NCBI GenBank assembly: GCA_963668625.2
Contig: CAXXKA010000006.1
Coordinates: forward strand, 608,001 to 672,000
From: an uncultured candidate division Zixibacteria bacterium
GTDB lineage: Bacteria; Zixibacteria; MSB-5A5; UBA10806; 4484-95
Direction: 5' to 3'
Length of the DNA stretch: 64,000 bases
Shown here: one piece after another, positions 1 through 64,000 of the stretch
Position numbering within the stretch: position 1 is the first letter of the stretch
Layout: each line of letters opens with the position of its first letter
Position numbers and translations under genes: made by a program
The notes under the pieces: generated by a model
What the model was told of the DNA's origin: nothing
The model's database searches: none
What the model saw: the letters and a program-made list of their open reading frames with translations, nothing else

Positions 1-200
1 AAATCGGGATATCTCCTCGGAAAATATCCGCCTCCGGTTACGGCCAGTATCGTCCTTTAGCTGCTAATGATACTCCCGAGGGGCGTGCGAAAAATCGCCG
101 AGTCGATATCGTGATACTGCATCTGGATAAATCCTATCTCGAGCCGACTGATATGAGTGATCAGGTAGTACCTGCTGCAGTGTCATCAACTGATGAATAG
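1..200 (+). CDS. motB: MotB/OmpA-like peptidoglycan-binding C-terminus (5'-truncated)
   Basis: Manual frame-3 translation: ISASGYGQYRPLAANDTPEGRAKNRRVDIVIL...TDE*, an OmpA-family motif next to a flagellar operon; stop TAG 198-200. Confidence 0.75.
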   Translation, partial: IGISPRKISASGYGQYRPLAANDTPEGRAKNRRVDIVILHLDKSYLEPTDMSDQVVPAAVSSTDE

Positions 201-266
201 CTGCCTCGAGCTTCCCCGGAGCTGACATCATTTCAGATATTTAAGAATTTTTTATATCCCCATTAT

Positions 267-279
267 GGAAAAATTTTCC
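267..279. promoter_or_regulatory. Candidate enhancer-binding-protein site (palindrome GGAAAAATTTTCC)
   Basis: Palindrome about 110 bp upstream of the sigma54 promoter; the same motif precedes the other three sigma54 promoters. Confidence 0.6.
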
Positions 280-374
280 TCAGCTAATTTCAGCTTGTTA
301 TAAATCGTATTGATGAATATCTGTAAGTGTATATGTATTAGTCTGTTAATATTGTGCTCCGAGACCGGCTCTTT

Positions 375-390
375 TGGCACGGCAGTTGCT
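375..390 (+). promoter_or_regulatory. sigma54 (-24/-12) promoter of the flgB operon
   Basis: TGGCAC-GGCAG-TTGCT matches the TGGCAC-N5-TTGC consensus. Confidence 0.85.
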
Positions 391-412
391 TTACATATGA
401 TCGGGTAAGACT

Positions 413-823
413 ATGATAATAAAAGATCAAGTAATAAACAAGGTCGGCATCCCGGTTCTAAAGAACTTGATGCATATCACATCGACCTCGCAGAAGTTAA
501 CCGCGGCAAATGTAGCCAATGTAGCGACTCCGGGCTTCCAGAGCAAGTCGCTGGATTTTCAGGCCGAGATGCAAAAAGCAATGGGCAAGCAGAAAATAAA
601 ACTCGAGACAACCAATGCTCGTCACATGCCACCGGCGAACGCGCCTAAAGGTATCGAGATAGTCAAGGATCCCGATGATATCAATTCCTCGGGTATCAAT
701 AATGTCGATATCGATAAGGAGATGGCCACGGTAGCGGAAAACCGGATACTTTATGCCTATGGTTCCAGGATGTTAGCGAGTAAATTCAATTCGTTAAAAA
801 GTGTTATCAGGGGTAAAACATAA
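413..823 (+). CDS. flgB: Flagellar basal-body rod protein FlgB
   Basis: ANVANVATPGF and NNVDIDKEM motifs; first gene of the operon. Confidence 0.95.
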   Translation: MIIKDQVINKVGIPVLKNLMHITSTSQKLTAANVANVATPGFQSKSLDFQAEMQKAMGKQKIKLETTNARHMPPANAPKGIEIVKDPDDINSSGINNVDIDKEMATVAENRILYAYGSRMLASKFNSLKSVIRGKT

Positions 824-1320
824 TGTTGAAAGGGATATTTTCAATACTGGATCTGGGCGCATCGGGGCTTTCATCCCAGCGTAAGCAGCTAAACGCGGTT
901 GCCCAGAATATTGCGAACGTGGAGACTACGCGTACCGAGGACGGCACTCCTTATAAACGCAAACGGGTAGTATTCTCCGAGGATTCACAGAAAGCAACTT
1001 TCGTCGATATGTTTAAAAGTAACATAAAACGATTAACCCGCACGCACGCCAAACATCAGGAAAACGATACGATCAGGTCGGGGCATGACGGTAAAATACC
1101 GTTCGTGGACGGCGAGGAGATCGAGGTCGAGCCGGAATCATTCAAGATGGTACATGACCCTAGCCATCCCGATGCCGATGAGAATGGTAACGTGATGCTG
1201 CCGGATATAAATGTCATATCCGAGATGGTGGACATGCTGGCGGCTACACGCGCTTATGAAGCGAACATCAGTGTGATTAATTCGGCGAAAGATATGGCAA
1301 AGGATGCATTAGATATTTGA
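823..1320 (+). CDS. flgC: Flagellar basal-body rod protein FlgC
   Basis: NIANVETTRT, PYKRK, DPSHPDAD, EMVDM..ATRAYEAN motifs. Confidence 0.97.
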   Translation: MLKGIFSILDLGASGLSSQRKQLNAVAQNIANVETTRTEDGTPYKRKRVVFSEDSQKATFVDMFKSNIKRLTRTHAKHQENDTIRSGHDGKIPFVDGEEIEVEPESFKMVHDPSHPDADENGNVMLPDINVISEMVDMLAATRAYEANISVINSAKDMAKDALDI

Positions 1321-1345
1321 TAAATTGACTTAGGAGCAAGCAAGT

Positions 1346-1639
1346 ATGAGAGTCGATTCAGTAGGTATTTACAACAACAGAGGCCTGGTACAGAACAAAG
1401 CCAACAATAACGTACCGCCTAAAAGTGTCGGGAAAGCAAAAACACAACCCGCCGCGGAACCTCAAAGAGCGCAAAAGCTGGATTTCACGAAATTAGCTGA
1501 AAATATCAATCAGCTTTCCAGCGCAGAGTTAAATCAAATCAATAAACTTTTCGGGCAGGTCGACCTGGACGCGCTCAAAGGCGCTGATAACAGTAAGGTC
1601 GATGATAGTCCCGGACAATTCGTTGATATTATCGTATAG
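1346..1639 (+). CDS. Hypothetical 97-aa protein in the flagellar operon
   Basis: AGGAG RBS, tight packing between flgC and fliE; ends PGQFVDIIV. Confidence 0.7.
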   Translation: MRVDSVGIYNNRGLVQNKANNNVPPKSVGKAKTQPAAEPQRAQKLDFTKLAENINQLSSAELNQINKLFGQVDLDALKGADNSKVDDSPGQFVDIIV

Positions 1640-1641
1640 CC

Positions 1642-1950
1642 ATGACTAGGATATTACCAGGTTATGCCAGGCAGGTTGTTCCGGATTTTGCCACGCTTGG
1701 CCCGAAACAGCCCCAGGAAGAGAAATCCGATCTCAGTTTTCCGGGAATATTCAAGGAAATGATTAACAACACCAACGATCTGCAGCATCAAGCGGCCGAT
1801 ATAGCCGAACGATTCGCTCTTGGCGAGGTCACCGATATACATGATGTCATGATTGCAGCAGAGGAAGCCGGAGTGGCTATGGAATTGGTTATGGAAATTC
1901 GCAATAAGCTGGTGGATGCTTACCAGCAGATGATGCGTATGGCGGTATAA
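1642..1950 (+). CDS. fliE: Flagellar hook-basal body protein FliE
   Basis: DIHDVMIA...EIRNKLVDAYQQMMRM signature. Confidence 0.95.
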   Translation: MTRILPGYARQVVPDFATLGPKQPQEEKSDLSFPGIFKEMINNTNDLQHQAADIAERFALGEVTDIHDVMIAAEEAGVAMELVMEIRNKLVDAYQQMMRMAV

Positions 1951-1953
1951 ATT

Positions 1954-3495
1954 ATGTTCAAGGACTACGTAAATAAAATCAAATCCAAATTGATACCCTG
2001 GTGGAACAAGATGCCCTCATCCAGAAAAATTATTCTGGTGGGATCTATTGCGGCCGTCATTTTCCTATTCTCATACTTATCTTCAGTAGCTTTAAAAACC
2101 GATTATACGGTTTTATATCGCAATATCGAAACCGCCGAGGCCGGTGAGATTATCGATTATCTGGCCGAACAGAAAGTTCCTTATAAGCTTTCCGAGGGCG
2201 GCACGGCTATCCTGGTACCTTCCGGAAATATTCATCAAATTAGAATGGAGCTTGCCTCTGCCGGTTTACCTAAAACAGGCGTAGTCGGCTATGAGATATT
2301 CGATCAAACTAATCTCGGTATGACCGAATTCCTGCAGAAAGTGAATTATCGGAGAGCCCTGGAGGGTGAGCTTTCCAAAACCATATCACGGCTGGAGGAA
2401 ATCAAAAGCGCCAGGATTCACCTCGTGATTCCCGAGCAACGTTTATTCAAAGAGGATAAGCAGGACCCGACCGCCTCGGTAGTACTGTACCTCAATCGAA
2501 ATGTTCCGCTTGCGCAGCGACAAATCGAGGGTATCATCTACCTAGTAGCATCATCCGTGGAGGGGCTGACCACCGATAATATCACTATACTCGACTCATC
2601 GGGAAAACTACTTTCCAACAAGCAAAGCCAGAACAAACTGGCGTCGATATCATCCAGCCAGTTGGAGCTTCAGAAAAACGTAGAAATTTACCTTCAAGAA
2701 AAAGCCCAGTCGATGATGGATCAGGTGTTGGGACGGAACAAATCTATCGTGAGAGTCGCAGCCTCGTTGAATTTCGACCAGGCCGAACAAACGATAGAAC
2801 AGTACGATCCCGATAATATCGCCGTTCGTTCAGAGGAGATAAGTGAGGAAAAAGGATCCGAATCCGACGCTGATACACCCGAGAACAAACGTGAAACAAA
2901 TAATAGCAAAAAGAACACTATTCGTAACTATGAGGTAAATAAGTCGATAGAGCATTTGGTTAACCAGGTGGGTAATATCACGAGACTTCATATTTCAGTT
3001 TCTTTCGACGGCACTTACGAAATGGTTAAAGGCGCGGATGGTAGTACCGAACGTCAATATATACCGCGCTCCTCCGAGGAATTGGACAAATTGATTGCCC
3101 TTGTGAAAGGCTCGGTTGGTTTCTCCGAGGATCGCAACGATATATTGGAAGTCGCGAATATTCCTTTCGAGACGGTTCAGGATGATTGGGAGGAGAAGCA
3201 GCGGCTGAGACAGGAGGAGCAGATACAATACTGGGTAAACATGGGGATCAGGCTTGCAGTAGTTAGTATCCTGGTATTCGTGCTTCTTAAATTGAGAAAG
3301 AAATATAACGAATGGCAACAGCGTAGAGCGGCTCACAGGAGATTCCTCGACGCTCAGGCAGAGATACAACGTAAAGCGGCGGAGATAATACCGAAAGTTT
3401 CGCGGGAACCAAAGCTGATAGACCATCTCCGTCAAATGGCCGATGATAACCCCGAGGAGATTGCCAAAGCTATTAAAACTTTGATGGTGGAGTAG
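1954..3495 (+). CDS. fliF: Flagellar MS-ring protein FliF
   Basis: Two TM segments; GYEIFD, RALEGELSKTI, VASSVEGL motifs. Confidence 0.97.
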   Translation: MFKDYVNKIKSKLIPWWNKMPSSRKIILVGSIAAVIFLFSYLSSVALKTDYTVLYRNIETAEAGEIIDYLAEQKVPYKLSEGGTAILVPSGNIHQIRMELASAGLPKTGVVGYEIFDQTNLGMTEFLQKVNYRRALEGELSKTISRLEEIKSARIHLVIPEQRLFKEDKQDPTASVVLYLNRNVPLAQRQIEGIIYLVASSVEGLTTDNITILDSSGKLLSNKQSQNKLASISSSQLELQKNVEIYLQEKAQSMMDQVLGRNKSIVRVAASLNFDQAEQTIEQYDPDNIAVRSEEISEEKGSESDADTPENKRETNNSKKNTIRNYEVNKSIEHLVNQVGNITRLHISVSFDGTYEMVKGADGSTERQYIPRSSEELDKLIALVKGSVGFSEDRNDILEVANIPFETVQDDWEEKQRLRQEEQIQYWVNMGIRLAVVSILVFVLLKLRKKYNEWQQRRAAHRRFLDAQAEIQRKAAEIIPKVSREPKLIDHLRQMADDNPEEIAKAIKTLMVE

Positions 3496-3496
3496 T

Positions 3497-4522
3497 ATGA
3501 TTGCAAAAGATATCGCCTTAGAAGATTTAACCGGCGCTCAAAAATCCGCGATACTGATTCTGGGACTGGGTGCGGAGGTAGCTTCTAAAGTCCTGAAAGA
3601 ATTAAGCGAGATGGAAATCGAAAGGGTAACCGTTGAACTTGCGAACCTGCAGGATATCTCGCCCAAGCTAGAGGAAGTCGTGGTAAAGGAATTTTCGGAG
3701 GTCATAACCGCCCAACAATATATCAACCAGGGTGGAGTAGAATACGCCAAGAACCTTCTGGAAACAGCGGTAGGTCGTCAAAAAGCGGTCGAGATTTTAA
3801 AACGACTCGAGGGCTCTTTGAAAACAACCGGATTTGCCCGGATAAAAAATATCGACGCCAAGCAGTTGGTCAATTTCATACAGCATGAACATCCCCAAAC
3901 AATCTCGTTGATTCTTACGCAACTGGCGCATTCCCAGGCCGCGCAGGTGCTTTCGGAACTAGATCCCGAATTGCAATCGGAAGTTTCTTTGCGAATGGCC
4001 ACGATGGAAAAGATTTCGCCGGAGATTATCGGTGAACTGGAGGGAGTGCTCGAGGGGCAGTTCGAGGAGGTCGGAACTCGTGACCTGTCAATATCCGGTG
4101 GTACGAAGACTGTTGCCGAGGTATTGAACCTGATGGAGACCTCAGCCGAGAAGTCGATTCTGGAGACTATCGAGGCTGAGAATCCCGAACTGGCCGCGGA
4201 AATCAAAAACCTGATGTTCGTCTTCGAGGATGTAATTCTTCTCGACGATCGTTCGGTTCAGCGCGTGCTCAAGGATGTCGAAACGAAAGACCTGGCGATA
4301 TCGCTTAAGGCGGCCAGCGAGGAAGTTAAAGATAAGATATTCAAGAATGTCTCGGAACGTGTTGCCGCAATGATTCGTGAGGAGATCGAATTCATGGGGC
4401 CGATGCGTTTAACCGATGTCGAATCGGCGCAGCAGCGAATAGTCGAGACTATCAGAAGATTGCAGGATGAGGGACAGATTATTATTGCCGGTCGAGGCGG
4501 TAAGGAAGAATTAGTTGTCTAA
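3497..4522 (+). CDS. fliG: Flagellar motor switch protein FliG
   Basis: GGVEYA, EHPQTI, MFVFED, GPMRLTDVESAQ motifs. Confidence 0.97.
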   Translation: MIAKDIALEDLTGAQKSAILILGLGAEVASKVLKELSEMEIERVTVELANLQDISPKLEEVVVKEFSEVITAQQYINQGGVEYAKNLLETAVGRQKAVEILKRLEGSLKTTGFARIKNIDAKQLVNFIQHEHPQTISLILTQLAHSQAAQVLSELDPELQSEVSLRMATMEKISPEIIGELEGVLEGQFEEVGTRDLSISGGTKTVAEVLNLMETSAEKSILETIEAENPELAAEIKNLMFVFEDVILLDDRSVQRVLKDVETKDLAISLKAASEEVKDKIFKNVSERVAAMIREEIEFMGPMRLTDVESAQQRIVETIRRLQDEGQIIIAGRGGKEELVV

Positions 4523-5369
4523 TAAACTTATAAAAAGATATAAGTATATCGACAGCGGCACGGTTAAAATCGTAGGTCCAAAAAAGCTATTCAAAAACGC
4601 CCAATACACTTCTCCCGAATATGATCAGTTTTACGAGGATCATCCGGACTACAAGGCAAAAAAAGAACCGCAACCACAGTCGGACGTATCCGAATCGGAT
4701 AGCGAGGTGACATCTGGTGCAAATGTCGGAGCACGAACTACCGATTCGCCAGGCCCCGAACCCGAAGTAAACATACAAGCAGGCGCTATGGATACCGGCT
4801 CATCCTTTCGCGAGGATGAGAAGCAGGCTTTAGAGGAACAACTGAAAAGCCAATATGATGCTCAATTGCTCGGTGAAAAGCAGAACTCTCGCAACGAGGG
4901 TTTTCAAGAGGGGAAACAGGCCGGATTGGCCGAAAGCGCGGCTGAGATCAAACGTCTTACGACACTGGTACAATCAATTCAGACCGAATTCCAGAGCGCT
5001 GCGAGCAAGTTTTTCGATGAGGTCGAGAAGCTTACCATGGATATGTCGGTGTACCTCGCCAAGAAAATAGTGGGCGAGGCCGTATCGGTAGTGCCTGATA
5101 TCATTCGTACGAATGTCGATAAATGCGTTAAGCTGTTGGCCGGATCCGGTACGGCTCAGATCAAGATAAATCCAAACGATTATGATACGATCAAAGGTCA
5201 TATCCCCAACCTGGAACAACAAACCGGGGATAAATTCACTTTCGTTCTGGAACCGGATAACAAAATCGAACGCGGCGGTTGTATGGTAGAGTTCGATGGC
5301 TCATCGATTGATGGCAGGATACAAACACAGATCGAGAAAATTCAGAAACAGATGGAGATGATTACCTGA
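4515..5369 (+). CDS. fliH: Flagellar export protein FliH
   Basis: GFQEGKQAG GxxxG repeats; C-terminal ERGGC..IDGRI; lies between fliG and fliI. Confidence 0.9.
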   Translation: MSNKLIKRYKYIDSGTVKIVGPKKLFKNAQYTSPEYDQFYEDHPDYKAKKEPQPQSDVSESDSEVTSGANVGARTTDSPGPEPEVNIQAGAMDTGSSFREDEKQALEEQLKSQYDAQLLGEKQNSRNEGFQEGKQAGLAESAAEIKRLTTLVQSIQTEFQSAASKFFDEVEKLTMDMSVYLAKKIVGEAVSVVPDIIRTNVDKCVKLLAGSGTAQIKINPNDYDTIKGHIPNLEQQTGDKFTFVLEPDNKIERGGCMVEFDGSSIDGRIQTQIEKIQKQMEMIT

Positions 5370-6706
5370 TGCTGGCAATAAAAGAGAGAGCTGAAAAAAT
5401 AAAAGGGATTATAGATTCCGTCCAGACCATAAATCAAACCGGCGTGGTAAAGCGCGTTATCGGCATCGTTATAGAGGCCAGCGGGCCCAAACTGAATGTC
5501 GGCGACCAGGTCAGTATCAAAACACCGTCAGGGGAGGTTGCCGGCGAGGTTGTCGGTTTTAAGGATAACAGTATTTTCCTGATGCCGCTGGGCGAGATGA
5601 CAGGAATCGGACCCGGCGCGGCAGTCGCTGCCAGTGGCAAACAATTAGTTGCCCCGGTCGGCCCGGAATTGCTAGGCAGGGTAATAGACGGTCTGGGTAA
5701 TCCGATAGATAACGGCCCTCCGTTACTGTGTACGCAGACGAGACCCCTGGCGGGGAATTCGCCCTCACCGATGGATAGGAAACGCATCTCGGAACCATTG
5801 GAGACGGGCATTCGCGCCATCGATAGTTTCCTGACCATGGGGCAGGGACAGCGAGTAGGCGTATTCGCCGGATCGGGTGTCGGCAAGAGCGTGCTCATGG
5901 GCATGATCGCCAGGTCATCCTCGGCTGATGTCAATGTGATCGGGCTGGTAGGTGAACGCGGTCGTGAGGTACGGGATTTTATCGAGAAAGATTTAGGTCC
6001 CGAGGGCATGAAACGCTCGGTTATCGTGGCGGTTACCTCGGATGAGTCGGCATTACTGAGGATCAAAGGTTTGATGATGGCGACTACGATCGCCGAATAT
6101 TTCCGCGATCAGGGTAACAAAGTCGCTTTGATGATAGATTCGCTGACACGCGTGGCTATGGGGCAGCGCGAGATCGGGCTATCGATCGGCGAGCCGCCGA
6201 CTACGCGCGGCTACACGCCATCGGTGTTCGCCCTGTTCCCGAAATTGCTGGAACGCGCCGGGCAATCCAAAGATGGAAGTATTACGGGTTTCTATACCGT
6301 GTTGGTGGAGGGTGATGATTTATCGGAGCCGATCAGCGATGTCGCCCGGTCTATTCTCGATGGTCATATAGTTCTGTCTCGCGATCTGGCCTCCAAATAT
6401 CACTACCCGGCCATCGATGTACTCGGATCGATTAGCCGTTTGATGACGGATGTCGTCTCGGATGAGCATCGCGATATTGCCGCGAAATGCAGAACGCTGA
6501 TGGCCGACTATCGCGACGCCGAGGATCTGATTAATATCGGCGCCTACGTGAAGGGATCATCGAAGAAGATAGATTTCGCGCTGGAGAGAATCGATCAGTT
6601 GAACTCATTCTTGAAACAGAATGTTGGCGACAGTAGCAGCTTACCGGAATCGCTGGCGAAACTGAAACAGATTATAAATATCCAGGAAAATAATGAAGAA
6701 GTTTAA
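5369..6706 (+). CDS. fliI: Flagellar export ATPase FliI
   Basis: Walker A AGSGVGKS; GERGREV, DSLTR, GEPP motifs. Confidence 0.97.
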   Translation: MLAIKERAEKIKGIIDSVQTINQTGVVKRVIGIVIEASGPKLNVGDQVSIKTPSGEVAGEVVGFKDNSIFLMPLGEMTGIGPGAAVAASGKQLVAPVGPELLGRVIDGLGNPIDNGPPLLCTQTRPLAGNSPSPMDRKRISEPLETGIRAIDSFLTMGQGQRVGVFAGSGVGKSVLMGMIARSSSADVNVIGLVGERGREVRDFIEKDLGPEGMKRSVIVAVTSDESALLRIKGLMMATTIAEYFRDQGNKVALMIDSLTRVAMGQREIGLSIGEPPTTRGYTPSVFALFPKLLERAGQSKDGSITGFYTVLVEGDDLSEPISDVARSILDGHIVLSRDLASKYHYPAIDVLGSISRLMTDVVSDEHRDIAAKCRTLMADYRDAEDLINIGAYVKGSSKKIDFALERIDQLNSFLKQNVGDSSSLPESLAKLKQIINIQENNEEV

Positions 6707-7145
6707 TTTCAGGTTGGAGAAAATTCGCCGCTATAAAGAGCAACTCGAGGAAGACAAGAAGATGAAACTGGGTACCGAGCAGGCGAAACTCATTAAAGAG
6801 CAACAAAAAATGATAGCTATAATAGAGAATAGAAACAGATATTTTTCGAAATACGGAGTAAAGAAAAAAGGAAAAATAAATGTATATCAATTGATGCTGG
6901 CCAAGCGGTATTTAGATAAACTGGCAAAAGATATTCAGGATCAAAATCAGCAGGTGGTTACGGCTGAAAAGAGCGTAAGTCAGGCTCAGCAGGAGCTTAT
7001 TGACGCTGCCAGGGAACGTAAAAAATACGAGAAATTAAAAGCCAGATATAAGACTAATTATGATAAAGAGGTGTTAAGGCAAGAGGGAATCGAACTGGAT
7101 GAGTTTGGTTCCAGAAAACTAGAGGTCGCCGACTCGATAATTTGA
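6693..7145 (+). CDS. fliJ: Flagellar export protein FliJ
   Basis: MKKFNFRLEKI N-terminus, coiled coil, E...LDE C-terminus; follows fliI. Confidence 0.9.
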   Translation: MKKFNFRLEKIRRYKEQLEEDKKMKLGTEQAKLIKEQQKMIAIIENRNRYFSKYGVKKKGKINVYQLMLAKRYLDKLAKDIQDQNQQVVTAEKSVSQAQQELIDAARERKKYEKLKARYKTNYDKEVLRQEGIELDEFGSRKLEVADSII

Positions 7146-7176
7146 TAGATGCTTTTTGTTCATACTTGCTCCAAAG

Positions 7177-7208
7177 AAAATCCCTCCCTATGCCGGGGAG
7201 GGATTTTT
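7177..7208 (+). terminator. Intrinsic terminator after fliJ
   Basis: AAAATCCCTCCC-loop-GGGAGGGATTTTT inverted repeat with T tail. Confidence 0.8.
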
Positions 7209-7395
7209 AATTTAAGTGTAAAACAATGTTTCTATAGGCTGCCTCGGAGGGTATGCCGGGCAATTAAATTACATCATAAAGTTACCAGCTTCGAAAGTCC
7301 ATTCTCTACATCATACCATGATAGTAGAGTTTAAGAGATTCACCTCGGGGTAGATATTTTTACTAAAGAGTTGAGCATCGAAAATGAGTTATTCT

Positions 7396-7431
7396 GGAAA
7401 TTAATACCATCCGATAAAGGAAATATTTTCA
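7396..7431. promoter_or_regulatory. Paired candidate activator sites
   Basis: GGAAATTAATACC (7396) and GGAAATATTTTCA (7419), starts 23 bp apart. Confidence 0.55.
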
Positions 7432-7518
7432 CCGGTGAGCTGATCGCTATGCTAAATATAATCTTCTGATATTATTTAACTCGTTACTATTTAATGCCTT
7501 GCATATAACTCCCTGAAA

Positions 7519-7534
7519 TGGCACGAGGCTTGCT
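7519..7534 (+). promoter_or_regulatory. sigma54 promoter of the hook/switch operon
   Basis: TGGCAC-GAGGC-TTGCT. Confidence 0.85.
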
Positions 7535-7566
7535 TTGATAAAATGCGGATAAAAGTGTAAATACTG

Positions 7567-8112
7567 ATGAAATTTGTTTTGAGAATACTGATTTACCTGG
7601 TTGCGACAATAGCCAGCTTCGTTTTGTACGTGCTGCTGTTTATGGTCGCCGCCGGGTTAACACCTCAACAAAGCATTGAGGTGTTGAGGGAGAAAGTGGA
7701 AGTAGCAGCGATCGATTCAACCGCGACGGAAACCGGGGAAGCCCCGATGAGCGATGCCATGAAAGCGGAGGTCCAAAAAGCTCGTGGGATGGTATCCGAT
7801 GAGATGGCTGAACTCGAGTCGGAAAAAAATAAGCTACTATCAGAGAAACAGGAATTGGAAAAGCTCAGGGACGAAATAGCAAGGCTTCTGGCCAAGAAAA
7901 GTAAAGCGGAAGAGGAGAGGATGTACAATCTGGCGAAAATATACGATGGCATGGACCAGGAACGTCTGGCCGAGGTATTTACCAGAATGAATGACACCCT
8001 CATCGTAAATATTCTGCCGAAAATGAAAGCAAACAACGCCAGCCTGGTGTTGGAATATTTACCTCCGGGCAGATCAGCCCAGATTTCTCATATGCTTCTG
8101 GGAGGTATGTAA
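7567..8112 (+). CDS. MotE/YlxF/FlbB-like protein (TM + coiled coil + MgtE_N-like domain)
   Basis: N-terminal TM, coiled coil, LAKIYDGM...ILPKM..A..LEYL pattern; typical position before fliK. Confidence 0.7.
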   Translation: MKFVLRILIYLVATIASFVLYVLLFMVAAGLTPQQSIEVLREKVEVAAIDSTATETGEAPMSDAMKAEVQKARGMVSDEMAELESEKNKLLSEKQELEKLRDEIARLLAKKSKAEEERMYNLAKIYDGMDQERLAEVFTRMNDTLIVNILPKMKANNASLVLEYLPPGRSAQISHMLLGGM

Positions 8113-9948
8113 GTGGGAAATATGTTTTTTAGCATAGGTCAGATGACCGATTTCTTGCTTAGCGATGCCGTACCTGGAAATCAGGCGAAATCACAGGCAA
8201 CGACAGGGCAGGTCGATTTCGAGGAATTCGTGAAAGGCTTGACCAATCAGACTAACCAGGGGCAGCTTACAAAAGGTATTACCGGTGATCTGGCTAATTA
8301 TCTTAAACAGGCCAACACAAAAAATCAAACCGGCGGAGTTTCCGAATCGAATGATTTAGCCATAACCGATTCGTTAGTTGATAGTTTCAATATGGATGAG
8401 CTTCTGAGCCTGGTTTCTCAATCACTCGATAATACGGCGAAAAGCATTCCCTTATCACAATACGATACTCCAACCGACCCAGCGCTTGCGGCGGAGGTCT
8501 ATGATGTTGTAGAACTCGAGGTATCTGATATCAAAGGATATCTTTCCGAGCTGAAACAACCGGTTAAGGCAACTGTCAGCTTAAAAGATATTCAAGCTGA
8601 TTTATCGTTACAGCAATTAATCAAACTATCCGAACCGATTGCTACAGATAACCAGATATCCGATGGACGAGCAATCGCCGAATCTGCAGGCAAGCCCGGC
8701 TATCAGTCAGCGCCGGAAATTAAACCTGCAGAAGCAATTCTGAGCTTAAAAGAGCTGGCGACGAATTTCGATATGATCGAACTCGACACCAGGCAGCTAT
8801 TTAAGTCGAGCGATAAGACTATTGATATCACCGCTTTCAATGAAAAGGGGAATAAGCAGGATTTAACGGTTAAAACAGATGAAGTTAAAGCCCTTATCAG
8901 CTCAAAAGATCAATCGCCGGTTATAGAAATTCCAACGAATAAAGCTCAAATCAATAATTTCTCGAATACAATATCCGGCGATACCAAACTGGCCGATATC
9001 GATAAAGCACAAAGTCCGGGCGAGGATAAAGTAATTGTCGATTTGAAAACATTGGTAAGCGCCAAAGAGACTGATGAGATAAAGGTCGTCTTGAAATCGA
9101 TGGATAATGCAACCGAAAAGCTATCCTCGGTAGGGCTATTGAATGAGTTCAAACAGAGCGGCAAGGATAATATCAAATTAAAACTTACTAATTCCTCAAA
9201 AGAGGTCAAGGTAAACGAACTTACTAAACCTGATCAATCGGTGAAAGTTGCCGCCGAAAGTTCGAGCAATGATAATCACACGGACAATTCATCGGAAAAG
9301 AAAAACCAGTACAATCAGAATACCGGATTCAAACCTCTTACGAACATCCAGAACCAGGTAACTGGACAGGCTATTGCTTTAAACAAAGAAACCGGATCGG
9401 TTGATCTCGTTTCGACACAGCAGGCAGGTATTAAAGATGTAAGCCAAACAGCCTCGGTGGACAACAAAACCGAACTGTATTCAGTGAACGACAATAAAGA
9501 GCTGATCGAAAGTATCACCAACCAGGTGAAAGCCAAAATATCCTCAGGCAGCGCCGGGACGAGGCTGACAGTTAACTTAAAACCCGAATACCTGGGCAAG
9601 ATCGATATCGAATTTACTTTCGATAAAAATAAGCTCGAGGCAATATTCAGGGTAGAGAAGAACGAGATCAGGGCAATACTCGATTCCGAGTTGCCGAAAC
9701 TCAAGCAAGAATTCAAGATCGACAGCTACCGGGTCGAGACCAATCCCCAGAGTTTTCATGACGATTCCCAGGCACATAACGGTCGGAATCAATTCGAGCG
9801 TATGGCCGGGCAAAACAATCCATACAGGAACGGTAACTCATCGGGTGGCGGTCTATCGGATAAAACGCAAATTAATGAAATAACGAATAACACGAAAAAT
9901 GTCCGTACCGGTTATGGTCACGGCAAAAATATCGATTTGTTAGCATAA
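8113..9948 (+). CDS. fliK: Flagellar hook-length control protein FliK
   Basis: Long low-complexity N-terminus; C-terminal LKPEYLGKIDI motif; precedes flgD. Confidence 0.9.
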   Translation: MGNMFFSIGQMTDFLLSDAVPGNQAKSQATTGQVDFEEFVKGLTNQTNQGQLTKGITGDLANYLKQANTKNQTGGVSESNDLAITDSLVDSFNMDELLSLVSQSLDNTAKSIPLSQYDTPTDPALAAEVYDVVELEVSDIKGYLSELKQPVKATVSLKDIQADLSLQQLIKLSEPIATDNQISDGRAIAESAGKPGYQSAPEIKPAEAILSLKELATNFDMIELDTRQLFKSSDKTIDITAFNEKGNKQDLTVKTDEVKALISSKDQSPVIEIPTNKAQINNFSNTISGDTKLADIDKAQSPGEDKVIVDLKTLVSAKETDEIKVVLKSMDNATEKLSSVGLLNEFKQSGKDNIKLKLTNSSKEVKVNELTKPDQSVKVAAESSSNDNHTDNSSEKKNQYNQNTGFKPLTNIQNQVTGQAIALNKETGSVDLVSTQQAGIKDVSQTASVDNKTELYSVNDNKELIESITNQVKAKISSGSAGTRLTVNLKPEYLGKIDIEFTFDKNKLEAIFRVEKNEIRAILDSELPKLKQEFKIDSYRVETNPQSFHDDSQAHNGRNQFERMAGQNNPYRNGNSSGGGLSDKTQINEITNNTKNVRTGYGHGKNIDLLA

Positions 9949-9957
9949 GGAGGTGAA

Positions 9958-10662
9958 ATGGCATACATATCTGACGTATCATTTTTCAATCCTACTCACG
10001 ATGGCACCACCTATGAGGCCAGCAGTGAACTGGATAAGAATGATTTCCTGCAATTGCTGGTAACCCAGCTTCAATTCCAGGATCCTCTGGAACCTATGGC
10101 TGACACGGATTTTATCGCACAGTTGGCACAGTTTTCCCAACTGGAGAGTCTATCCAATATGAGTGAAACACTGGATACAAACTCCGAGATCAGCTATATC
10201 ATGAGCCAGACGATCGCTAATACGATGGCGCCTTCGCTTATAGGCAAAACCGTCGTTGCGGCGGGATCGGAGTTCACGCTCGCAGAGGAAGAGTCCACCG
10301 AAATCAGTTTTAATTTGGACGCAAGCGCGGCTACGGTAACCGTCAATATTTATGATGAAAACGGTGATCTTGCCAGAACAATCGAGATGGAAGACCTCGC
10401 GGGAGGTGATCACACGATCGAGTGGGATGGTACTAACAACAGCGGCACCGCTCTGGCGCCGGGCAGTTATTCATTCGAGGTACATGCCTCAACGGCCGCC
10501 GGTGATGAGATAGAATCGGAGGAACGTGTAATCGGGGTAATAGAGAAAGTAAAATACGTGGACGGACAAGCGTACCTGATAGTCGGAGGTTACAAGGTAA
10601 ACCTATCGACGGTCATCGAGGTAGTCGATCAGGGTTCGCAGGCAACGACTCATCAAAGCTAA
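9958..10662 (+). CDS. flgD: Flagellar hook capping protein FlgD
   Basis: LDKNDFLQLLVTQLQFQDPLEPM..FIAQLAQFS; Ig-like domain with WDG. Confidence 0.96.
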   Translation: MAYISDVSFFNPTHDGTTYEASSELDKNDFLQLLVTQLQFQDPLEPMADTDFIAQLAQFSQLESLSNMSETLDTNSEISYIMSQTIANTMAPSLIGKTVVAAGSEFTLAEEESTEISFNLDASAATVTVNIYDENGDLARTIEMEDLAGGDHTIEWDGTNNSGTALAPGSYSFEVHASTAAGDEIESEERVIGVIEKVKYVDGQAYLIVGGYKVNLSTVIEVVDQGSQATTHQS

Positions 10663-10677
10663 TTAAGGAGGTGAAAA

Positions 10678-11064
10678 GTGAAAATTAATGGCGTTGGCCA
10701 TAAATTGCCAATCAATATTGATGAGATTACTCGTCAAAATTCGACCGAAGCCGGTCGGGTAAAGGGCAGTGATTTCAAAAAAGATTTTAACGAGGCTCTG
10801 GCTAACACCTCTAATTTGAAGTTTTCGAACCATGCTTTGGATAGACTTAACAAACGAGGGGTTGAAATAAATACCAATACTTTCGAGCGTCTGGATAGCG
10901 CGGTAACCGCCGCCGATAAAAAAGGCGCCGGACAATCATTGGTACTTTTGGATGAAATGGCGTTTTTAGTTTCCGTGAAAAACAGAACCGTGATAACCGC
11001 CATGGAAACCAATAATATGAAAGAAGGCGTGTTCACTAAAATAGATAGCGCCGTGATCGGATAA
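10678..11064 (+). CDS. Flagellar operon protein (TIGR02530-like)
   Basis: LKFSNHALDRL, VSVKNRTVITAM, VFTKIDSAVI motifs; between flgD and flgE. Confidence 0.85.
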   Translation: MKINGVGHKLPINIDEITRQNSTEAGRVKGSDFKKDFNEALANTSNLKFSNHALDRLNKRGVEINTNTFERLDSAVTAADKKGAGQSLVLLDEMAFLVSVKNRTVITAMETNNMKEGVFTKIDSAVIG

Positions 11065-11068
11065 CTAC

Positions 11069-11118
11069 GAGCTGGTCCCCACAGGGGAGGCTCAATATCC
11101 GGCCCGATTGGTCGGATA
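11069..11118 (+). other. Two-hairpin structure in the flgE 5' region (candidate cis-regulatory RNA)
   Basis: GAGCT..TCCCC-ACA-GGGGA..GGCTC and TATCCGGC...GTCGGATA stems just before the flgE RBS; no U tract. Confidence 0.45.
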
Positions 11119-11137
11119 AGATGAGGAGATTTAAATT

Positions 11138-13453
11138 ATGATGCCGTCACTTTTTGCCGGCGTGTCCGGTTTGAAAAACCATCAAACTAAAATGAACGTA
11201 GTCGGCGATAATATCGCTAATGTAAATACGATCGGTTTCAAGATGGGGCGTGTAACTTTTCAGGAGGCTCTGGTTCAGACATTAAGCGGAGCCAGCCGTC
11301 CGACCACGTCCTCGGGTGGTACCAACCCGAAGCAATTGGGTCTGGGTATGTCTGTTTCGACAATCGATAACCTGTTCTTACAGGGCGGTCTCGAGACAAC
11401 CGGTCAGATTTCCGACCTGGCAATTCAGGGAAGCGGATTTTTCGTACTTTCCAACGGCGCTCAAGAATTTTATACCAGGGCCGGAAGTTTCGGATTTGAC
11501 GCCGATTCTAATATGGTTAATCCGTCCAACGGCTATATCCTTCAGGGTAAAATGGCCGATGTTGACGGTACTATTCCCGCGAATGCCTCGATCGGTAATA
11601 TCACTATGCCGTTCGGTCAGCAGGATCCTGCTCGGGCGACCTCTGAAGTCGTGCTGGGTATGAACCTCAATGCCGGCGCAACTGATGCCGACGCCTCGCT
11701 ATCATCCGCGGGTACTTCTAATGTAACCTCGATTTCAGGTACCGCCGATAACGGTTCCGGCGGTGTTCACAATATTACGATTGTCGGTGAAAACGCCAGG
11801 TTCTCTGAGCTTGCCGGTGTTCATGCCAATGAATTGACCGACGTGGGGGTCGGTGCTGTAACCACGACGAGTACTCCTACCGGTTTCGGTACATTAGTTC
11901 CCGGTACTACATACTACTACACCGTGATAGCTAAAAATGACCTGGGCGAATCTATGGGAGCCGAGTTCAGCCATACCCTGGCTGCAGGTAGTGACTCAAT
12001 CACACTTGACTGGCTTGGTTACAGCGATCTTGCTGATGCCACGGAGATGGTAATCTATCGTTCAACAGTGCCCGGCGACTATACAGCAGGTAATAACGGT
12101 AGGATTGATAGTCAGGTTCCCGTGGGGCCTCCGACTAACTACGTGGATAGTGGTATTATCCCGGAAGCTAATGTTAATCCGCCCACTTTCAATTCTACTA
12201 TTAATCTAACCGGCGATTTGCGGCTCGGCAATAATCTGAATGTAACCGATACGACCGGTTTAGAGATCAGGGTTGACAACGGAGCATGGATACCGTTGAC
12301 CCAGTTAACGACTGAATCAAGGATTAACGATCTTATTCAAGCTATTAATACTAACACGACCGGCGTAACTGCTGCTCTTGTTGATGGACAGGTGCAGATT
12401 ACTCGCGATTATGCCGGTAGTTCCAGTACATACAATGTCGAAATCCGTGATAACGGCGCCGGAAATATTTGTCAGCAGGTATTCGGTAGCGCTAACTTCA
12501 CCGTAAACAACGGTTCGGCCTCGACTCTTCAGGCTACCGATGAATTCACTCCTAATATCACCGGCACAACTCTTGCACCGATTGATTTAACGCTCATCAC
12601 CGATCCGGTAACCGGAATAATCACCGGGATATCGAATATCGGCGGCGGCGGGATAACCACTAACACGGGTACCGGCGGTCTCGTGGGTGATCCTGACGGC
12701 GCTGGTCCTCTGGCATCATCAACTCTGGTAGTTGAAACCGAGGATACCCAGCATGCCACCAGTATTACCACTTACGATTCACAGGGTGGTAAACATACCA
12801 TAACCGTGACGTTCACCAAGAGCTGGGAAGATAACACCTGGTATTGGGAAGCCGATGCGGGTACCGATGAAATCATCAGATCCGGTGGTTCGGGTACGGT
12901 GCAGTTTAACGCCGATGGCTCTCTGGCCTCGTTTAATATCGATGGCGGCGTCACCAGCATGACTGTCGATCCGAATAACGGCGCTGATGTAATGGTAATC
13001 GATTTGGTAACAGGCACCTCGGGTGGATTTGATGGCTTGACCGGGTTCTCCTCGGCCAGTACCGCCTCGGCCCGTTCCCAGGATGGTTATGGCCTGGGTG
13101 TGCTTTCCGATATTTCGATCGATACCACCGGTACGATAACGGGTATATTTACCAACGGTGTAACAAGAATATTGGCACAGGTTTATATCGCCGATTTTAA
13201 CAACTCCGGCGGTTTATACAAATCCGGCCAGAATATGTACCAGGCCTCCGCCAACTCCGGCAACGCTATTTTAAGCACGGCCGGTTCGGCGACATCATCG
13301 ACTATAACCTCAGGCGCTCTGGAGGTTTCTAATGTCGACCTGGCGCAGGAATTTACCAACATGATAGTATCACAAAGAGGTTTCCAGGCGAACGCCAGGG
13401 TGATAACGACCTCTGACGATATGTTAAATGAACTGGTTAACCTGAAGGGATAG
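11138..13453 (+). CDS. flgE: Flagellar hook protein FlgE, enlarged (771 aa)
   Basis: GDNIANVNTIGFK N-terminus; DLAIQGSGFF, YTRAG; LEVSNVDLAQEFTNMIVSQRGFQAN C-terminus. Confidence 0.95.
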   Translation: MMPSLFAGVSGLKNHQTKMNVVGDNIANVNTIGFKMGRVTFQEALVQTLSGASRPTTSSGGTNPKQLGLGMSVSTIDNLFLQGGLETTGQISDLAIQGSGFFVLSNGAQEFYTRAGSFGFDADSNMVNPSNGYILQGKMADVDGTIPANASIGNITMPFGQQDPARATSEVVLGMNLNAGATDADASLSSAGTSNVTSISGTADNGSGGVHNITIVGENARFSELAGVHANELTDVGVGAVTTTSTPTGFGTLVPGTTYYYTVIAKNDLGESMGAEFSHTLAAGSDSITLDWLGYSDLADATEMVIYRSTVPGDYTAGNNGRIDSQVPVGPPTNYVDSGIIPEANVNPPTFNSTINLTGDLRLGNNLNVTDTTGLEIRVDNGAWIPLTQLTTESRINDLIQAINTNTTGVTAALVDGQVQITRDYAGSSSTYNVEIRDNGAGNICQQVFGSANFTVNNGSASTLQATDEFTPNITGTTLAPIDLTLITDPVTGIITGISNIGGGGITTNTGTGGLVGDPDGAGPLASSTLVVETEDTQHATSITTYDSQGGKHTITVTFTKSWEDNTWYWEADAGTDEIIRSGGSGTVQFNADGSLASFNIDGGVTSMTVDPNNGADVMVIDLVTGTSGGFDGLTGFSSASTASARSQDGYGLGVLSDISIDTTGTITGIFTNGVTRILAQVYIADFNNSGGLYKSGQNMYQASANSGNAILSTAGSATSSTITSGALEVSNVDLAQEFTNMIVSQRGFQANARVITTSDDMLNELVNLKG

Positions 13454-13467
13454 CCGATAAGTAATAT

Positions 13468-13495
13468 AGGGGAGGAGTAATTCTTCTCCCCTTTT
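13468..13495 (+). terminator. Terminator-like hairpin after flgE
   Basis: GGGGAGGAG-TAATT-CTTCTCCCC-TTTT. Confidence 0.6.
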
Positions 13496-13508
13496 GAAGG
13501 ATAAAACG

Positions 13509-13718
13509 ATGATTAAAGTTACCAGGCTGAACGAAACGGAATTAGTAATCAACACCGATTTAATCGAGTTCGTTGAATCTATCCCGGATACGATTATCAG
13601 TCTGACTACTGGCAAGAAAATCATGGTCAAGGAATCTATCGATGAGGTTATCGCGAAAGTCGATGAGTTCAAGAGGCGGATTTCGAATCATGATATCAAA
13701 GAAAAACAGGTGAGGTAG
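13509..13718 (+). CDS. flbD: Flagellar protein FlbD/SwrD
   Basis: MIKVTRLN...INTDLIEFVESIPDTIISL..GKK..VKES; start moved to ATG 13509. Confidence 0.9.
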   Translation: MIKVTRLNETELVINTDLIEFVESIPDTIISLTTGKKIMVKESIDEVIAKVDEFKRRISNHDIKEKQVR

Positions 13719-13720
13719 AT

Positions 13721-14350
13721 ATGGCCGAAGTAGATCAGGTATCCGCTCCGGAAGTGGAACCACCGAAATCAGATGACAAGAAATCCTCTAAAAAGGGAAG
13801 TGGCTTGAAGCTGAACCTGATTGTGATCGTTGTATCTCAATTGATCCTGGCAGGTGGTGGTTTCTTTATGGTAAGTCAGTTTATCAAACCCGATCCGGCA
13901 ATCAGAAACATGATCGAACAACAAAGTCTTCAGGAGAGTGCCGAGACCGGCGAAGGTCATGGTGAGAATGGCGAGGCCGCTCATGCCGATGATGCGCATC
14001 GTGAGATTTATTTGCTCGAGGACATTATCGTGAATCCGGCCGGTACGAGGGGCAGTAGATACCTGTCGATCTCAATCGGTGTCGAGATGAATGCCCCGGC
14101 TGTCGATGAGGAAAGCGGCGGCGGTGGTCACGGTGGTGGTGGAGAAACAGAACAAGCATCGCCGCTCGAACCGAGGAAAGCTCAATTGCGCGATGTATTG
14201 ATTAACATACTTTCCGCGAAAACGATTTTAGAGTTAACCACCGCTGAGGAGAAAGAAAATATCCGCAACGAGATATTAGAGAAGTTCACTGAAATATTAA
14301 ACCCGGAGCCTGTCCACCAAATTTATTTTGTGGATTTTGTACTGCAGTAA
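13721..14350 (+). CDS. fliL: Flagellar basal body-associated protein FliL
   Basis: TM segment; IIVNPA..RYL, RD..I..LS, IYFVDFVLQ C-terminus. Confidence 0.92.
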   Translation: MAEVDQVSAPEVEPPKSDDKKSSKKGSGLKLNLIVIVVSQLILAGGGFFMVSQFIKPDPAIRNMIEQQSLQESAETGEGHGENGEAAHADDAHREIYLLEDIIVNPAGTRGSRYLSISIGVEMNAPAVDEESGGGGHGGGGETEQASPLEPRKAQLRDVLINILSAKTILELTTAEEKENIRNEILEKFTEILNPEPVHQIYFVDFVLQ

Positions 14351-14352
14351 TT

Positions 14353-15333
14353 ATGGCAAAAATATTATCTCAAAACGAAATCGATGCGCTGTTAAATCAG
14401 GTAACATCCACGGATGAATCGTCATCGATAGATGAATCTCCAGAAAGATCGGAACTTTCGAGAAAAGCTGTTGCTTACGATTTTAAACATCCCAACCGCG
14501 TATCCAAAGACCAAATGCGAACCCTGGAGTCGCTGCATTCGAATTTCGCCGGCCATTTCGGTTCGGCGCTTTCCGGAATAACCAGGTCGGTGGTCGATAT
14601 CGATTTATTATCGGTTGACCAGATCACCTACTCGGAATTCATCATGTCGCTGGTTTCCCCATCGAGCACTTATGTGTTCTCGATCAATCCGCTGGAAGGC
14701 GCAGGTATTCTCGATTTCAATCCCTCTGTGGTTTTCGCGTTCGTCGACAGAATGTTCGGCGGCACGGGAAAATCATTGAATACCGAAAGGGAGTTGACCG
14801 GTATCGAGAAGGCGCTGATGTCGAAAATCGTCAATCGCGGATTCAAAGAACTGGAGAAATCCTGGGAGCATATCGTTAACCTTCAAATTAGAATGTCGGC
14901 GTTCGAATCGAATCCTCAGTTCATACAGATCGTTCCTCCCGGTGAAACTGTCATCGTTATCTCCTTGCAGATCAAGATGCAGTCATCCTCGGGGATCATG
15001 ACTATCTGCTATCCTTACCTGACACTCGAGGACGTGGTCAACAAGCTTTCGGCGCAGAACTGGATCGACAAGAACAAGAAGCTGATCGATGATATCGACA
15101 GGGAGCAGAATATCCAGAGGATGATCCCGATCGACGCTGATCTTAAGGCTATCCTGGGTGAAACAACGATCAAGATCAAAGAGCTGATGGAAATCGAGAA
15201 CGGCGATGTCTTAAGGTTCGATCGTCGCGTGCGAGATAATATTGAAATTTACGTTGGTGATAAAGTTAAATTCCGCGGAACTCCCGGTAAATTCGGGAAG
15301 AATATGGCCGTGAGAATTAATACCGTTTTATGA
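14353..15333 (+). CDS. fliM: Flagellar motor switch protein FliM
   Basis: LSQNEIDALL CheY-binding motif; YDFKHP, ESNPQF; SpoA C-terminus. Confidence 0.97.
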   Translation: MAKILSQNEIDALLNQVTSTDESSSIDESPERSELSRKAVAYDFKHPNRVSKDQMRTLESLHSNFAGHFGSALSGITRSVVDIDLLSVDQITYSEFIMSLVSPSSTYVFSINPLEGAGILDFNPSVVFAFVDRMFGGTGKSLNTERELTGIEKALMSKIVNRGFKELEKSWEHIVNLQIRMSAFESNPQFIQIVPPGETVIVISLQIKMQSSSGIMTICYPYLTLEDVVNKLSAQNWIDKNKKLIDDIDREQNIQRMIPIDADLKAILGETTIKIKELMEIENGDVLRFDRRVRDNIEIYVGDKVKFRGTPGKFGKNMAVRINTVL

Positions 15334-15342
15334 GGTTAAGCT

Positions 15343-16068
15343 ATGGCTGATGAACAATCTGAATTAAACAATGAGGAACAGGAAAACCAGCCGAAAACTC
15401 CGGAGGAGGGGCTGGAGGCTGAAAGTTCCGCAGATGAGCAAACACCGGCCGGTGATGAAAATCTTAATATGCCTGACATGGATTTCGCCAACGGTGAAAA
15501 GGCCGATGATGAGGCCGGGGAGGATCTGAGCGCAGATATTAGCGCTGACACCGGAAGCGACTTCGAGAAGACCGTAAATCCCGAGGATGCCAACGAGGAT
15601 GATGCCGAAGCTGAGATGCTCAAGATGATGGAGCAGAGCAACGTACTCGGTGATGATGAAAAAGTGGTAAATCCCGAGGATGCCAGCGAGGACGATGCGG
15701 AAGCTGAGATGCTCAAGATGATGGAGCAGTCCGCAGGCGCCGCGCCGGAAGAGCCGGTCGTACAGAAAGCCAGTTTCAGCGAATTCAGCGACCCGCCCAA
15801 GCAGGAGCCGAAGAATCTGAATTTGCTCATGGATGTCTCGTTGCCGATATCGATCGAACTCGGTCGTACGGCCATGGCGATCGAAGATATCCTGAATCTG
15901 GGACCTGGTTCGGTTGTCGAACTGGATAAGCTGGCAGGTGAACCGGTGGATTTGCTGGTTAACAATAAGCTTTTAGCAAAAGGTGAAGTAGTAGTAATCG
16001 ATGAGAATTTCGGCGTGCGTATTACCAACATGGTGTCCAAGCCGGATAGGATCAGGAGTTTGCAGTGA
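15343..16068 (+). CDS. fliN: Flagellar motor switch protein FliN with acidic N-terminal extension
   Basis: [14 protein letters not shown]...[15 protein letters not shown]...[14 protein letters not shown]. Confidence 0.93.
15574..15729 (+). repeat. Intragenic direct repeat in fliN (2 x 63 bp, period 93 bp)
   Basis: VNPEDA(N/S)[15 protein letters not shown] encoded at 15574 and 15667. Confidence 0.9.
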
Positions 16069-16496
16069 AGTATTTGATGTCGTTGCTTGTTTTAATCCCT
16101 TTAAATGTTTTCGCGCAAGATACTTTAAAAACACCATTACAGCCGCCCGATGTCAGTTACAGCCCGGGGATAGGCTCAGTCATTTTCAAGCTGGTGCTAT
16201 CGCTGGTGATTATTATCGGTCTGATTTACCTGACTGTTTTCTTATTGAAGAAGGTTGGCAACAGGACAATGCCAAGTAACAGTGGTATGATCAGGGTTAT
16301 CGGTAAGTCGTACCTGACCCCGAAACAAAGTTTGTTTATAGTGAAGTTGGGAGCATCGTACTCGGTTCTTGGGGTAGGGGAGGGATCGGTAAATTATATC
16401 AAAGATCTATCTCCGGAGGAAGCAGAATCGTTCGAGACCGCCCCAAAGGATGTAAAAGGTTTTCAAAATATCTTGAAATCGGTTTTAGGAAAATGA
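16065..16496 (+). CDS. fliO: Flagellar biosynthesis protein FliO
   Basis: TM followed by [25 protein letters not shown]; between fliN and fliP. Confidence 0.88.
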
Positions 16497-17242
16497 AGTT
16501 TTTAAAAATTGCTCTGATAACGATTATATTATTTTCGGTGATGGGCGGAATAGCCCATTCTCAAACGACTCTGCCTAAAATATCCGTGCAGGTCGAGGAT
16601 AGTGAGAACGCCAAGGATTTATCGGTAACGTTGCAAATCCTTCTCATGATGACGATACTGACTTTGGCGCCCTCTATAATAATAATGCTGACATCGTTCG
16701 TGCGGATCGTGGTAGTATTCTCGTTTCTGCGCCATGCGGTCGGTACTCATCAAATGCCGCCGAATCAATTATTGATAGGTTTGGCATTGATTCTGACGGC
16801 GTTTATCATGGCGCCGACAATCACACAGGTAAACGATAACGCGCTACAACCTTACCTCAATGATGAGATCAACCAGAAGGAAGCATATGAGATCGGTATA
16901 CAGCCGATTAGGGATTTCATGCTCAAACAGGTAAGGGAGAAAGACCTGGCGTTGTTCGTTTCACTGTCGGGAATCGATAAACCCGAATCGCCCGCTGATT
17001 TACCAACATACCTGATTATCCCGGGATATGTTATCTCGGAACTCAGGATAGCTTTTCAAATCAGTTTCATTCTTTTTATTCCGTTTATAATTATTGATAT
17101 GGTAGTGGCCTCGGTGTTAATGTCGATGGGTATGCTCATGCTACCGCCGATTATGGTGTCGTTGCCTTTCAAGATACTGCTGTTCGTGCTGGTGGATGGC
17201 TGGTATTTGATAGTCAAATCGTTGGTTACCAGTTTTAACTAA
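16493..17242 (+). CDS. fliP: Flagellar export gate FliP
   Basis: LTSFVRI, PPNQ, MGMLMLPP..SLPFKILLFVLVDGW. Confidence 0.97.
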   Translation: MKFLKIALITIILFSVMGGIAHSQTTLPKISVQVEDSENAKDLSVTLQILLMMTILTLAPSIIIMLTSFVRIVVVFSFLRHAVGTHQMPPNQLLIGLALILTAFIMAPTITQVNDNALQPYLNDEINQKEAYEIGIQPIRDFMLKQVREKDLALFVSLSGIDKPESPADLPTYLIIPGYVISELRIAFQISFILFIPFIIIDMVVASVLMSMGMLMLPPIMVSLPFKILLFVLVDGWYLIVKSLVTSFN

Positions 17243-17274
17243 TGAGATTAATGTTTGGAAGATGAGGTAGTACT

Positions 17275-17544
17275 ATGGATATGCAATATGTAATTCAACT
17301 CGGACGTTCGGCTATCTACACCACCCTCCTGGTGGCCGGGCCGATGCTGGCTTTCTCCCTGATGATCGGTTTGGTAATCGCGATATTTCAGGCGATAACA
17401 CAGATTCAGGAGATGACTCTGACATTCATCCCCAAGATTATCTCGGTAGCCCTGGCGCTGATTTTATTTCTTCCCTGGATGATGAGTACGGTATTGAGTT
17501 TCACCGCCCAGATATTCAATATGATACCGGCACTGGCGCATTAA
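17275..17544 (+). CDS. fliQ: Flagellar export gate FliQ
   Basis: FQAITQIQEMTLTFIPKI signature. Confidence 0.97.
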   Translation: MDMQYVIQLGRSAIYTTLLVAGPMLAFSLMIGLVIAIFQAITQIQEMTLTFIPKIISVALALILFLPWMMSTVLSFTAQIFNMIPALAH

Positions 17545-17594
17545 TCCCGATATCGAAGTACATTTAATATAGCAAGCCGTATCTAATATTCCTC

Positions 17595-17622
17595 TTGACA
17601 TGATTAAATAGTTATTTATATT
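17595..17622 (+). promoter_or_regulatory. sigma70-like promoter of array unit 1 (copies near 20018 and 22452)
   Basis: TTGACA-N16-TATATT conserved in all three leaders; TGn extended -10 in units 2 and 3. Confidence 0.55.
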
Positions 17623-17805
17623 GCAATTGAGCAATATCTACAAGAGGACATACTTGACATGATACGGAATACCCCTCCCCATAATATGGAGTAGAAGCGG
17701 TCGCGGCCCGCCATATAATTTTAATATGTATATCAATTTGATATAAGGGGGATATAGAATATTTAAGACGTTTTGGTTTAAATATGCTTTCAAGGAGGCT
17801 AATAA

Positions 17806-18177
17806 ATGTATTTACGATATGCACTGATTGGATTATTAGCAATAGTATTTGCGGCATCAATGGCATTTGCGGATGGCGGATTTATAGGAGATATTTACTA
17901 TAAGGATTGCGATTGTAGTACATCCCCGGATTATGATATCGTTAAAATCAAGGATCGTTCCACAGGACAAGTTGTTTTTGAACAACAAATGATCTACATT
18001 GTCTCGCCTGGTTATTGGACAGGCGCTCAAACATTCCCTCCCGGTTCGTATGATATATGGGTGCAACTTGGGCCAAATTCTGAATGCGATCATGGTGTAG
18101 TAAAAACTGTTATTCATGGGGCAACCACTCAAACTGTCAACCTTACTGTCTTAGGGCCGGTCGAACAGGGGCATTAA
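17806..18177 (+). CDS. Small secreted Cys-containing beta-sandwich-like protein, unit 1
   Basis: AAGGAGG RBS; signal peptide MYLRYALIGLLAIVFAASMAFA; G.Y...FPPGSY.I.V pattern. Confidence 0.85.
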   Translation: MYLRYALIGLLAIVFAASMAFADGGFIGDIYYKDCDCSTSPDYDIVKIKDRSTGQVVFEQQMIYIVSPGYWTGAQTFPPGSYDIWVQLGPNSECDHGVVKTVIHGATTQTVNLTVLGPVEQGH

Positions 18178-18195
18178 ATATTAATCCTATATGTT

Positions 18196-18225
18196 TACGT
18201 AGTCAGATATTTCTCTGACTACGTA
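18196..18225 (+). other. Intergenic hairpin, unit 1
   Basis: TACGTAGTCAGA-6nt-TCTGACTACGTA, perfect 12-bp stem. Confidence 0.8.
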
Positions 18226-18248
18226 TACTTTAAAGATAGGAGATTTGA

Positions 18249-19958
18249 ATGTTTATCAAGCTTTTCATGCGGGTATTAATAGCCTGTTTCATTATATTTG
18301 AATACTTATATGCTCAATCACCTGATTTATTAAATGGCTGGCCCTATATGTTTGGTGACAGTTATAATATTAGGTCTACCCCTGTTTTCTTCGGAAATGC
18401 GTTTAACGATACTCTGGCTATCCTTTTCACCGGCGAACCATCCACAATAAGCAAGTTAAACCTGTGGAACGAATTGTTTGATGGCTGGCCAATTCGAGAG
18501 GACGGTGCCAGATTCAGTTATACGCCAATAGCTGTTGATATAGATCACGACTATAAAGATGAATTTGTTGTCCTGGGATTGATGGATCAATATCTCATAT
18601 ATGTTATTGATGATGATCGTTCTATCATGCCGGGATTTCCCCTGGCTTACGATCATAATAACTTACCTAATGTTTTTGATTTTGATAATGATGGTGAATA
18701 CGAATTAGCCTATCAATCGGTAAGCGAAAGTTTAATTTATTGTGTTGATGGAAACGGCCAAATGGAGCCCGGCTGGCCCGCCGCTTACCCGGCTGACTGG
18801 GAAGGTTTTAACGGCAGGGGCACTATTGGTGATATTAATTTAGATGGCTATAACGAATTCATTATAACCGGATTGAAAAAGATTTATGCCTATCAATATG
18901 ATGGTTCGCTTTTGAATGATTTTTGTTTGGAAACAATCGATACATCTTACTATTTCAATACGAATCGTGGGTGTTGTTGCGCGGATCTCGACGATGATGG
19001 CTATCTAGAATTCCCTTTGGCAGCATCTAAAAGAGTAGGCAATACATTGAATAGCTATGTAGCGATATACGAACATGACGGTCAAATAAAGGATGGCTGG
19101 CCTTTACATTATTACAGCAGTTATGTCTGGATTATGCCTACTCCTTCCGATATTGATGGTAACGGCACAGTTGAGATAGGCTATTCGGAAAACAGCCATA
19201 CGCATTTTGTTGATATTAGCGGTAATCATCTTGCTGGATGGCCAACTGTAATCATGGCGCCTGATAATCGATGCGCTTATGCAATGAGCGATATCATCAT
19301 TGTCGATATCGATGGTGATAGAGATTCGGAGATTTTTTTCGGCTGTAACTTTAATTATCTTGATCCAGAGTGGGGATTCTGCAGTTACTTGAATGGCTGC
19401 GATCACCATGGGCAGCCGCTTGAAGGTTTTCCTCTAAGAATTCGGGGAATGTCGGATTATCTTCCACCAGCATTTTTAAGAAATAAGGTCGATGGAAGGC
19501 TGCTAATTGGGATTTCCTCACAGAACACATATGATCCCGGAGTCGATACCGCATATCTGGAGGTCTTCCAGTTTCCCGACTCAACCGGCCCGCCCGATCA
19601 ATGGCCGATGCAGGGGCATGATAACCTGATGACGCGTAACTACAATTTCGTCGATCATGTCACCGCTATCCGGGATGATGAGCAACCGCTGCCTAAAAGC
19701 TATATCCTGACTCAGAACTACCCCAACCCGTTCAATGCTGCTACCACGATTGATTTCGCGCTGCCCAAACCCGAGCATGTCACGATTACGGTATACGATA
19801 TCCTCGGCCGCAGGGTAGAGGCGCTGGTGGATGAGGCATTACCGGCGGGGAACCATCAAGTGGCATGGCAAGCTGATGACTACGCCTCGGGGATCTATTT
19901 TTATCGCATGGAGGTCGGGGATTTGACGCTGAGCCGGAAGATGCTTTTGATTAAGTAA
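18249..19958 (+). CDS. Secreted FG-GAP-like repeat protein with T9SS-type C-terminal sorting domain, unit 1
   Basis: Signal peptide; repeated DxDxDG..E and GWP/GFP motifs; QNYPNPFN...YDILGR...SGIYFYR...KMLLIK. Confidence 0.88.
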   Translation: MFIKLFMRVLIACFIIFEYLYAQSPDLLNGWPYMFGDSYNIRSTPVFFGNAFNDTLAILFTGEPSTISKLNLWNELFDGWPIREDGARFSYTPIAVDIDHDYKDEFVVLGLMDQYLIYVIDDDRSIMPGFPLAYDHNNLPNVFDFDNDGEYELAYQSVSESLIYCVDGNGQMEPGWPAAYPADWEGFNGRGTIGDINLDGYNEFIITGLKKIYAYQYDGSLLNDFCLETIDTSYYFNTNRGCCCADLDDDGYLEFPLAASKRVGNTLNSYVAIYEHDGQIKDGWPLHYYSSYVWIMPTPSDIDGNGTVEIGYSENSHTHFVDISGNHLAGWPTVIMAPDNRCAYAMSDIIIVDIDGDRDSEIFFGCNFNYLDPEWGFCSYLNGCDHHGQPLEGFPLRIRGMSDYLPPAFLRNKVDGRLLIGISSQNTYDPGVDTAYLEVFQFPDSTGPPDQWPMQGHDNLMTRNYNFVDHVTAIRDDEQPLPKSYILTQNYPNPFNAATTIDFALPKPEHVTITVYDILGRRVEALVDEALPAGNHQVAWQADDYASGIYFYRMEVGDLTLSRKMLLIK

Positions 19959-20231
19959 CCGCATTAATTCCGATATTCAAGTACATTTAATATAGTAAGC
20001 CGCATCTAATATTCTTCTTGACATGTTTGTTAAGGCTGTTATATTGCTGTTAAGTACAAATCATCACGAAGGACAAACTTGACATGAACCGGCATAACCC
20101 CCCCCATTATATGGAGTTTATCCGTTCGCGGCCCGCCGTGTGATTATAATCCGTGTATCGATTTGGCATAAGGGGGATATAGAATAGTCAATAGTTTTTG
20201 GTCATACGATTTCTTTTAAGGAGGCAAACCA

Positions 20232-20609
20232 ATGTATTTACGATATGCACTGATTGGATTATTAGCAATAGTATTTACTGCATCAATGGCATTTGCGGAT
20301 GGCGGATTTCATGGAACAGTCAGCTATAGAGATTGTGAATGCCATTCTGGATCATGGGATAATGTCAGGATTGTAAATGATGCAACAGGTGCTGAACACA
20401 TTGCTCGTATTCATCTTACTTATCCTACATCAGGTACTTATGGGACACAACATACGACCTTCCCCGAAGGCTATTATTCAATATCCGTAGTACTTGGAGA
20501 CGGTTCTGATTGTGATCACAGCTATGTTCAGAAGGTTTATCATTCGGATGATCCAAACGACCAAACAGTTGATTTGGTGGTATTTGGCCCAACAAGTCAA
20601 CCCCACTAG
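20232..20609 (+). CDS. Small secreted Cys-containing protein, unit 2
   Basis: Signal peptide nearly identical to unit 1; divergent mature part retaining CxC and SDCDH. Confidence 0.85.
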   Translation: MYLRYALIGLLAIVFTASMAFADGGFHGTVSYRDCECHSGSWDNVRIVNDATGAEHIARIHLTYPTSGTYGTQHTTFPEGYYSISVVLGDGSDCDHSYVQKVYHSDDPNDQTVDLVVFGPTSQPH

Positions 20610-20623
20610 GATTTTATATCTAT

Positions 20624-20653
20624 AAGGTCGCTTTTCTATTGAAAAGCGACCTT
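20624..20653 (+). other. Intergenic hairpin, unit 2
   Basis: AAGGTCGCTTTTC-TATT-GAAAAGCGACCTT, perfect 13-bp stem. Confidence 0.8.
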
Positions 20654-20682
20654 TATGAATTAATTTATTAGGAGGCCGAATA

Positions 20683-22392
20683 ATGAAAGATGTATCAAAA
20701 CTTGTAATTTTAATTCTATTAGCTAATACATTAGCGGTTTGCCAAGCTCCAGATTTACTGCTTGGATGGCCATACCGATGTGAAACTGGTTTAGGCTCTG
20801 TGGTAGTTACACCCAGGTTTGCAGAGCAAGATTCATTTGCGCTTTATTATAACAATCGTAATGGTGAAATCATTAAATTTCGCAGGGACAACTCATACTA
20901 TCCAAACTGGCCATTCGTAGAACCTGATGTTCCTTTTCTCCATACATCGATTTTGGCCGATGTTGATAATGATAGTATACAGGAGTTTATAGTCAATTCA
21001 TCTGATTATTTATTCATAGTTGATGATACGGGCGAATTATTATTCAACAGCCCCTACTACCTTGAAAATACATCCTCGGTTTCAATGGCAGATTATGACT
21101 CGGATGGAGAGTATGAGTTTATATGTTTTTCTCGTCAGCAACGAGAGATATATTGTACAGATATATATGGAAATAGTCAGGCAGGTTGGCCAGTGACGCT
21201 GCCAGAGGATGCATGGATTTCTATAGATGGAGCCGGTTCAATCGGTGATTTGGATGATGACGGCTATTTGGAAATAGTGATTCGCGGCTTTGATAATATC
21301 TATGCATATCGTTGTAACGGAGAGATGCAACCTGGTTTTCCTATTGAAATTATTGATACGGTATATAGCTACCTGGATTGGCATGGGCCATCTTTAGCCG
21401 ATCTTGATAACGATGGCAAATTGGAGATAATTACCGCCGCATGTACTCAAGTTGATTTGCCTTGCAGTTCATATATAGCGATTTATTGTTATGACGGCAG
21501 TCTTATGGAAAACTGGCCTAAATATTATAACGATAATACTCAAATTTTTCAGGTTCCCACCGTTGCTGATATTAATAATGATGGTCTATTGGAAATAGGT
21601 TTTACATTAGCTAATGAAAATGAAGGGGGGTTGTACTTTCTTGACATATACGGAGATATTTTGCCCGGTTGGCCTTCATATATTGTAGATACTACAGGAT
21701 GGCCGGTTATCTTCGAGTCTGATATAATCGTAGTTGATATTGATGGCGACAACGATTGCGAGATTTTTGGAGATTTTAATGTTGCTTTTCCTGATAGCAG
21801 TGGGCATGGATACTACAGTAAACTGTTTGGCTTAGATCATTTGGGGAATTTATTAAGCGGTTTTCCTATAATCGTTGAAGATGTTTCACTGTCTACACCT
21901 CCATCATTTCACCTCGATTCTAATTATAGAATGTTAATGGGGCTAAACTCTGCACATTATTATGTTGAGCAAGAAATAGACTCAGTATTTGTTGAGGTCT
22001 TCCAATTCCCCGATTCCACCGGCCCGCCTGACCAATGGCCGATGCAGGGGCATGATAATTTGATGACGCGTAATTACAATTTCGTAGATCGTGTCACCGC
22101 TATCCGGGATGATGAGCAACCGCTGCCTAAAAGCTATATCCTGACTCAGAACTACCCCAACCCGTTCAATGCCGCTACCACGATTGATTTCGCGCTGCCC
22201 AAACCCGAGCATGTCACGATTACGGTATACGATATCCTCGGCCGCAGGGTAGAGGCGCTGGTGGATGAGACATTACCGGCGGGTAACCATCAGGCGCTAT
22301 GGCAGGCTGATGATTACGCCTCGGGGATGTATTTTTATCGCATGGAGGCGGGGGATTTGACGCTGAGCCGGAAGATGTTGCTGATTAAGTAA
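20683..22392 (+). CDS. Secreted FG-GAP-like repeat protein with T9SS-type CTD, unit 2
   Basis: Same architecture as unit 1; last 132 aa differ from unit 1 at 6 positions. Confidence 0.88.
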   Translation: MKDVSKLVILILLANTLAVCQAPDLLLGWPYRCETGLGSVVVTPRFAEQDSFALYYNNRNGEIIKFRRDNSYYPNWPFVEPDVPFLHTSILADVDNDSIQEFIVNSSDYLFIVDDTGELLFNSPYYLENTSSVSMADYDSDGEYEFICFSRQQREIYCTDIYGNSQAGWPVTLPEDAWISIDGAGSIGDLDDDGYLEIVIRGFDNIYAYRCNGEMQPGFPIEIIDTVYSYLDWHGPSLADLDNDGKLEIITAACTQVDLPCSSYIAIYCYDGSLMENWPKYYNDNTQIFQVPTVADINNDGLLEIGFTLANENEGGLYFLDIYGDILPGWPSYIVDTTGWPVIFESDIIVVDIDGDNDCEIFGDFNVAFPDSSGHGYYSKLFGLDHLGNLLSGFPIIVEDVSLSTPPSFHLDSNYRMLMGLNSAHYYVEQEIDSVFVEVFQFPDSTGPPDQWPMQGHDNLMTRNYNFVDRVTAIRDDEQPLPKSYILTQNYPNPFNAATTIDFALPKPEHVTITVYDILGRRVEALVDETLPAGNHQALWQADDYASGMYFYRMEAGDLTLSRKMLLIK

Positions 22393-22665
22393 CCGCATTA
22401 ATTCCGATATTCAAGTACATTTAATATAGTAAGCCGCATCTAATATTCTTCTTGACATGTTTGTTAAGGTTGCTATATTGCTGTTAAGTACAAATCATCA
22501 CGAAGGACAAACTTGACATGAACCGGCATAACCCCCCCCATTATATGGAGTTTATCCGTTCGCGGCCCGCCGTGTGATTATAATCCGTGTATCGATTTGG
22601 CATAAGGGGGATATAGAATAGTCAATAGTTTTTGGTCATACGATTTCTTTTAAGGAGGCAAACCA

Positions 22666-23064
22666 ATGTATTTACGATATGCACTGATTGGATTATTAGC
22701 GGTATTATTCACGGCATCAATGGCGGCAGCGGATGGTCATTTTACAGGAGCTGTTTTATTCCCGAAACTCTGGACTACTGATTGTGAGTGGGAATCTGAA
22801 ATGTATGTGTATGTCTACAACGTGCTCACACCGGGGAACCGGGACAGGTATCTGGTTTCCTGTTGTTATTGCCCGACCCCTGATTACGAGCACGGTATGT
22901 TTACGACCGCAGATTATCCGCCGGGAACTTACGTATTTGAGTTAATTTTACCTGCAAGCTCGGATTGCTATGTGACGAAACCTGATCCTCAATTTGTCCA
23001 TGGCATGGCCAATCAATCTATTTCTATAAAGGTTGAGCCCAGAACCCAGGGACAACCAGATTAA
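22666..23064 (+). CDS. Small secreted Cys-rich protein, unit 3
   Basis: Shared signal peptide MYLRYALIGLLA; YPPGTY, SDC and an extra CCYC. Confidence 0.85.
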   Translation: MYLRYALIGLLAVLFTASMAAADGHFTGAVLFPKLWTTDCEWESEMYVYVYNVLTPGNRDRYLVSCCYCPTPDYEHGMFTTADYPPGTYVFELILPASSDCYVTKPDPQFVHGMANQSISIKVEPRTQGQPD

Positions 23065-23081
23065 CTTTAATTATTAACATT

Positions 23082-23109
23082 ATGCCGCCGGTATTATTAC
23101 CGGCGGCAT
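23082..23109 (+). other. Intergenic hairpin, unit 3
   Basis: ATGCCGCCGGTA-TTAT-TACCGGCGGCAT, perfect 12-bp stem. Confidence 0.8.
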
Positions 23110-23144
23110 TATTACAAATATGTAAGGAGATGGTACGATAAAAG

Positions 23145-23345
23145 CATCTTGCTAATCTATTCTGTTGGTGTTAGAGCTTCGGTAATGAATTTCTAACTGG
23201 AGCGGATAGGTTATAGGCTGAACTGAATGCTTGAGGCCAGACCTCGTAAAGGAGATTAATCAGACCTGTAACCGAATTGCCACCATAAGGCAAAGACCTT
23301 GAATAGGAGTTTGGTAGGCGCCGACAGAGAGTCTGCTCCAGTGAT
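23145..23345 (+). ncRNA. Putative IS110 bridge RNA in the left non-coding end
   Basis: Stems 23196-23207/23331-23342 and 23209-23221/23260-23273; loop segments match target (AAAGGAG, AACT) and donor (ATAGGAG, ACCAT); ends approximate. Confidence 0.7.
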
Positions 23346-23367
23346 AACCATAGAATGGAGCAAGAAG

Positions 23368-24381
23368 ATGAGGTACTTAGGAGTAGACCTTCACACAAAC
23401 AGTTTGACCGTGTGTTACCTGACAGCCGGTGGTCGGGAGAGGATCAAGGAGTATCGGCTAAAGGATCTAAAGGAATTTAAACGAGGATTAAAAAAGACGG
23501 ATTGTGTAGCGGTTGAGGCCACTGGCAACACTCGTTATTTCGTTGATGAGATATCGCATTTGGTCAAGCGAGTTGTTGTCGTCGATCCGAACAAATTTGA
23601 GATAATCAAATCATCAGTCAGTAAGACGGATGAAAACGATGCCAGGAACTTAGCCTATTTTATGAGCAAAGACATGTTGCCGAAAGCCCGATTAAAGACG
23701 AAAGATAAAGCGCAGATCAGTTCACTTGTTGGGACACGGGACAAGCTGGTCAAGTTACGTACAGCTTTGAAGAATAAAATACACAACATACTCAATCATC
23801 ATGGTATCAAGAGTAAAAAGGAGGCCTACTCCAGCAACAAGAGTTTGGAGCGGGTTCTAAAGATGAATTTTGATGAGGTTGTTTCTGTTGAGCTTGAGGT
23901 ATTGGTTGATCAGATTCGCAGTTTGAATGAGGGGATAAAAAAGCTGGACAAACAGATAGAGGATCAGGGTCGCAAGTTGAACGGGCATAAGAACCTGACC
24001 AGCATCAAAGGAATCGGCAGCAAATCAGCTACAGTGTTGCTTTCGGTAATTGGTGATGTTGCTGATTTTTCGGACAAAGATAAATTGGCCTCATATTTTG
24101 GCGTAGTGCCGCGAGTTTCCAATTCAAACGAGATTCAGCATCATGGTCGGATTACCAAGCGTGGTTCTAAGATTGGTCGGACTACACTGGTGCAGTGTAC
24201 GCTTGTTGCCATACGATATAACCATTACTTGAGTAAATATTACAATCGTATAAAAAACCGTCGTGGCAGCGGTAAGGCTATCATTGCCACAGCCAGAAAA
24301 TTACTGGGAATAATCTATGACACCTTGAAAAATAATTGGGTGTTTGAAGATTTCCCTAACTTTGTGTTAGCAAACAGATAA
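23368..24381 (+). CDS. IS110-family DEDD recombinase/transposase
   Basis: YLGVDLH, VAVEATG, KTDENDA (DEDD); SIKGIG, YFGVVP..SNS....GRITKRG, KAIIATARKL; start moved to ATG 23368. Confidence 0.95.
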   Translation: MRYLGVDLHTNSLTVCYLTAGGRERIKEYRLKDLKEFKRGLKKTDCVAVEATGNTRYFVDEISHLVKRVVVVDPNKFEIIKSSVSKTDENDARNLAYFMSKDMLPKARLKTKDKAQISSLVGTRDKLVKLRTALKNKIHNILNHHGIKSKKEAYSSNKSLERVLKMNFDEVVSVELEVLVDQIRSLNEGIKKLDKQIEDQGRKLNGHKNLTSIKGIGSKSATVLLSVIGDVADFSDKDKLASYFGVVPRVSNSNEIQHHGRITKRGSKIGRTTLVQCTLVAIRYNHYLSKYYNRIKNRRGSGKAIIATARKLLGIIYDTLKNNWVFEDFPNFVLANR

Positions 24382-24419
24382 CTGAAATTTGGAGTAGACT
24401 TTTATCATAGGAGAGTTTT

Positions 24420-26159
24420 ATGAATAGAATAATATTATTGGCCGTGTTGCTGTTTATATTCAGCTTCTCGGATTCATTCTCTCAGGTGCCTGAACTTCTA
24501 GATGGCTGGCCTTATAGCCGTTTGCTAACCTCATACGCCGAACAAAACATTCCGCGGTTTGCATGCGATGCTGATTTAGCGATATTTTACAGCACGCCCT
24601 CAGGCGATAATAATAAATTCCACATGAATGGCTCCTATTACAACGGTTGGCCTGTCTACGAGGATGAAGTTCATATACACGGAAGAATAACGATTGTGGA
24701 TTTGGATCACGATGGTAAGGATGAGTTGGTGGCAAACGGTTATTTCGTTAGTGATATTCCTGCCAGAGTTCTTAATAAACTATATATCATAGATGATGAC
24801 GGCACGATCTTTCCCGATTTTCCAATTATATACAGCACCATAATTTGTCCGAATGTAGCCGATTTCGATGCTGACGGCGAATATGAATTGATATTTTACG
24901 ATGACGAAGTAGAATTAATCTATTGCATCGACAGGTTCGGTAATCCTGAACCGGGCTGGCCGGTGGATTTACCTGATGATATTTATCACCAGTCCGTGAA
25001 CGGTGGTGCTGCGGTTGGTGACCTTGATCTTGATGGATTCTTAGAGTATATAGTTAAAAGTAATGACTGTGTTTATGCCTTTCGCTATGATGGGACAATG
25101 ATCGAGGATTTCCTTATAAAAACCATTGAATATCCTTATTTTTTCGAGGCTCATAACGCTGTTACTCTTGGTGATGTTGATTTTGATGGGTATCTGGAGA
25201 TAGTTTTATCGGCACAGAGAGTCACGCTGGATTCCATCGCGAGTTATGTTGCGATTTACGAACATACCGGAGAGCCAAAGGAGGGCTGGCCGATCATGTT
25301 CCCCGATGCTTATGATTGGAATATGCCGACGATCGCGGATATCAATTCTGATGGTATCCCCGAAATAGGCTTTTCAATGGATGTATATACTTATTTTGTT
25401 GATGTTGATGGCAATCCTCTTGATGGTTGGCCGGTAGAATTTTATAAGCCGGATGGCCGGCCAAGAATGCCGATGTCGGATATAATAGCCGTTGATGTAG
25501 ATGGTGACAATGATTGTGAGATATTTTTCGATTTCAACACTCAGTACTGGGATCCTGAAAATGAAGATATTTACAGTTGTTTCTATGGCTCGGATCATCA
25601 CGGGCAAGATTTGCCCGGATATCCAGTGATTGTCGAAGGTTCCAGCGTGGGGTGTCCGCCAATTTTCCATTTTGACAGTTCTGATAATCAATATTATATG
25701 GCGCTTAGCACTCTGGTGGGATATCCCGATAGTATTTATACGATAGATTCGGTATATCTGGAGGTCTTCCAGTTTCCCGATTCCACCGGGCCGCCCGATC
25801 AATGGCCGATGCAGGGGCATGATAATTTGATGACGCGTAATTACAATTTCGTAGATCGTGTCACCGCTATCCGGGATGATGAGCAACCGCTGCCTAAAAG
25901 CTATATCCTGACTCAGAACTACCCCAACCCGTTCAATGCCGCTACCACGATTGATTTCGCGCTGCCCAAACCCGAGCATGTCACGATTACGGTATACGAT
26001 ATCCTCGGCCGCAGGGTAGAGGTGCTGGTGGATGAGACATTACCGGCGGGTAACCATCAGGCGCTATGGCAGGCTGATGATTACGCCTCGGGGATGTATT
26101 TTTATCGCATGGAGGCGGGTGATTTGACGCTGAGCCGGAAGATGTTGCTGATTAAGTAG
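24420..26159 (+). CDS. Secreted FG-GAP-like repeat protein with T9SS-type CTD, unit 3
   Basis: Same architecture; last 132 aa differ from unit 2 at 1 position. Confidence 0.88.
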   Translation: MNRIILLAVLLFIFSFSDSFSQVPELLDGWPYSRLLTSYAEQNIPRFACDADLAIFYSTPSGDNNKFHMNGSYYNGWPVYEDEVHIHGRITIVDLDHDGKDELVANGYFVSDIPARVLNKLYIIDDDGTIFPDFPIIYSTIICPNVADFDADGEYELIFYDDEVELIYCIDRFGNPEPGWPVDLPDDIYHQSVNGGAAVGDLDLDGFLEYIVKSNDCVYAFRYDGTMIEDFLIKTIEYPYFFEAHNAVTLGDVDFDGYLEIVLSAQRVTLDSIASYVAIYEHTGEPKEGWPIMFPDAYDWNMPTIADINSDGIPEIGFSMDVYTYFVDVDGNPLDGWPVEFYKPDGRPRMPMSDIIAVDVDGDNDCEIFFDFNTQYWDPENEDIYSCFYGSDHHGQDLPGYPVIVEGSSVGCPPIFHFDSSDNQYYMALSTLVGYPDSIYTIDSVYLEVFQFPDSTGPPDQWPMQGHDNLMTRNYNFVDRVTAIRDDEQPLPKSYILTQNYPNPFNAATTIDFALPKPEHVTITVYDILGRRVEVLVDETLPAGNHQALWQADDYASGMYFYRMEAGDLTLSRKMLLIK

Positions 26160-26245
26160 AACAATCTCAGCGATTTATATCACATTCTCTTTAATCAATA
26201 ATCGAACTATTGATGTTTCATTAACTGTTTCAGAATTACCCTTAT

Positions 26246-26281
26246 GGAAAATCCTTCTACGCCATTTCGGAATTATTTTCC
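26246..26281. promoter_or_regulatory. Paired candidate activator sites upstream of fliR
   Basis: GGAAAATCCTTCT (26246) and GGAATTATTTTCC (26269), starts 23 bp apart. Confidence 0.55.
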
Positions 26282-26283
26282 GC

Positions 26284-26310
26284 TCAATATTTACCGGAGC
26301 CTGCCGATAT
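26284..26310 (+). promoter_or_regulatory. sigma28-like promoter upstream of fliR
   Basis: TCAA-N15-GCCGATAT. Confidence 0.5.
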
Positions 26311-26377
26311 ACTGAATAAACATAGATAACTCATTATCCCATAAGTAAATACAATTAGCTATAAAGCATCAAAATAA

Positions 26378-26393
26378 GGGCACAAGCCTTGCT
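26378..26393 (+). promoter_or_regulatory. sigma54 promoter of the fliR-flhBA operon
   Basis: GGGCAC-AAGCC-TTGCT. Confidence 0.75.
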
Positions 26394-26421
26394 ATATGAC
26401 GATAGAGAAGGAGAATCTTTA

Positions 26422-27204
26422 ATGTCGTTGTTGCAGCTTTCAGCCCTCGAATTTGAAAAGCTACTGTTAGTCATCCTGCGAGTAGGTGGGATTATGACAG
26501 TTGCGCCTATGTTTGGCCATCGCAATGTGCCATCAATGGTAAAACTAGGTTTGATTTTATTAATCAGCCTTATTCTTCTTCCCACGGTAACTACCTCGGT
26601 TGACCTGCCGCCGAATTTACTTTCCATGGTTGCTATACTGGCAAAGGAAGTAATGGCCGGCCTGGCAATTGGGTTCACCTCGCTACTGATTTTTATCGCC
26701 ATACAGTTTGCCGGCAATCTCATCGGTATGCAGATGGGCTTCGGTATCGTAAACGTACTCGATCCCAACTCGCAAACACAGGTGCCGCTTATCGGGCAGC
26801 TTCAGTTTTTGCTGGCGATGCTTATATTTCTGGCGCTTGACGGCCATCACATGCTGCTTTCGGCCATAACCGGTAGTTTTCATATCATACCGTTGGGCGA
26901 GATCACCTTCACGCATCTCACCAGCGAGGTGTTGGTAAGGGCGGTGGTTGGCTCGCTGGCGCAGGGGATAAAGCTGGGCGCGCCGTGTATCGTAACGTTG
27001 TTTTTACTTGATGTCTCCCTGGGTATAGTTGCCAGAACCGTACCCCAGATGAACATATTCATTATTGGTTTCCCATTAAAAATCTCTGTTGGGCTTTTCA
27101 TGTTAGGCGCCTCGATGCCGATCGTGGGCTATGTTTTTTCCAAGCTTCTGCAGGGATTGAACTCGGACCTTAACAATTTAATTTTGGCCATGAGGCCGGC
27201 GTAG
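26422..27204 (+). CDS. fliR: Flagellar export gate FliR
   Basis: AGNLIGMQMGF, LDGHH, ARTVPQMNIFIIGFPLKI; ATG 26422 follows an AAGGAG RBS. Confidence 0.95.
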   Translation: MSLLQLSALEFEKLLLVILRVGGIMTVAPMFGHRNVPSMVKLGLILLISLILLPTVTTSVDLPPNLLSMVAILAKEVMAGLAIGFTSLLIFIAIQFAGNLIGMQMGFGIVNVLDPNSQTQVPLIGQLQFLLAMLIFLALDGHHMLLSAITGSFHIIPLGEITFTHLTSEVLVRAVVGSLAQGIKLGAPCIVTLFLLDVSLGIVARTVPQMNIFIIGFPLKISVGLFMLGASMPIVGYVFSKLLQGLNSDLNNLILAMRPA

Positions 27205-27206
27205 TT

Positions 27207-28271
27207 ATGGCGGAACAACACAGTCAAGACGAAAAAACCGAACAGGCGACACCCCGGCGACGGGAAGATTCGCGAAAGAAAGGTCAGGTAGCAAAATCAC
27301 AGGAGCTCAGCTCCGTGTTTATTATTTTGACCGGCGTCGTCGCGCTAGGCATTTTCTACAATAATCTGCTGACCGGATTCGCTGGAGCGTTCCAGTATAA
27401 TTTCAGCAAACTAGGAACCGAAATCACACCGACTAATTTCTATGAGCTATTCCTGACCAATGGTAATACGCTGATCGGGATTTTAGCGCCGGTACTTCTG
27501 ATGCTGGCCGTGGTCGCTATCCTTATCAATATTGCCCAGGTGGGATTCATGATCTCACTCGAGTCGATCCAACCGAAATTGGAAAAACTGAATCTCCTGA
27601 AAGGCTTGAAACGCATTTTCTCGATGCGAACTTTATTCAATTTTTTCAGGGATTCGATCAAAATAGCCATCATAGCCACTATCGTTTATTTCACATACAA
27701 ATCAGAAATGGTGAATTTCATCCCGCTGGCCGATCAGGAACTCGGGCAGATGATTACGTTTATGGGTAAGACCGCCCTGAAGATCGTCCTGCGTGCTTCA
27801 CTGGCGCTCCTGTTTTTAGCCGCTCTCGATTATGCCTACCAAAAATACGAACACGAGAAGAGCATGAAGATGACCAAGCAAGAGGTCAAGGATGAGATGA
27901 AGCAGATGGATGGTGATCCGATGATCAAGATGCGGATCAAGCGTATCCAGCGCGAGATGGCTCGCCAGAGAATGCTTCAAGAGGTTGAAACAGCCGACGT
28001 GGTGGTCACCAACCCGACTCACCTGGCGGTTGCCCTGAAATACGATTCCGATAACATGGCCGCGCCGATGGTAGTGGCTAAGGGACAACGTTTAATAGCC
28101 CAGAAAATCAAAGAAGTCGCAAAAGAGGCCGGCGTGCCGGTTGTCGAAAATAAACCGTTGGCGCAAGCATTATACAAGTCTGTCGAGGTCGGTATGGCGA
28201 TACCCGCCAAGCTGTTCAAAGCGGTTGCCGAGGTGCTGGCTTATGTGTACAAGTTGAAAGGTAAAGCCTGA
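27207..28271 (+). CDS. flhB: Flagellar export protein FlhB
   Basis: EKTEQATPRR, KMTKQEVKDE, NPTH autocleavage motif. Confidence 0.97.
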   Translation: MAEQHSQDEKTEQATPRRREDSRKKGQVAKSQELSSVFIILTGVVALGIFYNNLLTGFAGAFQYNFSKLGTEITPTNFYELFLTNGNTLIGILAPVLLMLAVVAILINIAQVGFMISLESIQPKLEKLNLLKGLKRIFSMRTLFNFFRDSIKIAIIATIVYFTYKSEMVNFIPLADQELGQMITFMGKTALKIVLRASLALLFLAALDYAYQKYEHEKSMKMTKQEVKDEMKQMDGDPMIKMRIKRIQREMARQRMLQEVETADVVVTNPTHLAVALKYDSDNMAAPMVVAKGQRLIAQKIKEVAKEAGVPVVENKPLAQALYKSVEVGMAIPAKLFKAVAEVLAYVYKLKGKA

Positions 28272-30358
28272 TGCCAGAGATTAAAACCAGTAGTTCGATC
28301 CTAGCGAAGATCACCGAGTACTCGGATATAGTACTGGCAGTGGCGGTTGTCGCCATATTGGCTATTCTAATTCTGCCGTTACCCCCGGCGTTTCTGGATT
28401 TCATGCTGGCGTTCAATATCACGCTCTCACTGGTAATTCTTCTGGTAACGATGTATATCAAGCGTCCGCTGGAGCTTTCGGTATTTCCGGGATTGCTTTT
28501 GATTATCACCTTATTCAGGCTGTCTTTGAACGTCGCCTCAACCCGTTTAATTTTGGGCAGCGCATATGCGGGTGATGTTATCGCCTCGTTCGGTAATTTC
28601 GTCGTTGGCGGTAATTACGTAGTCGGTTTCATTATCTTCGCTATTTTGGTGATTATCCAGTTCGTGGTTATCACCAAGGGCGCGGGCCGTATTGCCGAGG
28701 TGGCCGCCAGGTTTACTCTGGATGCCATGCCGGGTAAGCAGATGGCTATCGACGCCGATTTGAACGCCGGTCTGATAAGCGAGTCCGACGCCAAGCAACG
28801 CCGTTCGGATATCAGTCAGGAGGCTGATTTCTACGGAGCAATGGACGGCGCCTCGAAGTTCGTTCGGGGTGATGCTATCGCCGGTATCTTGATCACACTG
28901 ATTAACGTCATCGGTGGTATAGTTATCGGCGTGGTCCAGCGCGATATGCCGGTAAGTCAGGCTTTAACCACCTACACACTGCTGACAGTCGGTGACGGAC
29001 TGGTTACGCAGATACCCGCCCTGATCGTATCGACCTCGGCAGGTATCGTGGTAACGCGCGCAGCATCCGACTCCAACCTTGGTAAAGACTTAACCCGGCA
29101 AATTACGTTACAACCCCGTGCGATCATGATTGCCTCGATGATATTGACCCTGTTCGGTATAGTTCCCGGCATGCCAACGCTGCCGTTTATCCTCCTTGGT
29201 GGAATAACCGGAGCGATAGCTTACACCTCCATACAGGCAATGAAGAAAGATGAGGCAAAGGCCGAAGAGGTAATCGCTGAGGAGAAAGAGAAAGAGATTC
29301 CTCCACCCGAGAAAATGGAGGAATATCTGAAAGTAGATCCGATGGAGATCGAAATCGGATACGCTCTTATTCCTCTCGTTGATGTTTCGATGGGTACGGA
29401 TCTGCTCGACAGGATCAGCATGATCAGGCGGCAGATAGCCTCCGAGATGGGATTCTTAGTACCGCCCATTCGTATCCGCGACAATATGCAGTTAAAACCG
29501 AACGAATATCAGATAAAAATTCGCGGTCACAAGATGGCATCCTCGGAGTTGTATCCCGGACAATTACTGGCTATCAATCCCGGATTCGTAACCAGGCAAA
29601 TAGACGGTTCCGAGGTGCTCGAACCGGCGTTCGGTCTTCAGGGCAAATGGATAAGCGAAGGTATGAAATCGCAGGCGGAGTCACGCGGCTATACGGTAGT
29701 CGAACCGGCGGCTGTTTTAGCCACTCATTTGACCGAGCTTATCAAATTGCATGCCTCTGAATTCATCACCCGCCAGGAGGCCGCCAATCTGATTGAGAAT
29801 ATCAGGGCCGAACAATCGGCCTTGGTCGAAGAGATCATTCCCGGACAGGTTACTATAAGTATCATACAGAAAATTCTCCAGAACCTGCTCGAGGAAAGAA
29901 TTCCGATTCTGGATCTACCGCTCATCCTGGAAACTATCGGCGATTACGCGTCATCCACGAAAGACCCCGATATACTCACCGAGTATTGCCGTCACAATTT
30001 GAGCCGCACCATAACCGAGCAGTATCTGAATTCGGTAGGCGGTTTAACCGTAATGACTCTCGATCCCGAATTCGAACAGATAGTTTCGCAAGCGATTCAG
30101 CAAACCAAGCATGGCTTGATATTGACATTACCTCCGGAAGTGGCCGCGCAAGCGCATAAGGCGCTGTCATTGGGTACCGAGGAGATGCAGGCTCAGGGGT
30201 ATATACCGCTTATTCTGGCGGCGCCTAATATCAGGCTGGTATTAAAGCGATTCACAAAGCCTATCGATTCGACATTGGCGGTGATATCGTACAATGAAAT
30301 TCTTCCGGAAATAGAAGTTGAAAGCATAAAAACTGTGAGGTTGACAGATGGTAATTAA
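28271..30358 (+). CDS. flhA: Flagellar export protein FlhA
   Basis: RIAEVAARFTLDAMPGKQMAIDADL, FYGAMDGASKFVRGD. Confidence 0.98.
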   Translation: MPEIKTSSSILAKITEYSDIVLAVAVVAILAILILPLPPAFLDFMLAFNITLSLVILLVTMYIKRPLELSVFPGLLLIITLFRLSLNVASTRLILGSAYAGDVIASFGNFVVGGNYVVGFIIFAILVIIQFVVITKGAGRIAEVAARFTLDAMPGKQMAIDADLNAGLISESDAKQRRSDISQEADFYGAMDGASKFVRGDAIAGILITLINVIGGIVIGVVQRDMPVSQALTTYTLLTVGDGLVTQIPALIVSTSAGIVVTRAASDSNLGKDLTRQITLQPRAIMIASMILTLFGIVPGMPTLPFILLGGITGAIAYTSIQAMKKDEAKAEEVIAEEKEKEIPPPEKMEEYLKVDPMEIEIGYALIPLVDVSMGTDLLDRISMIRRQIASEMGFLVPPIRIRDNMQLKPNEYQIKIRGHKMASSELYPGQLLAINPGFVTRQIDGSEVLEPAFGLQGKWISEGMKSQAESRGYTVVEPAAVLATHLTELIKLHASEFITRQEAANLIENIRAEQSALVEEIIPGQVTISIIQKILQNLLEERIPILDLPLILETIGDYASSTKDPDILTEYCRHNLSRTITEQYLNSVGGLTVMTLDPEFEQIVSQAIQQTKHGLILTLPPEVAAQAHKALSLGTEEMQAQGYIPLILAAPNIRLVLKRFTKPIDSTLAVISYNEILPEIEVESIKTVRLTDGN

Positions 30359-31553
30359 AAAATTCATCGCCCCGACAATGCCCGAGGCTTTGGCCAAGGT
30401 AAAGAAAGAGCTGGGCGAGGATGCTGTCATTCTTAAAACAAGGATGAACAAAAAAGGAGGAGCCGGTAACGGTAAAAATGTTGAAGTAACCGCGGCTGTT
30501 GAAAAGGAGCAAAAGCCTCGTTTCAATGTTTCGAATGAAACTGTTAATATCGAGCCGAAGGAGAGCAGAATACCAGGTTCGGCAAAGACCGAAACCCAGC
30601 CATCGGGCGACATGCCCTCCGAGAAACTCGAGCAATTATCAAAAGAGATAGCTAATCTCAAACAATCGTTTTCAGAACAAAACAAAACCCGCCCGGCAGG
30701 TTCGTTTTTCGGAAGTTTTTCCTCCGAGATGCTGACTGTCGGCAGGGAGTTGATGGCAAAAAATCTTTCAGAGGAACTGGCGTTCAAAGTGGTTTCGCGG
30801 ATATCGAACTCCGAGGATGGTTTCGGGCTGGATAAAAACGAGATAGCTGCCAGGGTAACTCAAACTCTGTGTTCAATGATCCCCGACGGTCATCCTATCA
30901 GGCTAAAAGACAATGGCCCTACGGTGGTGATGTTCATCGGTATGGCAGGTTCGGGCAAAACCTCGGCGATCGCCAGGGTGGCGACTCAGTTCAAGGTAGA
31001 GCAAAATCGAAAGGTGGCAATAGTCACCACCGATAATTACCGCGCCGATTCGAGCCATCAGGTGAAATCGTTCTGCCGAATTTTAGGCTGCCCCTGTGGT
31101 ATCGTCTATACACCCGAGGAACTGTCCATGGCGATTAAGTCACAGCCGGAGGGATTGATTTTAGTCGATACAGCCGGAGTGAGTCCCAATGACGATAAGG
31201 AACTGGGAGAGCTCCATTCGCTTATCAGGGCTGCCAACCTTCATGAGCTGCACCTGGTAGCGGCCGCCTCGACGCCGAGTAGAGATATTCATCGTTTGAT
31301 AAGCACTTTCGATGAATTCGGTATCGATAGAATCCTCATCACCAAGCTGGATGAGACTCAAGCGCCCGGCGGCGTGATCACCGCCGCAATCGAGTCCGGC
31401 AAGAAACTCTCGTACATGAGTGGTTCGCGCGAGATACCCGGTAAATTCAATATTGCCTCCAGCGAATCACTGGCCGACATACTCACCTCCGTGAAGACAA
31501 CTGAGATTAGCGAACCGGAATGGGAAATGGAAGCGGTCGGTATATGGCAGTAG
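30348..31553 (+). CDS. flhF: SRP-type GTPase FlhF
   Basis: KELGEDAVIL N-terminus; GMAGSGKT, DTAG, TKLDE. Confidence 0.92.
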   Translation: MVIKKFIAPTMPEALAKVKKELGEDAVILKTRMNKKGGAGNGKNVEVTAAVEKEQKPRFNVSNETVNIEPKESRIPGSAKTETQPSGDMPSEKLEQLSKEIANLKQSFSEQNKTRPAGSFFGSFSSEMLTVGRELMAKNLSEELAFKVVSRISNSEDGFGLDKNEIAARVTQTLCSMIPDGHPIRLKDNGPTVVMFIGMAGSGKTSAIARVATQFKVEQNRKVAIVTTDNYRADSSHQVKSFCRILGCPCGIVYTPEELSMAIKSQPEGLILVDTAGVSPNDDKELGELHSLIRAANLHELHLVAAASTPSRDIHRLISTFDEFGIDRILITKLDETQAPGGVITAAIESGKKLSYMSGSREIPGKFNIASSESLADILTSVKTTEISEPEWEMEAVGIWQ

Positions 31554-32296
31554 ATAAAGTGTTAGGTGTGGCCGTACTTTCGGGCAAAGGCGGAGTCGGT
31601 AAGTCCGTAATCGCCCTTAACCTCGCTCTGGCGATGGGGAAGTTCGGCGTACGTACGCTTCTATTCGATGCGGGCGGCGGAGACTTGAACCATCTTGCCA
31701 ACTGTGGCGCGACCGAGGGCTTTAAAGGTATCAAGCCGGTTATAAACATTGGTGAAAATGTCGGACTATACAATTCAATGATAGACGATTCCTACTCGAT
31801 ATTGTCCGAGGAGGAAATAGAGCTTTTCCTGAGCGAGATAGTCAAAGCATCCAGTGGTTACGATTGCGTGGTGTTCGACAGCTTGACCGGCGCCGGTCCG
31901 GTGTCCTACACGCTGGCCGGCTTATCGGATTTGTCGATGCTGGTTACTACGGCTGATCCGACGGCGATTGCCAGCGCCTACGCTCTGGCTAAGGCGCTTC
32001 ACCAGGATGGCTTAGCCACGCGCTGCGGAGTGCTTTTCAATATGGTAAAGTCCGCGGATGAGGCAGCCTCGCTCAAAACAAGGTTCGATATCTTAACCGA
32101 ACGTTTCATCAACAGTAAATTTGAACAATCAGACTACATCCATAACGATTCGCTTTTGGCTGAATCGGTGATTGAACAACAACCGCTATTAACGAGTGGT
32201 AAAGGCAGTCCGGCGGCTTCGGATTTCTTGAGAATTGCGAGCATATTCAAGCAATCCGCACGGTTTCATACTGAAACATCAATATTAAAAAGTTAA
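31544..32296 (+). CDS. flhG: MinD/ParA-family flagellar number regulator FlhG/FleN (divergent)
   Basis: SGKGGVGKS deviant Walker A; between flhF and fliA; ATG 31544 preferred. Confidence 0.82.
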   Translation: MAVDKVLGVAVLSGKGGVGKSVIALNLALAMGKFGVRTLLFDAGGGDLNHLANCGATEGFKGIKPVINIGENVGLYNSMIDDSYSILSEEEIELFLSEIVKASSGYDCVVFDSLTGAGPVSYTLAGLSDLSMLVTTADPTAIASAYALAKALHQDGLATRCGVLFNMVKSADEAASLKTRFDILTERFINSKFEQSDYIHNDSLLAESVIEQQPLLTSGKGSPAASDFLRIASIFKQSARFHTETSILKS

Positions 32297-32338
32297 GCCG
32301 TTTAACGAGATGATAGGGAAAGGGTCGATAAAATAACA

Positions 32339-33133
32339 ATGAGTGGAAAACGCTTAGTTCTACAGAGGAAGTCTATGGCTAATCAAACAGTTTGGGAAAA
32401 TTACAAAAAAACTATGGATCCCGTAGTTAGGGATAAGCTCCTGAAGGAATACCTTCAACTGGTTAGAAACGTAGCCAGCAGAATGGCCGCCGGTTTTCCG
32501 AAATCTGTCGAGTACAACGATTTGGTAAACACCGGTGTTATCGGCTTGATCGAGGCATTCAACAATTACGATCCGGCTCGCGGCGTAAAGTTCGAAACGT
32601 ATGCCGTGCCGCGTATCAGGGGAGCTATTCTCGATGAACTCAGAGCGCTGGATTGGGTTCCGCGCTCGACCAGGGCGAAATCGAGAGAGATAGACAGGGC
32701 TAAAACGAAGCTCGAAAATACTCTCGGAAGATCGCCCAATAAAACGGAGCTTGCCAAGCAGCTCGATATGAATACCGATGAATTGTTGTCGGCGCTAGGT
32801 GATGTTTCATCGACGATGCTTTTGTCTCTCGATGAGCTCATCTGCCGTGAGGATGATAACCGTCAAGTACCGAGAATCGAGACTGTGCAAAATCAAGCAA
32901 ATGAAAACGTGTTAAATGATTTGGAAAGGTCTGAACTGCGAGCGTTTTTGATCAACTCGATCAGTTCGTTATCCGAACAGGAACGTTTGGTAGTTGCCCT
33001 TTACTATTACGAGGAACTGACTCTCAAGGAGATAGGCGAGGTCATGCTGATCTCCGAATCGAGGGTTTCCCAGATACACACCAAGTCGGTGCAACGTCTG
33101 AGAGGCTTGATCAGGGAGAAGTTCGCTCTTTAG
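32339..33133 (+). CDS. fliA: Flagellar sigma factor sigma28 (FliA/WhiG)
   Basis: KFETYAVPRIRGAILDELRALDWVPRS; YYYEELTLKEIGEV..SESRVSQIH. Confidence 0.96.
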   Translation: MSGKRLVLQRKSMANQTVWENYKKTMDPVVRDKLLKEYLQLVRNVASRMAAGFPKSVEYNDLVNTGVIGLIEAFNNYDPARGVKFETYAVPRIRGAILDELRALDWVPRSTRAKSREIDRAKTKLENTLGRSPNKTELAKQLDMNTDELLSALGDVSSTMLLSLDELICREDDNRQVPRIETVQNQANENVLNDLERSELRAFLINSISSLSEQERLVVALYYYEELTLKEIGEVMLISESRVSQIHTKSVQRLRGLIREKFAL

Positions 33134-33171
33134 GAAGTAAGCTAACCCGAAAGGATTTGACCGGAGGTGTT

Positions 33172-33495
33172 ATGGTTAGACCGGTCGACTTGCAGGATAA
33201 CCTATCCAAAACTCAGCTTTTGGAAAAGGTTCACCAGTTACAGAAGTCCACTCCAGAAGAGTCGCAAAAACAATTCGCCCAGGAATTGCAAAAGAAAGTT
33301 GCCGAGGGTAAGGAGCGCGTAACCGATCTGCCTAAATCCGATAAGATCACTATCAATCGGGACGACAAGCGCAAGGAAGAAAAACGACAACAGGCGAAAA
33401 AAGAAAATGAAGAAGAACAGGCCGATGAGAGTTCATCGGGAACGACTAACGATTCGGATCAAAACGAAAAGAAGAAGATAGATTATATAGCGTAA
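33172..33495 (+). CDS. Hypothetical charged flagellar-associated protein
   Basis: GGAGG RBS before ATG 33172; RPVDLQ N-terminus; ends IDYIA. Confidence 0.7.
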   Translation: MVRPVDLQDNLSKTQLLEKVHQLQKSTPEESQKQFAQELQKKVAEGKERVTDLPKSDKITINRDDKRKEEKRQQAKKENEEEQADESSSGTTNDSDQNEKKKIDYIA

Positions 33496-33504
33496 GGAGG
33501 AAGT

Positions 33505-33909
33505 ATGTTTTTTGAATATATATGGATTATAACGGCGATAGTAGTAGCCAACCTGGCATTATCGATTGTTATACTATCTAAAATGCACAAGCAGGAGCAA
33601 TTCCACACCAGTGAAGCTCACGCCAATCTCAAGCTGATCAACCAGTCATTGAATCGCCTTTCTGATATCGCTGAGAAGCTGGAAAATCTGGAAAAACCGG
33701 AACCGGTTATCGAAAAACAGGTGTACAGCCGCGACCGGAATAACGGACAGAATAAAGAGCAAAAAGCCCTCACAATGATAAGGCAGGGAGAGGATCCGAG
33801 GAAAATCGGCCGATTGCTTGGTATATCCAAATCAGAAATCGATCTTTTGATAGCCTCGGAAAAGCTTGGCAATACACGCTTTAGCAATTCAGCAAAAGCT
33901 CATGTTTAG
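33505..33909 (+). CDS. Membrane-anchored protein with C-terminal HTH-like motif (DUF2802-like)
   Basis: N-terminal TM; ALTMIRQGEDPRKIGRLLGISKSEIDLL. Confidence 0.65.
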   Translation: MFFEYIWIITAIVVANLALSIVILSKMHKQEQFHTSEAHANLKLINQSLNRLSDIAEKLENLEKPEPVIEKQVYSRDRNNGQNKEQKALTMIRQGEDPRKIGRLLGISKSEIDLLIASEKLGNTRFSNSAKAHV

Positions 33910-33917
33910 TATGTCTA

Positions 33918-33944
33918 TTCAGGAATAACCGGCTTTGCCGATAC
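33918..33944 (+). promoter_or_regulatory. sigma28-like promoter
   Basis: TTCA-N15-GCCGATAC upstream of 33978. Confidence 0.4.
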
Positions 33945-33977
33945 AATTAGGGAAACTATATATAGAGGGTTAGATAG

Positions 33978-35159
33978 ATGAGCAAAGCACAAGAACCATT
34001 TTTTTATACCGAGCTGGAGTGCCCGGTGTGTAAAACCGTTAACAAATTCGAGAATATCAGAAACGGCGCTTATACCGAAAGCGGACGGGACAGGGATTTC
34101 AAGCCGACTGGCAGAACATGGGTCGATCCGGCTTACCAGAAATTCGATCCCCTTTTATTTTTCATGGCAACTTGCCAGAAATGTTTTTACACCAGGGAGT
34201 TTAATAACGAATTCAAAAACTGGCAAAAAGACAGCTCGTTCAAAACCTATCGTCAAAAAAACATACAGCAAAAACACCTCTCAGACCTGGCCGATAAAAA
34301 TGGTATCATTTTATTTTTGGGCTCGAAACTCGACCAGAGTACTTTTCCATTCGAAACGGCTGTAATTAAATTATTACTCGGTATTTATGATGCTAAATTC
34401 AGCGGGCGGAAAGTCAATCTCGATATCGGAAGGTATTTCTTGAGAATCGCCTGGCTGTTCAGGGATAGAAACGGCGGAACAGGTTCGCAAATATCCCAAA
34501 ATGCCAGACTGTTCCAGGAATTAAAAGGCGCCGCCCAGGTGGCCAATCAACTCGTGCCTAATTATGATGCGAAAGTCAGTAGTATAAAAAATATGATAAA
34601 TAAAGATTTCAGTTCCGCTTTTAGCGATACCCCGGAAGCCGAGGAACATAAAAAGCAGATCGAGGAAGTTATTGCCAACATGTCCGCCTCTATCGGTCCG
34701 TTGGCGGAAGCAGGTTCCAAGCTTATCGACCTGTTCAAGAACGCCGAAAAATCTCTCACCGGCCAGGAGGCAGTGGATGAGGACAAGTTCTTCGATTACC
34801 CGGGATTTACCACATTTCTTGAAACGGCCAAAGGTAAATGGGATGAAGTCCCTGTTAACGAGGCCGAGGCGATGCAAAAAGCAGCTGAATATTATCAGAA
34901 AGCATACGAAACCGGCGGCGAAATTAGCCAGGGTATTCAGCAAGTACAAGCCGCTTACCTTATCGCAGAACTGTACCGCCGTGTAGGGCAACGCGATGAG
35001 GCCGGGCAGTATTTTAACCAGACTATTAAGATGGGCAGAGATATCGTTATGGGCAAGAAAGGCGACGCCTCGACTGTCAACTACACCAAGAATCTATTGG
35101 AGATGGCAATGGAGCAGGCGAGGTTGAACAAAAGCGAAGCCGGGGGAGAGGCAAAATGA
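33978..35159 (+). CDS. DUF2225-like zinc-ribbon/TPR protein
   Basis: CPVC, CQKC, LRIAWLFR, YLIAELYRRVG..EA..YF motifs. Confidence 0.75.
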   Translation: MSKAQEPFFYTELECPVCKTVNKFENIRNGAYTESGRDRDFKPTGRTWVDPAYQKFDPLLFFMATCQKCFYTREFNNEFKNWQKDSSFKTYRQKNIQQKHLSDLADKNGIILFLGSKLDQSTFPFETAVIKLLLGIYDAKFSGRKVNLDIGRYFLRIAWLFRDRNGGTGSQISQNARLFQELKGAAQVANQLVPNYDAKVSSIKNMINKDFSSAFSDTPEAEEHKKQIEEVIANMSASIGPLAEAGSKLIDLFKNAEKSLTGQEAVDEDKFFDYPGFTTFLETAKGKWDEVPVNEAEAMQKAAEYYQKAYETGGEISQGIQQVQAAYLIAELYRRVGQRDEAGQYFNQTIKMGRDIVMGKKGDASTVNYTKNLLEMAMEQARLNKSEAGGEAK

Positions 35160-35926
35160 ACAAAGCGAAATCGAAACAAACACCTAAAAGTATGTTAAGG
35201 CTATGGGAAAGATTGGAAATCGAATATTCCAATCAGGATCAAGTCACTGAATATGTGTCTCGTATCGAGGATTTCGATAAAAACCTGCTGGTTATAGAAA
35301 AACCCGTCCGCCTATCAGGAAACAAGCAGCTTAACTCCGGTGATCGTATTGATGTAACTTTCAATCGTGATGACGCCGCCTACAGATTCGAGGCGCTTAT
35401 CGTATCTATCGATGCTAATCGCGAGGACATAATGACGATTAAAGCCGTCTCGGGAATCAATCGTTCCCAACGGCGGCGGTTCGTAAGAATCGATATTGCC
35501 GGAGAGGTGGCTTTCAAGGTGGTCAGGATGACCGCCGACAGCGAACCGGAATTGAGCCTGAATCTAAAAGGCGAGCTATTGAATATATCTGCAGGCGGCA
35601 TACTTCTAAACACGGATGCCTCTTTAAAGCGTGATAATTTAGTACTTCTGAATTTTTGGCTTAAAAACAGCCAACGATTGGAGAACGTTCTCGGCGTGGT
35701 CAAACGTCACGAACAGGCTACGGATGACGAGAACGAACGGGTGGAATATTTAACCGGTATAGAGTTTCTTACCAAGGATCAAGCCGCGAGCAAGCTGGCC
35801 CTGGATATCAATGAAGTTCTGCCGTCATCCGTTAATTTCTTCGATGAAGCTCTTCAGCAGGCTATTGTCCAGTTCGTATACAGGCAGCAGGTTGAGAGCA
35901 GAAAGCATGTAAAAGTAAAATCATGA
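35156..35926 (+). CDS. YcgR/PilZ-type c-di-GMP-binding flagellar brake protein
   Basis: QRRRFVR (RxxxR) and NISAGG (D/NxSxxG) motifs. Confidence 0.9.
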   Translation: MNKAKSKQTPKSMLRLWERLEIEYSNQDQVTEYVSRIEDFDKNLLVIEKPVRLSGNKQLNSGDRIDVTFNRDDAAYRFEALIVSIDANREDIMTIKAVSGINRSQRRRFVRIDIAGEVAFKVVRMTADSEPELSLNLKGELLNISAGGILLNTDASLKRDNLVLLNFWLKNSQRLENVLGVVKRHEQATDDENERVEYLTGIEFLTKDQAASKLALDINEVLPSSVNFFDEALQQAIVQFVYRQQVESRKHVKVKS

Positions 35927-36522
35927 GAATTTTGCTGATCCTGACGCTCGGAATAGTGTATTCACTATTCGGTACGGCGTCAGCAGGGGACATCTCTATA
36001 CACTCAGATGATTCATCGCTTGTTGATATCACCGCGTTATTCTCAGAATCAGAAATTCCGGTCGAGCCTCTCGGCAGGATTGCCGAATTTTTCTATCGTG
36101 ATTTCGAATTAAGATCGAGCCAAAAACCATATAATGTAGCGCTTATTATGAACGAATCCGATGACACCGCCCACAATAACAGCGGCCGATATATCGTAAA
36201 ATTCGATATATTGCAGAGTGGCTGGAAAGTCAATCTCGCGTTTCATATTCCGATGTTTATTTTCGTATATACTAAAAATTATGAGATTGTAGCGCAGGTT
36301 AAACTATATGACCGCAAGAGCGCCGACCCGGAAATGATAAAAAAGTATAATGTCTCGAACGAGGGGGCGCGGGTACTGCAATTTATCGATAACGATCCGA
36401 ATGTTGGCGGACTCATGATACCTTACACCGCTCAACAGGTCTTGGAACTCGAAACCGAGAAACTACTGGCCGAGAAATTATCGAAAGATATTCACGATAA
36501 AATAAAGAAGCGTGGGGGCTGA
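35923..36522 (+). CDS. Hypothetical exported protein
   Basis: Signal-peptide-like N-terminus ending ASA; translationally coupled. Confidence 0.7.
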   Translation: MRILLILTLGIVYSLFGTASAGDISIHSDDSSLVDITALFSESEIPVEPLGRIAEFFYRDFELRSSQKPYNVALIMNESDDTAHNNSGRYIVKFDILQSGWKVNLAFHIPMFIFVYTKNYEIVAQVKLYDRKSADPEMIKKYNVSNEGARVLQFIDNDPNVGGLMIPYTAQQVLELETEKLLAEKLSKDIHDKIKKRGG

Positions 36523-36952
36523 TAAAAAAATGTACAGGAAAGCACAACCTGCAAAATCTCTAATAATGAAGAAAGTGCTGATTGTCGAGCCCGATCGTTT
36601 GACGAGAATCGTACTCTCGAAGATATTATCGAACTACCTGAGTTGCGAGGTCAACATCGCCTCGAACAAACACGAGGGTGAGAGCTTTATCAGGTCGGTA
36701 GCCTACGACCTGTACGTGCTCGGTATGTCGAAAAATATCGAGGATGATTTGGATATTATCCGCCAGATACGCGATATCGATGAACGTGTACAGATAGTGG
36801 CGGTAACAGGTGATAGCTTCGATGACGATATCGAGCTTATCAAAGGAGTAGGGATCGACAAAATAGTGTACAAACCGCTAAAGCTCACGCCATTCTTAGA
36901 GATTGTGGCAGGTGCGTTCATCGAGAGCGAGCGCGTGTTTAACTATGCATGA
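36512..36952 (+). CDS. Atypical single-domain receiver (phosphoacceptor Asp absent)
   Basis: VLIVEPD, YDLYVLGM (G at the Asp position), VTG, YKP; true start may be 36530 or 36566. Confidence 0.75.
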   Translation: MGADKKMYRKAQPAKSLIMKKVLIVEPDRLTRIVLSKILSNYLSCEVNIASNKHEGESFIRSVAYDLYVLGMSKNIEDDLDIIRQIRDIDERVQIVAVTGDSFDDDIELIKGVGIDKIVYKPLKLTPFLEIVAGAFIESERVFNYA

Positions 36953-36977
36953 TATATCTACAACCAAGGAGGGTTAG

Positions 36978-37847
36978 GTGCCGCGAAAAAAGCAAGTTGG
37001 CACAAAATGTCAGTTAGAAAAAGAACTGGCTCTTTTGTACGAAATTAGTTCTCTGGTTCAGCTATCCCCATCCAATCAGGAGACATTCGTGAAAATCCTG
37101 GAATTGATAGGAGAGGTGATAGATTTCAGGTCGGCCTCTTTATACCTGGTCTCGCTCGAAACCGGGAGACTTCACGAGGCGGCTAAAATCGGTCGCAGTG
37201 TAGAACTTATCAGTTTCGTTCAATTCGAGATGGGTATGGGATTTTCCGCATGGGTGGCTAAAGAAAAGCGGCCGGTGGTATTAAACAATCTTCGGAAAAA
37301 TCATGGCGGCGCGAATGTCAGGTCATTTATGTCCGTTCCGATGGTGTTCAAGGATGAACTGATCGGAGTTATCAATTTCGCGCATGAGGAAACCAACTCA
37401 TTCAGTGAGCGTGATATGCAGATCGTTGGCATTATAGCCGCGGAAACCGCCGTTACGATCGAGCGCATGATTTACGAACATCACCTCGAAAAGAAAAACA
37501 ACGAGCTTTTGGTGATAAACGAGAAGCTCAAACACACGCAGGCAAAACTCGTGGATTTGGAGAAAAAGCAGACTGCCGCAGAGATGGCGGCGACGCTTAA
37601 TCATGAAATAAATAATCCGCTGGCGATTATCGCGGGCAATGCGCAGTTTTTACTCATGACCATGAAAAGTTCTAATCCATCGATAATTAAACGGCTCAAA
37701 GCGATAGATAAAGAGGCATCCGTGATCGCTCAGATTACTGAAAAATTCAGGCAACTGGATTCGTTGGTAACCGAGGATTACGTGAAAGGCGATTCGCGGA
37801 GAGTTATAAATCTTAGTAAATCGGTCAAGGCTGGTGAGATGTGCTAG
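36978..37847 (+). CDS. GAF + HisKA protein lacking an ATPase domain
   Basis: GAF (SFMSVPM..IGVINF); H-box LNHEINNPL; ends about 75 aa later. Confidence 0.8.
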   Translation: MPRKKQVGTKCQLEKELALLYEISSLVQLSPSNQETFVKILELIGEVIDFRSASLYLVSLETGRLHEAAKIGRSVELISFVQFEMGMGFSAWVAKEKRPVVLNNLRKNHGGANVRSFMSVPMVFKDELIGVINFAHEETNSFSERDMQIVGIIAAETAVTIERMIYEHHLEKKNNELLVINEKLKHTQAKLVDLEKKQTAAEMAATLNHEINNPLAIIAGNAQFLLMTMKSSNPSIIKRLKAIDKEASVIAQITEKFRQLDSLVTEDYVKGDSRRVINLSKSVKAGEMC

Positions 37848-39547
37848 ATGGGGTCTTTGAAAAGACATTCGATGAAAAGGAACTCCGGGAACTGGTCAGA
37901 GCCGATATCGCCGGATACCTGATGCTCGATTCGACCGGCCGGCCGAAATATAGCGGCGGCAGACTTGGGGATGATCCGGTATGGATCGACAAACTCAAGA
38001 ATTCGCTGCCTATGTTGCTGAGGCATGGCCAGGATGGTGAAACCGGAGGAACTTTTTACACGAATTCCGGTTTGCCTTTCTACGCCGAAAACATTGATGG
38101 CAAACACACAATTTTCATCGAAAAACTTCCCAATAGTAATGATATAATTTGTTTGGCATTCGATTTGAAAACGCCGCTGCAGGATTTGTATAACTATAAG
38201 TCCGAACTGGTAATTCTTTCACTTATCAGCCAGGCGGTCAGGGCGTTCAACCAGGCAGAAAATTTGGAGACGATTCTAAAGCTGGTGCTAATCGGCGTTA
38301 CCGCCGGTGGAGGACTTGGATTTAACCGGGCTTTCATTCTTCTTACCTGCGATGAGCAATGTTGTTTGAAAGGCGCATTGGCCAACGGGCCGTCCTCACC
38401 CGAAGAAGCACATCAGATATGGGACAAGCTTTCCAGCGGCGAGATTAGCCTGGAAACCATGTTCAACGAGGTGCTGAAAAAGAAATTCGATCAGGAGGAG
38501 CCACTAAACGATTTATTGGCCAATATCGTAATCTCGCTCACGGATAAAGATAATATTTTCGCCAAGGCGGCGCTGGAAAAGAAATCTATGCTAATCGATG
38601 AGGAAACTCTGGCCTCCGAACCCAATGCCGAGCTTCATACCATGATCGGTCCCGGTCCATTGGCGGTCGTACCGCTTATCGGTCAGAACTATCTTCAGGG
38701 CGTATTGATCGCCGATAATTTTATCACGCGCAAGGAAATCACCGAGAGCGATCTTCGCCTGTTGGAGATTTTCGCAAGATACGCCAGCGATTCGATAAAG
38801 AATTTCCGCCTGTACGAGAACCTAGAGAAAAAGATTAGCGACCTGGAAGTGGCAAACCAAACAATCATAAAAAGCCGTGAAAACGTTATCAAAGCCGAGA
38901 GACTCACGGTTCTGGCGAACATGGCCGGCGATGTCGCTCACGAGATCAGGAATCCCCTTACAATTATAGGCGGATTTACGAAAAACATGTTGAAATCCAT
39001 GCATGAGGAAGAGAAAAATTTCGAGTACCTTAATATTATAATCGAACAGGTTGAAAGAATAAGCCAGTCGCTGGAAAAATTCACAAGCCTGATGAACTAT
39101 GAGATATCGAATGATAAAGTATGCGATCTCCAGGATCTGGTAAGTTCGGCGGTGGATATCGGAATGACAGGTTCGAAAATCCCCGCAATCGAGATAATCG
39201 GAGATCACCAGGTAAAAGTAAAAACCGATCCGGATTTATTCAGGCAGGCATTGGTAATAATATTGAAATATGTAAACATGATCAATGATAAGCGTGTAAA
39301 AGTAAATTTGATTATTTCAAATAAAAACGACAGAGCGTTAATATATTTCGACTCTGATGGTTTTAAAGGAAAATTTGCCGAAAATATATACAGGAGTTTC
39401 TATTTGGGGGGCGGGCACGAACGATTGGAACAGCTTTCGACGACCCTGGAGATACTAAAATATTACCGGGGGAATATCGGCCTGGAGGCTGCGGAAGGCT
39501 ATGAAAAGCGGTTCTATTTAGAACTGCCTGTGTTTAAGGAGGAATAA
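37841..39547 (+). CDS. GAF sensor histidine kinase-like protein with degenerate HATPase domain
   Basis: GLGFNRAF/GVLIADN GAF; VAHEIRNPL H-box; N/G1/G2 boxes not conserved. Confidence 0.8.
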   Translation: MLDGVFEKTFDEKELRELVRADIAGYLMLDSTGRPKYSGGRLGDDPVWIDKLKNSLPMLLRHGQDGETGGTFYTNSGLPFYAENIDGKHTIFIEKLPNSNDIICLAFDLKTPLQDLYNYKSELVILSLISQAVRAFNQAENLETILKLVLIGVTAGGGLGFNRAFILLTCDEQCCLKGALANGPSSPEEAHQIWDKLSSGEISLETMFNEVLKKKFDQEEPLNDLLANIVISLTDKDNIFAKAALEKKSMLIDEETLASEPNAELHTMIGPGPLAVVPLIGQNYLQGVLIADNFITRKEITESDLRLLEIFARYASDSIKNFRLYENLEKKISDLEVANQTIIKSRENVIKAERLTVLANMAGDVAHEIRNPLTIIGGFTKNMLKSMHEEEKNFEYLNIIIEQVERISQSLEKFTSLMNYEISNDKVCDLQDLVSSAVDIGMTGSKIPAIEIIGDHQVKVKTDPDLFRQALVIILKYVNMINDKRVKVNLIISNKNDRALIYFDSDGFKGKFAENIYRSFYLGGGHERLEQLSTTLEILKYYRGNIGLEAAEGYEKRFYLELPVFKEE

Positions 39548-39903
39548 TGAGCACCATATTAATTGTGGATGACGAACCCGCAATCAGGAAGCTCTACGAG
39601 AAAGAGTTCGGCGAGGATGGCTTTAACGTACTTCTGGCCGGCTCCGGTGATGAGGCATTGTTACGAGTTAATGAACCGAATGATATCGATCTGGTAATTC
39701 TGGATATCAAAATGGAGGGGAAGGATGGCCTGCAGGTTCTGGATGTTCTGAGAAATCAGAAAAACGGCGTACCGGTCATCTTAAATTCGGCTTATTCCAC
39801 TTACAAGAACGATTTCACATCATGGCTGGCGGATGCTTATCTGGTAAAATCCCATGACCTGACCGAGCTGAAAACCAAAGTGCAAGAATTGTTGATGGTT
39901 TGA
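39547..39903 (+). CDS. Single-domain response regulator
   Basis: ILIVDDE, LDIKM..DG, SAY, VKS. Confidence 0.9.
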   Translation: MSTILIVDDEPAIRKLYEKEFGEDGFNVLLAGSGDEALLRVNEPNDIDLVILDIKMEGKDGLQVLDVLRNQKNGVPVILNSAYSTYKNDFTSWLADAYLVKSHDLTELKTKVQELLMV

Positions 39904-39904
39904 G

Positions 39905-40264
39905 ATGAACAAAAACAGACGAAATTTAGTGGATCATATAGAGTCAATCTCCGAGCAGATTCAGATTCTGGCTTTGAATATCGCTGTAGCGGCGGCTAAG
40001 ATGTCTTTCAATAAAAAGCTCGAACCGAACGTAAACAGCAAATTAAGTCAACTGGTAAACGAGGCAACCCTGGCGGTGAAAAATATGAGCATGGTGGTGA
40101 AGGCGGCGAAATCGGAAAAACCGAAATACGATATCCTTCACGAAAACCAGGGCAAGCTGGATACGGATACGATCGAGGGGATCGAAACCTCATTGCAGAC
40201 AATCCTCGATGATAGCCAGAAAATCATGAATATGCTGAATGAGGTGAAACAGAAGTCTATTTAA
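39905..40264 (+). CDS. Small helical protein resembling an MCP signalling hairpin fragment
   Basis: IESISEQIQILALNIAVAAAK resembles IA.QTNLLALNAAIEAAR. Confidence 0.55.
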   Translation: MNKNRRNLVDHIESISEQIQILALNIAVAAAKMSFNKKLEPNVNSKLSQLVNEATLAVKNMSMVVKAAKSEKPKYDILHENQGKLDTDTIEGIETSLQTILDDSQKIMNMLNEVKQKSI

Positions 40265-40274
40265 CGGGGGCAAA

Positions 40275-40673
40275 GTGCAGTATCGGGTATTAATAGTTGA
40301 TGATGAAATCGATGTCCTGAATGTATTAGAGGAGATGCTGGAAAAGCTCGGTTTTAATGCTGTGGCGGTTACCAGCGGCGTCAGGGCCATCGAATTGATC
40401 AAAAGCAGTCAATTCGACCTTGTTATAACCGATCTGGTAATGCCGGATAAAAACGGTATTGATATCATAAATGAAATTAACTCAAGCAGCAATCCTGTCC
40501 ATGTATTAATCACGGCCGGTGTCGATTTGCCTGATTTGGATATGGAAATACCAGGTATCGATAAGTACTCATTTATTAAAAAACCTTTCACGCTAGATGA
40601 TATAAAAACTAAACTATCGGCCTTCTGGGCTGATAGAAAAATCATGGTGAAGCAAGAGGTAAGAGAAAGATAG
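40275..40673 (+). CDS. Single-domain response regulator
   Basis: VLIVDDE, TDLVMPDKNG, KKPF. Confidence 0.9.
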   Translation: MQYRVLIVDDEIDVLNVLEEMLEKLGFNAVAVTSGVRAIELIKSSQFDLVITDLVMPDKNGIDIINEINSSSNPVHVLITAGVDLPDLDMEIPGIDKYSFIKKPFTLDDIKTKLSAFWADRKIMVKQEVRER

Positions 40674-40747
40674 GAATCATGTTAAAGAAATGGATAAATG
40701 TATCTTTTCATTTGTAATCAAGTAAACAAATGATAATAACTTTTATC

Positions 40748-40774
40748 TAAATATTGCAAAAATAAGATCGATAA
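40748..40774 (+). promoter_or_regulatory. sigma28-like promoter
   Basis: TAAA-N15-ATCGATAA upstream of the receiver-fapA pair. Confidence 0.45.
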
Positions 40775-40873
40775 AATTATTGTAGATAAAATTTGCATTA
40801 AAAGCGAAAGTTATGAAATGTCCGCACTGGCAGCGGCATTAAAAAAGCCCCCTTACAAATTTGGAGTAATAAG

Positions 40874-41284
40874 ATGAAAGAAGATGCAAGAATATTGGTT
40901 GTTGATGACGAGGCCGTCATGAGGAATCTGTTATTAAAAATTCTTGAACAGGAGGGTTATCAAATAACCCTGGCGAGTACTTACGATGAGGCATTGGCAA
41001 GTTTGAACAACAAGCAATTCGAATTAGTCCTGGCCGATGTAAAGATGCCCGGTCAGAACGGTTTCGATTTGCTTAAGGAGATAAAATCCAACTGGCCTCG
41101 TACCGCCGTCATAATGATGACCGGATACGGTGATGCTTACACTGTCAAGGAAGCGCTTATGATGGGCGCAGATGAGTATATCACCAAACCCTTTAAGAGC
41201 CACGAAATATCGTTGATAATCGAAAGGGCGTATTGGCGACAGATGGCATCCAATAAAGACAGTATGATGATGGAGAACGAATAA
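40874..41284 (+). CDS. Single-domain response regulator (NtrC-like receiver)
   Basis: ILVVDDE, ADVKMPGQNG, MMTGYG, GADEYITKPF. Confidence 0.9.
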   Translation: MKEDARILVVDDEAVMRNLLLKILEQEGYQITLASTYDEALASLNNKQFELVLADVKMPGQNGFDLLKEIKSNWPRTAVIMMTGYGDAYTVKEALMMGADEYITKPFKSHEISLIIERAYWRQMASNKDSMMMENE

Positions 41285-41296
41285 CAAGCAGGTTTT

Positions 41297-42730
41297 ATGG
41301 TACAAGCTGCTCAGGCCCGACCGAACGTAAAGACGGTCGATCATAAGTCATATAGGTTCACGATTAATATCGCCAGCGATGAGATGACCGCTCATCTTAA
41401 AGTCGAACCTATCAAAAAAAGCGGTGAAGGCGCAATTAATGTTGAGGAAATAACGGAAGTACTCAACTCGCAGGGGATCGTGGCAGGTATCAATACCGAG
41501 CAGCTCGAGAAATTTCTGTCTGAAGAGTTAGTTTCCAAAGTGATCGAAGCGGCAAAAGGAACGCCGCCTGAAAAAGGAAAGGATGCGGCATTCGAATTGT
41601 TGTTCGAGAACGCCGGTTCCAAAGCTCCGGTACTCGGTGATGATGGATTTATCGATTACAAGAACCTGAACCTTATCAACAACGCGACCCAGGGGCAACC
41701 CCTGGCCAAAAAAATACCACCTACCCAGGGTAAGCCGGGAATTACGGTCACGGGTAAAAAGATCGATGGCATACTGGGCAAAGATAAAGCCCTGCCAAAA
41801 GGTAAAAACACCGATGTATCCCCAGATAATCCTGATCTGTTGATAGCCGTCAAAGACGGGTCGATAACTTATACGAGCAATCTGATCAGTATAGATGACA
41901 CATTCAAAGTTAATTCCGATGTGGATACTGCTACTGGCAACCTCGATTTCGTAGGCAGCATAGTGATTGCCGGTATGGTTCACGCGGGATTCTCGATTAA
42001 AGCCGCGGGAAATATTGAGATCGGTAAAAATATTGAGGACGCTGAAATCAATTGTGGAGGTTCGCTGGTCGCCAACGGTGGTTTTGTCGGCTCGGGTAAA
42101 GGTGTTATTAAAGCCGGCGAGGATGTATTTTTAAAATATGTCGAAAACCAGACTGTATTCGCAGGCCACGATGTCAATATTGGCGGCAGCGCTATGAACG
42201 CCAATATCACAGCCAATAACGCGGTTGTCGTAACCGGCAACAAAGCCGTTATTGTCGGCGGAAAGGTAACGGCCGCCAATTTGATCGAGGCCGGCGTTCT
42301 GGGCTCGGATTTGGGTACCTCTACTACTGTCAGGGTTGGCTACAACAAACAGCTGATCAAAGAGTATCGTGAAATCGAAACCGAAATGGAGCGTCTAAAA
42401 GCCGATGGGGAAAAAATACATAAAGCCATGTATACCCTGGTCAGGCTGGAGATAGATAATAAGCTGAATGCCGCCCAGAAAGTGGCTTTGGCTCAGCTCA
42501 AAGAGCAGCAGGTAGTTATTCCGGCACAGTTGGAAAAGCTAGAGTTACGAAAAACGGAAATCATAACCAAGCTCAACGAAAATAAAAAAGCTAAGATCGT
42601 AGCTAATCGTACTGTTTACCCCGGTACTACTATATGTATAGGCATGCTCAAACGAGAAATCAACAAGGTGATTAACGGCTGTACATTCGGCATAAGCCAT
42701 GATCAAATAGTAATAATGGCCAGAACTTAG
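41297..42730 (+). CDS. fapA: FapA/DUF342 flagellar assembly protein
   Basis: GTPPEKGKDA, IDYKNLN, GQPLAKKIPP..G..G.TVTG, DVD..TGNLDF.G beta-helix. Confidence 0.88.
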   Translation: MVQAAQARPNVKTVDHKSYRFTINIASDEMTAHLKVEPIKKSGEGAINVEEITEVLNSQGIVAGINTEQLEKFLSEELVSKVIEAAKGTPPEKGKDAAFELLFENAGSKAPVLGDDGFIDYKNLNLINNATQGQPLAKKIPPTQGKPGITVTGKKIDGILGKDKALPKGKNTDVSPDNPDLLIAVKDGSITYTSNLISIDDTFKVNSDVDTATGNLDFVGSIVIAGMVHAGFSIKAAGNIEIGKNIEDAEINCGGSLVANGGFVGSGKGVIKAGEDVFLKYVENQTVFAGHDVNIGGSAMNANITANNAVVVTGNKAVIVGGKVTAANLIEAGVLGSDLGTSTTVRVGYNKQLIKEYREIETEMERLKADGEKIHKAMYTLVRLEIDNKLNAAQKVALAQLKEQQVVIPAQLEKLELRKTEIITKLNENKKAKIVANRTVYPGTTICIGMLKREINKVINGCTFGISHDQIVIMART

Positions 42731-42765
42731 GAAAAAATAACCTGCTGTTATTAGAAATATTTTCC
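42730..42765. promoter_or_regulatory. Paired candidate activator sites upstream of flgF
   Basis: GGAAAAAATAACC (42730) and AGAAATATTTTCC (42753), starts 23 bp apart. Confidence 0.55.
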
Positions 42766-42904
42766 ACTAACTGATTCCTGAATTACGACAATCTTACCAA
42801 TATATCAGCTTTCCTTTGCATAGCCGATATGTAACTTGTTATACATTAATGAGATATATCATCTCTCGCCGGATTATATAATTAATATCATTTCCCGCTT
42901 ATAT

Positions 42905-42920
42905 GGGCATGGGCATTGCT
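42905..42920 (+). promoter_or_regulatory. sigma54 promoter of the flgF operon
   Basis: GGGCAT-GGGCA-TTGCT. Confidence 0.7.
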
Positions 42921-42954
42921 TTGCATTAACACGGGGCAGAATAGCGAGGAAGTT

Positions 42955-43695
42955 ATGATTAAAGGAATCTACACGTCAGGTTCAGGGATGCTTCCCCGGA
43001 TGCTAAAACAGGAAGTATTCGCTAATAACATGTCCAACTCCAATACGGTCGGATATAAAAAAGACAGCGTATTTCTACAGCATCTGGAAAACGCCAAAAG
43101 AAATGATAATCGCGGTATAGTGACCGATCTCGAATGGGAAGTCCCAATGGTAGATGAGGTCTATATCGATTTTGAGCCGGGGCAGCTGGTTGACACCGAG
43201 AATCCGCTTAACGCCGCTATCGATGGCAAAGGCTTTTTCGTCATCGAAACCCCCGAGGGCGAACGCTACACCAGGAACGGCGTGTTCGAGTTGACCGCCG
43301 AGGGTACACTGATCGACAGCAATGGTTATAACGTTATGTCGGAGGCCGGCCCGGTGGTAATAGATGGCGATGAGATAGTGATAAATCAGGATGGTATGAT
43401 TATAGTCGATGGCAATCAGGTGGCTAACTTGCGCGTGGTTGATTTCGCCGAACCGTATAACCTTCGAAAAGCGGATGAGGGTTATTTCGTGCCGGAATCC
43501 CCGAATGATACTGCCCAGCCTGCCGAGAGCTACCAGATACGCCAGGGCTACGTGGAAACATCCAATGTGAATATAATCGAATCGATGGTTGATATGATAG
43601 TTTCGTTCCGGGCATACGAAGCCGGACAGAAAGCTATTCATTCTCAGGATGAAACCCTCGATAAAGCAGTGAATGATCTTGGCCGCGTAAGATAA
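42955..43695 (+). CDS. flgF: Flagellar basal-body rod protein FlgF
   Basis: MIKGIYTSGSGM..ANNMSNSNTVGYK, YTRNG, ETSNVN; ATG 42955 follows GAGGA. Confidence 0.9.
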   Translation: MIKGIYTSGSGMLPRMLKQEVFANNMSNSNTVGYKKDSVFLQHLENAKRNDNRGIVTDLEWEVPMVDEVYIDFEPGQLVDTENPLNAAIDGKGFFVIETPEGERYTRNGVFELTAEGTLIDSNGYNVMSEAGPVVIDGDEIVINQDGMIIVDGNQVANLRVVDFAEPYNLRKADEGYFVPESPNDTAQPAESYQIRQGYVETSNVNIIESMVDMIVSFRAYEAGQKAIHSQDETLDKAVNDLGRVR

Positions 43696-43706
43696 AGGAG
43701 TAAGTT

Positions 43707-44495
43707 ATGATTAAGGCAATGCGCACCGCAGCATCAGGCATGAGCGCGCAGCAAATGAACGTTGACGTTATCGCGAACAATCTCGCTAATGTTAACACTA
43801 CGGGATACAAACGTTCGAAAATCGAATTTCAGGATATCTTATATCAAAAACTGAGAACTGCCGGCGTCGAATCGGCGGCGGGTACCGAGGTGCCGGTCAA
43901 TCTCGAGGTTGGTTACGGTACCAAACCCTCGGCGACCCAGCGTAATTACTCGATGGGCAGTCTTCAGATGACAGGTAATGCTCTGGATATGGCGATCGAG
44001 GGTAACGGTTTCTTCCAGGTGCTTATGCCTGATGGTACCATAGCTTACACTCGCGACGGCGCGTTTAAAATGAGCGCGGACGGCCAGATAGTTACCTCTG
44101 ATGGTTTTTTCGTCCAACCCGGTATAACCATTCCGGCTGATGCCTCGGAGATAAATGTCTCTCCCGATGGCACCATATCAGTCCTGATCCCCGGTGATGC
44201 CGAAGCCCAGGAGATCGGCCAGCTCGAGCTGGCTAAATTTATCAACTCCGGTGGCCTTCAGGCTGTCGGACATAACCTGTTCACGCAATCAGCGGCCTCT
44301 GGTGACCCGATTCTTGGCACGCCTACTCTTGACGGCTACGGCGGTATTAACCAGGGGTATCTCGAAATGTCGAACGTGGAAATCGTGGACGAGATGGTGA
44401 ATATGATTACCGCCCAGCGAGCGTATGAAATCAATTCCAAAGCCATTCAAACATCCGAGGAAATGACCCAGATAGCCAATAACCTGAAACGATAG
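43707..44495 (+). CDS. flgG: Flagellar distal rod protein FlgG
   Basis: ANNLANVNTTGYKRS..EFQD.LYQ, YTRDG, AQRAYEINSKAI. Confidence 0.97.
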   Translation: MIKAMRTAASGMSAQQMNVDVIANNLANVNTTGYKRSKIEFQDILYQKLRTAGVESAAGTEVPVNLEVGYGTKPSATQRNYSMGSLQMTGNALDMAIEGNGFFQVLMPDGTIAYTRDGAFKMSADGQIVTSDGFFVQPGITIPADASEINVSPDGTISVLIPGDAEAQEIGQLELAKFINSGGLQAVGHNLFTQSAASGDPILGTPTLDGYGGINQGYLEMSNVEIVDEMVNMITAQRAYEINSKAIQTSEEMTQIANNLKR

Positions 44496-44504
44496 AGATT
44501 TATT

Positions 44505-45164
44505 ATGTTTGCTTACCTCTTAGCGCTTTCAATAATATGCACCCCGTCACCTGATATCATCCAGGAGGCCGTGGAAACATATATCAATACCAATTACTCG
44601 ACTGAATACGGCGAATATCAGTTCGATTTCAGGCGTATCAATTGGAATTTGATTCCCGGTGAATTTGACAGCGTTCGAGTATTCAAGATCGCCAAGGAAT
44701 CACCTCTGGGGAATACGGTTTTCACCCTGGGGATTTTCGATAACGGCAAACTGTTCAAAGCTATCCCTGTTTCCATAGGCGTGACTCTTCTTACCGACGC
44801 CCTGGTTACGAGTATGCCGATAAACGTGAGCGAGCAGGTAACGGATGTTAGAATAGAGAAACGAACGATCACGGGCAGGGGAGAGATGCCGGTTATAGAT
44901 TCTACCAGGCTCGAGGGCTTACAGGCGAAAAACTATATCAAGGCCGGCTCAATCGTGTATATGTCGATGCTGGAGCCGATCCCCGTCATCAGTCCCGGTG
45001 ATGATGTCGAGATCGTCTACGAGAAAGGCGCGCTTAAAGTAAGTGCCAGAGGTGTAGCCCGTCAGAAAGGCGGCGTTGGAGATAACATAAAAGTTTCCAA
45101 TGTCGAATCGAAAAAGATAATTAAAGCCGAAATCGTAGACTCCCTCACAGTAGTTCTGAAGTAA
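44505..45164 (+). CDS. flgA: P-ring formation chaperone FlgA
   Basis: SAF-like region; C-terminal GVARQKGGVGDNIKVSNVESKKII. Confidence 0.88.
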   Translation: MFAYLLALSIICTPSPDIIQEAVETYINTNYSTEYGEYQFDFRRINWNLIPGEFDSVRVFKIAKESPLGNTVFTLGIFDNGKLFKAIPVSIGVTLLTDALVTSMPINVSEQVTDVRIEKRTITGRGEMPVIDSTRLEGLQAKNYIKAGSIVYMSMLEPIPVISPGDDVEIVYEKGALKVSARGVARQKGGVGDNIKVSNVESKKIIKAEIVDSLTVVLK

Positions 45165-45176
45165 GGAGTATCGAGT

Positions 45177-45752
45177 ATGATAAAGAAAATAATGAGCGCT
45201 ATCCTGGTCGTCATCTTTATAGGCGGTGTCGCTCTGGCTGATAATGTCAAGAGCCGTTCTATCTTTACCGATCATAAAGCGCACGATGTTGGAGATCTGA
45301 TAACGGTGCTTATCGTCGAAACCTCCAGCGCCTCGAATAAAGCCAAAACCACCACCGAGAAAAGTACGGAAGCCTCGACCGAAGGCACGGCCGGATTGGG
45401 ACCTCTGGATTTTATCCCGTTGTGGGGAGCCTCGGGCGGTGACGCTATGAAATATGACGGCAAAGGTCAAACCGAGAAATCGGGATCGTTGAAAGCCAAG
45501 ATGACGGTTTCGGTAAAAGCGGTAAAACCCAATGGTGATCTGGTGATCGAGGGGACTCGTCTGGTTAAGATCGATAACGAGGAGGAAACGTTATTTTTAA
45601 CCGGTTCCGTCAGATCGCGGGATGTAGCAGATGACAATACCGTGTACTCTTTTCAAATTGCCGATGCCCAGATATCAACCCGAAGCAAGGGGACTGTTAC
45701 GGATGGTCATCGACCCGGCTTTATAACCCGCTTGATAAATTGGATATTCTAA
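45177..45752 (+). CDS. flgH: Flagellar L-ring protein FlgH
   Basis: SIFTDHKA..VGDLITV, PNGDLVIEG, G.VR..D...DNTV.S..IADA. Confidence 0.92.
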   Translation: MIKKIMSAILVVIFIGGVALADNVKSRSIFTDHKAHDVGDLITVLIVETSSASNKAKTTTEKSTEASTEGTAGLGPLDFIPLWGASGGDAMKYDGKGQTEKSGSLKAKMTVSVKAVKPNGDLVIEGTRLVKIDNEEETLFLTGSVRSRDVADDNTVYSFQIADAQISTRSKGTVTDGHRPGFITRLINWIF

Positions 45753-45753
45753 A

Positions 45754-46854
45754 ATGAAGAAGTTAATAGCCTTACTAATCATCACAAGTTTTTGTTCAAG
45801 CCCTCATGCCGGCCAGGTAAGGGTAAAAGATATCGCCAAATTCCAGGTGGAAAGCTCGACACCGCTTATGGGCTACGGCCTCGTGGTCGGTCTCGAGGGT
45901 ACGGGCGATTCGAAATCGACGAGGTTTACCGTGCAGTCGCTTGTAAACATGATGGAGCGAATGGGCGTTACGGTCGATCCCGATCAGGTAAAAGTCAAGA
46001 ACGTTGCCGCAGTGATGGTTACCTCCGAGCTCACACCCTATATGCGCACCGGCAGTAAAATCGATGTCACGGTGTCATCAATGGGGGATGCCACCTCGCT
46101 TCAGGGCGGAACGCTGCTATACACTCCACTGGCAAACGCCGGCGGTGATGTTTACGCCGTTGCCCAGGGAGCTATCTCGATCGGCGGTTTCAATATCAGT
46201 ACCGGTTTGGGCGACCAGATACGAAACAATTACACGCTCGTGGGACGAGTACCCAACGGTGGCAGTATCGAAAAAGAAATCGAGGGCGACCCGACTCCCG
46301 ATACGATAAGGTTGAGCCTTCAACAACCTGATTACACGACTGCAAATCGTCTGTCCCAGGCAATAAATTACAATTTCCTCGATCTCAAAGCGAACGCGCT
46401 GGATGAGGCGAATATCGAGGTCAGCTTTTCCAAAGATCATGATAAATCAGGCGATATAGTAAAATTGATCTCGCAAATAGAAAACCTGATGATAAGCCCG
46501 GAAACTCCGGCACGAGTCGTGATAAACGAGAAAACCGGGACGATCGTTGCCGGGGAGCATGTGACGATTTCAGCGGTGATGCTGGCTCACGGTAATCTAA
46601 ATATCGAGATTCAGGCGACGCCGTTGGTTTCTCAACCCGAGCCGTTCTCACAGGGACGGACCGTGCTGACCCGGGAGGCGCAAGTAACGGCCGAGCCCGA
46701 GATAGCCAGAATCCTTCACGTGGAACAACAGGCGCATATAGGCGACCTGGCCGAAGCCCTGAACGATATAGGCGCTACGCCGCGCGATATTATCGCGATT
46801 TTCCAGTCGCTTAAGGCTGCCGGCGCGCTCAGAGCCGAACTGGTAATTATGTAA
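45754..46854 (+). CDS. flgI: Flagellar P-ring protein FlgI
   Basis: RVKDI, GYGLVVGL.GTGD, KNVAAVMVT, ARVVINEKTGTIV, LKAAGALRAEL. Confidence 0.97.
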   Translation: MKKLIALLIITSFCSSPHAGQVRVKDIAKFQVESSTPLMGYGLVVGLEGTGDSKSTRFTVQSLVNMMERMGVTVDPDQVKVKNVAAVMVTSELTPYMRTGSKIDVTVSSMGDATSLQGGTLLYTPLANAGGDVYAVAQGAISIGGFNISTGLGDQIRNNYTLVGRVPNGGSIEKEIEGDPTPDTIRLSLQQPDYTTANRLSQAINYNFLDLKANALDEANIEVSFSKDHDKSGDIVKLISQIENLMISPETPARVVINEKTGTIVAGEHVTISAVMLAHGNLNIEIQATPLVSQPEPFSQGRTVLTREAQVTAEPEIARILHVEQQAHIGDLAEALNDIGATPRDIIAIFQSLKAAGALRAELVIM

Positions 46855-46864
46855 TAGGATTAGT

Positions 46865-47683
46865 ATGAAAGTTACAGCAGTAGATACAACAAACCAAACG
46901 CCACAGGCTAATAAGGCCGTCGATAAAGATAAAGCCGCCGAGTTCGCTCGTTTGAAAAAAGCTTGCGAGCAGTTCGAATCTATTTTTATCTCCTACATGC
47001 TCAAATCGATGAGAGCAGCCTCTGAGGAATCCGACCTGTTCGGTGATGGACTCGGTGGTGACATGTTCACCCAGATGTTCGATGAAAGCCTGGCCGATAA
47101 AATGGCCGAGAGCAGCCCATTCGGTATCGGTGATCAACTGGTAAAAACATATGCCAAAATTGCCGGACTGAGCGACACTGAATTTAAAACTTACGATGCG
47201 ATAACCGATGCGCCATCATACAAGCGTACATATATTAAAACAAAAGACAATAACAGCAACCAAGTTATATCCCATGATAAAATTAACAGCTATGATAATA
47301 TAATAGCTGAAGCTTCCCAAAAACACAATATCGAATCGGCACTGATCAAAGCAGTTATTATGCACGAATCTGGCGGTGATACTACCGCCGTATCAGCTAA
47401 AGGCGCAAAAGGTTTGATGCAGCTAATGGATGGTACGGCAACTATGCTGGGTGTAGAGGATCCATTCGACGCTCGTCAGAATATTTTAGGAGGCACGAAA
47501 TATTTAGCCTCACTGGTGAAAAAATTCGATGGTGACTATAAAAAAGCGCTGGCGGCTTATAATGCAGGGCCGGCAAACGTGGAAAAGTATAACGGAGTTC
47601 CTCCTTATAAGGAGACAGAAAAATATGTGATCCGGGTTCTCGAATCTTTCGAGGGCTCATCAAATTTGACAAAATCCCGATAA
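46865..47683 (+). CDS. flgJ: FlgJ rod-binding domain fused to an SLT lytic transglycosylase
   Basis: ACEQFESIFI..MLKSMR N-terminus; HES, AVS.KGAKGLMQLM, ALAAYNAG, PPYKET. Confidence 0.85.
   Translation: MKVTAVDTTNQTPQANKAVDKDKAAEFARLKKACEQFESIFISYMLKSMRAASEESDLFGDGLGGDMFTQMFDESLADKMAESSPFGIGDQLVKTYAKIAGLSDTEFKTYDAITDAPSYKRTYIKTKDNNSNQVISHDKINSYDNIIAEASQKHNIESALIKAVIMHESGGDTTAVSAKGAKGLMQLMDGTATMLGVEDPFDARQNILGGTKYLASLVKKFDGDYKKALAAYNAGPANVEKYNGVPPYKETEKYVIRVLESFEGSSNLTKSR
47657..47683 (+). promoter_or_regulatory. sigma28-like promoter upstream of flgN-flgK
   Basis: TCAT-N15-CCCGATAA overlapping the flgJ stop. Confidence 0.4.
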
Positions 47684-47693
47684 CAAACTGTAG

Positions 47694-48188
47694 ATGGATA
47701 AATCAATGGAAAAATTAGCGGAAATTTTAAATCAGGAACTTGAAGTCTTCAACAAATTTCTCGGTCTGCTGGATCAGCAACATAAGCAGATAATCAGCAG
47801 AAAGTTAGAGGAGTTAAAACAGACTAACAGTGAACTCGATTTTTTAACGCTTCAAGTAACCCAGCTTGAGAACAAACGCATGTTGGAAGTTTCCAGGATG
47901 TCCGAGGAATTGGGTTTGAGTGATGATGATATTAAGCTTCGTGATTTATTACCGGACCTGGATACGAAAACCAGTTTCCGATTAAAAATGCTCAGGGAAT
48001 CGATTGTTGGCGCGCACAGGCGAGCTGAGGAGAAAAGCTTGAGAAATAAGAAGCTTATAGAAAGATCACGCAAGTTGATCGCTGATTCGATTGCGATAGT
48101 TAGTTCGAAGCCATCACCGATATACCAGAAACCAGGGCCGGGTCAACCCTCCATGCGAGAGGGAAGCATGGTAAATAGATCGGTTTAA
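47694..48188 (+). CDS. flgN: Flagellar export chaperone FlgN
   Basis: Helical 164-aa protein with N..LI motif and conserved Tyr near the C-terminus; precedes flgK. Confidence 0.8.
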   Translation: MDKSMEKLAEILNQELEVFNKFLGLLDQQHKQIISRKLEELKQTNSELDFLTLQVTQLENKRMLEVSRMSEELGLSDDDIKLRDLLPDLDTKTSFRLKMLRESIVGAHRRAEEKSLRNKKLIERSRKLIADSIAIVSSKPSPIYQKPGPGQPSMREGSMVNRSV

Positions 48189-48198
48189 GGGGATTGTT

Positions 48199-49584
48199 AT
48201 GTACGGAATAAATGTCGGTTTAGAAATTGGTAAAAGAGCGTTGCTGGCCCAGCAATACTCGTTAAATATTACCGGCCATAATATCGCCAATGTCAATACT
48301 CCCGGATTCACCCGTCAACAGGCAGTGTTAAACTCCACCAATCCGATGAGATCCGCTCTGGGAAGCTTCGGAACCGGCGTGGAGATTACCGATATCAGGC
48401 GATTAAGAAGCGTATTTTTAGATCAACAATTCCGCGAAGAATCTCAAACTATGGGTAAATGGCAAACCCTGGAGCAGGGATGGAGCCAGGTGGAAAGAAT
48501 TTACAACGAGCCGTCCGAAACAGGTTTCAGTACGGTTCTGGATGATTTTTGGAATTCCTGGCAGGATTTGAGTACGAATCCTGATAGCCAGGCCGCTCGT
48601 GTTTCGGTTAAGGAGCAGGCCAGCCTGGTGATAAATGCATTCCATCAATTCAGCAATCAGTTAGAAGATTTCACCACCTCGGTGGATAATGATATAGTTA
48701 AATCCGTTGGATATATCAATAATATGGCCGATCAAGTGGCTGCTTTAAACGAATCGATTGCCACCTCGGAGCTAACCGGAAACACGGCTAACGATCTTCG
48801 TGACCGGCGAGATTATCTTATTGATGAACTTTCAAATTACGTGAATGTCGATACTATCGAACAATCAAACGGCAATTTTACGGTACTGGTAGGATCGATG
48901 GCTCTGGTTGACGGTAATCAGGTTAACAGCTTGAGGGTCGAAGTTACCGAACAGGGATCGAGAACCGTAAAAGAGGTCATGTTCACCGGTTCCTCGGCCA
49001 CGCCGAATATCAACAACGGTCAACTGGCTGGGTTGATGGAACTTCGTGATGAGGTTTTAGTAGAGCGCCAGATCGAACTCGATCAACTGGCGGTCGAGCT
49101 TGTTGGAAAAATCAACGAACTTCACCGGGAAGGTTACGGCCTGGATGGCGGTAAAGGTAGAGATTTCTTCGATTCATCAACTACAGGCGCTGAAGATATA
49201 GAGTTGGATATCCTGATAGAGGAAAACGACAATTATGTTGCAGCCTCACTTAACGGCGAGGTCGGTGATAATTCCAATGCCTTGAAAATAGCGGGCTTGA
49301 GAACCAGCTTAACCATGAATGGAGGCACCGCTTCATTCGGAGATTTCTATAACGCTATAGTTGGAACGGTTGGTGTAAGAACCAGCGAGGCGGCGAATAT
49401 TTCGGCCAACCAGAAAACGTTAGTTTTCAATATCGAAACCGATCGCCAATCGGTTGAAGGTGTTTCTCTGGATGAGGAGATGACCAATATGATAAAGTTC
49501 GAGCATGCCTATTCGGCGGCGGCCAGAGTAATAACAGCGATGGATAACGCTTTAGATACGATAATTAACCGTATGGCTGTTTAA
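48199..49584 (+). CDS. flgK: Hook-associated protein FlgK
   Basis: TGHNIANVNTPGFTRQ, NDLRDRRD, GVSLDEEMTNMIKF..AYSAAAR. Confidence 0.96.
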   Translation: MYGINVGLEIGKRALLAQQYSLNITGHNIANVNTPGFTRQQAVLNSTNPMRSALGSFGTGVEITDIRRLRSVFLDQQFREESQTMGKWQTLEQGWSQVERIYNEPSETGFSTVLDDFWNSWQDLSTNPDSQAARVSVKEQASLVINAFHQFSNQLEDFTTSVDNDIVKSVGYINNMADQVAALNESIATSELTGNTANDLRDRRDYLIDELSNYVNVDTIEQSNGNFTVLVGSMALVDGNQVNSLRVEVTEQGSRTVKEVMFTGSSATPNINNGQLAGLMELRDEVLVERQIELDQLAVELVGKINELHREGYGLDGGKGRDFFDSSTTGAEDIELDILIEENDNYVAASLNGEVGDNSNALKIAGLRTSLTMNGGTASFGDFYNAIVGTVGVRTSEAANISANQKTLVFNIETDRQSVEGVSLDEEMTNMIKFEHAYSAAARVITAMDNALDTIINRMAV

Positions 49585-49611
49585 CAGTTAGCTTTAAGAT
49601 AGGAGTATGAA

Positions 49612-49854
49612 ATGCTGATCCTGACAAGGAAGTTGGGGGAATCAATTGCTATTGATAACAATATCAAAATCACGGTATTAAGTATCCATGGTAAACAGGT
49701 TAAAATAGGGATAATGGCCCCTGACACTGTTTCCGTGCATCGTGAGGAGATATTCAAAAAGATTCAACATGAAAATAAATCAGCCTCGCTTGCACTTAAG
49801 GAAGATTTACTGGAGGTTGCCAACATTTTGAAATCCAAACGCATAAAGCAATAA
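49612..49854 (+). CDS. csrA: Translational regulator CsrA
   Basis: [13 protein letters not shown]...VKIGI.AP..VHREEI. Confidence 0.96.
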
Positions 49855-49870
49855 CGGAATTTCCCGATAT
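49844..49870 (+). promoter_or_regulatory. sigma28-like promoter of flgL-fliW
   Basis: TAAA-N15-CCCGATAT. Confidence 0.55.
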
Positions 49871-49965
49871 ACATAATGGTTGTAATGCTTATGCGGGGGC
49901 AGATAGCACAAACAAGCTGTGAGGATTCATAAGGTTAGCGAGAATATCAGAATTGGAGTATTAAC

Positions 49966-51888
49966 ATGCGTGTAACCAATAAAATGATGTCCGAACAAAT
50001 CCTGTACAATCTAGGGAAATCGGCAACCCGGTACCTGGAATTACAAAGTCAGGGGTCATCGGGGAAGAGAATCGGAAAACCCTCAGATGATCCGTTGGGT
50101 ATCACAAAAGATTTAACTTACCGTTCGCGTTTGGCGGATATAGGCCAATTCGGTCTGAACGTCACTCACTCTAAATCGTGGCTGGCTTTTTCCGACCAGG
50201 CTATCGCGGATGTTGATTCTTTGATAATCGATGCTAAAGATCTGGCGGTGCAGTTGGGCAACGACACTTACGATGACAGTGCAAGAGCAGCGGCTGCTAC
50301 CGAGGCTCGTGAGATATTCAATCAGATAATGGATTCGGCCAATGCCCAGTATCAGGGTAAATATATTTTCGCTGGATCTATTACGAATCTCCCACCTATG
50401 ATTTCAAACGGCACAGGCGTTCAGTATATGGGCGATTATCAGGATATGCTCGCCGAAATAGAGCGAAGTTCCTATTTGAAAATTAACACGTTCGCCTCAG
50501 AATTCGCAACCCAACAGGTTAATATCCTTGGCGAAAATGCGGATCTGAATCCCGGGTTGCAGCCCACGTTATGGCTTAGTTACCTCAATGACGGTAACGG
50601 TATCGATATGGGCGCTGGAATAATAGAGGTCAATACATTAAACGGCACATACAATGTCGATATAGGCGCCGCTAACCCGACAAATATTCAGGAGCTTCTG
50701 GATGCTATCAACGGCGCAGGTATCCCGAATTTAACAGCTTCCATTGGTGAAAGCGGATCCGGGCTGGTGCTCGAGGATACCTCGGGGCATCAGATTACGA
50801 TAGATACACCGCTTGATATGTTGAACAAAGGGCAGGGGGTCTCGCAGTCGCCGGGTACTTTCAGGATCAGAACCAGTGACAGCTCGCTGATTGCTAATAT
50901 TGATATATCGGCGGCGACCAATCTCGATGACGTGATCACCGAGATTAATACCCAGCTTGCCGGCGCAGGTATCAATAATGTTACCGCCTCGATACATCCG
51001 ACCGAGAACCGTCTGGTTATTACCGATACCAACGCCGCCTCATACGATCTTGTCATAGAGGAAGCTGGTGGAGGTACGTCAGCGGCCGACCTGGGTATTT
51101 TAGGCGAGATGCACGGTCAGTTTCAGGGCGAGGAATTAAATCCGCTGCACATACAGGTGAACGAATCTGCTGCGGGGGAAACCCTTGCGGAAAGCCTTGG
51201 TTTAGCTCAGCAAACAGAATTCGAAAACCTAGTCGGCACCGATCTTGATGCCGAGCTTTCCTATAACACGCTTATATCGTCGTTAAACAGTAATTCCGGG
51301 ATTGATCTGGGAGCAATTCGTATCGATAGCGGGCACAACTCGGTGACTCTTGATTTTTCGGTATTCGACAACGACCCGAATGCGACCGTACTGGATATGG
51401 TCGATATGATAAATCGTTCCGGTATAGACGCCAAAGCATTTTTGAATCCCGATCATAACGGGATCATGATCAAATCGAATTATGATGATAGAACATTCAC
51501 GATCACCGAGGCTGATTCGGGCAGAACCGCAAGCGCCCTCGGTATCTTCGGCGCCGGCGATATCCTGGGCAATATGTTGATCCTGGAAAACGCGCTGGAG
51601 AATAACAATGCCGAGGAGATCGAGGCGACACTTGATACGTTCGATAAAGCTCTCGACCAATTGCTCACGACCAGGGCAAGCGTCGGCTCGCGCGAGATAA
51701 GAGCACAAACCTCGGAAGCAAGATTGCTCTCACAGGAGCTTCTGGTTACCGATCAATTATCGCAGATCGAGGATGCAGATATGCTGAAAGTGATCTCGGA
51801 ACTGGCTACGGCCGAGGTCATGTATGAATCGGCGCTGGCATCCGCGGCCAGGATTATACAACCGACATTAATGAATTTTCTGAGTTAG
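49966..51888 (+). CDS. flgL: Hook-associated protein FlgL, enlarged (640 aa)
   Basis: MRVTN, SGKRI.KPSDDP, GKYIFAG; SQIEDAD...IIQPTLMNFL C-terminus. Confidence 0.93.
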   Translation: MRVTNKMMSEQILYNLGKSATRYLELQSQGSSGKRIGKPSDDPLGITKDLTYRSRLADIGQFGLNVTHSKSWLAFSDQAIADVDSLIIDAKDLAVQLGNDTYDDSARAAAATEAREIFNQIMDSANAQYQGKYIFAGSITNLPPMISNGTGVQYMGDYQDMLAEIERSSYLKINTFASEFATQQVNILGENADLNPGLQPTLWLSYLNDGNGIDMGAGIIEVNTLNGTYNVDIGAANPTNIQELLDAINGAGIPNLTASIGESGSGLVLEDTSGHQITIDTPLDMLNKGQGVSQSPGTFRIRTSDSSLIANIDISAATNLDDVITEINTQLAGAGINNVTASIHPTENRLVITDTNAASYDLVIEEAGGGTSAADLGILGEMHGQFQGEELNPLHIQVNESAAGETLAESLGLAQQTEFENLVGTDLDAELSYNTLISSLNSNSGIDLGAIRIDSGHNSVTLDFSVFDNDPNATVLDMVDMINRSGIDAKAFLNPDHNGIMIKSNYDDRTFTITEADSGRTASALGIFGAGDILGNMLILENALENNNAEEIEATLDTFDKALDQLLTTRASVGSREIRAQTSEARLLSQELLVTDQLSQIEDADMLKVISELATAEVMYESALASAARIIQPTLMNFLS

Positions 51889-51897
51889 GAGGGGTAA

Positions 51898-52347
51898 TTG
51901 CCTAGTTTAAAGACATCCCGATTCGGTGAGATAGACTACAATAATAAAGATGTCATCAGATTCGTCAAGCCTATACTCGGTTTCAACGAATTATCTCGCT
52001 ATATCTTGATATCGCGAGCTGAATCAGAACCGTTCAAATGGCTGCAATCGCTGGAAAGCCCGGATGTCTGTTTCGTACTGGTGGATCCCCGACTGCTGGT
52101 AGATCAATATGAGGTAGATGTCTCCACTCACGACATAAAACTTCTCGATGGCTCCGAGAGCCAGGAAGACTATCAACTATTTGTAATAGCCACTATACCC
52201 CGCGGGCGTCCGGAGGAAATGTCGGTGAACCTGCAGGGGCCAATCGTGATATATGTTAAGGGGCTTACCGGCTTACAGATGGTTTTGAATAATCCTGAAT
52301 ACGAAATCCGTTACAATATCTTCCAGGAAAGTAAGTCCGCATCCTGA
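51898..52347 (+). CDS. fliW: Flagellar assembly factor FliW
   Basis: TSRFGEI, PILGF, FKWLQSL, SVNLQGPIVI, QMVL. Confidence 0.93.
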   Translation: MPSLKTSRFGEIDYNNKDVIRFVKPILGFNELSRYILISRAESEPFKWLQSLESPDVCFVLVDPRLLVDQYEVDVSTHDIKLLDGSESQEDYQLFVIATIPRGRPEEMSVNLQGPIVIYVKGLTGLQMVLNNPEYEIRYNIFQESKSAS

Positions 52348-52369
52348 GTATTTAAAAGTAAGCAGTTTT

Positions 52370-53119
52370 ATGCGAATCGATAAGTCAGGTATCGGTGATA
52401 GTATCATAAGCTATAAAGGGCACGGGATGATCGAGACGGCCTCACGGCTAAATTCGATCGGTCACGTTATTGCGCATGAAAATCGTCATCTTCAACAGTA
52501 CCGCAATCGAGCTATGTATCAGGGGAAGGAAATTACCTCCGAGGATATAACGGTTAAGTATGAATTCAGGGATGGCGTTTTAGTCGCGGTTGCCGGCGAG
52601 GCCAAAGCGACGATGCGAGATAAACCGGAAGATACGAGTGAGCAAAGCGATGTTCTGGAGGTCGCCAGGAACCAGCCCGTTGATACTAATGCTGATATCG
52701 GCAACGAGGAGAATAATAAAAAACAGAAATTGGATATACTACTTACACGTATCGACGCCGCTCTGAACAAGCTCGATTCCAAACTGGGAGAGAGTGAAAA
52801 AGAATCCGAATCGGGCTCTCGAAGCGAAAACGGTAATCTGGCGCAACTGCGACAGAAAAGAGTGGAACTGGAGCAAAAGCGTAAAGAGATAAACAATAAG
52901 AAAAACAAGCTCAATGCCGAAAAATTAAACGAGCTGACCGAGCAGTTGCTGGAAGGGTTGTCGGATCTGACAGAGCAAGCATCAAAGCTGATGAAATCTA
53001 TTTACGGGCTTAAAACCGGTAAACAAATAGAGCAGAATCCCGATAATAGTAATGAGCTGGAAGTACCAGATTACTCGATGTTGTACACCGGGATGTTGTT
53101 GGATACGATGATTTATTAA
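52370..53119 (+). CDS. Hypothetical HExxH-containing coiled-coil protein (SprA-related-like)
   Basis: VIAHENRH...VAVAGE; C-terminal GMLLD. Confidence 0.55.
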   Translation: MRIDKSGIGDSIISYKGHGMIETASRLNSIGHVIAHENRHLQQYRNRAMYQGKEITSEDITVKYEFRDGVLVAVAGEAKATMRDKPEDTSEQSDVLEVARNQPVDTNADIGNEENNKKQKLDILLTRIDAALNKLDSKLGESEKESESGSRSENGNLAQLRQKRVELEQKRKEINNKKNKLNAEKLNELTEQLLEGLSDLTEQASKLMKSIYGLKTGKQIEQNPDNSNELEVPDYSMLYTGMLLDTMIY

Positions 53120-53135
53120 AAATACGAGGTTTATA

Positions 53136-54848
53136 ATGAATGCCGATGTCGTACAGGAGGAAAAAACCTCCGTGCTGGAAAATGCGAAAAGCGCGTTTCA
53201 AAATGAGGATTTTACTACAGTAATAAAATTATGCCGGGACTACTTGAACGTGTCGGAAAACGATCTGGTCGCCTTGCATCTTCTGGGAACTGCATATGCC
53301 AGGATGGGCGATTACGAGAACGCCGAGAGCATATTCAAGCGGGAGCTGAAGACCGACTCGAACCAGGCTGATGCTTATTTCAACCTGGGATTGATTTACA
53401 CTCGACAACAAAAATATTCGGATGCCACCGCTAATCTTGAAAAGGTGTTAGAGCTCAGGCCGGATGATTTGCAGGCGCTCAACGACCTTGGTGTATTGTA
53501 TTTCAACATGGGAGATACTGCCAGGGCCGGAGAGCATTTCACTAAAGCCTTAAAAAACAATCCGACATACAAAGAGGCATTCTTAAACGTTTTCGAGATA
53601 CTATGGAACGAAGGAAAGTATACGCCTGCTCTGGAGCACGCTTACGAATATCTCAATCAGCTTTCTCGTCAGGATAACGGCATGAAGCTGGATAAACCTT
53701 CGATGGAAAAGCCGGTCGTCCAGGTTGTTACGCCTCCTCCGGCAATCACCGAGGATACGACCAAAACGGATGCGTCCGTTATCGATGCGCCGGCAATTAT
53801 CTCCGCCGAGACCCGTCGCAAGACAAATTCTAAAATAGAAGATTTGTTTAATAAACACGTACCTGTAAAACTTCATGGGAAAAAAACCGGAATGAATATC
53901 GCAGTAGTGGCCGATTTCAATATTGCCGGCCAGTTAACCCAGATGTTCAGGTTGATAAACGAACACACCATTCATCGCGCTAGATGTATTATCGTACATG
54001 ATGATTACCTGACTTACGATAAAGATATGGTGCTGTCGCATAATAAGGAAGATGACTGGGAGGAAGCTCGTCAGATAATCGAGAATGCCGATTTCTTCCA
54101 TGTGGGGAGATTTCCGAAGCCACACCAGAAATTCAATCTACCGAAATATATCAGGCCGAAAAATACGATCGTGCAATACTTTGGCTCCGAACTGCGCCAG
54201 AACGCCAACGATATTTACAACTGGCATAAGCAAAACAATATCACCGGCGTGGCAGCCTGGGATTACACTATGATCGAAAACTCGCCGTTTTTCTATCATA
54301 TCAACATGATGTTCGATAGCTCGAAAATCAAACCGGCTCCCAAACCCGAGGGCACGATAAAAATCGTTCATCCGACCACGAACAGGAGTATCAAAAAGAC
54401 CGAGCTGTTTATCGAGGCGATGAGGAAGCTTAAAGGTAAATACGATGTGGAGCCTATCATTATCGAGGGTAAAACCAACGAGGAGTGCTTGAAAATCAAG
54501 AGCGAATCGCATATGACATACGACCAGATATCAGTCGGTATCTATGGAGTATCGGCAATCGAGTCGATGGCCGCCGGCCATGTCGTATTCGGTGGTATCT
54601 CTAATTTCGCCGCCAGTGTCTACCCGGACAACCCGATTGTCTGGATTACCCCCGACAATATCGCCGAAAAAGTCAAACACTATCTCGTCAATAAAGTCGA
54701 GATCTCCGAACGCGGATTAGCCGGGAAAGCCTGGGTGAAACGTTATCACGATCCACGGAAAATATTAAGACAACATATGTACCTTTACGACCTGGTGCGC
54801 TACGGCCACAGGTTCATGCCATCCCCGGATGAGCAAATGTTAGGATAA
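53136..54848 (+). CDS. TPR + GT-B glycosyltransferase
   Basis: N-terminal TPRs (AYFNLG, ALNDLG); HPTTNRSIK, DQI..G.YG.SAIESMAAG. Confidence 0.8.
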   Translation: MNADVVQEEKTSVLENAKSAFQNEDFTTVIKLCRDYLNVSENDLVALHLLGTAYARMGDYENAESIFKRELKTDSNQADAYFNLGLIYTRQQKYSDATANLEKVLELRPDDLQALNDLGVLYFNMGDTARAGEHFTKALKNNPTYKEAFLNVFEILWNEGKYTPALEHAYEYLNQLSRQDNGMKLDKPSMEKPVVQVVTPPPAITEDTTKTDASVIDAPAIISAETRRKTNSKIEDLFNKHVPVKLHGKKTGMNIAVVADFNIAGQLTQMFRLINEHTIHRARCIIVHDDYLTYDKDMVLSHNKEDDWEEARQIIENADFFHVGRFPKPHQKFNLPKYIRPKNTIVQYFGSELRQNANDIYNWHKQNNITGVAAWDYTMIENSPFFYHINMMFDSSKIKPAPKPEGTIKIVHPTTNRSIKKTELFIEAMRKLKGKYDVEPIIIEGKTNEECLKIKSESHMTYDQISVGIYGVSAIESMAAGHVVFGGISNFAASVYPDNPIVWITPDNIAEKVKHYLVNKVEISERGLAGKAWVKRYHDPRKILRQHMYLYDLVRYGHRFMPSPDEQMLG

Positions 54849-54852
54849 AAAG

Positions 54853-55851
54853 ATGATTGAAGGTAAAAAGATTTTCTTGACCGGCGGCGCCGGATTCATA
54901 GGCAGTTCGATTATCGGTCGACTGGTGGACAACAACGAGATAGTCGTTTACGACAATCTCTCCCGCAACAGCCTGAAAGATTCCATCTTTCGTGATCATC
55001 ATAATATAAAGCTCATCCAGGGCGATATACTCGATTACGATAAGTTGGCCAGAAGTATGAAAGGCGCGGATGTCGTGATTCACCTGGCCGCTATAGCCGG
55101 AATCGACACCGTTATAAAAAGCCCGGTTAATACGATGAAAGTAAATATGCTGGGTACGGTCAACATGCTGGAGGCCGCCTCGCAACAGGATAAGCTGGAT
55201 AGAGTGATTGATTTCTCGACCTCGGAAGTATTCGGTGCGTATGCTTTCCGTAGCGAGGAAAACGACAGTACCGCTTTGGGCGCGGTTGGCAACGCGCGCT
55301 GGACCTATGCCGTCTCGAAGCTGGCCGCCGAACACCTTGCTTACAGCTATTATACCGAACGGCAGATGCCTACCGTGTCGATCAGGCCGTTCAATATTTA
55401 CGGCCCCGGCCAGATAGGTGAAGGTGCCGTGCATCACTTTATAGTTAACGCGCTGCAAAACCAAAATCTCGTCATACACGGTGATGGCGATCAGATTCGT
55501 TCATGGTGCTATATCGATGACCTGGTAGCAGGGGTCATGCTGGCAATCGAGAAAGAGAAAGCCGTCGGTAATTGTTTCAACATTGGCAATCCCCGCGGTA
55601 CGATCACGATTCACGGCCTGGCTCTGGCCATCATTAGAGTAGCTTACTCCAAGTCAAGTATCGTTTATATGCCTAAAAATTATGCCGATGTCGACCTGCG
55701 CATTCCCAGTATCACCAAGGCGAAAAAGCTGTTGGGATACGAGCCGAAGGTTGGCCTCGAGGAAGGGTTGAGAAGAACCGCAACGTGGTATTATGCAAAA
55801 ATCTTCAATAGTAAAACTGATAAAACCGAACATCTCCCGGTCGGCAATTGA
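54853..55851 (+). CDS. NAD-dependent epimerase/dehydratase
   Basis: TGGAGFIGS, STSEVFG, YAVSK, RPFNIYGPG. Confidence 0.93.
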   Translation: MIEGKKIFLTGGAGFIGSSIIGRLVDNNEIVVYDNLSRNSLKDSIFRDHHNIKLIQGDILDYDKLARSMKGADVVIHLAAIAGIDTVIKSPVNTMKVNMLGTVNMLEAASQQDKLDRVIDFSTSEVFGAYAFRSEENDSTALGAVGNARWTYAVSKLAAEHLAYSYYTERQMPTVSIRPFNIYGPGQIGEGAVHHFIVNALQNQNLVIHGDGDQIRSWCYIDDLVAGVMLAIEKEKAVGNCFNIGNPRGTITIHGLALAIIRVAYSKSSIVYMPKNYADVDLRIPSITKAKKLLGYEPKVGLEEGLRRTATWYYAKIFNSKTDKTEHLPVGN

Positions 55852-56917
55852 GGCCGTAACGAGAGTTCTCGAATCGGGTAAGCTTGTCAACGGCCCGGTT
55901 GTCGAGGAGTTCGAAAAACGTCTGGCTGAGTACCTGGATATGCCGCACGCGGTGTGCGTATCCTCGGGAACTGCTGCCTTACATCTGTCGCTTCTGGCGG
56001 CGGATATACATCCCGGTGATGAGGTGATCGTGCCGGCGTTCACGTTTCCCGCTACGGCCAACGCGGTCGAAATGGTGGGCGCGATGCCGGTGTTCATAGA
56101 TTGCGAATCCGATGGGGTCAATATCGATCCGATGCAAATCGAAAAGGCCGTTAACGGTCGTACGAAAGCTATCATGCCGGTTCACGCTTTCGGAGTTCCG
56201 GCTGATATGGATAAAATCCTGGAGATCTCGTCAAAGCATAACCTGGTGGTTCTCGAGGATGCCGCCTGCGCGCTGGGCTCGAGTATAGAGGATAAGAAGT
56301 GTGGCTCGTTCGGAGACCTGGCTGCTTTCAGTTTTCATCCCAGGAAACTCCTGACCACGGGCGAGGGTGGGGCGGTTGTTACCTACGATAGCACTACCGC
56401 CGAACAGATCAGGAGCATGAGAAATCATGGCTGGGCAAAAGGCGATTACGATTACCTGGGCTATAATTACAGGATGACCGATATCCAGGCGGCGCTGGGC
56501 GTGGAACAGCTCGAGTCATACGATGATTTCATCAACACCCGCCGCCAGGTTGCCAGAAAATGCGCCCGTTTGCTCAAACAGATAGAATGGCTAAAACCAA
56601 TCCGCGTGAATGATGACAGTCACTGGAACGTACAGACATTGCTGTATGAGGTTGATGATGCGTTTAATCGTGATGAGGTAATCACTTATTTACGTAAGGA
56701 AAAGGTAGAAACCACCATAGGAACTTATTGTGTGCCTCTCACCAAGTTCTACCGTCAAAAATACGGTTACACCCCGGATGAATTTCCGAGAGCTTTTCAA
56801 CTGTTTAAACAGTCTATCAGCTTGCCTCTGTGGAATAAACTGGGTGATGACGAAATCGAAATGTTGCTTTACGCTTTGTACAAATTCACCTCGAGGAAGA
56901 ATGAGATAATGGCTTAA
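55793..56917 (+). CDS. DegT/DnrJ/EryC1/StrS sugar aminotransferase
   Basis: SSGTAALHL, EDAACALG, FSFHPRKLLTTGEGG, GYNYRMTD; start uncertain. Confidence 0.93.
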   Translation: MQKSSIVKLIKPNISRSAIEAVTRVLESGKLVNGPVVEEFEKRLAEYLDMPHAVCVSSGTAALHLSLLAADIHPGDEVIVPAFTFPATANAVEMVGAMPVFIDCESDGVNIDPMQIEKAVNGRTKAIMPVHAFGVPADMDKILEISSKHNLVVLEDAACALGSSIEDKKCGSFGDLAAFSFHPRKLLTTGEGGAVVTYDSTTAEQIRSMRNHGWAKGDYDYLGYNYRMTDIQAALGVEQLESYDDFINTRRQVARKCARLLKQIEWLKPIRVNDDSHWNVQTLLYEVDDAFNRDEVITYLRKEKVETTIGTYCVPLTKFYRQKYGYTPDEFPRAFQLFKQSISLPLWNKLGDDEIEMLLYALYKFTSRKNEIMA

Positions 56918-56918
56918 T

Positions 56919-57896
56919 ATGAAAATATCTATCGCAGGAAATACGACATTCGCTTACTATTGCGCGGAGAAACTCTGTCGGGAGGGGATTAAAGTTGATG
57001 AGGTTTTTATACCCGAAAAAGGCGGCAATTATTTATTCGATTTTGTCGATTTCAAAAACTTGAGTGGCGAGTTCGATGTTAAGCTCATCAAACTTCCTCA
57101 AAATAAAACCAAAGAGTTTAAAACCGATCTACTGATAAATCTCGAATGGCCTTTGAAACTCGAACTACCGGTTAAAGCTAAGCTGGGATCGATAGGTTCC
57201 AACATGCGAGGGCAGTTCGATCGAGATTACCTGTTGGATATTGCCGCCGATATTTACAATGGCAAAAATAAAATGGAATTACAGCTGCTGTGGGAGAAAG
57301 ATGAATTGGAGCCGGGCGCGGCCGCTATCGACTACGAGCCGCCGTTTTTCAAAGTCATATCCTCACATTCGATAGAGATCAACCATCTGGACGATTTGAG
57401 ATCGGCTAAAACCAAAGCGATAACCGGTTATTTCAAACTTCTCACAAAATCTTTGAAGTATATAAACATTAATCAGGAGATACCCAGGCCTACCAATAGT
57501 GAGTTATCGATAAGCAGAGTCAAAGTCGATAAGCTGATAGACTGGAATAAAGGCGCAATATATTTGCACAATCTCGTTCGTTCTTTAACTCATCCGGGAC
57601 CCGGAGCGTATACGTTGTTCGGAGAGACCTCGACGAAAATCTGGCGAGGCCATTATTTCGAGCTGTCCGAATCCGATCATGATAATATTCAGCCTGGAAC
57701 TATCCTCGATATCATTGAGGAAGTAGGGCTGATCGTTAAAACCGGTCATGGCTCGTTCTTGGTAACGCGCGTACAATCGTCGGGCTCGCCAGAATTGCCT
57801 GCCTGGGTTTGGGCCGATCGCGAACATGTAAATTACGGCGACAAATTTGTGATGGAATATATCGAGCATAAGACCGAACCCGCGAGAGGTCATTAA
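56919..57896 (+). CDS. Formyltransferase-fold protein (degenerate N-domain, Formyl_trans_C)
   Basis: Fmt-like N-terminus; IDWN....HNLVRSL..P.PGAYT; no N.H.S.LP motif. Confidence 0.7.
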   Translation: MKISIAGNTTFAYYCAEKLCREGIKVDEVFIPEKGGNYLFDFVDFKNLSGEFDVKLIKLPQNKTKEFKTDLLINLEWPLKLELPVKAKLGSIGSNMRGQFDRDYLLDIAADIYNGKNKMELQLLWEKDELEPGAAAIDYEPPFFKVISSHSIEINHLDDLRSAKTKAITGYFKLLTKSLKYININQEIPRPTNSELSISRVKVDKLIDWNKGAIYLHNLVRSLTHPGPGAYTLFGETSTKIWRGHYFELSESDHDNIQPGTILDIIEEVGLIVKTGHGSFLVTRVQSSGSPELPAWVWADREHVNYGDKFVMEYIEHKTEPARGH

Positions 57897-57898
57897 TT

Positions 57899-58126
57899 AT
57901 GTCAAGACTTCGTATTAACAAAAATATCGAGAGGACTGGACGTGAACAGGTAAAACTCGAATCTCGATTCGAACTTAACGTCCCCGGAACCGGCCGTCTG
58001 AGGACGAGCTGTAATCACGATAATTTTCACAAGGTCGTGAGACGGTTTCATGTCGTGTATGGAACGCGAAATGTTCCGGAAAATGTCGAGATCAAAGAGA
58101 CAATCAAACAGGGTGTATATGAGTAA
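57899..58126 (+). CDS. Hypothetical 75-aa protein
   Basis: Fills the gap, starting 2 nt after the previous stop and overlapping the next start; no recognisable motif. Confidence 0.35.
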   Translation: MSRLRINKNIERTGREQVKLESRFELNVPGTGRLRTSCNHDNFHKVVRRFHVVYGTRNVPENVEIKETIKQGVYE

Positions 58127-58649
58127 ATGGAAATCTCACGGTGATGGCCGTGACTATAATGAAAAGCTAAAATCAATTGGCAAGGATGTCGTAATCGAGG
58201 ACGGAGTGCGATTGTATTTTCCTGAAAATATCGAGCTCGGCAATGACGTATATATCGGGCATGATACGATACTCAAAGCATATTTCGATAAAAAACTGAT
58301 AGTCGGAAATGGTACCTGGATCGGCCCGCAATGCTTCTTATATGCCTCCGGAGGTATTACAATCGGCGAGAATGTCGGGATAGGTCCCGGTGTTAAGATA
58401 ATGTCATCCGCACATATTACCAAACAGGCGCCCGGCCCGATACTTCATAGGCCGATAGAACACTCGGCAGTCGAACTCGCGGATGGTTGTGATATCGGCG
58501 CCGGCAGCATTATCCTGATGGGAGTACGAATAGGCAAAGGCGTTCAGGTAGGCGCCGGCGCGGTAGTAACAATGGATATCCCGGATTACTCGGTAGCCGC
58601 CGGTGTACCGGCAAGAATAATAAAAGCCCCCGAAAACGCGATGGTATAA
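58119..58649 (+). CDS. Hexapeptide-repeat acyltransferase
   Basis: GGITIGENVGIGPGV, IGKGVQVGAGAVVT.DIP..SVAAGVPAR; ATG 58119 preferred. Confidence 0.9.
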   Translation: MSKWKSHGDGRDYNEKLKSIGKDVVIEDGVRLYFPENIELGNDVYIGHDTILKAYFDKKLIVGNGTWIGPQCFLYASGGITIGENVGIGPGVKIMSSAHITKQAPGPILHRPIEHSAVELADGCDIGAGSIILMGVRIGKGVQVGAGAVVTMDIPDYSVAAGVPARIIKAPENAMV

Positions 58650-58652
58650 ACA

Positions 58653-59165
58653 ATGAAAAATCAAAAATTTAGTCAGAACACCAATGGTCGAAAAGCCGGC
58701 GTACAGAGCAGATTCAATTACGAGAAATTCATGCAACTGGCGCAAAACAGTTTCAATGTTAAAAAGTATTCGCGCGCGGCCGATAATTGCCGCCTGGCGG
58801 CGAATTTCGCCATGGCTCAAAATAATACTCGGGGAGCGGCCGAGTCATATCAACTGTGGATAAAATCCTTATTGAATCTGGGCAAACCCGCTGATGTCAA
58901 GAAGGTTTGTTGTGACGCAAGGAGCAAATTCGGCAATCATCCCGACCTGGTATACTACGAATATTTGTCCGCGCTCGATATAGGGGATAAAATAATCGCC
59001 GCCAAACTGGCTAGAGAATATATAGAGCTGACTAAAGAGATAGTAATTAACGAAAATTCGATTTTCGTTGATAATATAGATAAGCTCGATGAGGTGATAA
59101 GCAATTTGAATAACATTCGAACCGAGAAAATACCGGTAAGCCAAAGCCAGGAGATGGAGCATTAA
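58653..59165 (+). CDS. Hypothetical TPR-like helical protein
   Basis: Ala-rich helical repeats; co-linear within the glycosylation island. Confidence 0.6.
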   Translation: MKNQKFSQNTNGRKAGVQSRFNYEKFMQLAQNSFNVKKYSRAADNCRLAANFAMAQNNTRGAAESYQLWIKSLLNLGKPADVKKVCCDARSKFGNHPDLVYYEYLSALDIGDKIIAAKLAREYIELTKEIVINENSIFVDNIDKLDEVISNLNNIRTEKIPVSQSQEMEH

Positions 59166-59166
59166 G

Positions 59167-61965
59167 ATGGCTAAGAAAAAACGTAATGTGAACATAAATG
59201 AATTATATAAAATCATGAATGATGCCAACTCGTATTTCGAGCAGGGTAAGTATGATGTCGTTATTTCACTGTGTGAAACCGCTTTAAATGATTACACCGA
59301 AACGGCCGAAAAGCATGTGCTGGCCAAGATATATTTTACCTGGGTGTTATCCCAGATGCGTAAAAATGATTATGCCCCGATTAACGATATTATCTGCCGG
59401 GCTAAAAATGATATCGGTGAATATCTGGATTTGACTTTCATGCAGGTAATGTCCGCGTACGGTAGCCAGGAATGGCAGAATACGATCCATTGGGCGGAAA
59501 AATACCTGAGCGAACACGAACAGGCTGATCCCGCCGAAAAAAGCTACTTGAAACAAAGCTATAACTCGATCGACGAGGTTTTGTGGCTTGGGGGTGAAGC
59601 GGCTAAAAATATCGGTGATCTCGATAAGACAATCGAGATGATGGGAAAGGCCGTAAGCTATAATCCACTAAACCACCTTCACCGGGTTGAATTCGCCTCT
59701 CTGACCGCCAAAAACGGAAAATCGAATCAAGCGATGAAAATTCTCGATGAGGGGATCGAACTTTTTCCAAATCAGGTTGCCTTGAAAAACGCTAAGGGCT
59801 ACATGATGGGCGAACTGCGGATGTACGAGGAGGCAGAGCAGTATATATCGGAACTCTTGAAACAGTATCCTGACGATACCGATGCCAACAACAACCTGGG
59901 AGTGATTTACGATTCCCAGGGTAAGTATGATCTGGCCATGGAACAGTTCGAAAAAGTTTTGCAGGTCGAACCACAAAATCCAACGGCCAAAGAAAATCTC
60001 GAGAATTTGCGAAACACGGTCGAGGAAAAATACCAGACTATAAGCGCCGCTATGATAGTTAAGGATGAGGAAAATTTCCTGCCTCAATGCCTCGATAGCA
60101 TTAAAGACCTGGTCGATGAAATAATCATAGTCGATACCGGCTCCACCGATAGAACCATGGAGATAGCCCGTGAGTACGGGGCTAAAATATACGAACATCC
60201 CTGGGAAAACGATTTCTCATTGCACCGGAACCAGTCGATAGACTACGCCACCGGAGACTGGATATTAATTATTGACGCTGACGAGGAATTGAAAACCGAG
60301 GAACACGCCACGATAAGGCAGGCAATCAAACGCAAGGATGTTACCTCGATATCGTTCGTCGTTTACAATAAAATCCAGATGGGGCGTATCGGCTTTTTGA
60401 ACTCTCACAGGATGTTCAGGAACGGTTTAGGATTCAAATACCACGGTATCGTCCATAATCAACTGGTGGTCGAGGGCAAAACCTTGATGAGTCAGTTTAA
60501 AGTTATTCATCATGGTTACGGTCTTTCCGAGGAACAAATGGAGAAGAAAGGGAGACGCTCGGAGGCGCTTTTATTGAAACAGTTGGAGAAAAACCCGGAA
60601 CTGGTTTTTCCACATTTCAACCTGGCGCAAATTTATCGCGGCCTGGGTGAACCCGATAAAAGCCTCGAACACTCCAAATTCGTCGTGGACAATATCTCCG
60701 TAAGCGATTTGGATCATCGCCACGTAAGGCTAATGGCTATGGATCAGATGGGTTGCGCATATATAGGTATGGATAAATTCGAGGAAGCGGAAAGTGTTTT
60801 TAATGAAGCACTGACACTTCGTGATGATTATCTCGATCCGATGTTCAATATGGGCTTCATGTTCATGCGCCAGAGAAGGTATGAGGATGCCGAGAGGATA
60901 TTCAAACAATATTTGAATGCCCGCGATGATTACCGCCCGGAAAACGAGTGGATGGGTTTGATCCTGAATAACTTAAGCAGTCAATTCGCGGTTTACTACG
61001 CCCTGGGATTTATCGAATTTCTTAGAAATGATATCGATAAAGCCCTGGAATTATTCTTGAAATCCTACGAATTGACCGAAAATTTCGAATTTCTTCATCA
61101 TTTAATAGCCAGATGTTATCGAGAAAAAGGTATGTTCGATAAATCCTTAGAACATTGCGAAAAAGCCATTGAGACCAACAATGAGGATATCGAGATCAGG
61201 ATGATACAGGGGGAATCGTATCTCAACCTGAACAATGCCGAAAAAGCCCGTGAATGTTTTAATCGCGCCCTAGAACTCGATCCTGAAAACGAAAGCGCCA
61301 GGCTCGGTCTTATCGGCGCGGACTCATTAGATAGCAATCCCGAGGAGTTGTTGAAAGCGATTAACGATTTCCTCGAAAAATCTCCCAACTCTCCGCAGGG
61401 ATTAGTATCTAAAGGAGATGTACAATTCGATATGGGCGATTACTCCGACGCCAAACATTCTTATCAGGATGCGGCGCTGAAATATCCCGATGATTATAAA
61501 ATCTTGAATAATCTTGGCAATTGTTTCTTGAAAGAGAAGAATTTTGCCTCGGCCGAGGTTTATTATTTGATGGCCTTGCAAAGGAATAAGGATTTCTTCC
61601 CCGGGTATCGCAATCTGGCTATTACATTAATTAACCAGGAACGGTTCGAGGATGCCGCGGATTATCTGGAGTATTATGTCAGAAATAATCCCGGCGATAG
61701 CGAAATATACGCGACTCTCGGTGACATCTATTATAAGAGTAAAAATTATACCAAAGCGGTCGGCCAGTTCGAAAAGTACATTAACGCGTTTCCATCCAAT
61801 ATGGACGCCATAATTCGTTTATCGGACTGTTATTTCAATCTTGGTAAATTAAAGGCGGCCGCGGCAGGCTATAAAGCGGTATTGGTAAAGCAGCCCTCCA
61901 ATGAAATTGCCGCAAATAGATTGAAAGAATTAAACACTTTTTTGAAACCGGTTGAATCGCAATAG
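59167..61965 (+). CDS. TPR-GT2-TPR glycosyltransferase (probable flagellin glycosyltransferase)
   Basis: ISAAMIVKDEE, VDTGSTD, DFS..RN, IDADE, HHGY flanked by many TPRs; adjacent to flagellin. Confidence 0.9.
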   Translation: MAKKKRNVNINELYKIMNDANSYFEQGKYDVVISLCETALNDYTETAEKHVLAKIYFTWVLSQMRKNDYAPINDIICRAKNDIGEYLDLTFMQVMSAYGSQEWQNTIHWAEKYLSEHEQADPAEKSYLKQSYNSIDEVLWLGGEAAKNIGDLDKTIEMMGKAVSYNPLNHLHRVEFASLTAKNGKSNQAMKILDEGIELFPNQVALKNAKGYMMGELRMYEEAEQYISELLKQYPDDTDANNNLGVIYDSQGKYDLAMEQFEKVLQVEPQNPTAKENLENLRNTVEEKYQTISAAMIVKDEENFLPQCLDSIKDLVDEIIIVDTGSTDRTMEIAREYGAKIYEHPWENDFSLHRNQSIDYATGDWILIIDADEELKTEEHATIRQAIKRKDVTSISFVVYNKIQMGRIGFLNSHRMFRNGLGFKYHGIVHNQLVVEGKTLMSQFKVIHHGYGLSEEQMEKKGRRSEALLLKQLEKNPELVFPHFNLAQIYRGLGEPDKSLEHSKFVVDNISVSDLDHRHVRLMAMDQMGCAYIGMDKFEEAESVFNEALTLRDDYLDPMFNMGFMFMRQRRYEDAERIFKQYLNARDDYRPENEWMGLILNNLSSQFAVYYALGFIEFLRNDIDKALELFLKSYELTENFEFLHHLIARCYREKGMFDKSLEHCEKAIETNNEDIEIRMIQGESYLNLNNAEKARECFNRALELDPENESARLGLIGADSLDSNPEELLKAINDFLEKSPNSPQGLVSKGDVQFDMGDYSDAKHSYQDAALKYPDDYKILNNLGNCFLKEKNFASAEVYYLMALQRNKDFFPGYRNLAITLINQERFEDAADYLEYYVRNNPGDSEIYATLGDIYYKSKNYTKAVGQFEKYINAFPSNMDAIIRLSDCYFNLGKLKAAAAGYKAVLVKQPSNEIAANRLKELNTFLKPVESQ

Positions 61966-61996
61966 GTTAACAATTCACCTTGAAACCCTATAACGC

Positions 61997-62023
61997 TAAA
62001 ATTTTTTCGCATTATGTCGAAAT
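61997..62023 (+). promoter_or_regulatory. sigma28 promoter of flagellin
   Basis: TAAA-N15-GTCGAAAT. Confidence 0.7.
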
Positions 62024-62123
62024 ATATAAGGAAATAGTATTTGTAAGAAAACGCAGTATACAAAAGGAGGTGGAGAGACAATTATTTCCTGCGAGACACT
62101 CGCAGTAATTTAACTTCGCAAAA

Positions 62124-62160
62124 GCAAACAATGGACGTTTGCAGACTATTTTCAAGGAGG
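62124..62160 (+). promoter_or_regulatory. CsrA-binding sites in the flagellin leader
   Basis: Hairpin GCAAAC-AATGGAC-GTTTGC with ANGGA in the loop; second AAGGA in the SD. Confidence 0.75.
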
Positions 62161-62167
62161 AACTTAA

Positions 62168-64000
62168 ATGGCGTTAAGAATTAACCACAACATCACAGCC
62201 TTGGATGCCTGGAGAAACTTGACAGAAACTACACGTAAGATGTCAAGTACCATGGAGAAACTTTCCTCAGGTTATCGTGTAAATAGGGCTTCTGATGATC
62301 CGGCAGGCTTGGTGATTTCGGAACAGTTCCGCGCTCAGATCGCAGGTTTGAACCGCGCGGTCCAGAACTCAGAGGGATCGATCAATATGATCCAGACCGC
62401 TGAGGGCGCTCTGAACGAAATCAACAACCTTCTGGTTTCTATGAGAGAGTTGGCCATTCACGCGGCTAACGAAGGTTTCAACGATGACGATCAGTTGGCA
62501 GCCGACCAGGCTGAGATAACCAACGCGATCAGCACCATCACTCGTATCGCGCAGAACACCCAGTTCGGTACGAAGAAGTTACTCGATGGTTCGACGGCAA
62601 ACTCCGCCGTTATTACCAGCGCTAATACTTCTAATGTCAACCTGAGTGATTCTCAGTTGGAAGATGGTGTACATAGCGTGACCGCGGTTCAGTTAACCGA
62701 ATCCTCAGCCTCAATCGATTCAACCACTTTCGGTCTCTCGAACCCGACCGGTCCGTATAACCTGACAGACGGCGTTCATGATCTCGATGTTATTCAGGCC
62801 TCGAGCGGCGCCGTTAAAACAGGCGACGCGATAAGCGCTCTGGATGCCTGGGGTAACGGTATTTCCATTACCGGTACAGCCGCCTCCGTTAGAGAGGGCA
62901 AAATCGCCGCTACTACCGGTATGACAAGTGTAGCTAATAGCGTACAGCACACGATCACTTTCCAGGTTAACTTCCAGGAAATGGGTTCGAACGCTGTTGG
63001 TATGCAGACTATCTCTATTCGTACCGACGCTGTGGCATCCGCTGACCTGGTCGCTAATATAGCCTCCAAATTAAACGATGCTATCAATTCGAATACCTAC
63101 CTGGCCGGTAAGGTATATGCCACCTCGACTAACAATGCAGGCGCTGATACGATGACTCTGCGTACCACCAACACCGGTACCCAGTATTCGATCGCTGTTG
63201 GCAGCGTAACCGCTACCAACGCCAGTATCAATACCGCTTTGTCGAGTCTGGCCAACCAGAACGACCGTGGCCGTTCGGATAACGATCTGTCGATCACCGC
63301 TCAGTTCGCTTCGAGTTCGACCCTTATCGATGCGTTCACTCGTACCGAAACATTCGCTATCGGTTCGGGTACGTTCAACACCTTGAGCGCCCTGGTTGCC
63401 ACTATCAACGCTAAGCTTACTCTGGACTCGGTATTCGGTACATACAATGATACCACTACCGGTGAAGCTCAGAAAGTTTACGCCACGGTAGTCGCTGCCG
63501 GTGGACAGAATTACATGAAACTCTTCACTTCAGATCAAGGCTCCAAGTTCTCGTTGAAAGTCAACGCGACCGGTGGTACCGCGACTGATTTGAACAATGT
63601 TCTCGGCCTCTCCGTCGATAGTATTGCCAACACCGGTACGGATGCGATCATTCGTTTCGATGGTTACAACAACACCATCAACGATGTTCGTTACTTCTAT
63701 ACCGATTCGGCTTACGATCAGAGGAGCACGCTCTATACCTCGGCTGATACCACCTCGAGGGGTTCGGTAACAATCGATAGAGCCGCCGGCCAGACTAACG
63801 GAGGTATCAATGTCGGCAGTATGCTTCTGAGCGTTAACGCCAGAACATTCGCTGTTCAGCTTGATGGCGGTAATCAAACCGTTGTTACTGCCGGTAAAGA
63901 ATCCACCGTGTTCAACTCTCAGCAAGACCAGTCGATCAAGGTCAGGTACGCGCTTAACTCTGACGGTGGAACCGAGCAACTCTTCGTTACCGATCAGTCA
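62168..64000 (+). CDS. fliC: Flagellin (over 600 aa, 3'-truncated; absent from the ORF track)
   Basis: Manual translation MALRINHNITALDAWRNL...EKLSSGYRVNRASDDPAGLVISEQFRAQI...IQTAEGAL...TQFGTKKLLDGS. Confidence 0.95.
   Translation, partial: MALRINHNITALDAWRNLTETTRKMSSTMEKLSSGYRVNRASDDPAGLVISEQFRAQIAGLNRAVQNSEGSINMIQTAEGALNEINNLLVSMRELAIHAANEGFNDDDQLAADQAEITNAISTITRIAQNTQFGTKKLLDGSTANSAVITSANTSNVNLSDSQLEDGVHSVTAVQLTESSASIDSTTFGLSNPTGPYNLTDGVHDLDVIQASSGAVKTGDAISALDAWGNGISITGTAASVREGKIAATTGMTSVANSVQHTITFQVNFQEMGSNAVGMQTISIRTDAVASADLVANIASKLNDAINSNTYLAGKVYATSTNNAGADTMTLRTTNTGTQYSIAVGSVTATNASINTALSSLANQNDRGRSDNDLSITAQFASSSTLIDAFTRTETFAIGSGTFNTLSALVATINAKLTLDSVFGTYNDTTTGEAQKVYATVVAAGGQNYMKLFTSDQGSKFSLKVNATGGTATDLNNVLGLSVDSIANTGTDAIIRFDGYNNTINDVRYFYTDSAYDQRSTLYTSADTTSRGSVTIDRAAGQTNGGINVGSMLLSVNARTFAVQLDGGNQTVVTAGKESTVFNSQQDQSIKVRYALNSDGGTEQLFVTDQS

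Follow-up and report, generated by a model that had tools for sequence, protein, structure and literature searches.

A tandem array of a conserved secreted gene pair in the fliQ-fliR spacer of a Zixibacteria bacterium, with junction blocks most likely homogenized by gene conversion

What is a threefold repeated pair of genes for secreted proteins doing between two flagellar export genes, and how can its units be nearly identical at their junctions yet deeply diverged in between? The 64,000-nt window analysed here, from an uncultured candidate division Zixibacteria bacterium, carries three same-strand units between fliQ (17275..17544, forward strand like all features below; Pfam Bac_export_3, 98 bits) and an intact fliR (26389..27204; Pfam Bac_export_1, 232 bits), and the open reading frames 3′ of fliR are read as flhB and flhA. 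Each unit is composed, in this order, of a promoter leader, a gene for a small protein of 123-132 aa (S), a hairpin and a gene for a large protein of 569-579 aa (L). A first-pass annotation had described three tandem units of about 2.43 kb, which the positions of the reading frames and the direct-repeat spacing of 2423-2434 nt (3767 nt for the third L tail) confirm. The S-hairpin-L order within the units also stands; their intactness does not, as unit 3 is split by a 1,290-bp IS110-family element that had been overlooked.

Leader 1 (17545..17805), which contains a sigma-70-like promoter (17595-17622) and a ribosome-binding site ahead of S1, is followed by S1 (17806..18177; 123 aa), a spacer with a 12-bp stem-loop (18178..18248; -24.1 kcal/mol, z -6.4) that also carries the L1 ribosome-binding site, and L1 (18249..19958; 569 aa). 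Junction block 1-to-2 (19581..20275) takes in the L1 tail, leader 2 with its promoter at 20018-20045 and the signal peptide of S2, and the second unit continues with S2 (20232..20609; 125 aa), a spacer with a 13-bp stem-loop (20610..20682; -21.6 kcal/mol, z -5.0) and L2 (20683..22392; 569 aa). Likewise, junction block 2-to-3 (22015..22709) comprises the L2 tail, leader 3 with its promoter at 22452-22479 and the signal peptide of S3 (22666..23064; 132 aa), the S copy with the greatest divergence, after which come a 12-bp GC-rich stem-loop (23065..23123; -23.8 kcal/mol, z -7.3), the insertion sequence (23124..24413; transposase ORF 23299-24381), L3 (24420..26159; 579 aa, tail 25759-26159) and, judged from the junction and a congener comparison, a remnant of the native fliQ-fliR spacer (26160..26388). 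The three leaders hold the region's three best promoter-like sites (11/12 matches), and no unit lacks a strong promoter-like site of its own or has an incomplete reading frame. The IS110 element, which parts L3 from both S3 and promoter 3, encodes a transposase matching NCBIfam NF033542 (242 bits, cut-off 140) as well as Pfam DEDD_Tnp_IS110 and Transposase_20; it is present in eleven genome copies of at least 99.8% identity, and its read depth is about 50 versus 5-9 for the adjoining sequence.

All three L proteins match Pfam FG-GAP_3 and Por_Secre_tail above the cut-offs. In the structural model of L2 (pLDDT 76.6), a signal peptide precedes a predicted calcium-loop FG-GAP β-propeller of eight blades (residues 22-441), a conserved linker of about 55 aa modelled with low confidence (446-496) and a type A sorting domain of the type IX secretion system (T9SS; 498-567). 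L thus resembles T9SS type A cargo (TIGR04183 / PF18962), and the genome encodes the T9SS components PorU (682 bits, cut-off 420) and SprA (571 bits, cut-off 200). Residues 276-557 of L also align to positions 770-1027 of the 1043 in NCBIfam NF052323 ('T9SS-dependent M6-like inactivated metalloprotease'), covering blades, linker and C-terminal domain (CTD); membership of this family was rejected at 86-123 bits against a cut-off of 600, with no M6-like part in L. Among the best Foldseek matches are designed eight-bladed propellers, BamB, integrin alpha and, at rank 4, the Vibrio cholerae matrix adhesin Bap1 (6mlt, E 2.6e-11). Like Bap1 and RbmC, L is predicted to be a secreted FG-GAP-type calcium-loop propeller, but the modelled likeness is at the level of the fold only: sequence identity is 12%, the TM-score is just 0.43-0.45 with an rmsd of 12 Å over the whole chain, the export route differs, and the inserted lectin-type domain of Bap1 is absent from L. 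We know of no small partner gene for Bap1, nor of any T9SS cargo family described as requiring a small partner encoded upstream, and a literature search found nothing on Zixibacteria together with type IX secretion or on FG-GAP together with T9SS.

S1, S2 and S3 are all predicted to have a signal peptide and a mature part of about 100 residues, and none matches a family in Pfam or NCBIfam. The model of S2 (pLDDT 88.8) is a seven-stranded β-sandwich resembling the prealbumin and CarboxypepD_reg folds. A predicted S2-L2 complex scored 0.57 (runs 0.53, 0.70 and 0.57; at least 64% contact agreement, partner pLDDT at least 75), compared with 0.01 for the best of three controls. Of 157 solved complexes, 116 reach the mark applied to such scores, as do 2 of 215 mismatched pairs; at scores of 0.60 or below, just 18 of the 157 reach it, together with both passing mismatches. 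The prediction hints that S may bind L.

The two genes had been proposed to form a true linked pair, and the homologues bear this out. At all 14 relatives' loci, and at the five metagenome loci (5/5) with enough upstream sequence to be counted, the S gene immediately precedes an L homologue in the same orientation, so that S-L is a conserved two-gene unit with a single gene order so far. A strong stem-loop (z -3.7 or lower) of differing sequence is found in 12 of 14 foldable S-L spacers and is absent from the other two; two further spacers are too short for one. S is present in 9 of 40 relatives (3/9 in the same family and 6/14 in the sister family, versus 0/17 genomes from the class's other 11 families) and was not found in two same-genus genomes (96% and 89% complete); the genome itself holds only the three copies. 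Among 34 genome-contig loci with L relatives, S accompanies the five closest only, at 36-41% identity. Close S-L loci with a phylum name are assigned to Zixibacteria, except that the titles of these five name Zixibacteria three times, Ignavibacteria once and an 'uncultured bacterium' once.

Within the array, the L proteins are 37-41% identical over their first 436-446 aa or so and 95-98% over their last 133 aa, and the S proteins are 31-42% identical in their mature parts and 80-96% in their signal peptides. Nucleotide identity in sliding windows falls abruptly, from 0.9-1.0 to 0.3-0.6, at both block edges; the two junction blocks are 96.0% identical over 695 nt, and the L2 and L3 tails 97.3% over 403 nt. 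GC content is 0.32-0.43 in the cores versus 0.52-0.54 in the tails (GC3 0.30-0.41 versus 0.65-0.67). The first-pass picture of divergent, AT-rich cores beside a GC-rich CTD, in which the variable block holds the paired folded parts and the constant block the export signals and promoter, was therefore accurate. The near-identity claimed for all flanks applies to leaders 2 and 3 (99.3%); leader 1 is about 77-80% identical to them, and the junction sequences show that no leader copy follows L3.

How, then, are the junctions kept alike? Across genomes, L tails are 79-98% identical within a genome versus 46-67% between genomes, and they cluster by genome, whereas the cores cluster by lineage, the tail grouping contradicting the core tree. 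In one relative, for instance, the core of copy G011_L016 is closest to a congener's copy (78%), but its tail is closest to those of its genome-mates (79-83%), whose cores can be just 41% identical. The same contrast recurs in four other tandem arrays of T9SS cargo genes in this genome, which lack a small partner gene (CTD 82-99% versus passenger 26-75% identity; CTDs of non-paralogous neighbouring cargo genes are 37-59% identical). These two patterns point to gene conversion rather than a family-wide cassette system with constant flanks, and they show that the constant/variable contrast is not special to this locus. The near-identity of leaders 2 and 3, which are non-coding, also counts for conversion, and the leader has no further occurrence in the genome. 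Most likely, conversion between neighbouring units maintains the 96-99% identity of the junction blocks of about 0.7 kb (L linker and CTD, leader and S signal peptide), and the same process probably acts on S-L tails in other Zixibacteria and on the genome's other tandem cargo arrays. The folded domains would escape it, being too diverged or kept different by selection. Concerted evolution of this kind is known from the surface-protein paralogues babA/babB/babC of Helicobacter pylori, which have conserved ends and divergent middles. The array shares with such paralogues near-identical, sharp-edged blocks beside deeply diverged parts, identity that extends to silent and non-coding positions, and shared parts that group by genome where diverged parts group by lineage; it differs in that its block crosses a gene boundary (from a gene 3′ end through a promoter to the next signal peptide), in that the unit is a two-gene pair, and in having no phase-variable or silent copy.

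As for its origin, leaders 2 and 3 each open with a copy of the last 8 nt of fliQ (CGCATTAA), showing that tandem duplication at this site built up the array; a congener natively has the same type of fliQ C-terminal sequence, and the native fliQ ends of two congeners support this origin together with the junction sequences. One S-L unit occupies the lineage's fliQ-fliR spacer of 150-260 nt and was tandemly amplified there.

An alternative, which is the first-pass model stripped of its toxin idea, is that recombination uses the constant blocks as handles to swap in complete cassettes of S core and L core from other strains, so that the cores are imported and the locus is polymorphic; we regard this as unlikely. 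The array's L cores are as distant from each other (37-41%) as from those of other families (35-44%), form only a weakly supported clade (52/63) and sit on very long end branches (1.5, 1.5 and 0.9 changes per site; median 0.69), and since two same-genus genomes have no S, divergence in place would call for very fast evolution or for loss in those genomes. Core GC3 lies in the 3rd-11th percentile of the genome's long ORFs, but low GC3 is usual among its T9SS passengers (mean 0.46; 30/102 below 0.42). A 234-nt contig from another study (depth 2.4), with flank-like sequence of about 96% identity, connects 17862 straight to 19610, so that core 1 is bypassed and the reading frame is not kept. Against exchange, the flanks are genome-specific, so that only very close kin could have served as donors, and no such donor was seen; the metagenome collection gave no match to an exact 47-nt leader pattern. 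Both inner junctions carry the 8 nt from fliQ that ordinary in-place duplication leaves, and the four other cargo arrays share the contrast. Within a single genome, core import through the same flanks would leave an identical pattern, and foreign cores may have been brought in by this route within the species. Polymorphic toxin/immunity arrays such as Rhs and CDI likewise combine a constant with a variable part and a co-varying small neighbour gene, and the first-pass annotation had listed an effector/immunity system among its options; on this view, L would be a secreted effector whose active part varies, and S the cognate protector. The resemblance is formal, and the predicted complex lends it slight weight, but L has no toxin, nuclease, peptidase or lipase family match in Pfam or NCBIfam, its variable part being modelled as a calcium-loop propeller with conserved scaffold residues, and its constant part is a C-terminal export signal, not an N-terminal delivery region; S is encoded upstream, with a signal peptide and a generic β-sandwich fold, and orphan cassettes without a promoter are absent, each of the three units having a promoter-like site and start codons. 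Such a function is very improbable, and nothing supports a toxin-immunity or silent-cassette system.

It is hardly more credible that the array is functionally tied to the flagellum, for example as a sheath or surface component whose expression is coordinated with that of the export gate. It does lie inside the flagellar export locus, as noted earlier, on the same strand as fliQ and fliR, and the 26160..26388 stretch ahead of fliR contains no terminator-like site, so that read-through into fliR-flhB-flhA is possible; T9SS cargo genes also occupy the gap in a same-genus genome. However, these encode unrelated beta-helix proteins, 16 of 18 relatives have fliQ and fliR side by side, and in no other genome examined does the S-L pair occupy this position, with no flagellar gene near S-L at 14/14 relatives' loci and 9/9 metagenome loci. 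A Pfam FlgD_ig match in L (20 bits, cut-off 27) coincides with the T9SS sorting domain. The flagellar location may be incidental, the spacer being permissive. An assembly artefact, in which repeats led the assembler to chain cores from elsewhere or from different strains, has similarly little to commend it. The unit order is that given by the assembly: each constant block interrupts the short-read contigs (two runs of one sample), so that no contig spans two units. Nevertheless, all cores have a similar single-copy depth in both runs with no variant letters, the contig measures 919 kb in an assembly of 10 contigs, the distinct leader 1 is uniquely joined to fliQ and the L3 tail to the fliR spacer, and tail-leader-S junctions occur on contigs from other sources too (L025, L087).

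Taken as a whole, in-place duplication of an S-L unit, gene-converted junctions, diverged folded domains and a surface propeller with a partner S make up an account that we consider reasonably probable. In the proposed model, L would be exported by Sec and then by the T9SS and displayed on the surface as a putative binding propeller, while S would reach the periplasm by Sec, possibly made in excess given the conserved stem-loop 3′ of its gene, and would bind the L encoded next to it, acting as a periplasmic escort or leaving the cell with L as a subunit; the three units would then provide three diverged specificities. Gene conversion is a familiar process, and the S-L gene pair is previously undescribed; in our more tentative reading, the array may represent a binding module of the cell surface, present in several copies and paired with a small cognate protein.

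Three same-strand units, each made up of a leader, a gene for a small secreted protein (S1-S3), a hairpin and a gene for an FG-GAP propeller protein (L1-L3), lie between fliQ (17275-17544) and fliR (26389-27204), on a 919-kb contig of a 4.3-Mb genome (10 contigs, 45.2% GC). Unit 1 comprises a leader at 17545-17805, S1 at 17806-18177 and L1 at 18249-19958; unit 2 a leader at 19959-20231, S2 at 20232-20609 and L2 at 20683-22392; and unit 3 a leader at 22393-22665, S3 at 22666-23064 and L3 at 24420-26159. The products of fliQ and fliR are recognized by Pfam as Bac_export_3 and Bac_export_1, respectively, and the other genes around the array (fliL, fliM, fliN, fliO, fliP, flhB and flhA) were named from sequence and from matches in relatives. 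The gene read as fliN/fliY (15343-16068) has an acidic N-terminal extension containing a direct repeat of 63 nt at 15574-15729, its copies 95% identical at a spacing of 93 nt. Unit 3 as drawn in the first-pass annotation omitted an IS110-family element of 1,290 bp encoding a DEDD transposase at 23124-24413, placed between the S3 hairpin and L3 (NF033542, 242.4 bits, cut-off 140; PF01548 and PF02371, each above cut-off). Because this element splits unit 3, the third tail repeat is spaced 3,767 nt, and L3 is separated from the promoter of its unit; the right end of the element supplies or abuts a ribosome-binding site (...TAGGAG) 6 nt ahead of the L3 ATG. The genome holds 11 copies at 99.8% identity or more, and the element has thus probably been active recently. 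An Rfam search of 17000-26700 gave no family at E values up to 1.

Each L consists of a folded core and a tail, that is, a linker followed by a type IX secretion system (T9SS) sorting domain, and the L tail, the leader and the signal peptide of the next S together form a junction block. That the units combine constant flanks with variable cores, as noted on first inspection, is borne out by identity matrices, sliding windows and sharp block edges. The L cores (about 436-446 aa) are 37-41% identical among units and the tails (133 aa) 95-98%; likewise, S signal peptides are 80-96% and mature S proteins 31-42% identical. Over sliding windows of 60 nt, the block shows nucleotide identities of 0.9-1.0, compared with 0.3-0.6 for the cores, the drop taking place within about 60 nt, and the block edges coincide with domain edges, with the constant part starting at about L residue 437 when compared with the L2 model. 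Block 19581-20275 is 96.0% identical to block 22015-22709 over 695 nt, and leaders 2 and 3 share 99.3% identity over 273 nt, leader 1 being about 77% identical to either. The reported contrast in base composition also holds, with a third-position GC content (GC3) of 0.30-0.41 in the L cores against 0.65-0.67 in the tails; values for S are 0.26-0.42 and for the neighbouring flagellar genes 0.55-0.60.

From its sequence, the S-L pair is predicted to encode a T9SS-exported surface propeller and a small secreted partner. L1, L2 and L3 each contain FG-GAP repeats (PF13517, FG-GAP_3, 40-61 bits, cut-off 26.9) and a sorting domain (PF18962, 37.1-38.2 bits, cut-off 27; TIGR04183, 40.6-41.7 bits, cut-off 23), and the host genome encodes the T9SS components PorU (NF033707, 681.8 bits, cut-off 420) and SprA (TIGR04189, 570.8 bits, cut-off 200). 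The L N-terminus is hydrophobic by sequence, with residues 2-19 helical in the model. In the L2 model, a propeller (22-441) is followed by a low-confidence linker (446-496) and the sorting domain (498-567). Its blades are marked by repeated G-W/F-P motifs, and each L has five DxDxDG-like calcium loops built on invariant Asp, Gly and Glu columns. Structural neighbours include designed eight-bladed propellers (the best matches being eight-bladed), Vibrio cholerae Bap1, BamB, YxaL and integrin alpha. A match to NF052323, a T9SS-dependent M6-like inactivated metalloprotease family, was set aside, as it reaches 86-123 bits against a cut-off of 600 and covers profile positions 770-1027 of 1043 only. 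The linker motif FPDSTGPP.QWPM..HDNLMTRNYNFVD (L2 residues 442-497, about 22006-22173) is nearly invariant across the family while being modelled at a pLDDT under 50, and this conserved, apparently unstructured segment may be a docking or processing site.

S proteins have a signal peptide ending in AxA before D/E and no lipobox cysteine (both judged by eye), two invariant cysteines and a predicted seven-strand beta-sandwich fold (pLDDT 88.8). They belong to no family in Pfam or NCBIfam; a Foldseek search of the PDB with the S model found nothing at E <=0.001, the weaker matches being generic prealbumin-, CnaB- and carboxypeptidase-regulatory-like sandwiches only, and leads in the ESM Atlas all scored 0.90 or less. 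A predicted S2-L2 complex scored 0.57 (runs 0.53, 0.70 and 0.57) against 0.01 for the best control, a result classed as 'weak support'; contact agreement between runs was at least 64% and partner pLDDT at least 75. Of 157 solved complexes and 215 mismatches, 116 and 2, respectively, reach the mark used for this score, and scores of 0.60 or below among those reaching it come from only 18 of the 157, plus both passing mismatches. Taking the modelled complex together with the invariant linkage of the two genes, the balance tips slightly towards S and L binding each other.

This linkage extends well beyond the array. A profile search with S found matches in 9 of 40 relatives (3 of 9 genomes of the same family and 6 of 14 of the sister family), none in 17 genomes of the other 11 families of the class and none in either of two genomes of the same genus. 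In all 14 loci fetched from these relatives, S immediately precedes a same-strand L homologue, and one of these loci carries a second, truncated S ahead of another L. At locus L015 (contig C6 of relative G004, 6111-10836) the genes form a tandem S-L-S-L, one S being truncated or frameshifted and one L so diverged that its match is limited to the tail. Scanning species genomes with this alignment of L returned 34 loci, of which the five closest L (36-41% identity) alone had S beside them, their record titles naming Zixibacteria three times, Ignavibacteria once and 'uncultured bacterium' once; S was not found at the 29 remoter propeller loci. A degenerate DNA pattern built on the conserved linker motif retrieved nine metagenome contigs, and S or a fragment of it stands upstream of L in all five metagenome contigs that hold the L start and at least 400 nt upstream; one short metagenome contig reads from tail through spacer into S, as at a tandem junction. 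A search of 1.84 billion cluster representatives with an S HMM gave 146 matches at E <=0.001, about 64 of them short stand-alone proteins; the remainder, long multi-repeat proteins, were set aside, the match being limited to a short PGxY-type strand motif. Two of these long proteins scanned on Pfam gave many overlapping Ig-like families and were therefore read as not informative. In its own genome, S has three copies only, L has three remote paralogues (28-31% identity), all without S, and a word-based protein search with the three S proteins returned the window's own three only. S-L is an undescribed, conserved and strictly linked gene pair whose named close relatives are Zixibacteria.

The homogeneity of the blocks carrying export signals and promoters is, as far as sequence comparison goes, best explained by gene conversion. 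Identity runs through silent and non-coding positions, including the whole leader, which occurs nowhere else in the genome, and the tracts end sharply; other sorting domains of the genome reach at most 76% DNA identity over 100 nt or more. L tails are 79-98% identical within genomes (91% in G007, 79-83% in G011, 95-98% in the window) and 46-67% between genomes. One S-L copy in G011, G011_L016, has a core closest to that of a congener copy (78%), yet the tails of these two are only 65% identical, whereas its tail is 79-83% identical to those of its genome-mates, including one with a core only 41% identical; this genome-mate groups in the core tree with a copy from another genus (support 95-96/94). 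Tails are hence alike within a genome in conflict with both the core identity matrices and the core tree, the pattern of concerted evolution. The genome of the window has four other tandem arrays of T9SS cargo paralogues (C10 414466-419913, C6 422746-430965, C6 472223-478769 and C8 474980-484093), none with a small partner gene, in which sorting domains are 82-99% identical versus 26-75% for the passengers; sorting domains of unrelated neighbouring cargo genes are only 37-59% identical. This suggests concerted evolution of sorting domains in tandem arrays throughout the genome. Literature searches found nothing relevant, among the papers listed, linking the T9SS C-terminal domain, gene conversion and paralogs, and no paper on Zixibacteria with type IX secretion or on FG-GAP with T9SS.

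The array itself expanded in place. The stop codons of L1 and L2 are followed by CGCATTAAT, in which the last 8 nt of fliQ lead into the leader, and the sequence after L3 is unrelated to such a junction. The fliQ gene of a same-genus genome lacking S-L ends similarly, in GGCGCAATAA, so that these letters are native to fliQ, and their presence at the inner junctions shows that the first duplication fused the 3' end of L with fliQ 8 nt before its end, the junction then being duplicated again. By eye, some of the 229-nt interval from L3 to fliR aligns with the spacer that separates fliQ and fliR in the other congener.

The window cores form a weak clade in the best tree (52/63) with end branches of 1.5, 1.5 and 0.9 against a median of 0.69, and are as distant from one another as from cores of other families; since S is absent from the two same-genus genomes searched, either very fast evolution in place or replacement through the flanks would account for this. 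On the most far-reaching reading, S and L are a cognate two-subunit surface receptor limited to Zixibacteria whose folded parts co-diversify, with S-core plus L-core cassettes swapped between strains via the homogenized blocks, making the array a locus of specificity at the level of the population, with roles such as attachment, kin recognition or phage escape. We consider this whole scenario unlikely. The core GC3 (3rd-11th percentile of long ORFs) is what imported cassettes might show, but it is not decisive because T9SS passengers of this genome are low in general (mean 0.46, 30 of 102 under 0.42). S and L distances are correlated (Mantel r = 0.61, reached by 1 of 5000 permutations), but few close pairs carry the signal (r = 0.14 for 87 deep pairs) and linkage alone accounts for it, so it is no test of co-evolution; the exact 47-nt leader pattern was found in no metagenome contig.

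The interpretation offered on first inspection, a polymorphic two-gene cassette array possibly encoding effector and immunity, stands as far as the conserved, linked pair is concerned; its toxin-immunity part does not. Pfam and NCBIfam give FG-GAP and sorting domain only, with no toxin domain, and where such systems have the immunity gene directly downstream, usually without an export signal, and orphan promoterless cassettes, S lies upstream with a signal peptide and none of the three units lacks start codons or a promoter-like site. Silent-cassette variation of the pilE/pilS type relies on one expression site and truncated, promoterless donor copies. Against such antigenic variation, the three units here are complete, each with a promoter-like site matching at 11 of 12 positions, and the genome has no further S copies.

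In the sequencing runs that hold the locus, each core has a separate contig at depth 5-9 and the insertion sequence reaches about 50; the contigs break at the constant blocks and hence attest to the presence of the cores, not their order. Two further runs are uninformative here, X4 having no cover and X1, from another study, leaving the cores without cover at depth 2-3. X1 also yielded a 193-nt fliR piece with one difference and a 234-nt contig (depth 2.4, about 96% identity) that joins 17862 to 19610 and thereby links the S signal-peptide region with the L tail. The reading frame is not kept, 3 nt are shared at the joint, and 1,747 nt (mature S plus L core) are skipped; the joint may mark a past deletion in a closely related strain. 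In runs X2 and X3, from what is probably the source sample, contigs follow the array as far as 21580 and 25919 and then continue into unlike sequence; that sample may contain another organism or variant whose L genes are partly similar.

Each leader contains one of the region's three best sigma-70-like sites (TTGACA, 16 nt, TATATT), located about 185 nt ahead of its S. Across the family, 12 of 14 foldable S-L spacers contain a strong stem-loop of 10-14 pairs and differing sequence (z -3.7 to -7.3); it is absent from the other two, and two further spacers were too short. By partial termination or transcript protection, this element may yield more S than L. No terminator-like site was found ahead of fliR, so read-through into fliR-flhB-flhA is possible.

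S-L shows no tie to flagella elsewhere, the 14 fetched loci of relatives being free of flagellar genes. In 16 of 18 relatives fliR directly follows fliQ, always across a spacer that measures about 150-260 nt by its tblastn edges. In a same-genus genome (locus L046, G001:C286, 2600-7600) the gap holds a different insert of about 5 kb with two T9SS cargo genes for beta-helix proteins (one NosD-like of 428 aa, one of 1021 aa) behind their own TTGACA/TATATT-type site, and another relative is rearranged at this point. The fliQ-fliR spacer thus looks like a permissive, repeatedly used landing site for cargo genes.

These observations define an undescribed linked gene pair in a little-studied uncultured phylum, and show that cargo genes can settle in a conserved spacer within a flagellar export operon. 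If S is exported along with L, one would have to ask whether the T9SS lets through a partner that lacks a sorting domain. The array would also provide a clean natural example of how conversion, here in a tract that spans a gene boundary, can hold export signals and promoters constant even as the functional domains of surface proteins drift or diversify.

Follow-up and report, generated by a model that had tools for sequence, protein, structure and literature searches.

Here, we asked why an insertion sequence of the IS110 family lies exactly between the Shine-Dalgarno (SD) sequence and the start codon of a host gene in an uncultured candidate division Zixibacteria bacterium, and whether an RNA of its own directed it there. 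The range of natural targets of bridge and seek RNAs, which were described in 2024, has so far been poorly charted. The window analysed here is a stretch of 64,000 nucleotides (assembly GCA_963668625.2, contig CAXXKA010000006.1, positions 608,001 to 672,000 of the forward strand), and all coordinates refer to it. Taken together, our results suggest, with a probability of about 0.85, that the element belongs to the IS110 family of insertion sequences and is active or was so recently, that a bridge (seek) RNA encoded in its left end guides insertion to the position after SD sequences, and that its right end restores the SD. The element, its gene and its repeats are located as follows.

23130..24413, + strand, IS110-family element of 1,284 bp; 11 identical copies; boundary drawn with the shared AG core given to the right end
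23368..24381, + strand, DEDD/serine recombinase (transposase) of 337 aa, from Pfam, NCBIfam and comparison with solved recombinases
23135..23144, + strand, left subterminal inverted repeat ACGATAAAAG; 9 of 10 bases are the reverse complement of 24399-24408
24399..24408, + strand, right subterminal inverted repeat CTTTTATCAT, the counterpart of the repeat at 23135-23144

A search of the element's own genome recovered 11 full-length copies with 100% identity and identical ends, and in sequencing run X2 the element assembled as its own contig of 1,290 nt at a depth of 49, compared with 7.9 and 9.25 for the flanks. The left junction reads TGTAAGGAG followed by ATGGTAC (23129/23130) and the right junction TCATAGGAG followed by AGTTTTATG (24413/24414), and the non-coding ends are 238 nt (left) and 32 nt (right). 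The flank and right end of the window element overlap by AGGAG only, with no target duplication beyond this short shared core, and in two relatives (L059 and L081) they have only AG in common.

The recombinase ORF matches DEDD_Tnp_IS110 (PF01548; 49.4 bits, cut-off 29), Transposase_20 (PF02371; 78.4 bits, cut-off 21.3) and the NCBIfam model NF033542, “IS110 family RNA-guided transposase” (242.7 bits, cut-off 140). In an alignment of 30 sequences, residues D7, E50, D88 and D91 of the N-terminal RuvC-like DEDD domain are invariant, and S251, S253 and N254 of the C-terminal Tnp domain are conserved; a serine of this domain may correspond to S241 of IS621. By pattern scanning, we confirmed 255 related stretches in contigs of genomes and 472 in those of metagenomes, and retained 80 loci from each set for analysis. 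These relatives span many phyla, for example, Planctomycetota, Acidobacteriota, Calditrichota, Alphaproteobacteria and others, and their subterminal inverted repeats share on average 7.6 of 10 matching bases (102 end pairs). Five sites with a pattern-set left boundary that lacked the terminal AG were excluded; these boundaries were probably mis-set. A tandem insertion behind a second copy was considered for locus L085 and ruled out, as no second recombinase gene lies upstream.

The insertion point in the window comprises two target parts and two ends of the element.

23123..23129, + strand, left target half plus AG core, the host SD TAAGGAG, from the junction and copy comparison
24414..26159, + strand, right target flank AGTTTT and downstream 579-aa gene with FG-GAP and T9SS-sorting domains (gene start 24420)
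23130..23134, + strand, right donor half ATGGT, with which the element begins, from copy ends and donor-loop covariation
24405..24413, + strand, left donor half plus AG core TCATAGGAG, with ATAGGAG (24407-24413) as the replacement SD

All 11 copies in the genome have AAGGAG in the left flank (AAAGGAG in nine, TAAGGAG in two), an ATG after a spacer of 5-7 nt, and a sense orientation relative to the downstream ORF, which is at least 116 aa long in nine copies and 34 and 39 aa in the other two. The right end ATAGGAG takes the place of the displaced SD in all 11, so that the rebuilding of the ribosome-binding site (RBS), proposed in an earlier sequence-only reading of this locus, is borne out in every copy. 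The same reading took AAGGAG-AGTT as the target; its AAGGAG half stands before an ATG in 11 of 11 copies, whereas AGTT is not common to them, the right flank being different in each.

The genome contains 851 unoccupied (A/T)AAGGAG sites, of which 279 (33%) lie in an SD-like context, and an SD context for 11 of 11 copies has a probability of ~5e-6 against this background by arithmetic estimate. T occupies position +1 in 9 of 11 copies compared with 20% of background SD sites (binomial p ~2e-5, an arithmetic estimate). Across the family, an ATG lies 5-8 nt past the junction at 87 of 116 sites.

Neither the circle junction nor the empty site was present in the assembled contigs of four sequencing runs; the joints seen in sequencing-run contigs came from metagenomic relatives of the element. 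No RNA run was among the sequencing runs listed as containing the locus. Of the 40 other genomes with relatives, all lack the first 366 bases of the right flank, and hence none of the genomes searched could show an empty site; six of these 40 have weak partial matches to bases 367-487 of this flank. Elsewhere in the window, the reconstructed empty target gave two chance-level matches, one of which is the right junction itself.

The left end of the element folds with a minimum free energy of -80.5 kcal/mol (z = -5.0), and none of 200 shuffles folded equally well. An Rfam search of the left end returned no family, its sole match (osmY, E 0.99) being a chance one. An RNA covariance model gave 158 matches at E <= 0.001 among 161 loci. 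The RNA lies upstream of the transposase gene in all family members examined. Its predicted parts are given below.

23160..23172, + strand, helix A 5' strand, pairing with 23317-23329 (13 bp in the window element)
23317..23329, + strand, helix A 3' strand, partner of 23160-23172
23199..23205, + strand, helix B 5' strand GGAGCGG, pairing with 23333-23339 and crossing helix A
23333..23339, + strand, helix B 3' strand CUGCUCC, partner of 23199-23205
23209..23273, + strand, target-binding loop module with outer stem 23209-23221/23260-23273 and inner hairpin 23232-23246, with compensatory changes
23286..23301, + strand, donor-binding loop inner hairpin; compensatory changes in 4 of 5 pairs, 99.5% of cells paired

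On the whole, 93.8% of stem cells are paired compared with 85.4% in shuffles, which ignore sequence relatedness, and 18 of 30 pairs show changes on both sides; the observed values were reached by 0 of 500 such shuffles, again with relatedness ignored. The two similar stem-loops recognised in the sequence-only reading are thus confirmed by the fold and by covarying stems, and the main reading, that the 238-nt left end encodes a putative two-loop bridge/seek RNA, holds. Helix A is kept in relatives with different sequences (mean of 8.0 bp for own pairs and 5.9 for cross-pairs), and helix B has changes on both sides in 5 of 7 pairs, with 98.5% of cells paired. The pairing of 23161-23170 with 23319-23328 across the closing stem, previously suspected as a pseudoknot, covaries, and it may be considered one because it crosses the second covarying helix; covariation thus points to helices A and B as a possible pseudoknot.

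To see which parts of the RNA may read DNA, we compared the k-mers of the left end systematically with the circle junction and a target consensus. The longest matches, leaving aside the terminus of the element itself, were two 7-mers, and they are beyond chance, since each is expected ~0.015 times in 240 nt (arithmetic estimate) and they occupy equivalent places in two similar loops. The four motifs named in the sequence-only reading are all present at their positions (AACT at 23221-23224, AAAGGAG at 23248-23254, ACCAT at 23282-23286 and ATAGGAG at 23303-23309). By our own estimate, chance alone would give about one occurrence of a 4-mer such as AACT in 240 nt, and neither AACT nor the 5-mer ACCAT is beyond chance on its own. 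We propose that the 3' strand of each loop would carry a 9-nt guide that is identical to the DNA top strand left of the crossover and pairs with the bottom strand; GUAAAGGAG in loop 1 would correspond to the left half of the target plus the AG core, and GAAUAGGAG in loop 2 to the right end of the element itself, again with the AG core. The following positions belong to loop 1.

23246..23254, + strand, left target guide GUAAAGGAG, 9 nt on the loop 1 3' strand, covarying with the left flank
23255..23256, + strand, AU extension after the left target guide, identical to the element's first two bases; tentatively, a possible handshake guide
[quoted passage not shown]

At 115 unique sites, the 8-nt guide matched the flank at 8/8 bases in 27, 7/8 in 70, 6/8 in 17 and 5/8 in 1, with at least two mismatches in 8 at 18 of the 115. 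The four variable guide positions had a mean identity of 3.10 with the flanks, compared with 2.38 +/- 0.06 when the flanks were shuffled (maximum 2.58 in 1000 shuffles). Variant guides fit variant flanks, such as CAGGAG, TGAGGAG, GTGGAG, AGAGGAG, TTAGGAG and AAGGAAG, and two relatives have been retargeted to non-SD sites, GATA(A/T)CCAG, where guides GATAACCAG and GATATCCAG fit their own flanks at 9/9 bases. The core was placed at AG because these targets end in CCAG while the right ends end in GGAG. The proposed role of AAAGGAG as a guide for the AAGGAG SD is therefore supported by the flanks of all 11 copies and by guide-flank covariation in the family, the left target guide varying with the left flank as this role implies.

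No right-target guide was identified when all positions of the loop 1 5' strand were compared with flank positions +1 to +8. At the level of sites, the best cell reached z = 4.5, and at the level of elements, the best of 112 cells, T5[-6] (A23227) against flank +1, reached z = 3.0. A comparison of the 11 occupied sites with the 279 background SD sites fixed no right-target register, as control positions scored similarly. The loop-1 scans found no RNA position that reads the spacer or the start codon. A CAU after GGCUG was tried as a reader of the start codon and rejected, since only about one-third of the elements have C there. Two-sided target recognition in the style of IS621 is only half shown, because the top-strand guide of the target loop was not found. 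The second base of the AU extension is C at 26 of 26 sites where the element starts with AC and T at 40 of 79 sites where it starts with xT; the corresponding extension of the donor loop gave no signal as a handshake guide for the right flank.

According to our model, the RNA would specify T at +1 and, to the left of the crossover, approximately 7-8 bases. Roughly two-thirds of the matching sites are not SD-like, and many of these presumably lie inside genes; that the surviving copies occur exclusively in an SD context is probably also due to the loss of insertions at such non-SD-like sites. A further-reaching explanation is that the element inserts at any (A)AAGGAG(T) and that its sense position between SD and start codon results wholly from purifying selection rather than from evolved RBS targeting. 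The guide spans only 7-9 bases, two-thirds of the unoccupied 7-mers lie outside an SD-like context, and the loop-1 scans point to no reader of the spacer or start codon, all of which fit this explanation, and we consider it a serious, though somewhat improbable, alternative. However, the guide, the near-identical SD-restoring right end and the sense orientation are conserved across phyla, which argues for the RBS as an evolved target, and the ATG keeps its distance at most sites of the family. Selection and targeting are compatible, and RNA-guided insertion after SD sequences, as preferred here, already takes in selection.

The donor loop can be compared with the ends of the element itself, and two guides were placed in it.

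23279..23283, + strand, right donor guide GCCAC, pairing with top strand ATGGT at 23130-23134, base 1 being a C x A mismatch and base 5 a G.T pair
23301..23309, + strand, left donor guide GAAUAGGAG on the loop 2 3' strand, in the same sense as the element's right end

The loop-2 guide tracks the right end, with CATGGGAG ends accompanied by AUGGGAG and one CATAGAAG end by AUAGAAG; that is, TGG is mirrored by TGG and GAAG by GAAG. The suggestion that ATAGGAG guides the element's own right end is borne out by these paired changes. On the 5' strand of loop 2, GCCAC would pair with the top strand over the element's first five bases. RD4 and RNA position -7 are G-C in 35 of 37 cases, A-U in 7 of 8 and C-G in 2 of 2. 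ACCAT, previously taken as the donor guide, is displaced by this result, the covarying guide GCCAC lying three bases upstream; ACCAT is present twice in the left end, at 23282 and 23347.

It might also be that the recombinase protein or another DNA feature chooses the target, and that the loop motifs are kept for ribosome binding or translational control of the transposase, both motifs being SD-like and located in the RNA upstream of the transposase start. This is very improbable: the loop-1 motif varies with the flank in at least eight ways, with the two relatives at non-SD sites matching at 9/9, the loop-2 motif varies with the right end, and the transposase has its own GGAG 8 nt upstream of its ATG at 23368, whereas the loop motifs, at 114 and 59 nt upstream of this ATG, are not at RBS distance. 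The exact model of the sequence-only reading, with AAGGAG/AGTT read by AACT and AAAGGAG and the donor by ACCAT and ATAGGAG, has four perfect or near-perfect motifs in the window copy (ACCAU pairs with ATGGT at 5/5), but it is highly unlikely to be correct, as AACT matches the 11 copies at 1, 1, 0, 0, 1, 4, 0, 2, 1, 2 and 2 of 4 bases, that is, 0-2 in the other 10, and the supposed donor partner stays C in relatives with A or C as the fourth donor base (mismatched in 5/8 and 2/2), the base three upstream becoming U or G instead.

By homology with IS621 and ISEc11, the element would circularise, and the DEDD/Ser recombinase would recombine the circle and the target at the AG core. As the target guide spells the SD consensus, insertions would fall immediately after SD sequences, and since the right end is one base off the target (ATAGGAG and AAAGGAG), the downstream gene would regain an SD with the same spacing. 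Because the element is always in sense, transcription from the host could presumably pass through the bridge RNA and the transposase gene into the host gene. At the window copy, a GC-rich hairpin (23086-23108) sits 16 nt upstream, so that read-through from a host promoter is not evident there. A scan of the integrated copy for promoters and terminators gave chance-level results, and two candidate hexamers would form a promoter at the circle junction only.

24395..24400, + strand, candidate -35 hexamer TAGACT of a junction promoter; motif only, 17 nt to the candidate -10
23134..23139, + strand, candidate -10 hexamer TACGAT of a circle-junction-only promoter; motif only, family consensus (T/C)A(C/T)GAT

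The window element shares several features with IS621 and ISCro4 as described in the available text: its recombinase combines a DEDD with a Tnp domain, the long left end that precedes the gene is non-coding, and the RNA has two similar internal loops for target and donor (PMC11208160, PMC11208158). The available text also gives a 9-nt guide that comprises the left half and a 2-nt core and pairs with the bottom strand, with a shorter guide for the top strand on the right, and an RNA upstream of the recombinase gene is itself typical of the IS110 group (IS621-type). The protein is distant from those of IS621 and ISCro4 (E ~1e-12, mainly the C-terminal half). In IS621, bottom-strand guides are on the 5' strand of each loop and top-strand guides on the 3' strand, according to the available text (PMC11208160), whereas both bottom-strand guides of the window element are on the 3' strand, in reversed order. 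The window element also differs in its core, AG instead of CT, and in the two crossing, covarying helices around the loops; a right-target guide was not identified, and the subterminal inverted repeats are 10 nt long as compared to only 2-3 bp in the IS110 group.

The IS1111 group, as far as its available description goes, has subterminal inverted repeats with terminal extensions of 7 bp and 3 bp (PMC11187229), and the window element resembles it in its extensions AGATGGT (7 bp, with the AG core counted on the left) and AGG (3 bp); its 10-nt repeat is shorter than the 11-13 nt given there as usual. The order of GCCAC before AUAGGAG in the donor loop is that of the published seekRNAs of ISEc11, ISKpn4 and ISPa11 in the available text (PMC11187229), and the 3' strand holds the bottom-strand match of the target loop. 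The guide order with the reverse complement first, earlier taken to suggest a distinct architecture, had thus already been published for IS1111-type seekRNAs, as the available part of that source indicates (PMC11187229). The recombinase has 26% identity with that of ISEc11 over 94% of its length (E 3e-15) and 26% with that of IS4321 (E 7e-9). Nearly all IS1111 members have the RNA downstream of the transposase gene, ISMtsp17, with its upstream non-coding region, being named as the exception in the available text (PMC11187229), whereas the RNA is upstream in the window family and the right end is merely 32 nt. According to the available text, elements of this group insert at REP, attC, transposon ends or a short linear site rather than at an RBS (PMC11187229). 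The unusual feature of the window element is the combination of an IS1111-type guide order with an RNA upstream of the transposase gene.

In work attributed to Doran (1997) and Bull (2000), IS900 is said to insert between RBS and ATG. In the available text, the target motif of IS900 from Mycobacterium avium subsp. paratuberculosis is CATGNNNNNNTCTCCTT, and insertion is orientation-specific (PMC8141618). This motif is the reverse complement of AAGGAGA-N6-CATG, an SD-to-start-codon interval, as judged by motif comparison with the available text. The site in that text is read on the opposite strand relative to the transposase, so the IS900 transposase runs antisense to the gene targeted, and it is the antisense “hed” ORF that the host signals face; the available part of the source describes no rebuilt SD for the host gene. 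In the papers covered by our literature search, no RBS-programmed bridge RNA is described, the IS900 motif being the nearest, and the available text of PMC7823733, PMC4607514 and PMC3832669 held nothing relevant to this subject. RBS targets may be listed in the supplementary tables of Durrant 2024 and of the preprint 10.64898/2026.10.21.760802 (2026).

A broader reading, which we hold tentatively and at somewhat less than even odds, joins these features into a cosmopolitan clade of RNA-guided transposons with the SD as a universal, orientation-defined landing pad, a hybrid pseudoknotted RNA and a “one-sided” target loop. If this is true, the element would land in sense between SD and start codon, could use host transcription to express its guide RNA and recombinase, and would give the host gene a replacement SD; insertions would therefore be close to neutral. 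The RNA would be a hybrid unlike that of IS621 or ISEc11, with an IS110-like upstream place and IS1111-like guide order and repeats, and two crossing helices would lock both loops into a pseudoknot. It would also be a naturally “one-sided” bridge RNA, since its target loop relies almost wholly on one 9-nt guide.

The guide offers a mechanistic, base-pairing explanation for a pattern recognised since IS900, the landing of some IS110-family elements between the RBS and the start codon. It also suggests that a widespread clade couples RBS targeting to a replacement RBS of its own, which may keep the cost of insertion to the host low. As a tool, the system could provide a compact recombinase of 337 aa, an RNA with natural examples of reprogramming, a core (AG) and guide order unlike those of IS621, and a possible pseudoknot. 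For genome annotation, it accounts for 11 identical insertions before genes, perhaps silently co-transcribed with them. In the plasmid collection, a single close relative was found on a Tardibacter plasmid (53% identity), annotated merely as “IS110 family transposase”.

The 1,284-bp element comprises a non-coding left end, a transposase gene and a right end. Its parts, with the predicted features of the guide RNA encoded in the left end (loop 1, target-binding module; loop 2, donor-binding module), are as follows.

23130-24413, + strand: IS110-family element, three parts
Left end of the element, 238 nt: non-coding
23368-24381, + strand: transposase ORF, 337 aa
Right end of the element, 32 nt
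23199-23205 with 23333-23339: helix B, outer helix enclosing both modules
23160-23172 with 23317-23329: helix A, retained in relatives with quite different sequences
23246-23254: predicted left target guide, GUAAAGGAG, loop 1, matches the left flank
23301-23309: predicted left donor guide, loop 2, tracks the element's right end
23279-23283: predicted right donor guide, GCCAC, 5' strand of loop 2
24395-24400: candidate junction -35, TAGACT, motif only
23134-23139: candidate junction -10, TACGAT, motif only

The ORF contains both Pfam domains of IS110-family recombinases and scores 242.7 bits against the NCBIfam equivalog “IS110 family RNA-guided transposase” (cut-off 140), with distant similarity to the solved IS621 and ISCro4 recombinases (E about 1e-12); relatives of the protein number in the thousands. 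The sequence-only reading had proposed a bridge RNA directed at a Shine-Dalgarno (SD) sequence. All of its coordinates and motifs were correct on re-check, and the finding is real; judged from sequence, its central interpretation is right.

The organism's own genome (4.3 Mb, 10 contigs) holds 11 full-length copies at 100% identity. AAGGAG lies directly left of all of them, as AAAGGAG in nine and as TAAGGAG in two, including the window copy, and an ATG follows 5–7 nt to the right in every case, in the orientation of the transposase gene; the ORF that it opens is at least 116 aa long in nine copies and 34 or 39 aa in two. Among 851 unoccupied [AT]AAGGAG sites in the same genome, 279 (33%) are in SD context, defined as a position 4–9 nt upstream of the start of an ORF of 60 aa or more, and the calculated probability of finding 11 of 11 copies there against this background is about 5e-6. 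The right flank varies from copy to copy in its first four bases; only T at +1 is common (9/11, p about 2e-5, calculated against the 19–20% of unoccupied comparison sites with T after the motif). Of the proposed target AAGGAG|AGTT, the AAGGAG before a start codon was thus upheld in all 11 copies, whereas AGTT was not, as the right flank differs between copies. A public run from the same organism yields the element as a separate 1,290-nt contig at depth 49, compared with about 8–9 for the flanks, which fits a multi-copy repeat.

Related stretches were confirmed by pattern scan in genome contigs (255) and metagenome contigs (472), and 80 family loci were retained from each of the two scans. The named genome records with relatives are MAGs and isolates labelled Planctomycetota, Acidobacteriota, Calditrichota, Rhizobiales, Ruegeria, and others. 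Nearly all related elements have the right terminus CAT(A/G)GGAG and the left terminus A(T/C)GG(T/C)A(T/C)GA, and they adjoin an xAAGGAG-like motif on the left; an ATG lies 5–8 nt past the junction in 87 of the 116 unique family sites with both boundaries known.

Immediately 3' of each inner hairpin is a 9-nt stretch that runs in the same sense as the top DNA strand. In loop 1, this stretch covaries with the left flank: across 115 sites, the match is 8/8 in 27, 7/8 in 70, 6/8 in 17, and 5/8 in one, and at the four variable guide positions the identity to the flank is 3.10, compared with 2.38 ± 0.06 when flanks are shuffled. Variant guides accompany variant flanks (CAGGAG, TGAGGAG, GTGGAG, AGAGGAG, TTAGGAG, AAGGAAG), and two relatives retargeted to GATAACCAG and GATATCCAG match their flanks 9/9. 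The core is taken to be AG, because these two flanks have only AG in common with their own right ends. The left guide of loop 2 tracks the right end in the same manner, right ends CATGGGAG going with AUGGGAG and one right end, CATAGAAG, with AUAGAAG. The right donor guide is placed at GCCAC because element base four covaries with the loop-2 base at -7 from the hairpin (G-C 35/37, A-U 7/8, C-G 2/2) and element base two with the base at -5; the earlier choice of ACCAT fails, as the fourth-base partner in that register stays C whatever the element base is. The sequence comparisons thus make a strong case for the left target guide and the two donor guides, and show predicted loop guides specifying the target's left half (the SD) together with both halves of the donor. 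The two bases past the loop-1 guide (AU) resemble the element's first two bases, with C as the second of them in every one of the 26 sites whose element starts AC; they may tentatively be regarded as a handshake guide, a feature that PMC11208158 describes for IS621. As for a right target guide, a scan of all positions of the loop-1 5' strand found none that covaries convincingly with the right flank, and the proposed AACT fits solely the window copy among the 11.

The retargeted relatives, two MAG contigs (Desulfobaccales and Desulfuromonadaceae; L059 and L081), represent a natural shift from SD to GATA(A/T)CCAG. Their loop-1 5' strand (GGAGAUAUG...) is unlike that of the rest of the family, and they offer the most promising natural material for locating the missing top-strand target guide.

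The left end folds far better than shuffled sequences (z = -5.0) and has no family match in an Rfam search. We aligned 38 left ends and took the structure from RNAalifold, adding one stem by hand; 93.8% of cells are paired, compared with 85.4% in shuffles, and 18 of 30 pairs show changes on both sides, values reached by none of 500 shuffles, while slid controls drop to 28–49% paired. A covariance model built from this alignment gave 158 matches at E <= 0.001 across 161 loci. The modelled RNA has two similar modules, in each of which an outer stem leads through an internal loop to an inner hairpin. The pairing of 23161-23170 with 23319-23328, noted earlier as a possible pseudoknot, lies inside helix A and is kept by relatives despite diverged sequence; the longest helix there averages 8.0 bp for own pairs and 5.9 bp for cross-pairs. 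Helices A and B cross each other, and the RNA would be pseudoknotted if both form simultaneously. At the right end, 24391-24399 includes GGAGTAGAC, similar to the left-end strand of helix B, GGAGCGGATAG (23199-23209), and complementary, with one G.U pair, to GTCTGCTCC (23331-23339; the helix B 3' strand plus two bases). This motif, which overlaps the candidate -35, is present in most relatives and absent from the Ruegeria and Calditrichota-type ones; it might compete with helix B formation in transcripts that read through, or serve as an additional protein or DNA site.

In IS621, it is the 5' strand of each loop that pairs with the bottom strand, over 8–9 nt, and the 3' strand that pairs with the top one (PMC11208160); here both bottom-strand guides lie on the 3' strand of their loops, the reverse order. 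The sequence-only reading saw in this order a sign of a distinct architecture, but Siddiquee et al. had already reported it for IS1111-type seekRNAs (PMC11187229). The element also resembles the IS1111 type, with its subterminal inverted repeats and 7-bp and 3-bp extensions (PMC11187229), in having a 10-nt repeat (9/10) in exactly this geometry, counting the AG core on the left. The RNA lies upstream of the transposase gene, as in the IS110 group, and rare IS1111 members such as ISMtsp17 have an upstream non-coding region (PMC11187229). The protein shares about 26% identity with ISEc11 over its full length and is similarly distant from IS621. Targeting of ribosome-binding sites has a precedent in IS900, whose target motif CATGNNNNNNTCTCCTT (PMC8141618) becomes an SD-to-ATG interval when reverse-complemented; the strand read, as seen from the transposase, is the opposite one. 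A 2026 preprint describes many structural variants of bridge RNA (10.64898/2026.10.21.760802); no description of an SD-programmed guide was found in the main texts of the papers searched. By its sequence, the element is probably a variant within an already known kind of system, not a new kind.

If it behaves like its homologues IS621 and ISEc11, the element would circularise, an RNA-recombinase complex would pair with circle and target, and strands would be exchanged at AG. The circle junction would set TAGACT 17 nt from TACGAT, giving a modest candidate sigma-70-like promoter; both hexamers are conserved in the family. After insertion, the host SD would face the left end, and ATAGGAG of the right end sits at the former SD position, in agreement with the earlier proposal that the right end rebuilds the ribosome-binding site. 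The host gene would be translatable if transcription passes through the element, in which no terminator-like site was found on the + strand. About 8 bases are read by the RNA, and two-thirds of the sites that match lack an SD-like context. In our view, the all-SD pattern reflects targeting plus loss of harmful intragenic insertions.

Several individual relatives deserve mention. A diverged one on a wetland metagenome contig (run X5, record 13) has the right flank TTGATATG, in which T stands at +1 and ATG at +6, repeating the ribosome-binding-site context in a different sample. On an Acidobacteriaceae MAG contig (L085), a copy lies behind CTCATAGGAG, which resembles the right end of another family member; tandem insertion was rejected, as a second recombinase gene is absent upstream, leaving two readings of this flank, a target with one mismatch or an orphan end. 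In many relatives (e.g., L037-L047, Acidobacteriota), the left end reads ACGGC then ATGATGA, and the ATG 5 nt after the host SD opens a short ORF within the left end; it is not conserved, since the window element has ACG at that codon. The ATGA of ATGATGA is part of the subterminal repeat.

Around the window copy, a GC-rich perfect hairpin at 23086-23108 (GCCGCCGG, 8-nt loop, CCGGCGGC) comes after the stop codon of an upstream 132-aa ORF and stops 16 nt short of the targeted SD. It resembles a terminator with no clear T-run, and leaves the downstream FG-GAP gene almost no promoter space. That gene (24420-26159), which the element precedes, is the second of two paralogues of about 570 aa (the other at 20683-22392) with FG-GAP repeats and a C-terminal type IX secretion sorting domain (Por_Secre_tail); both seem to belong to the repeated “units” described earlier.
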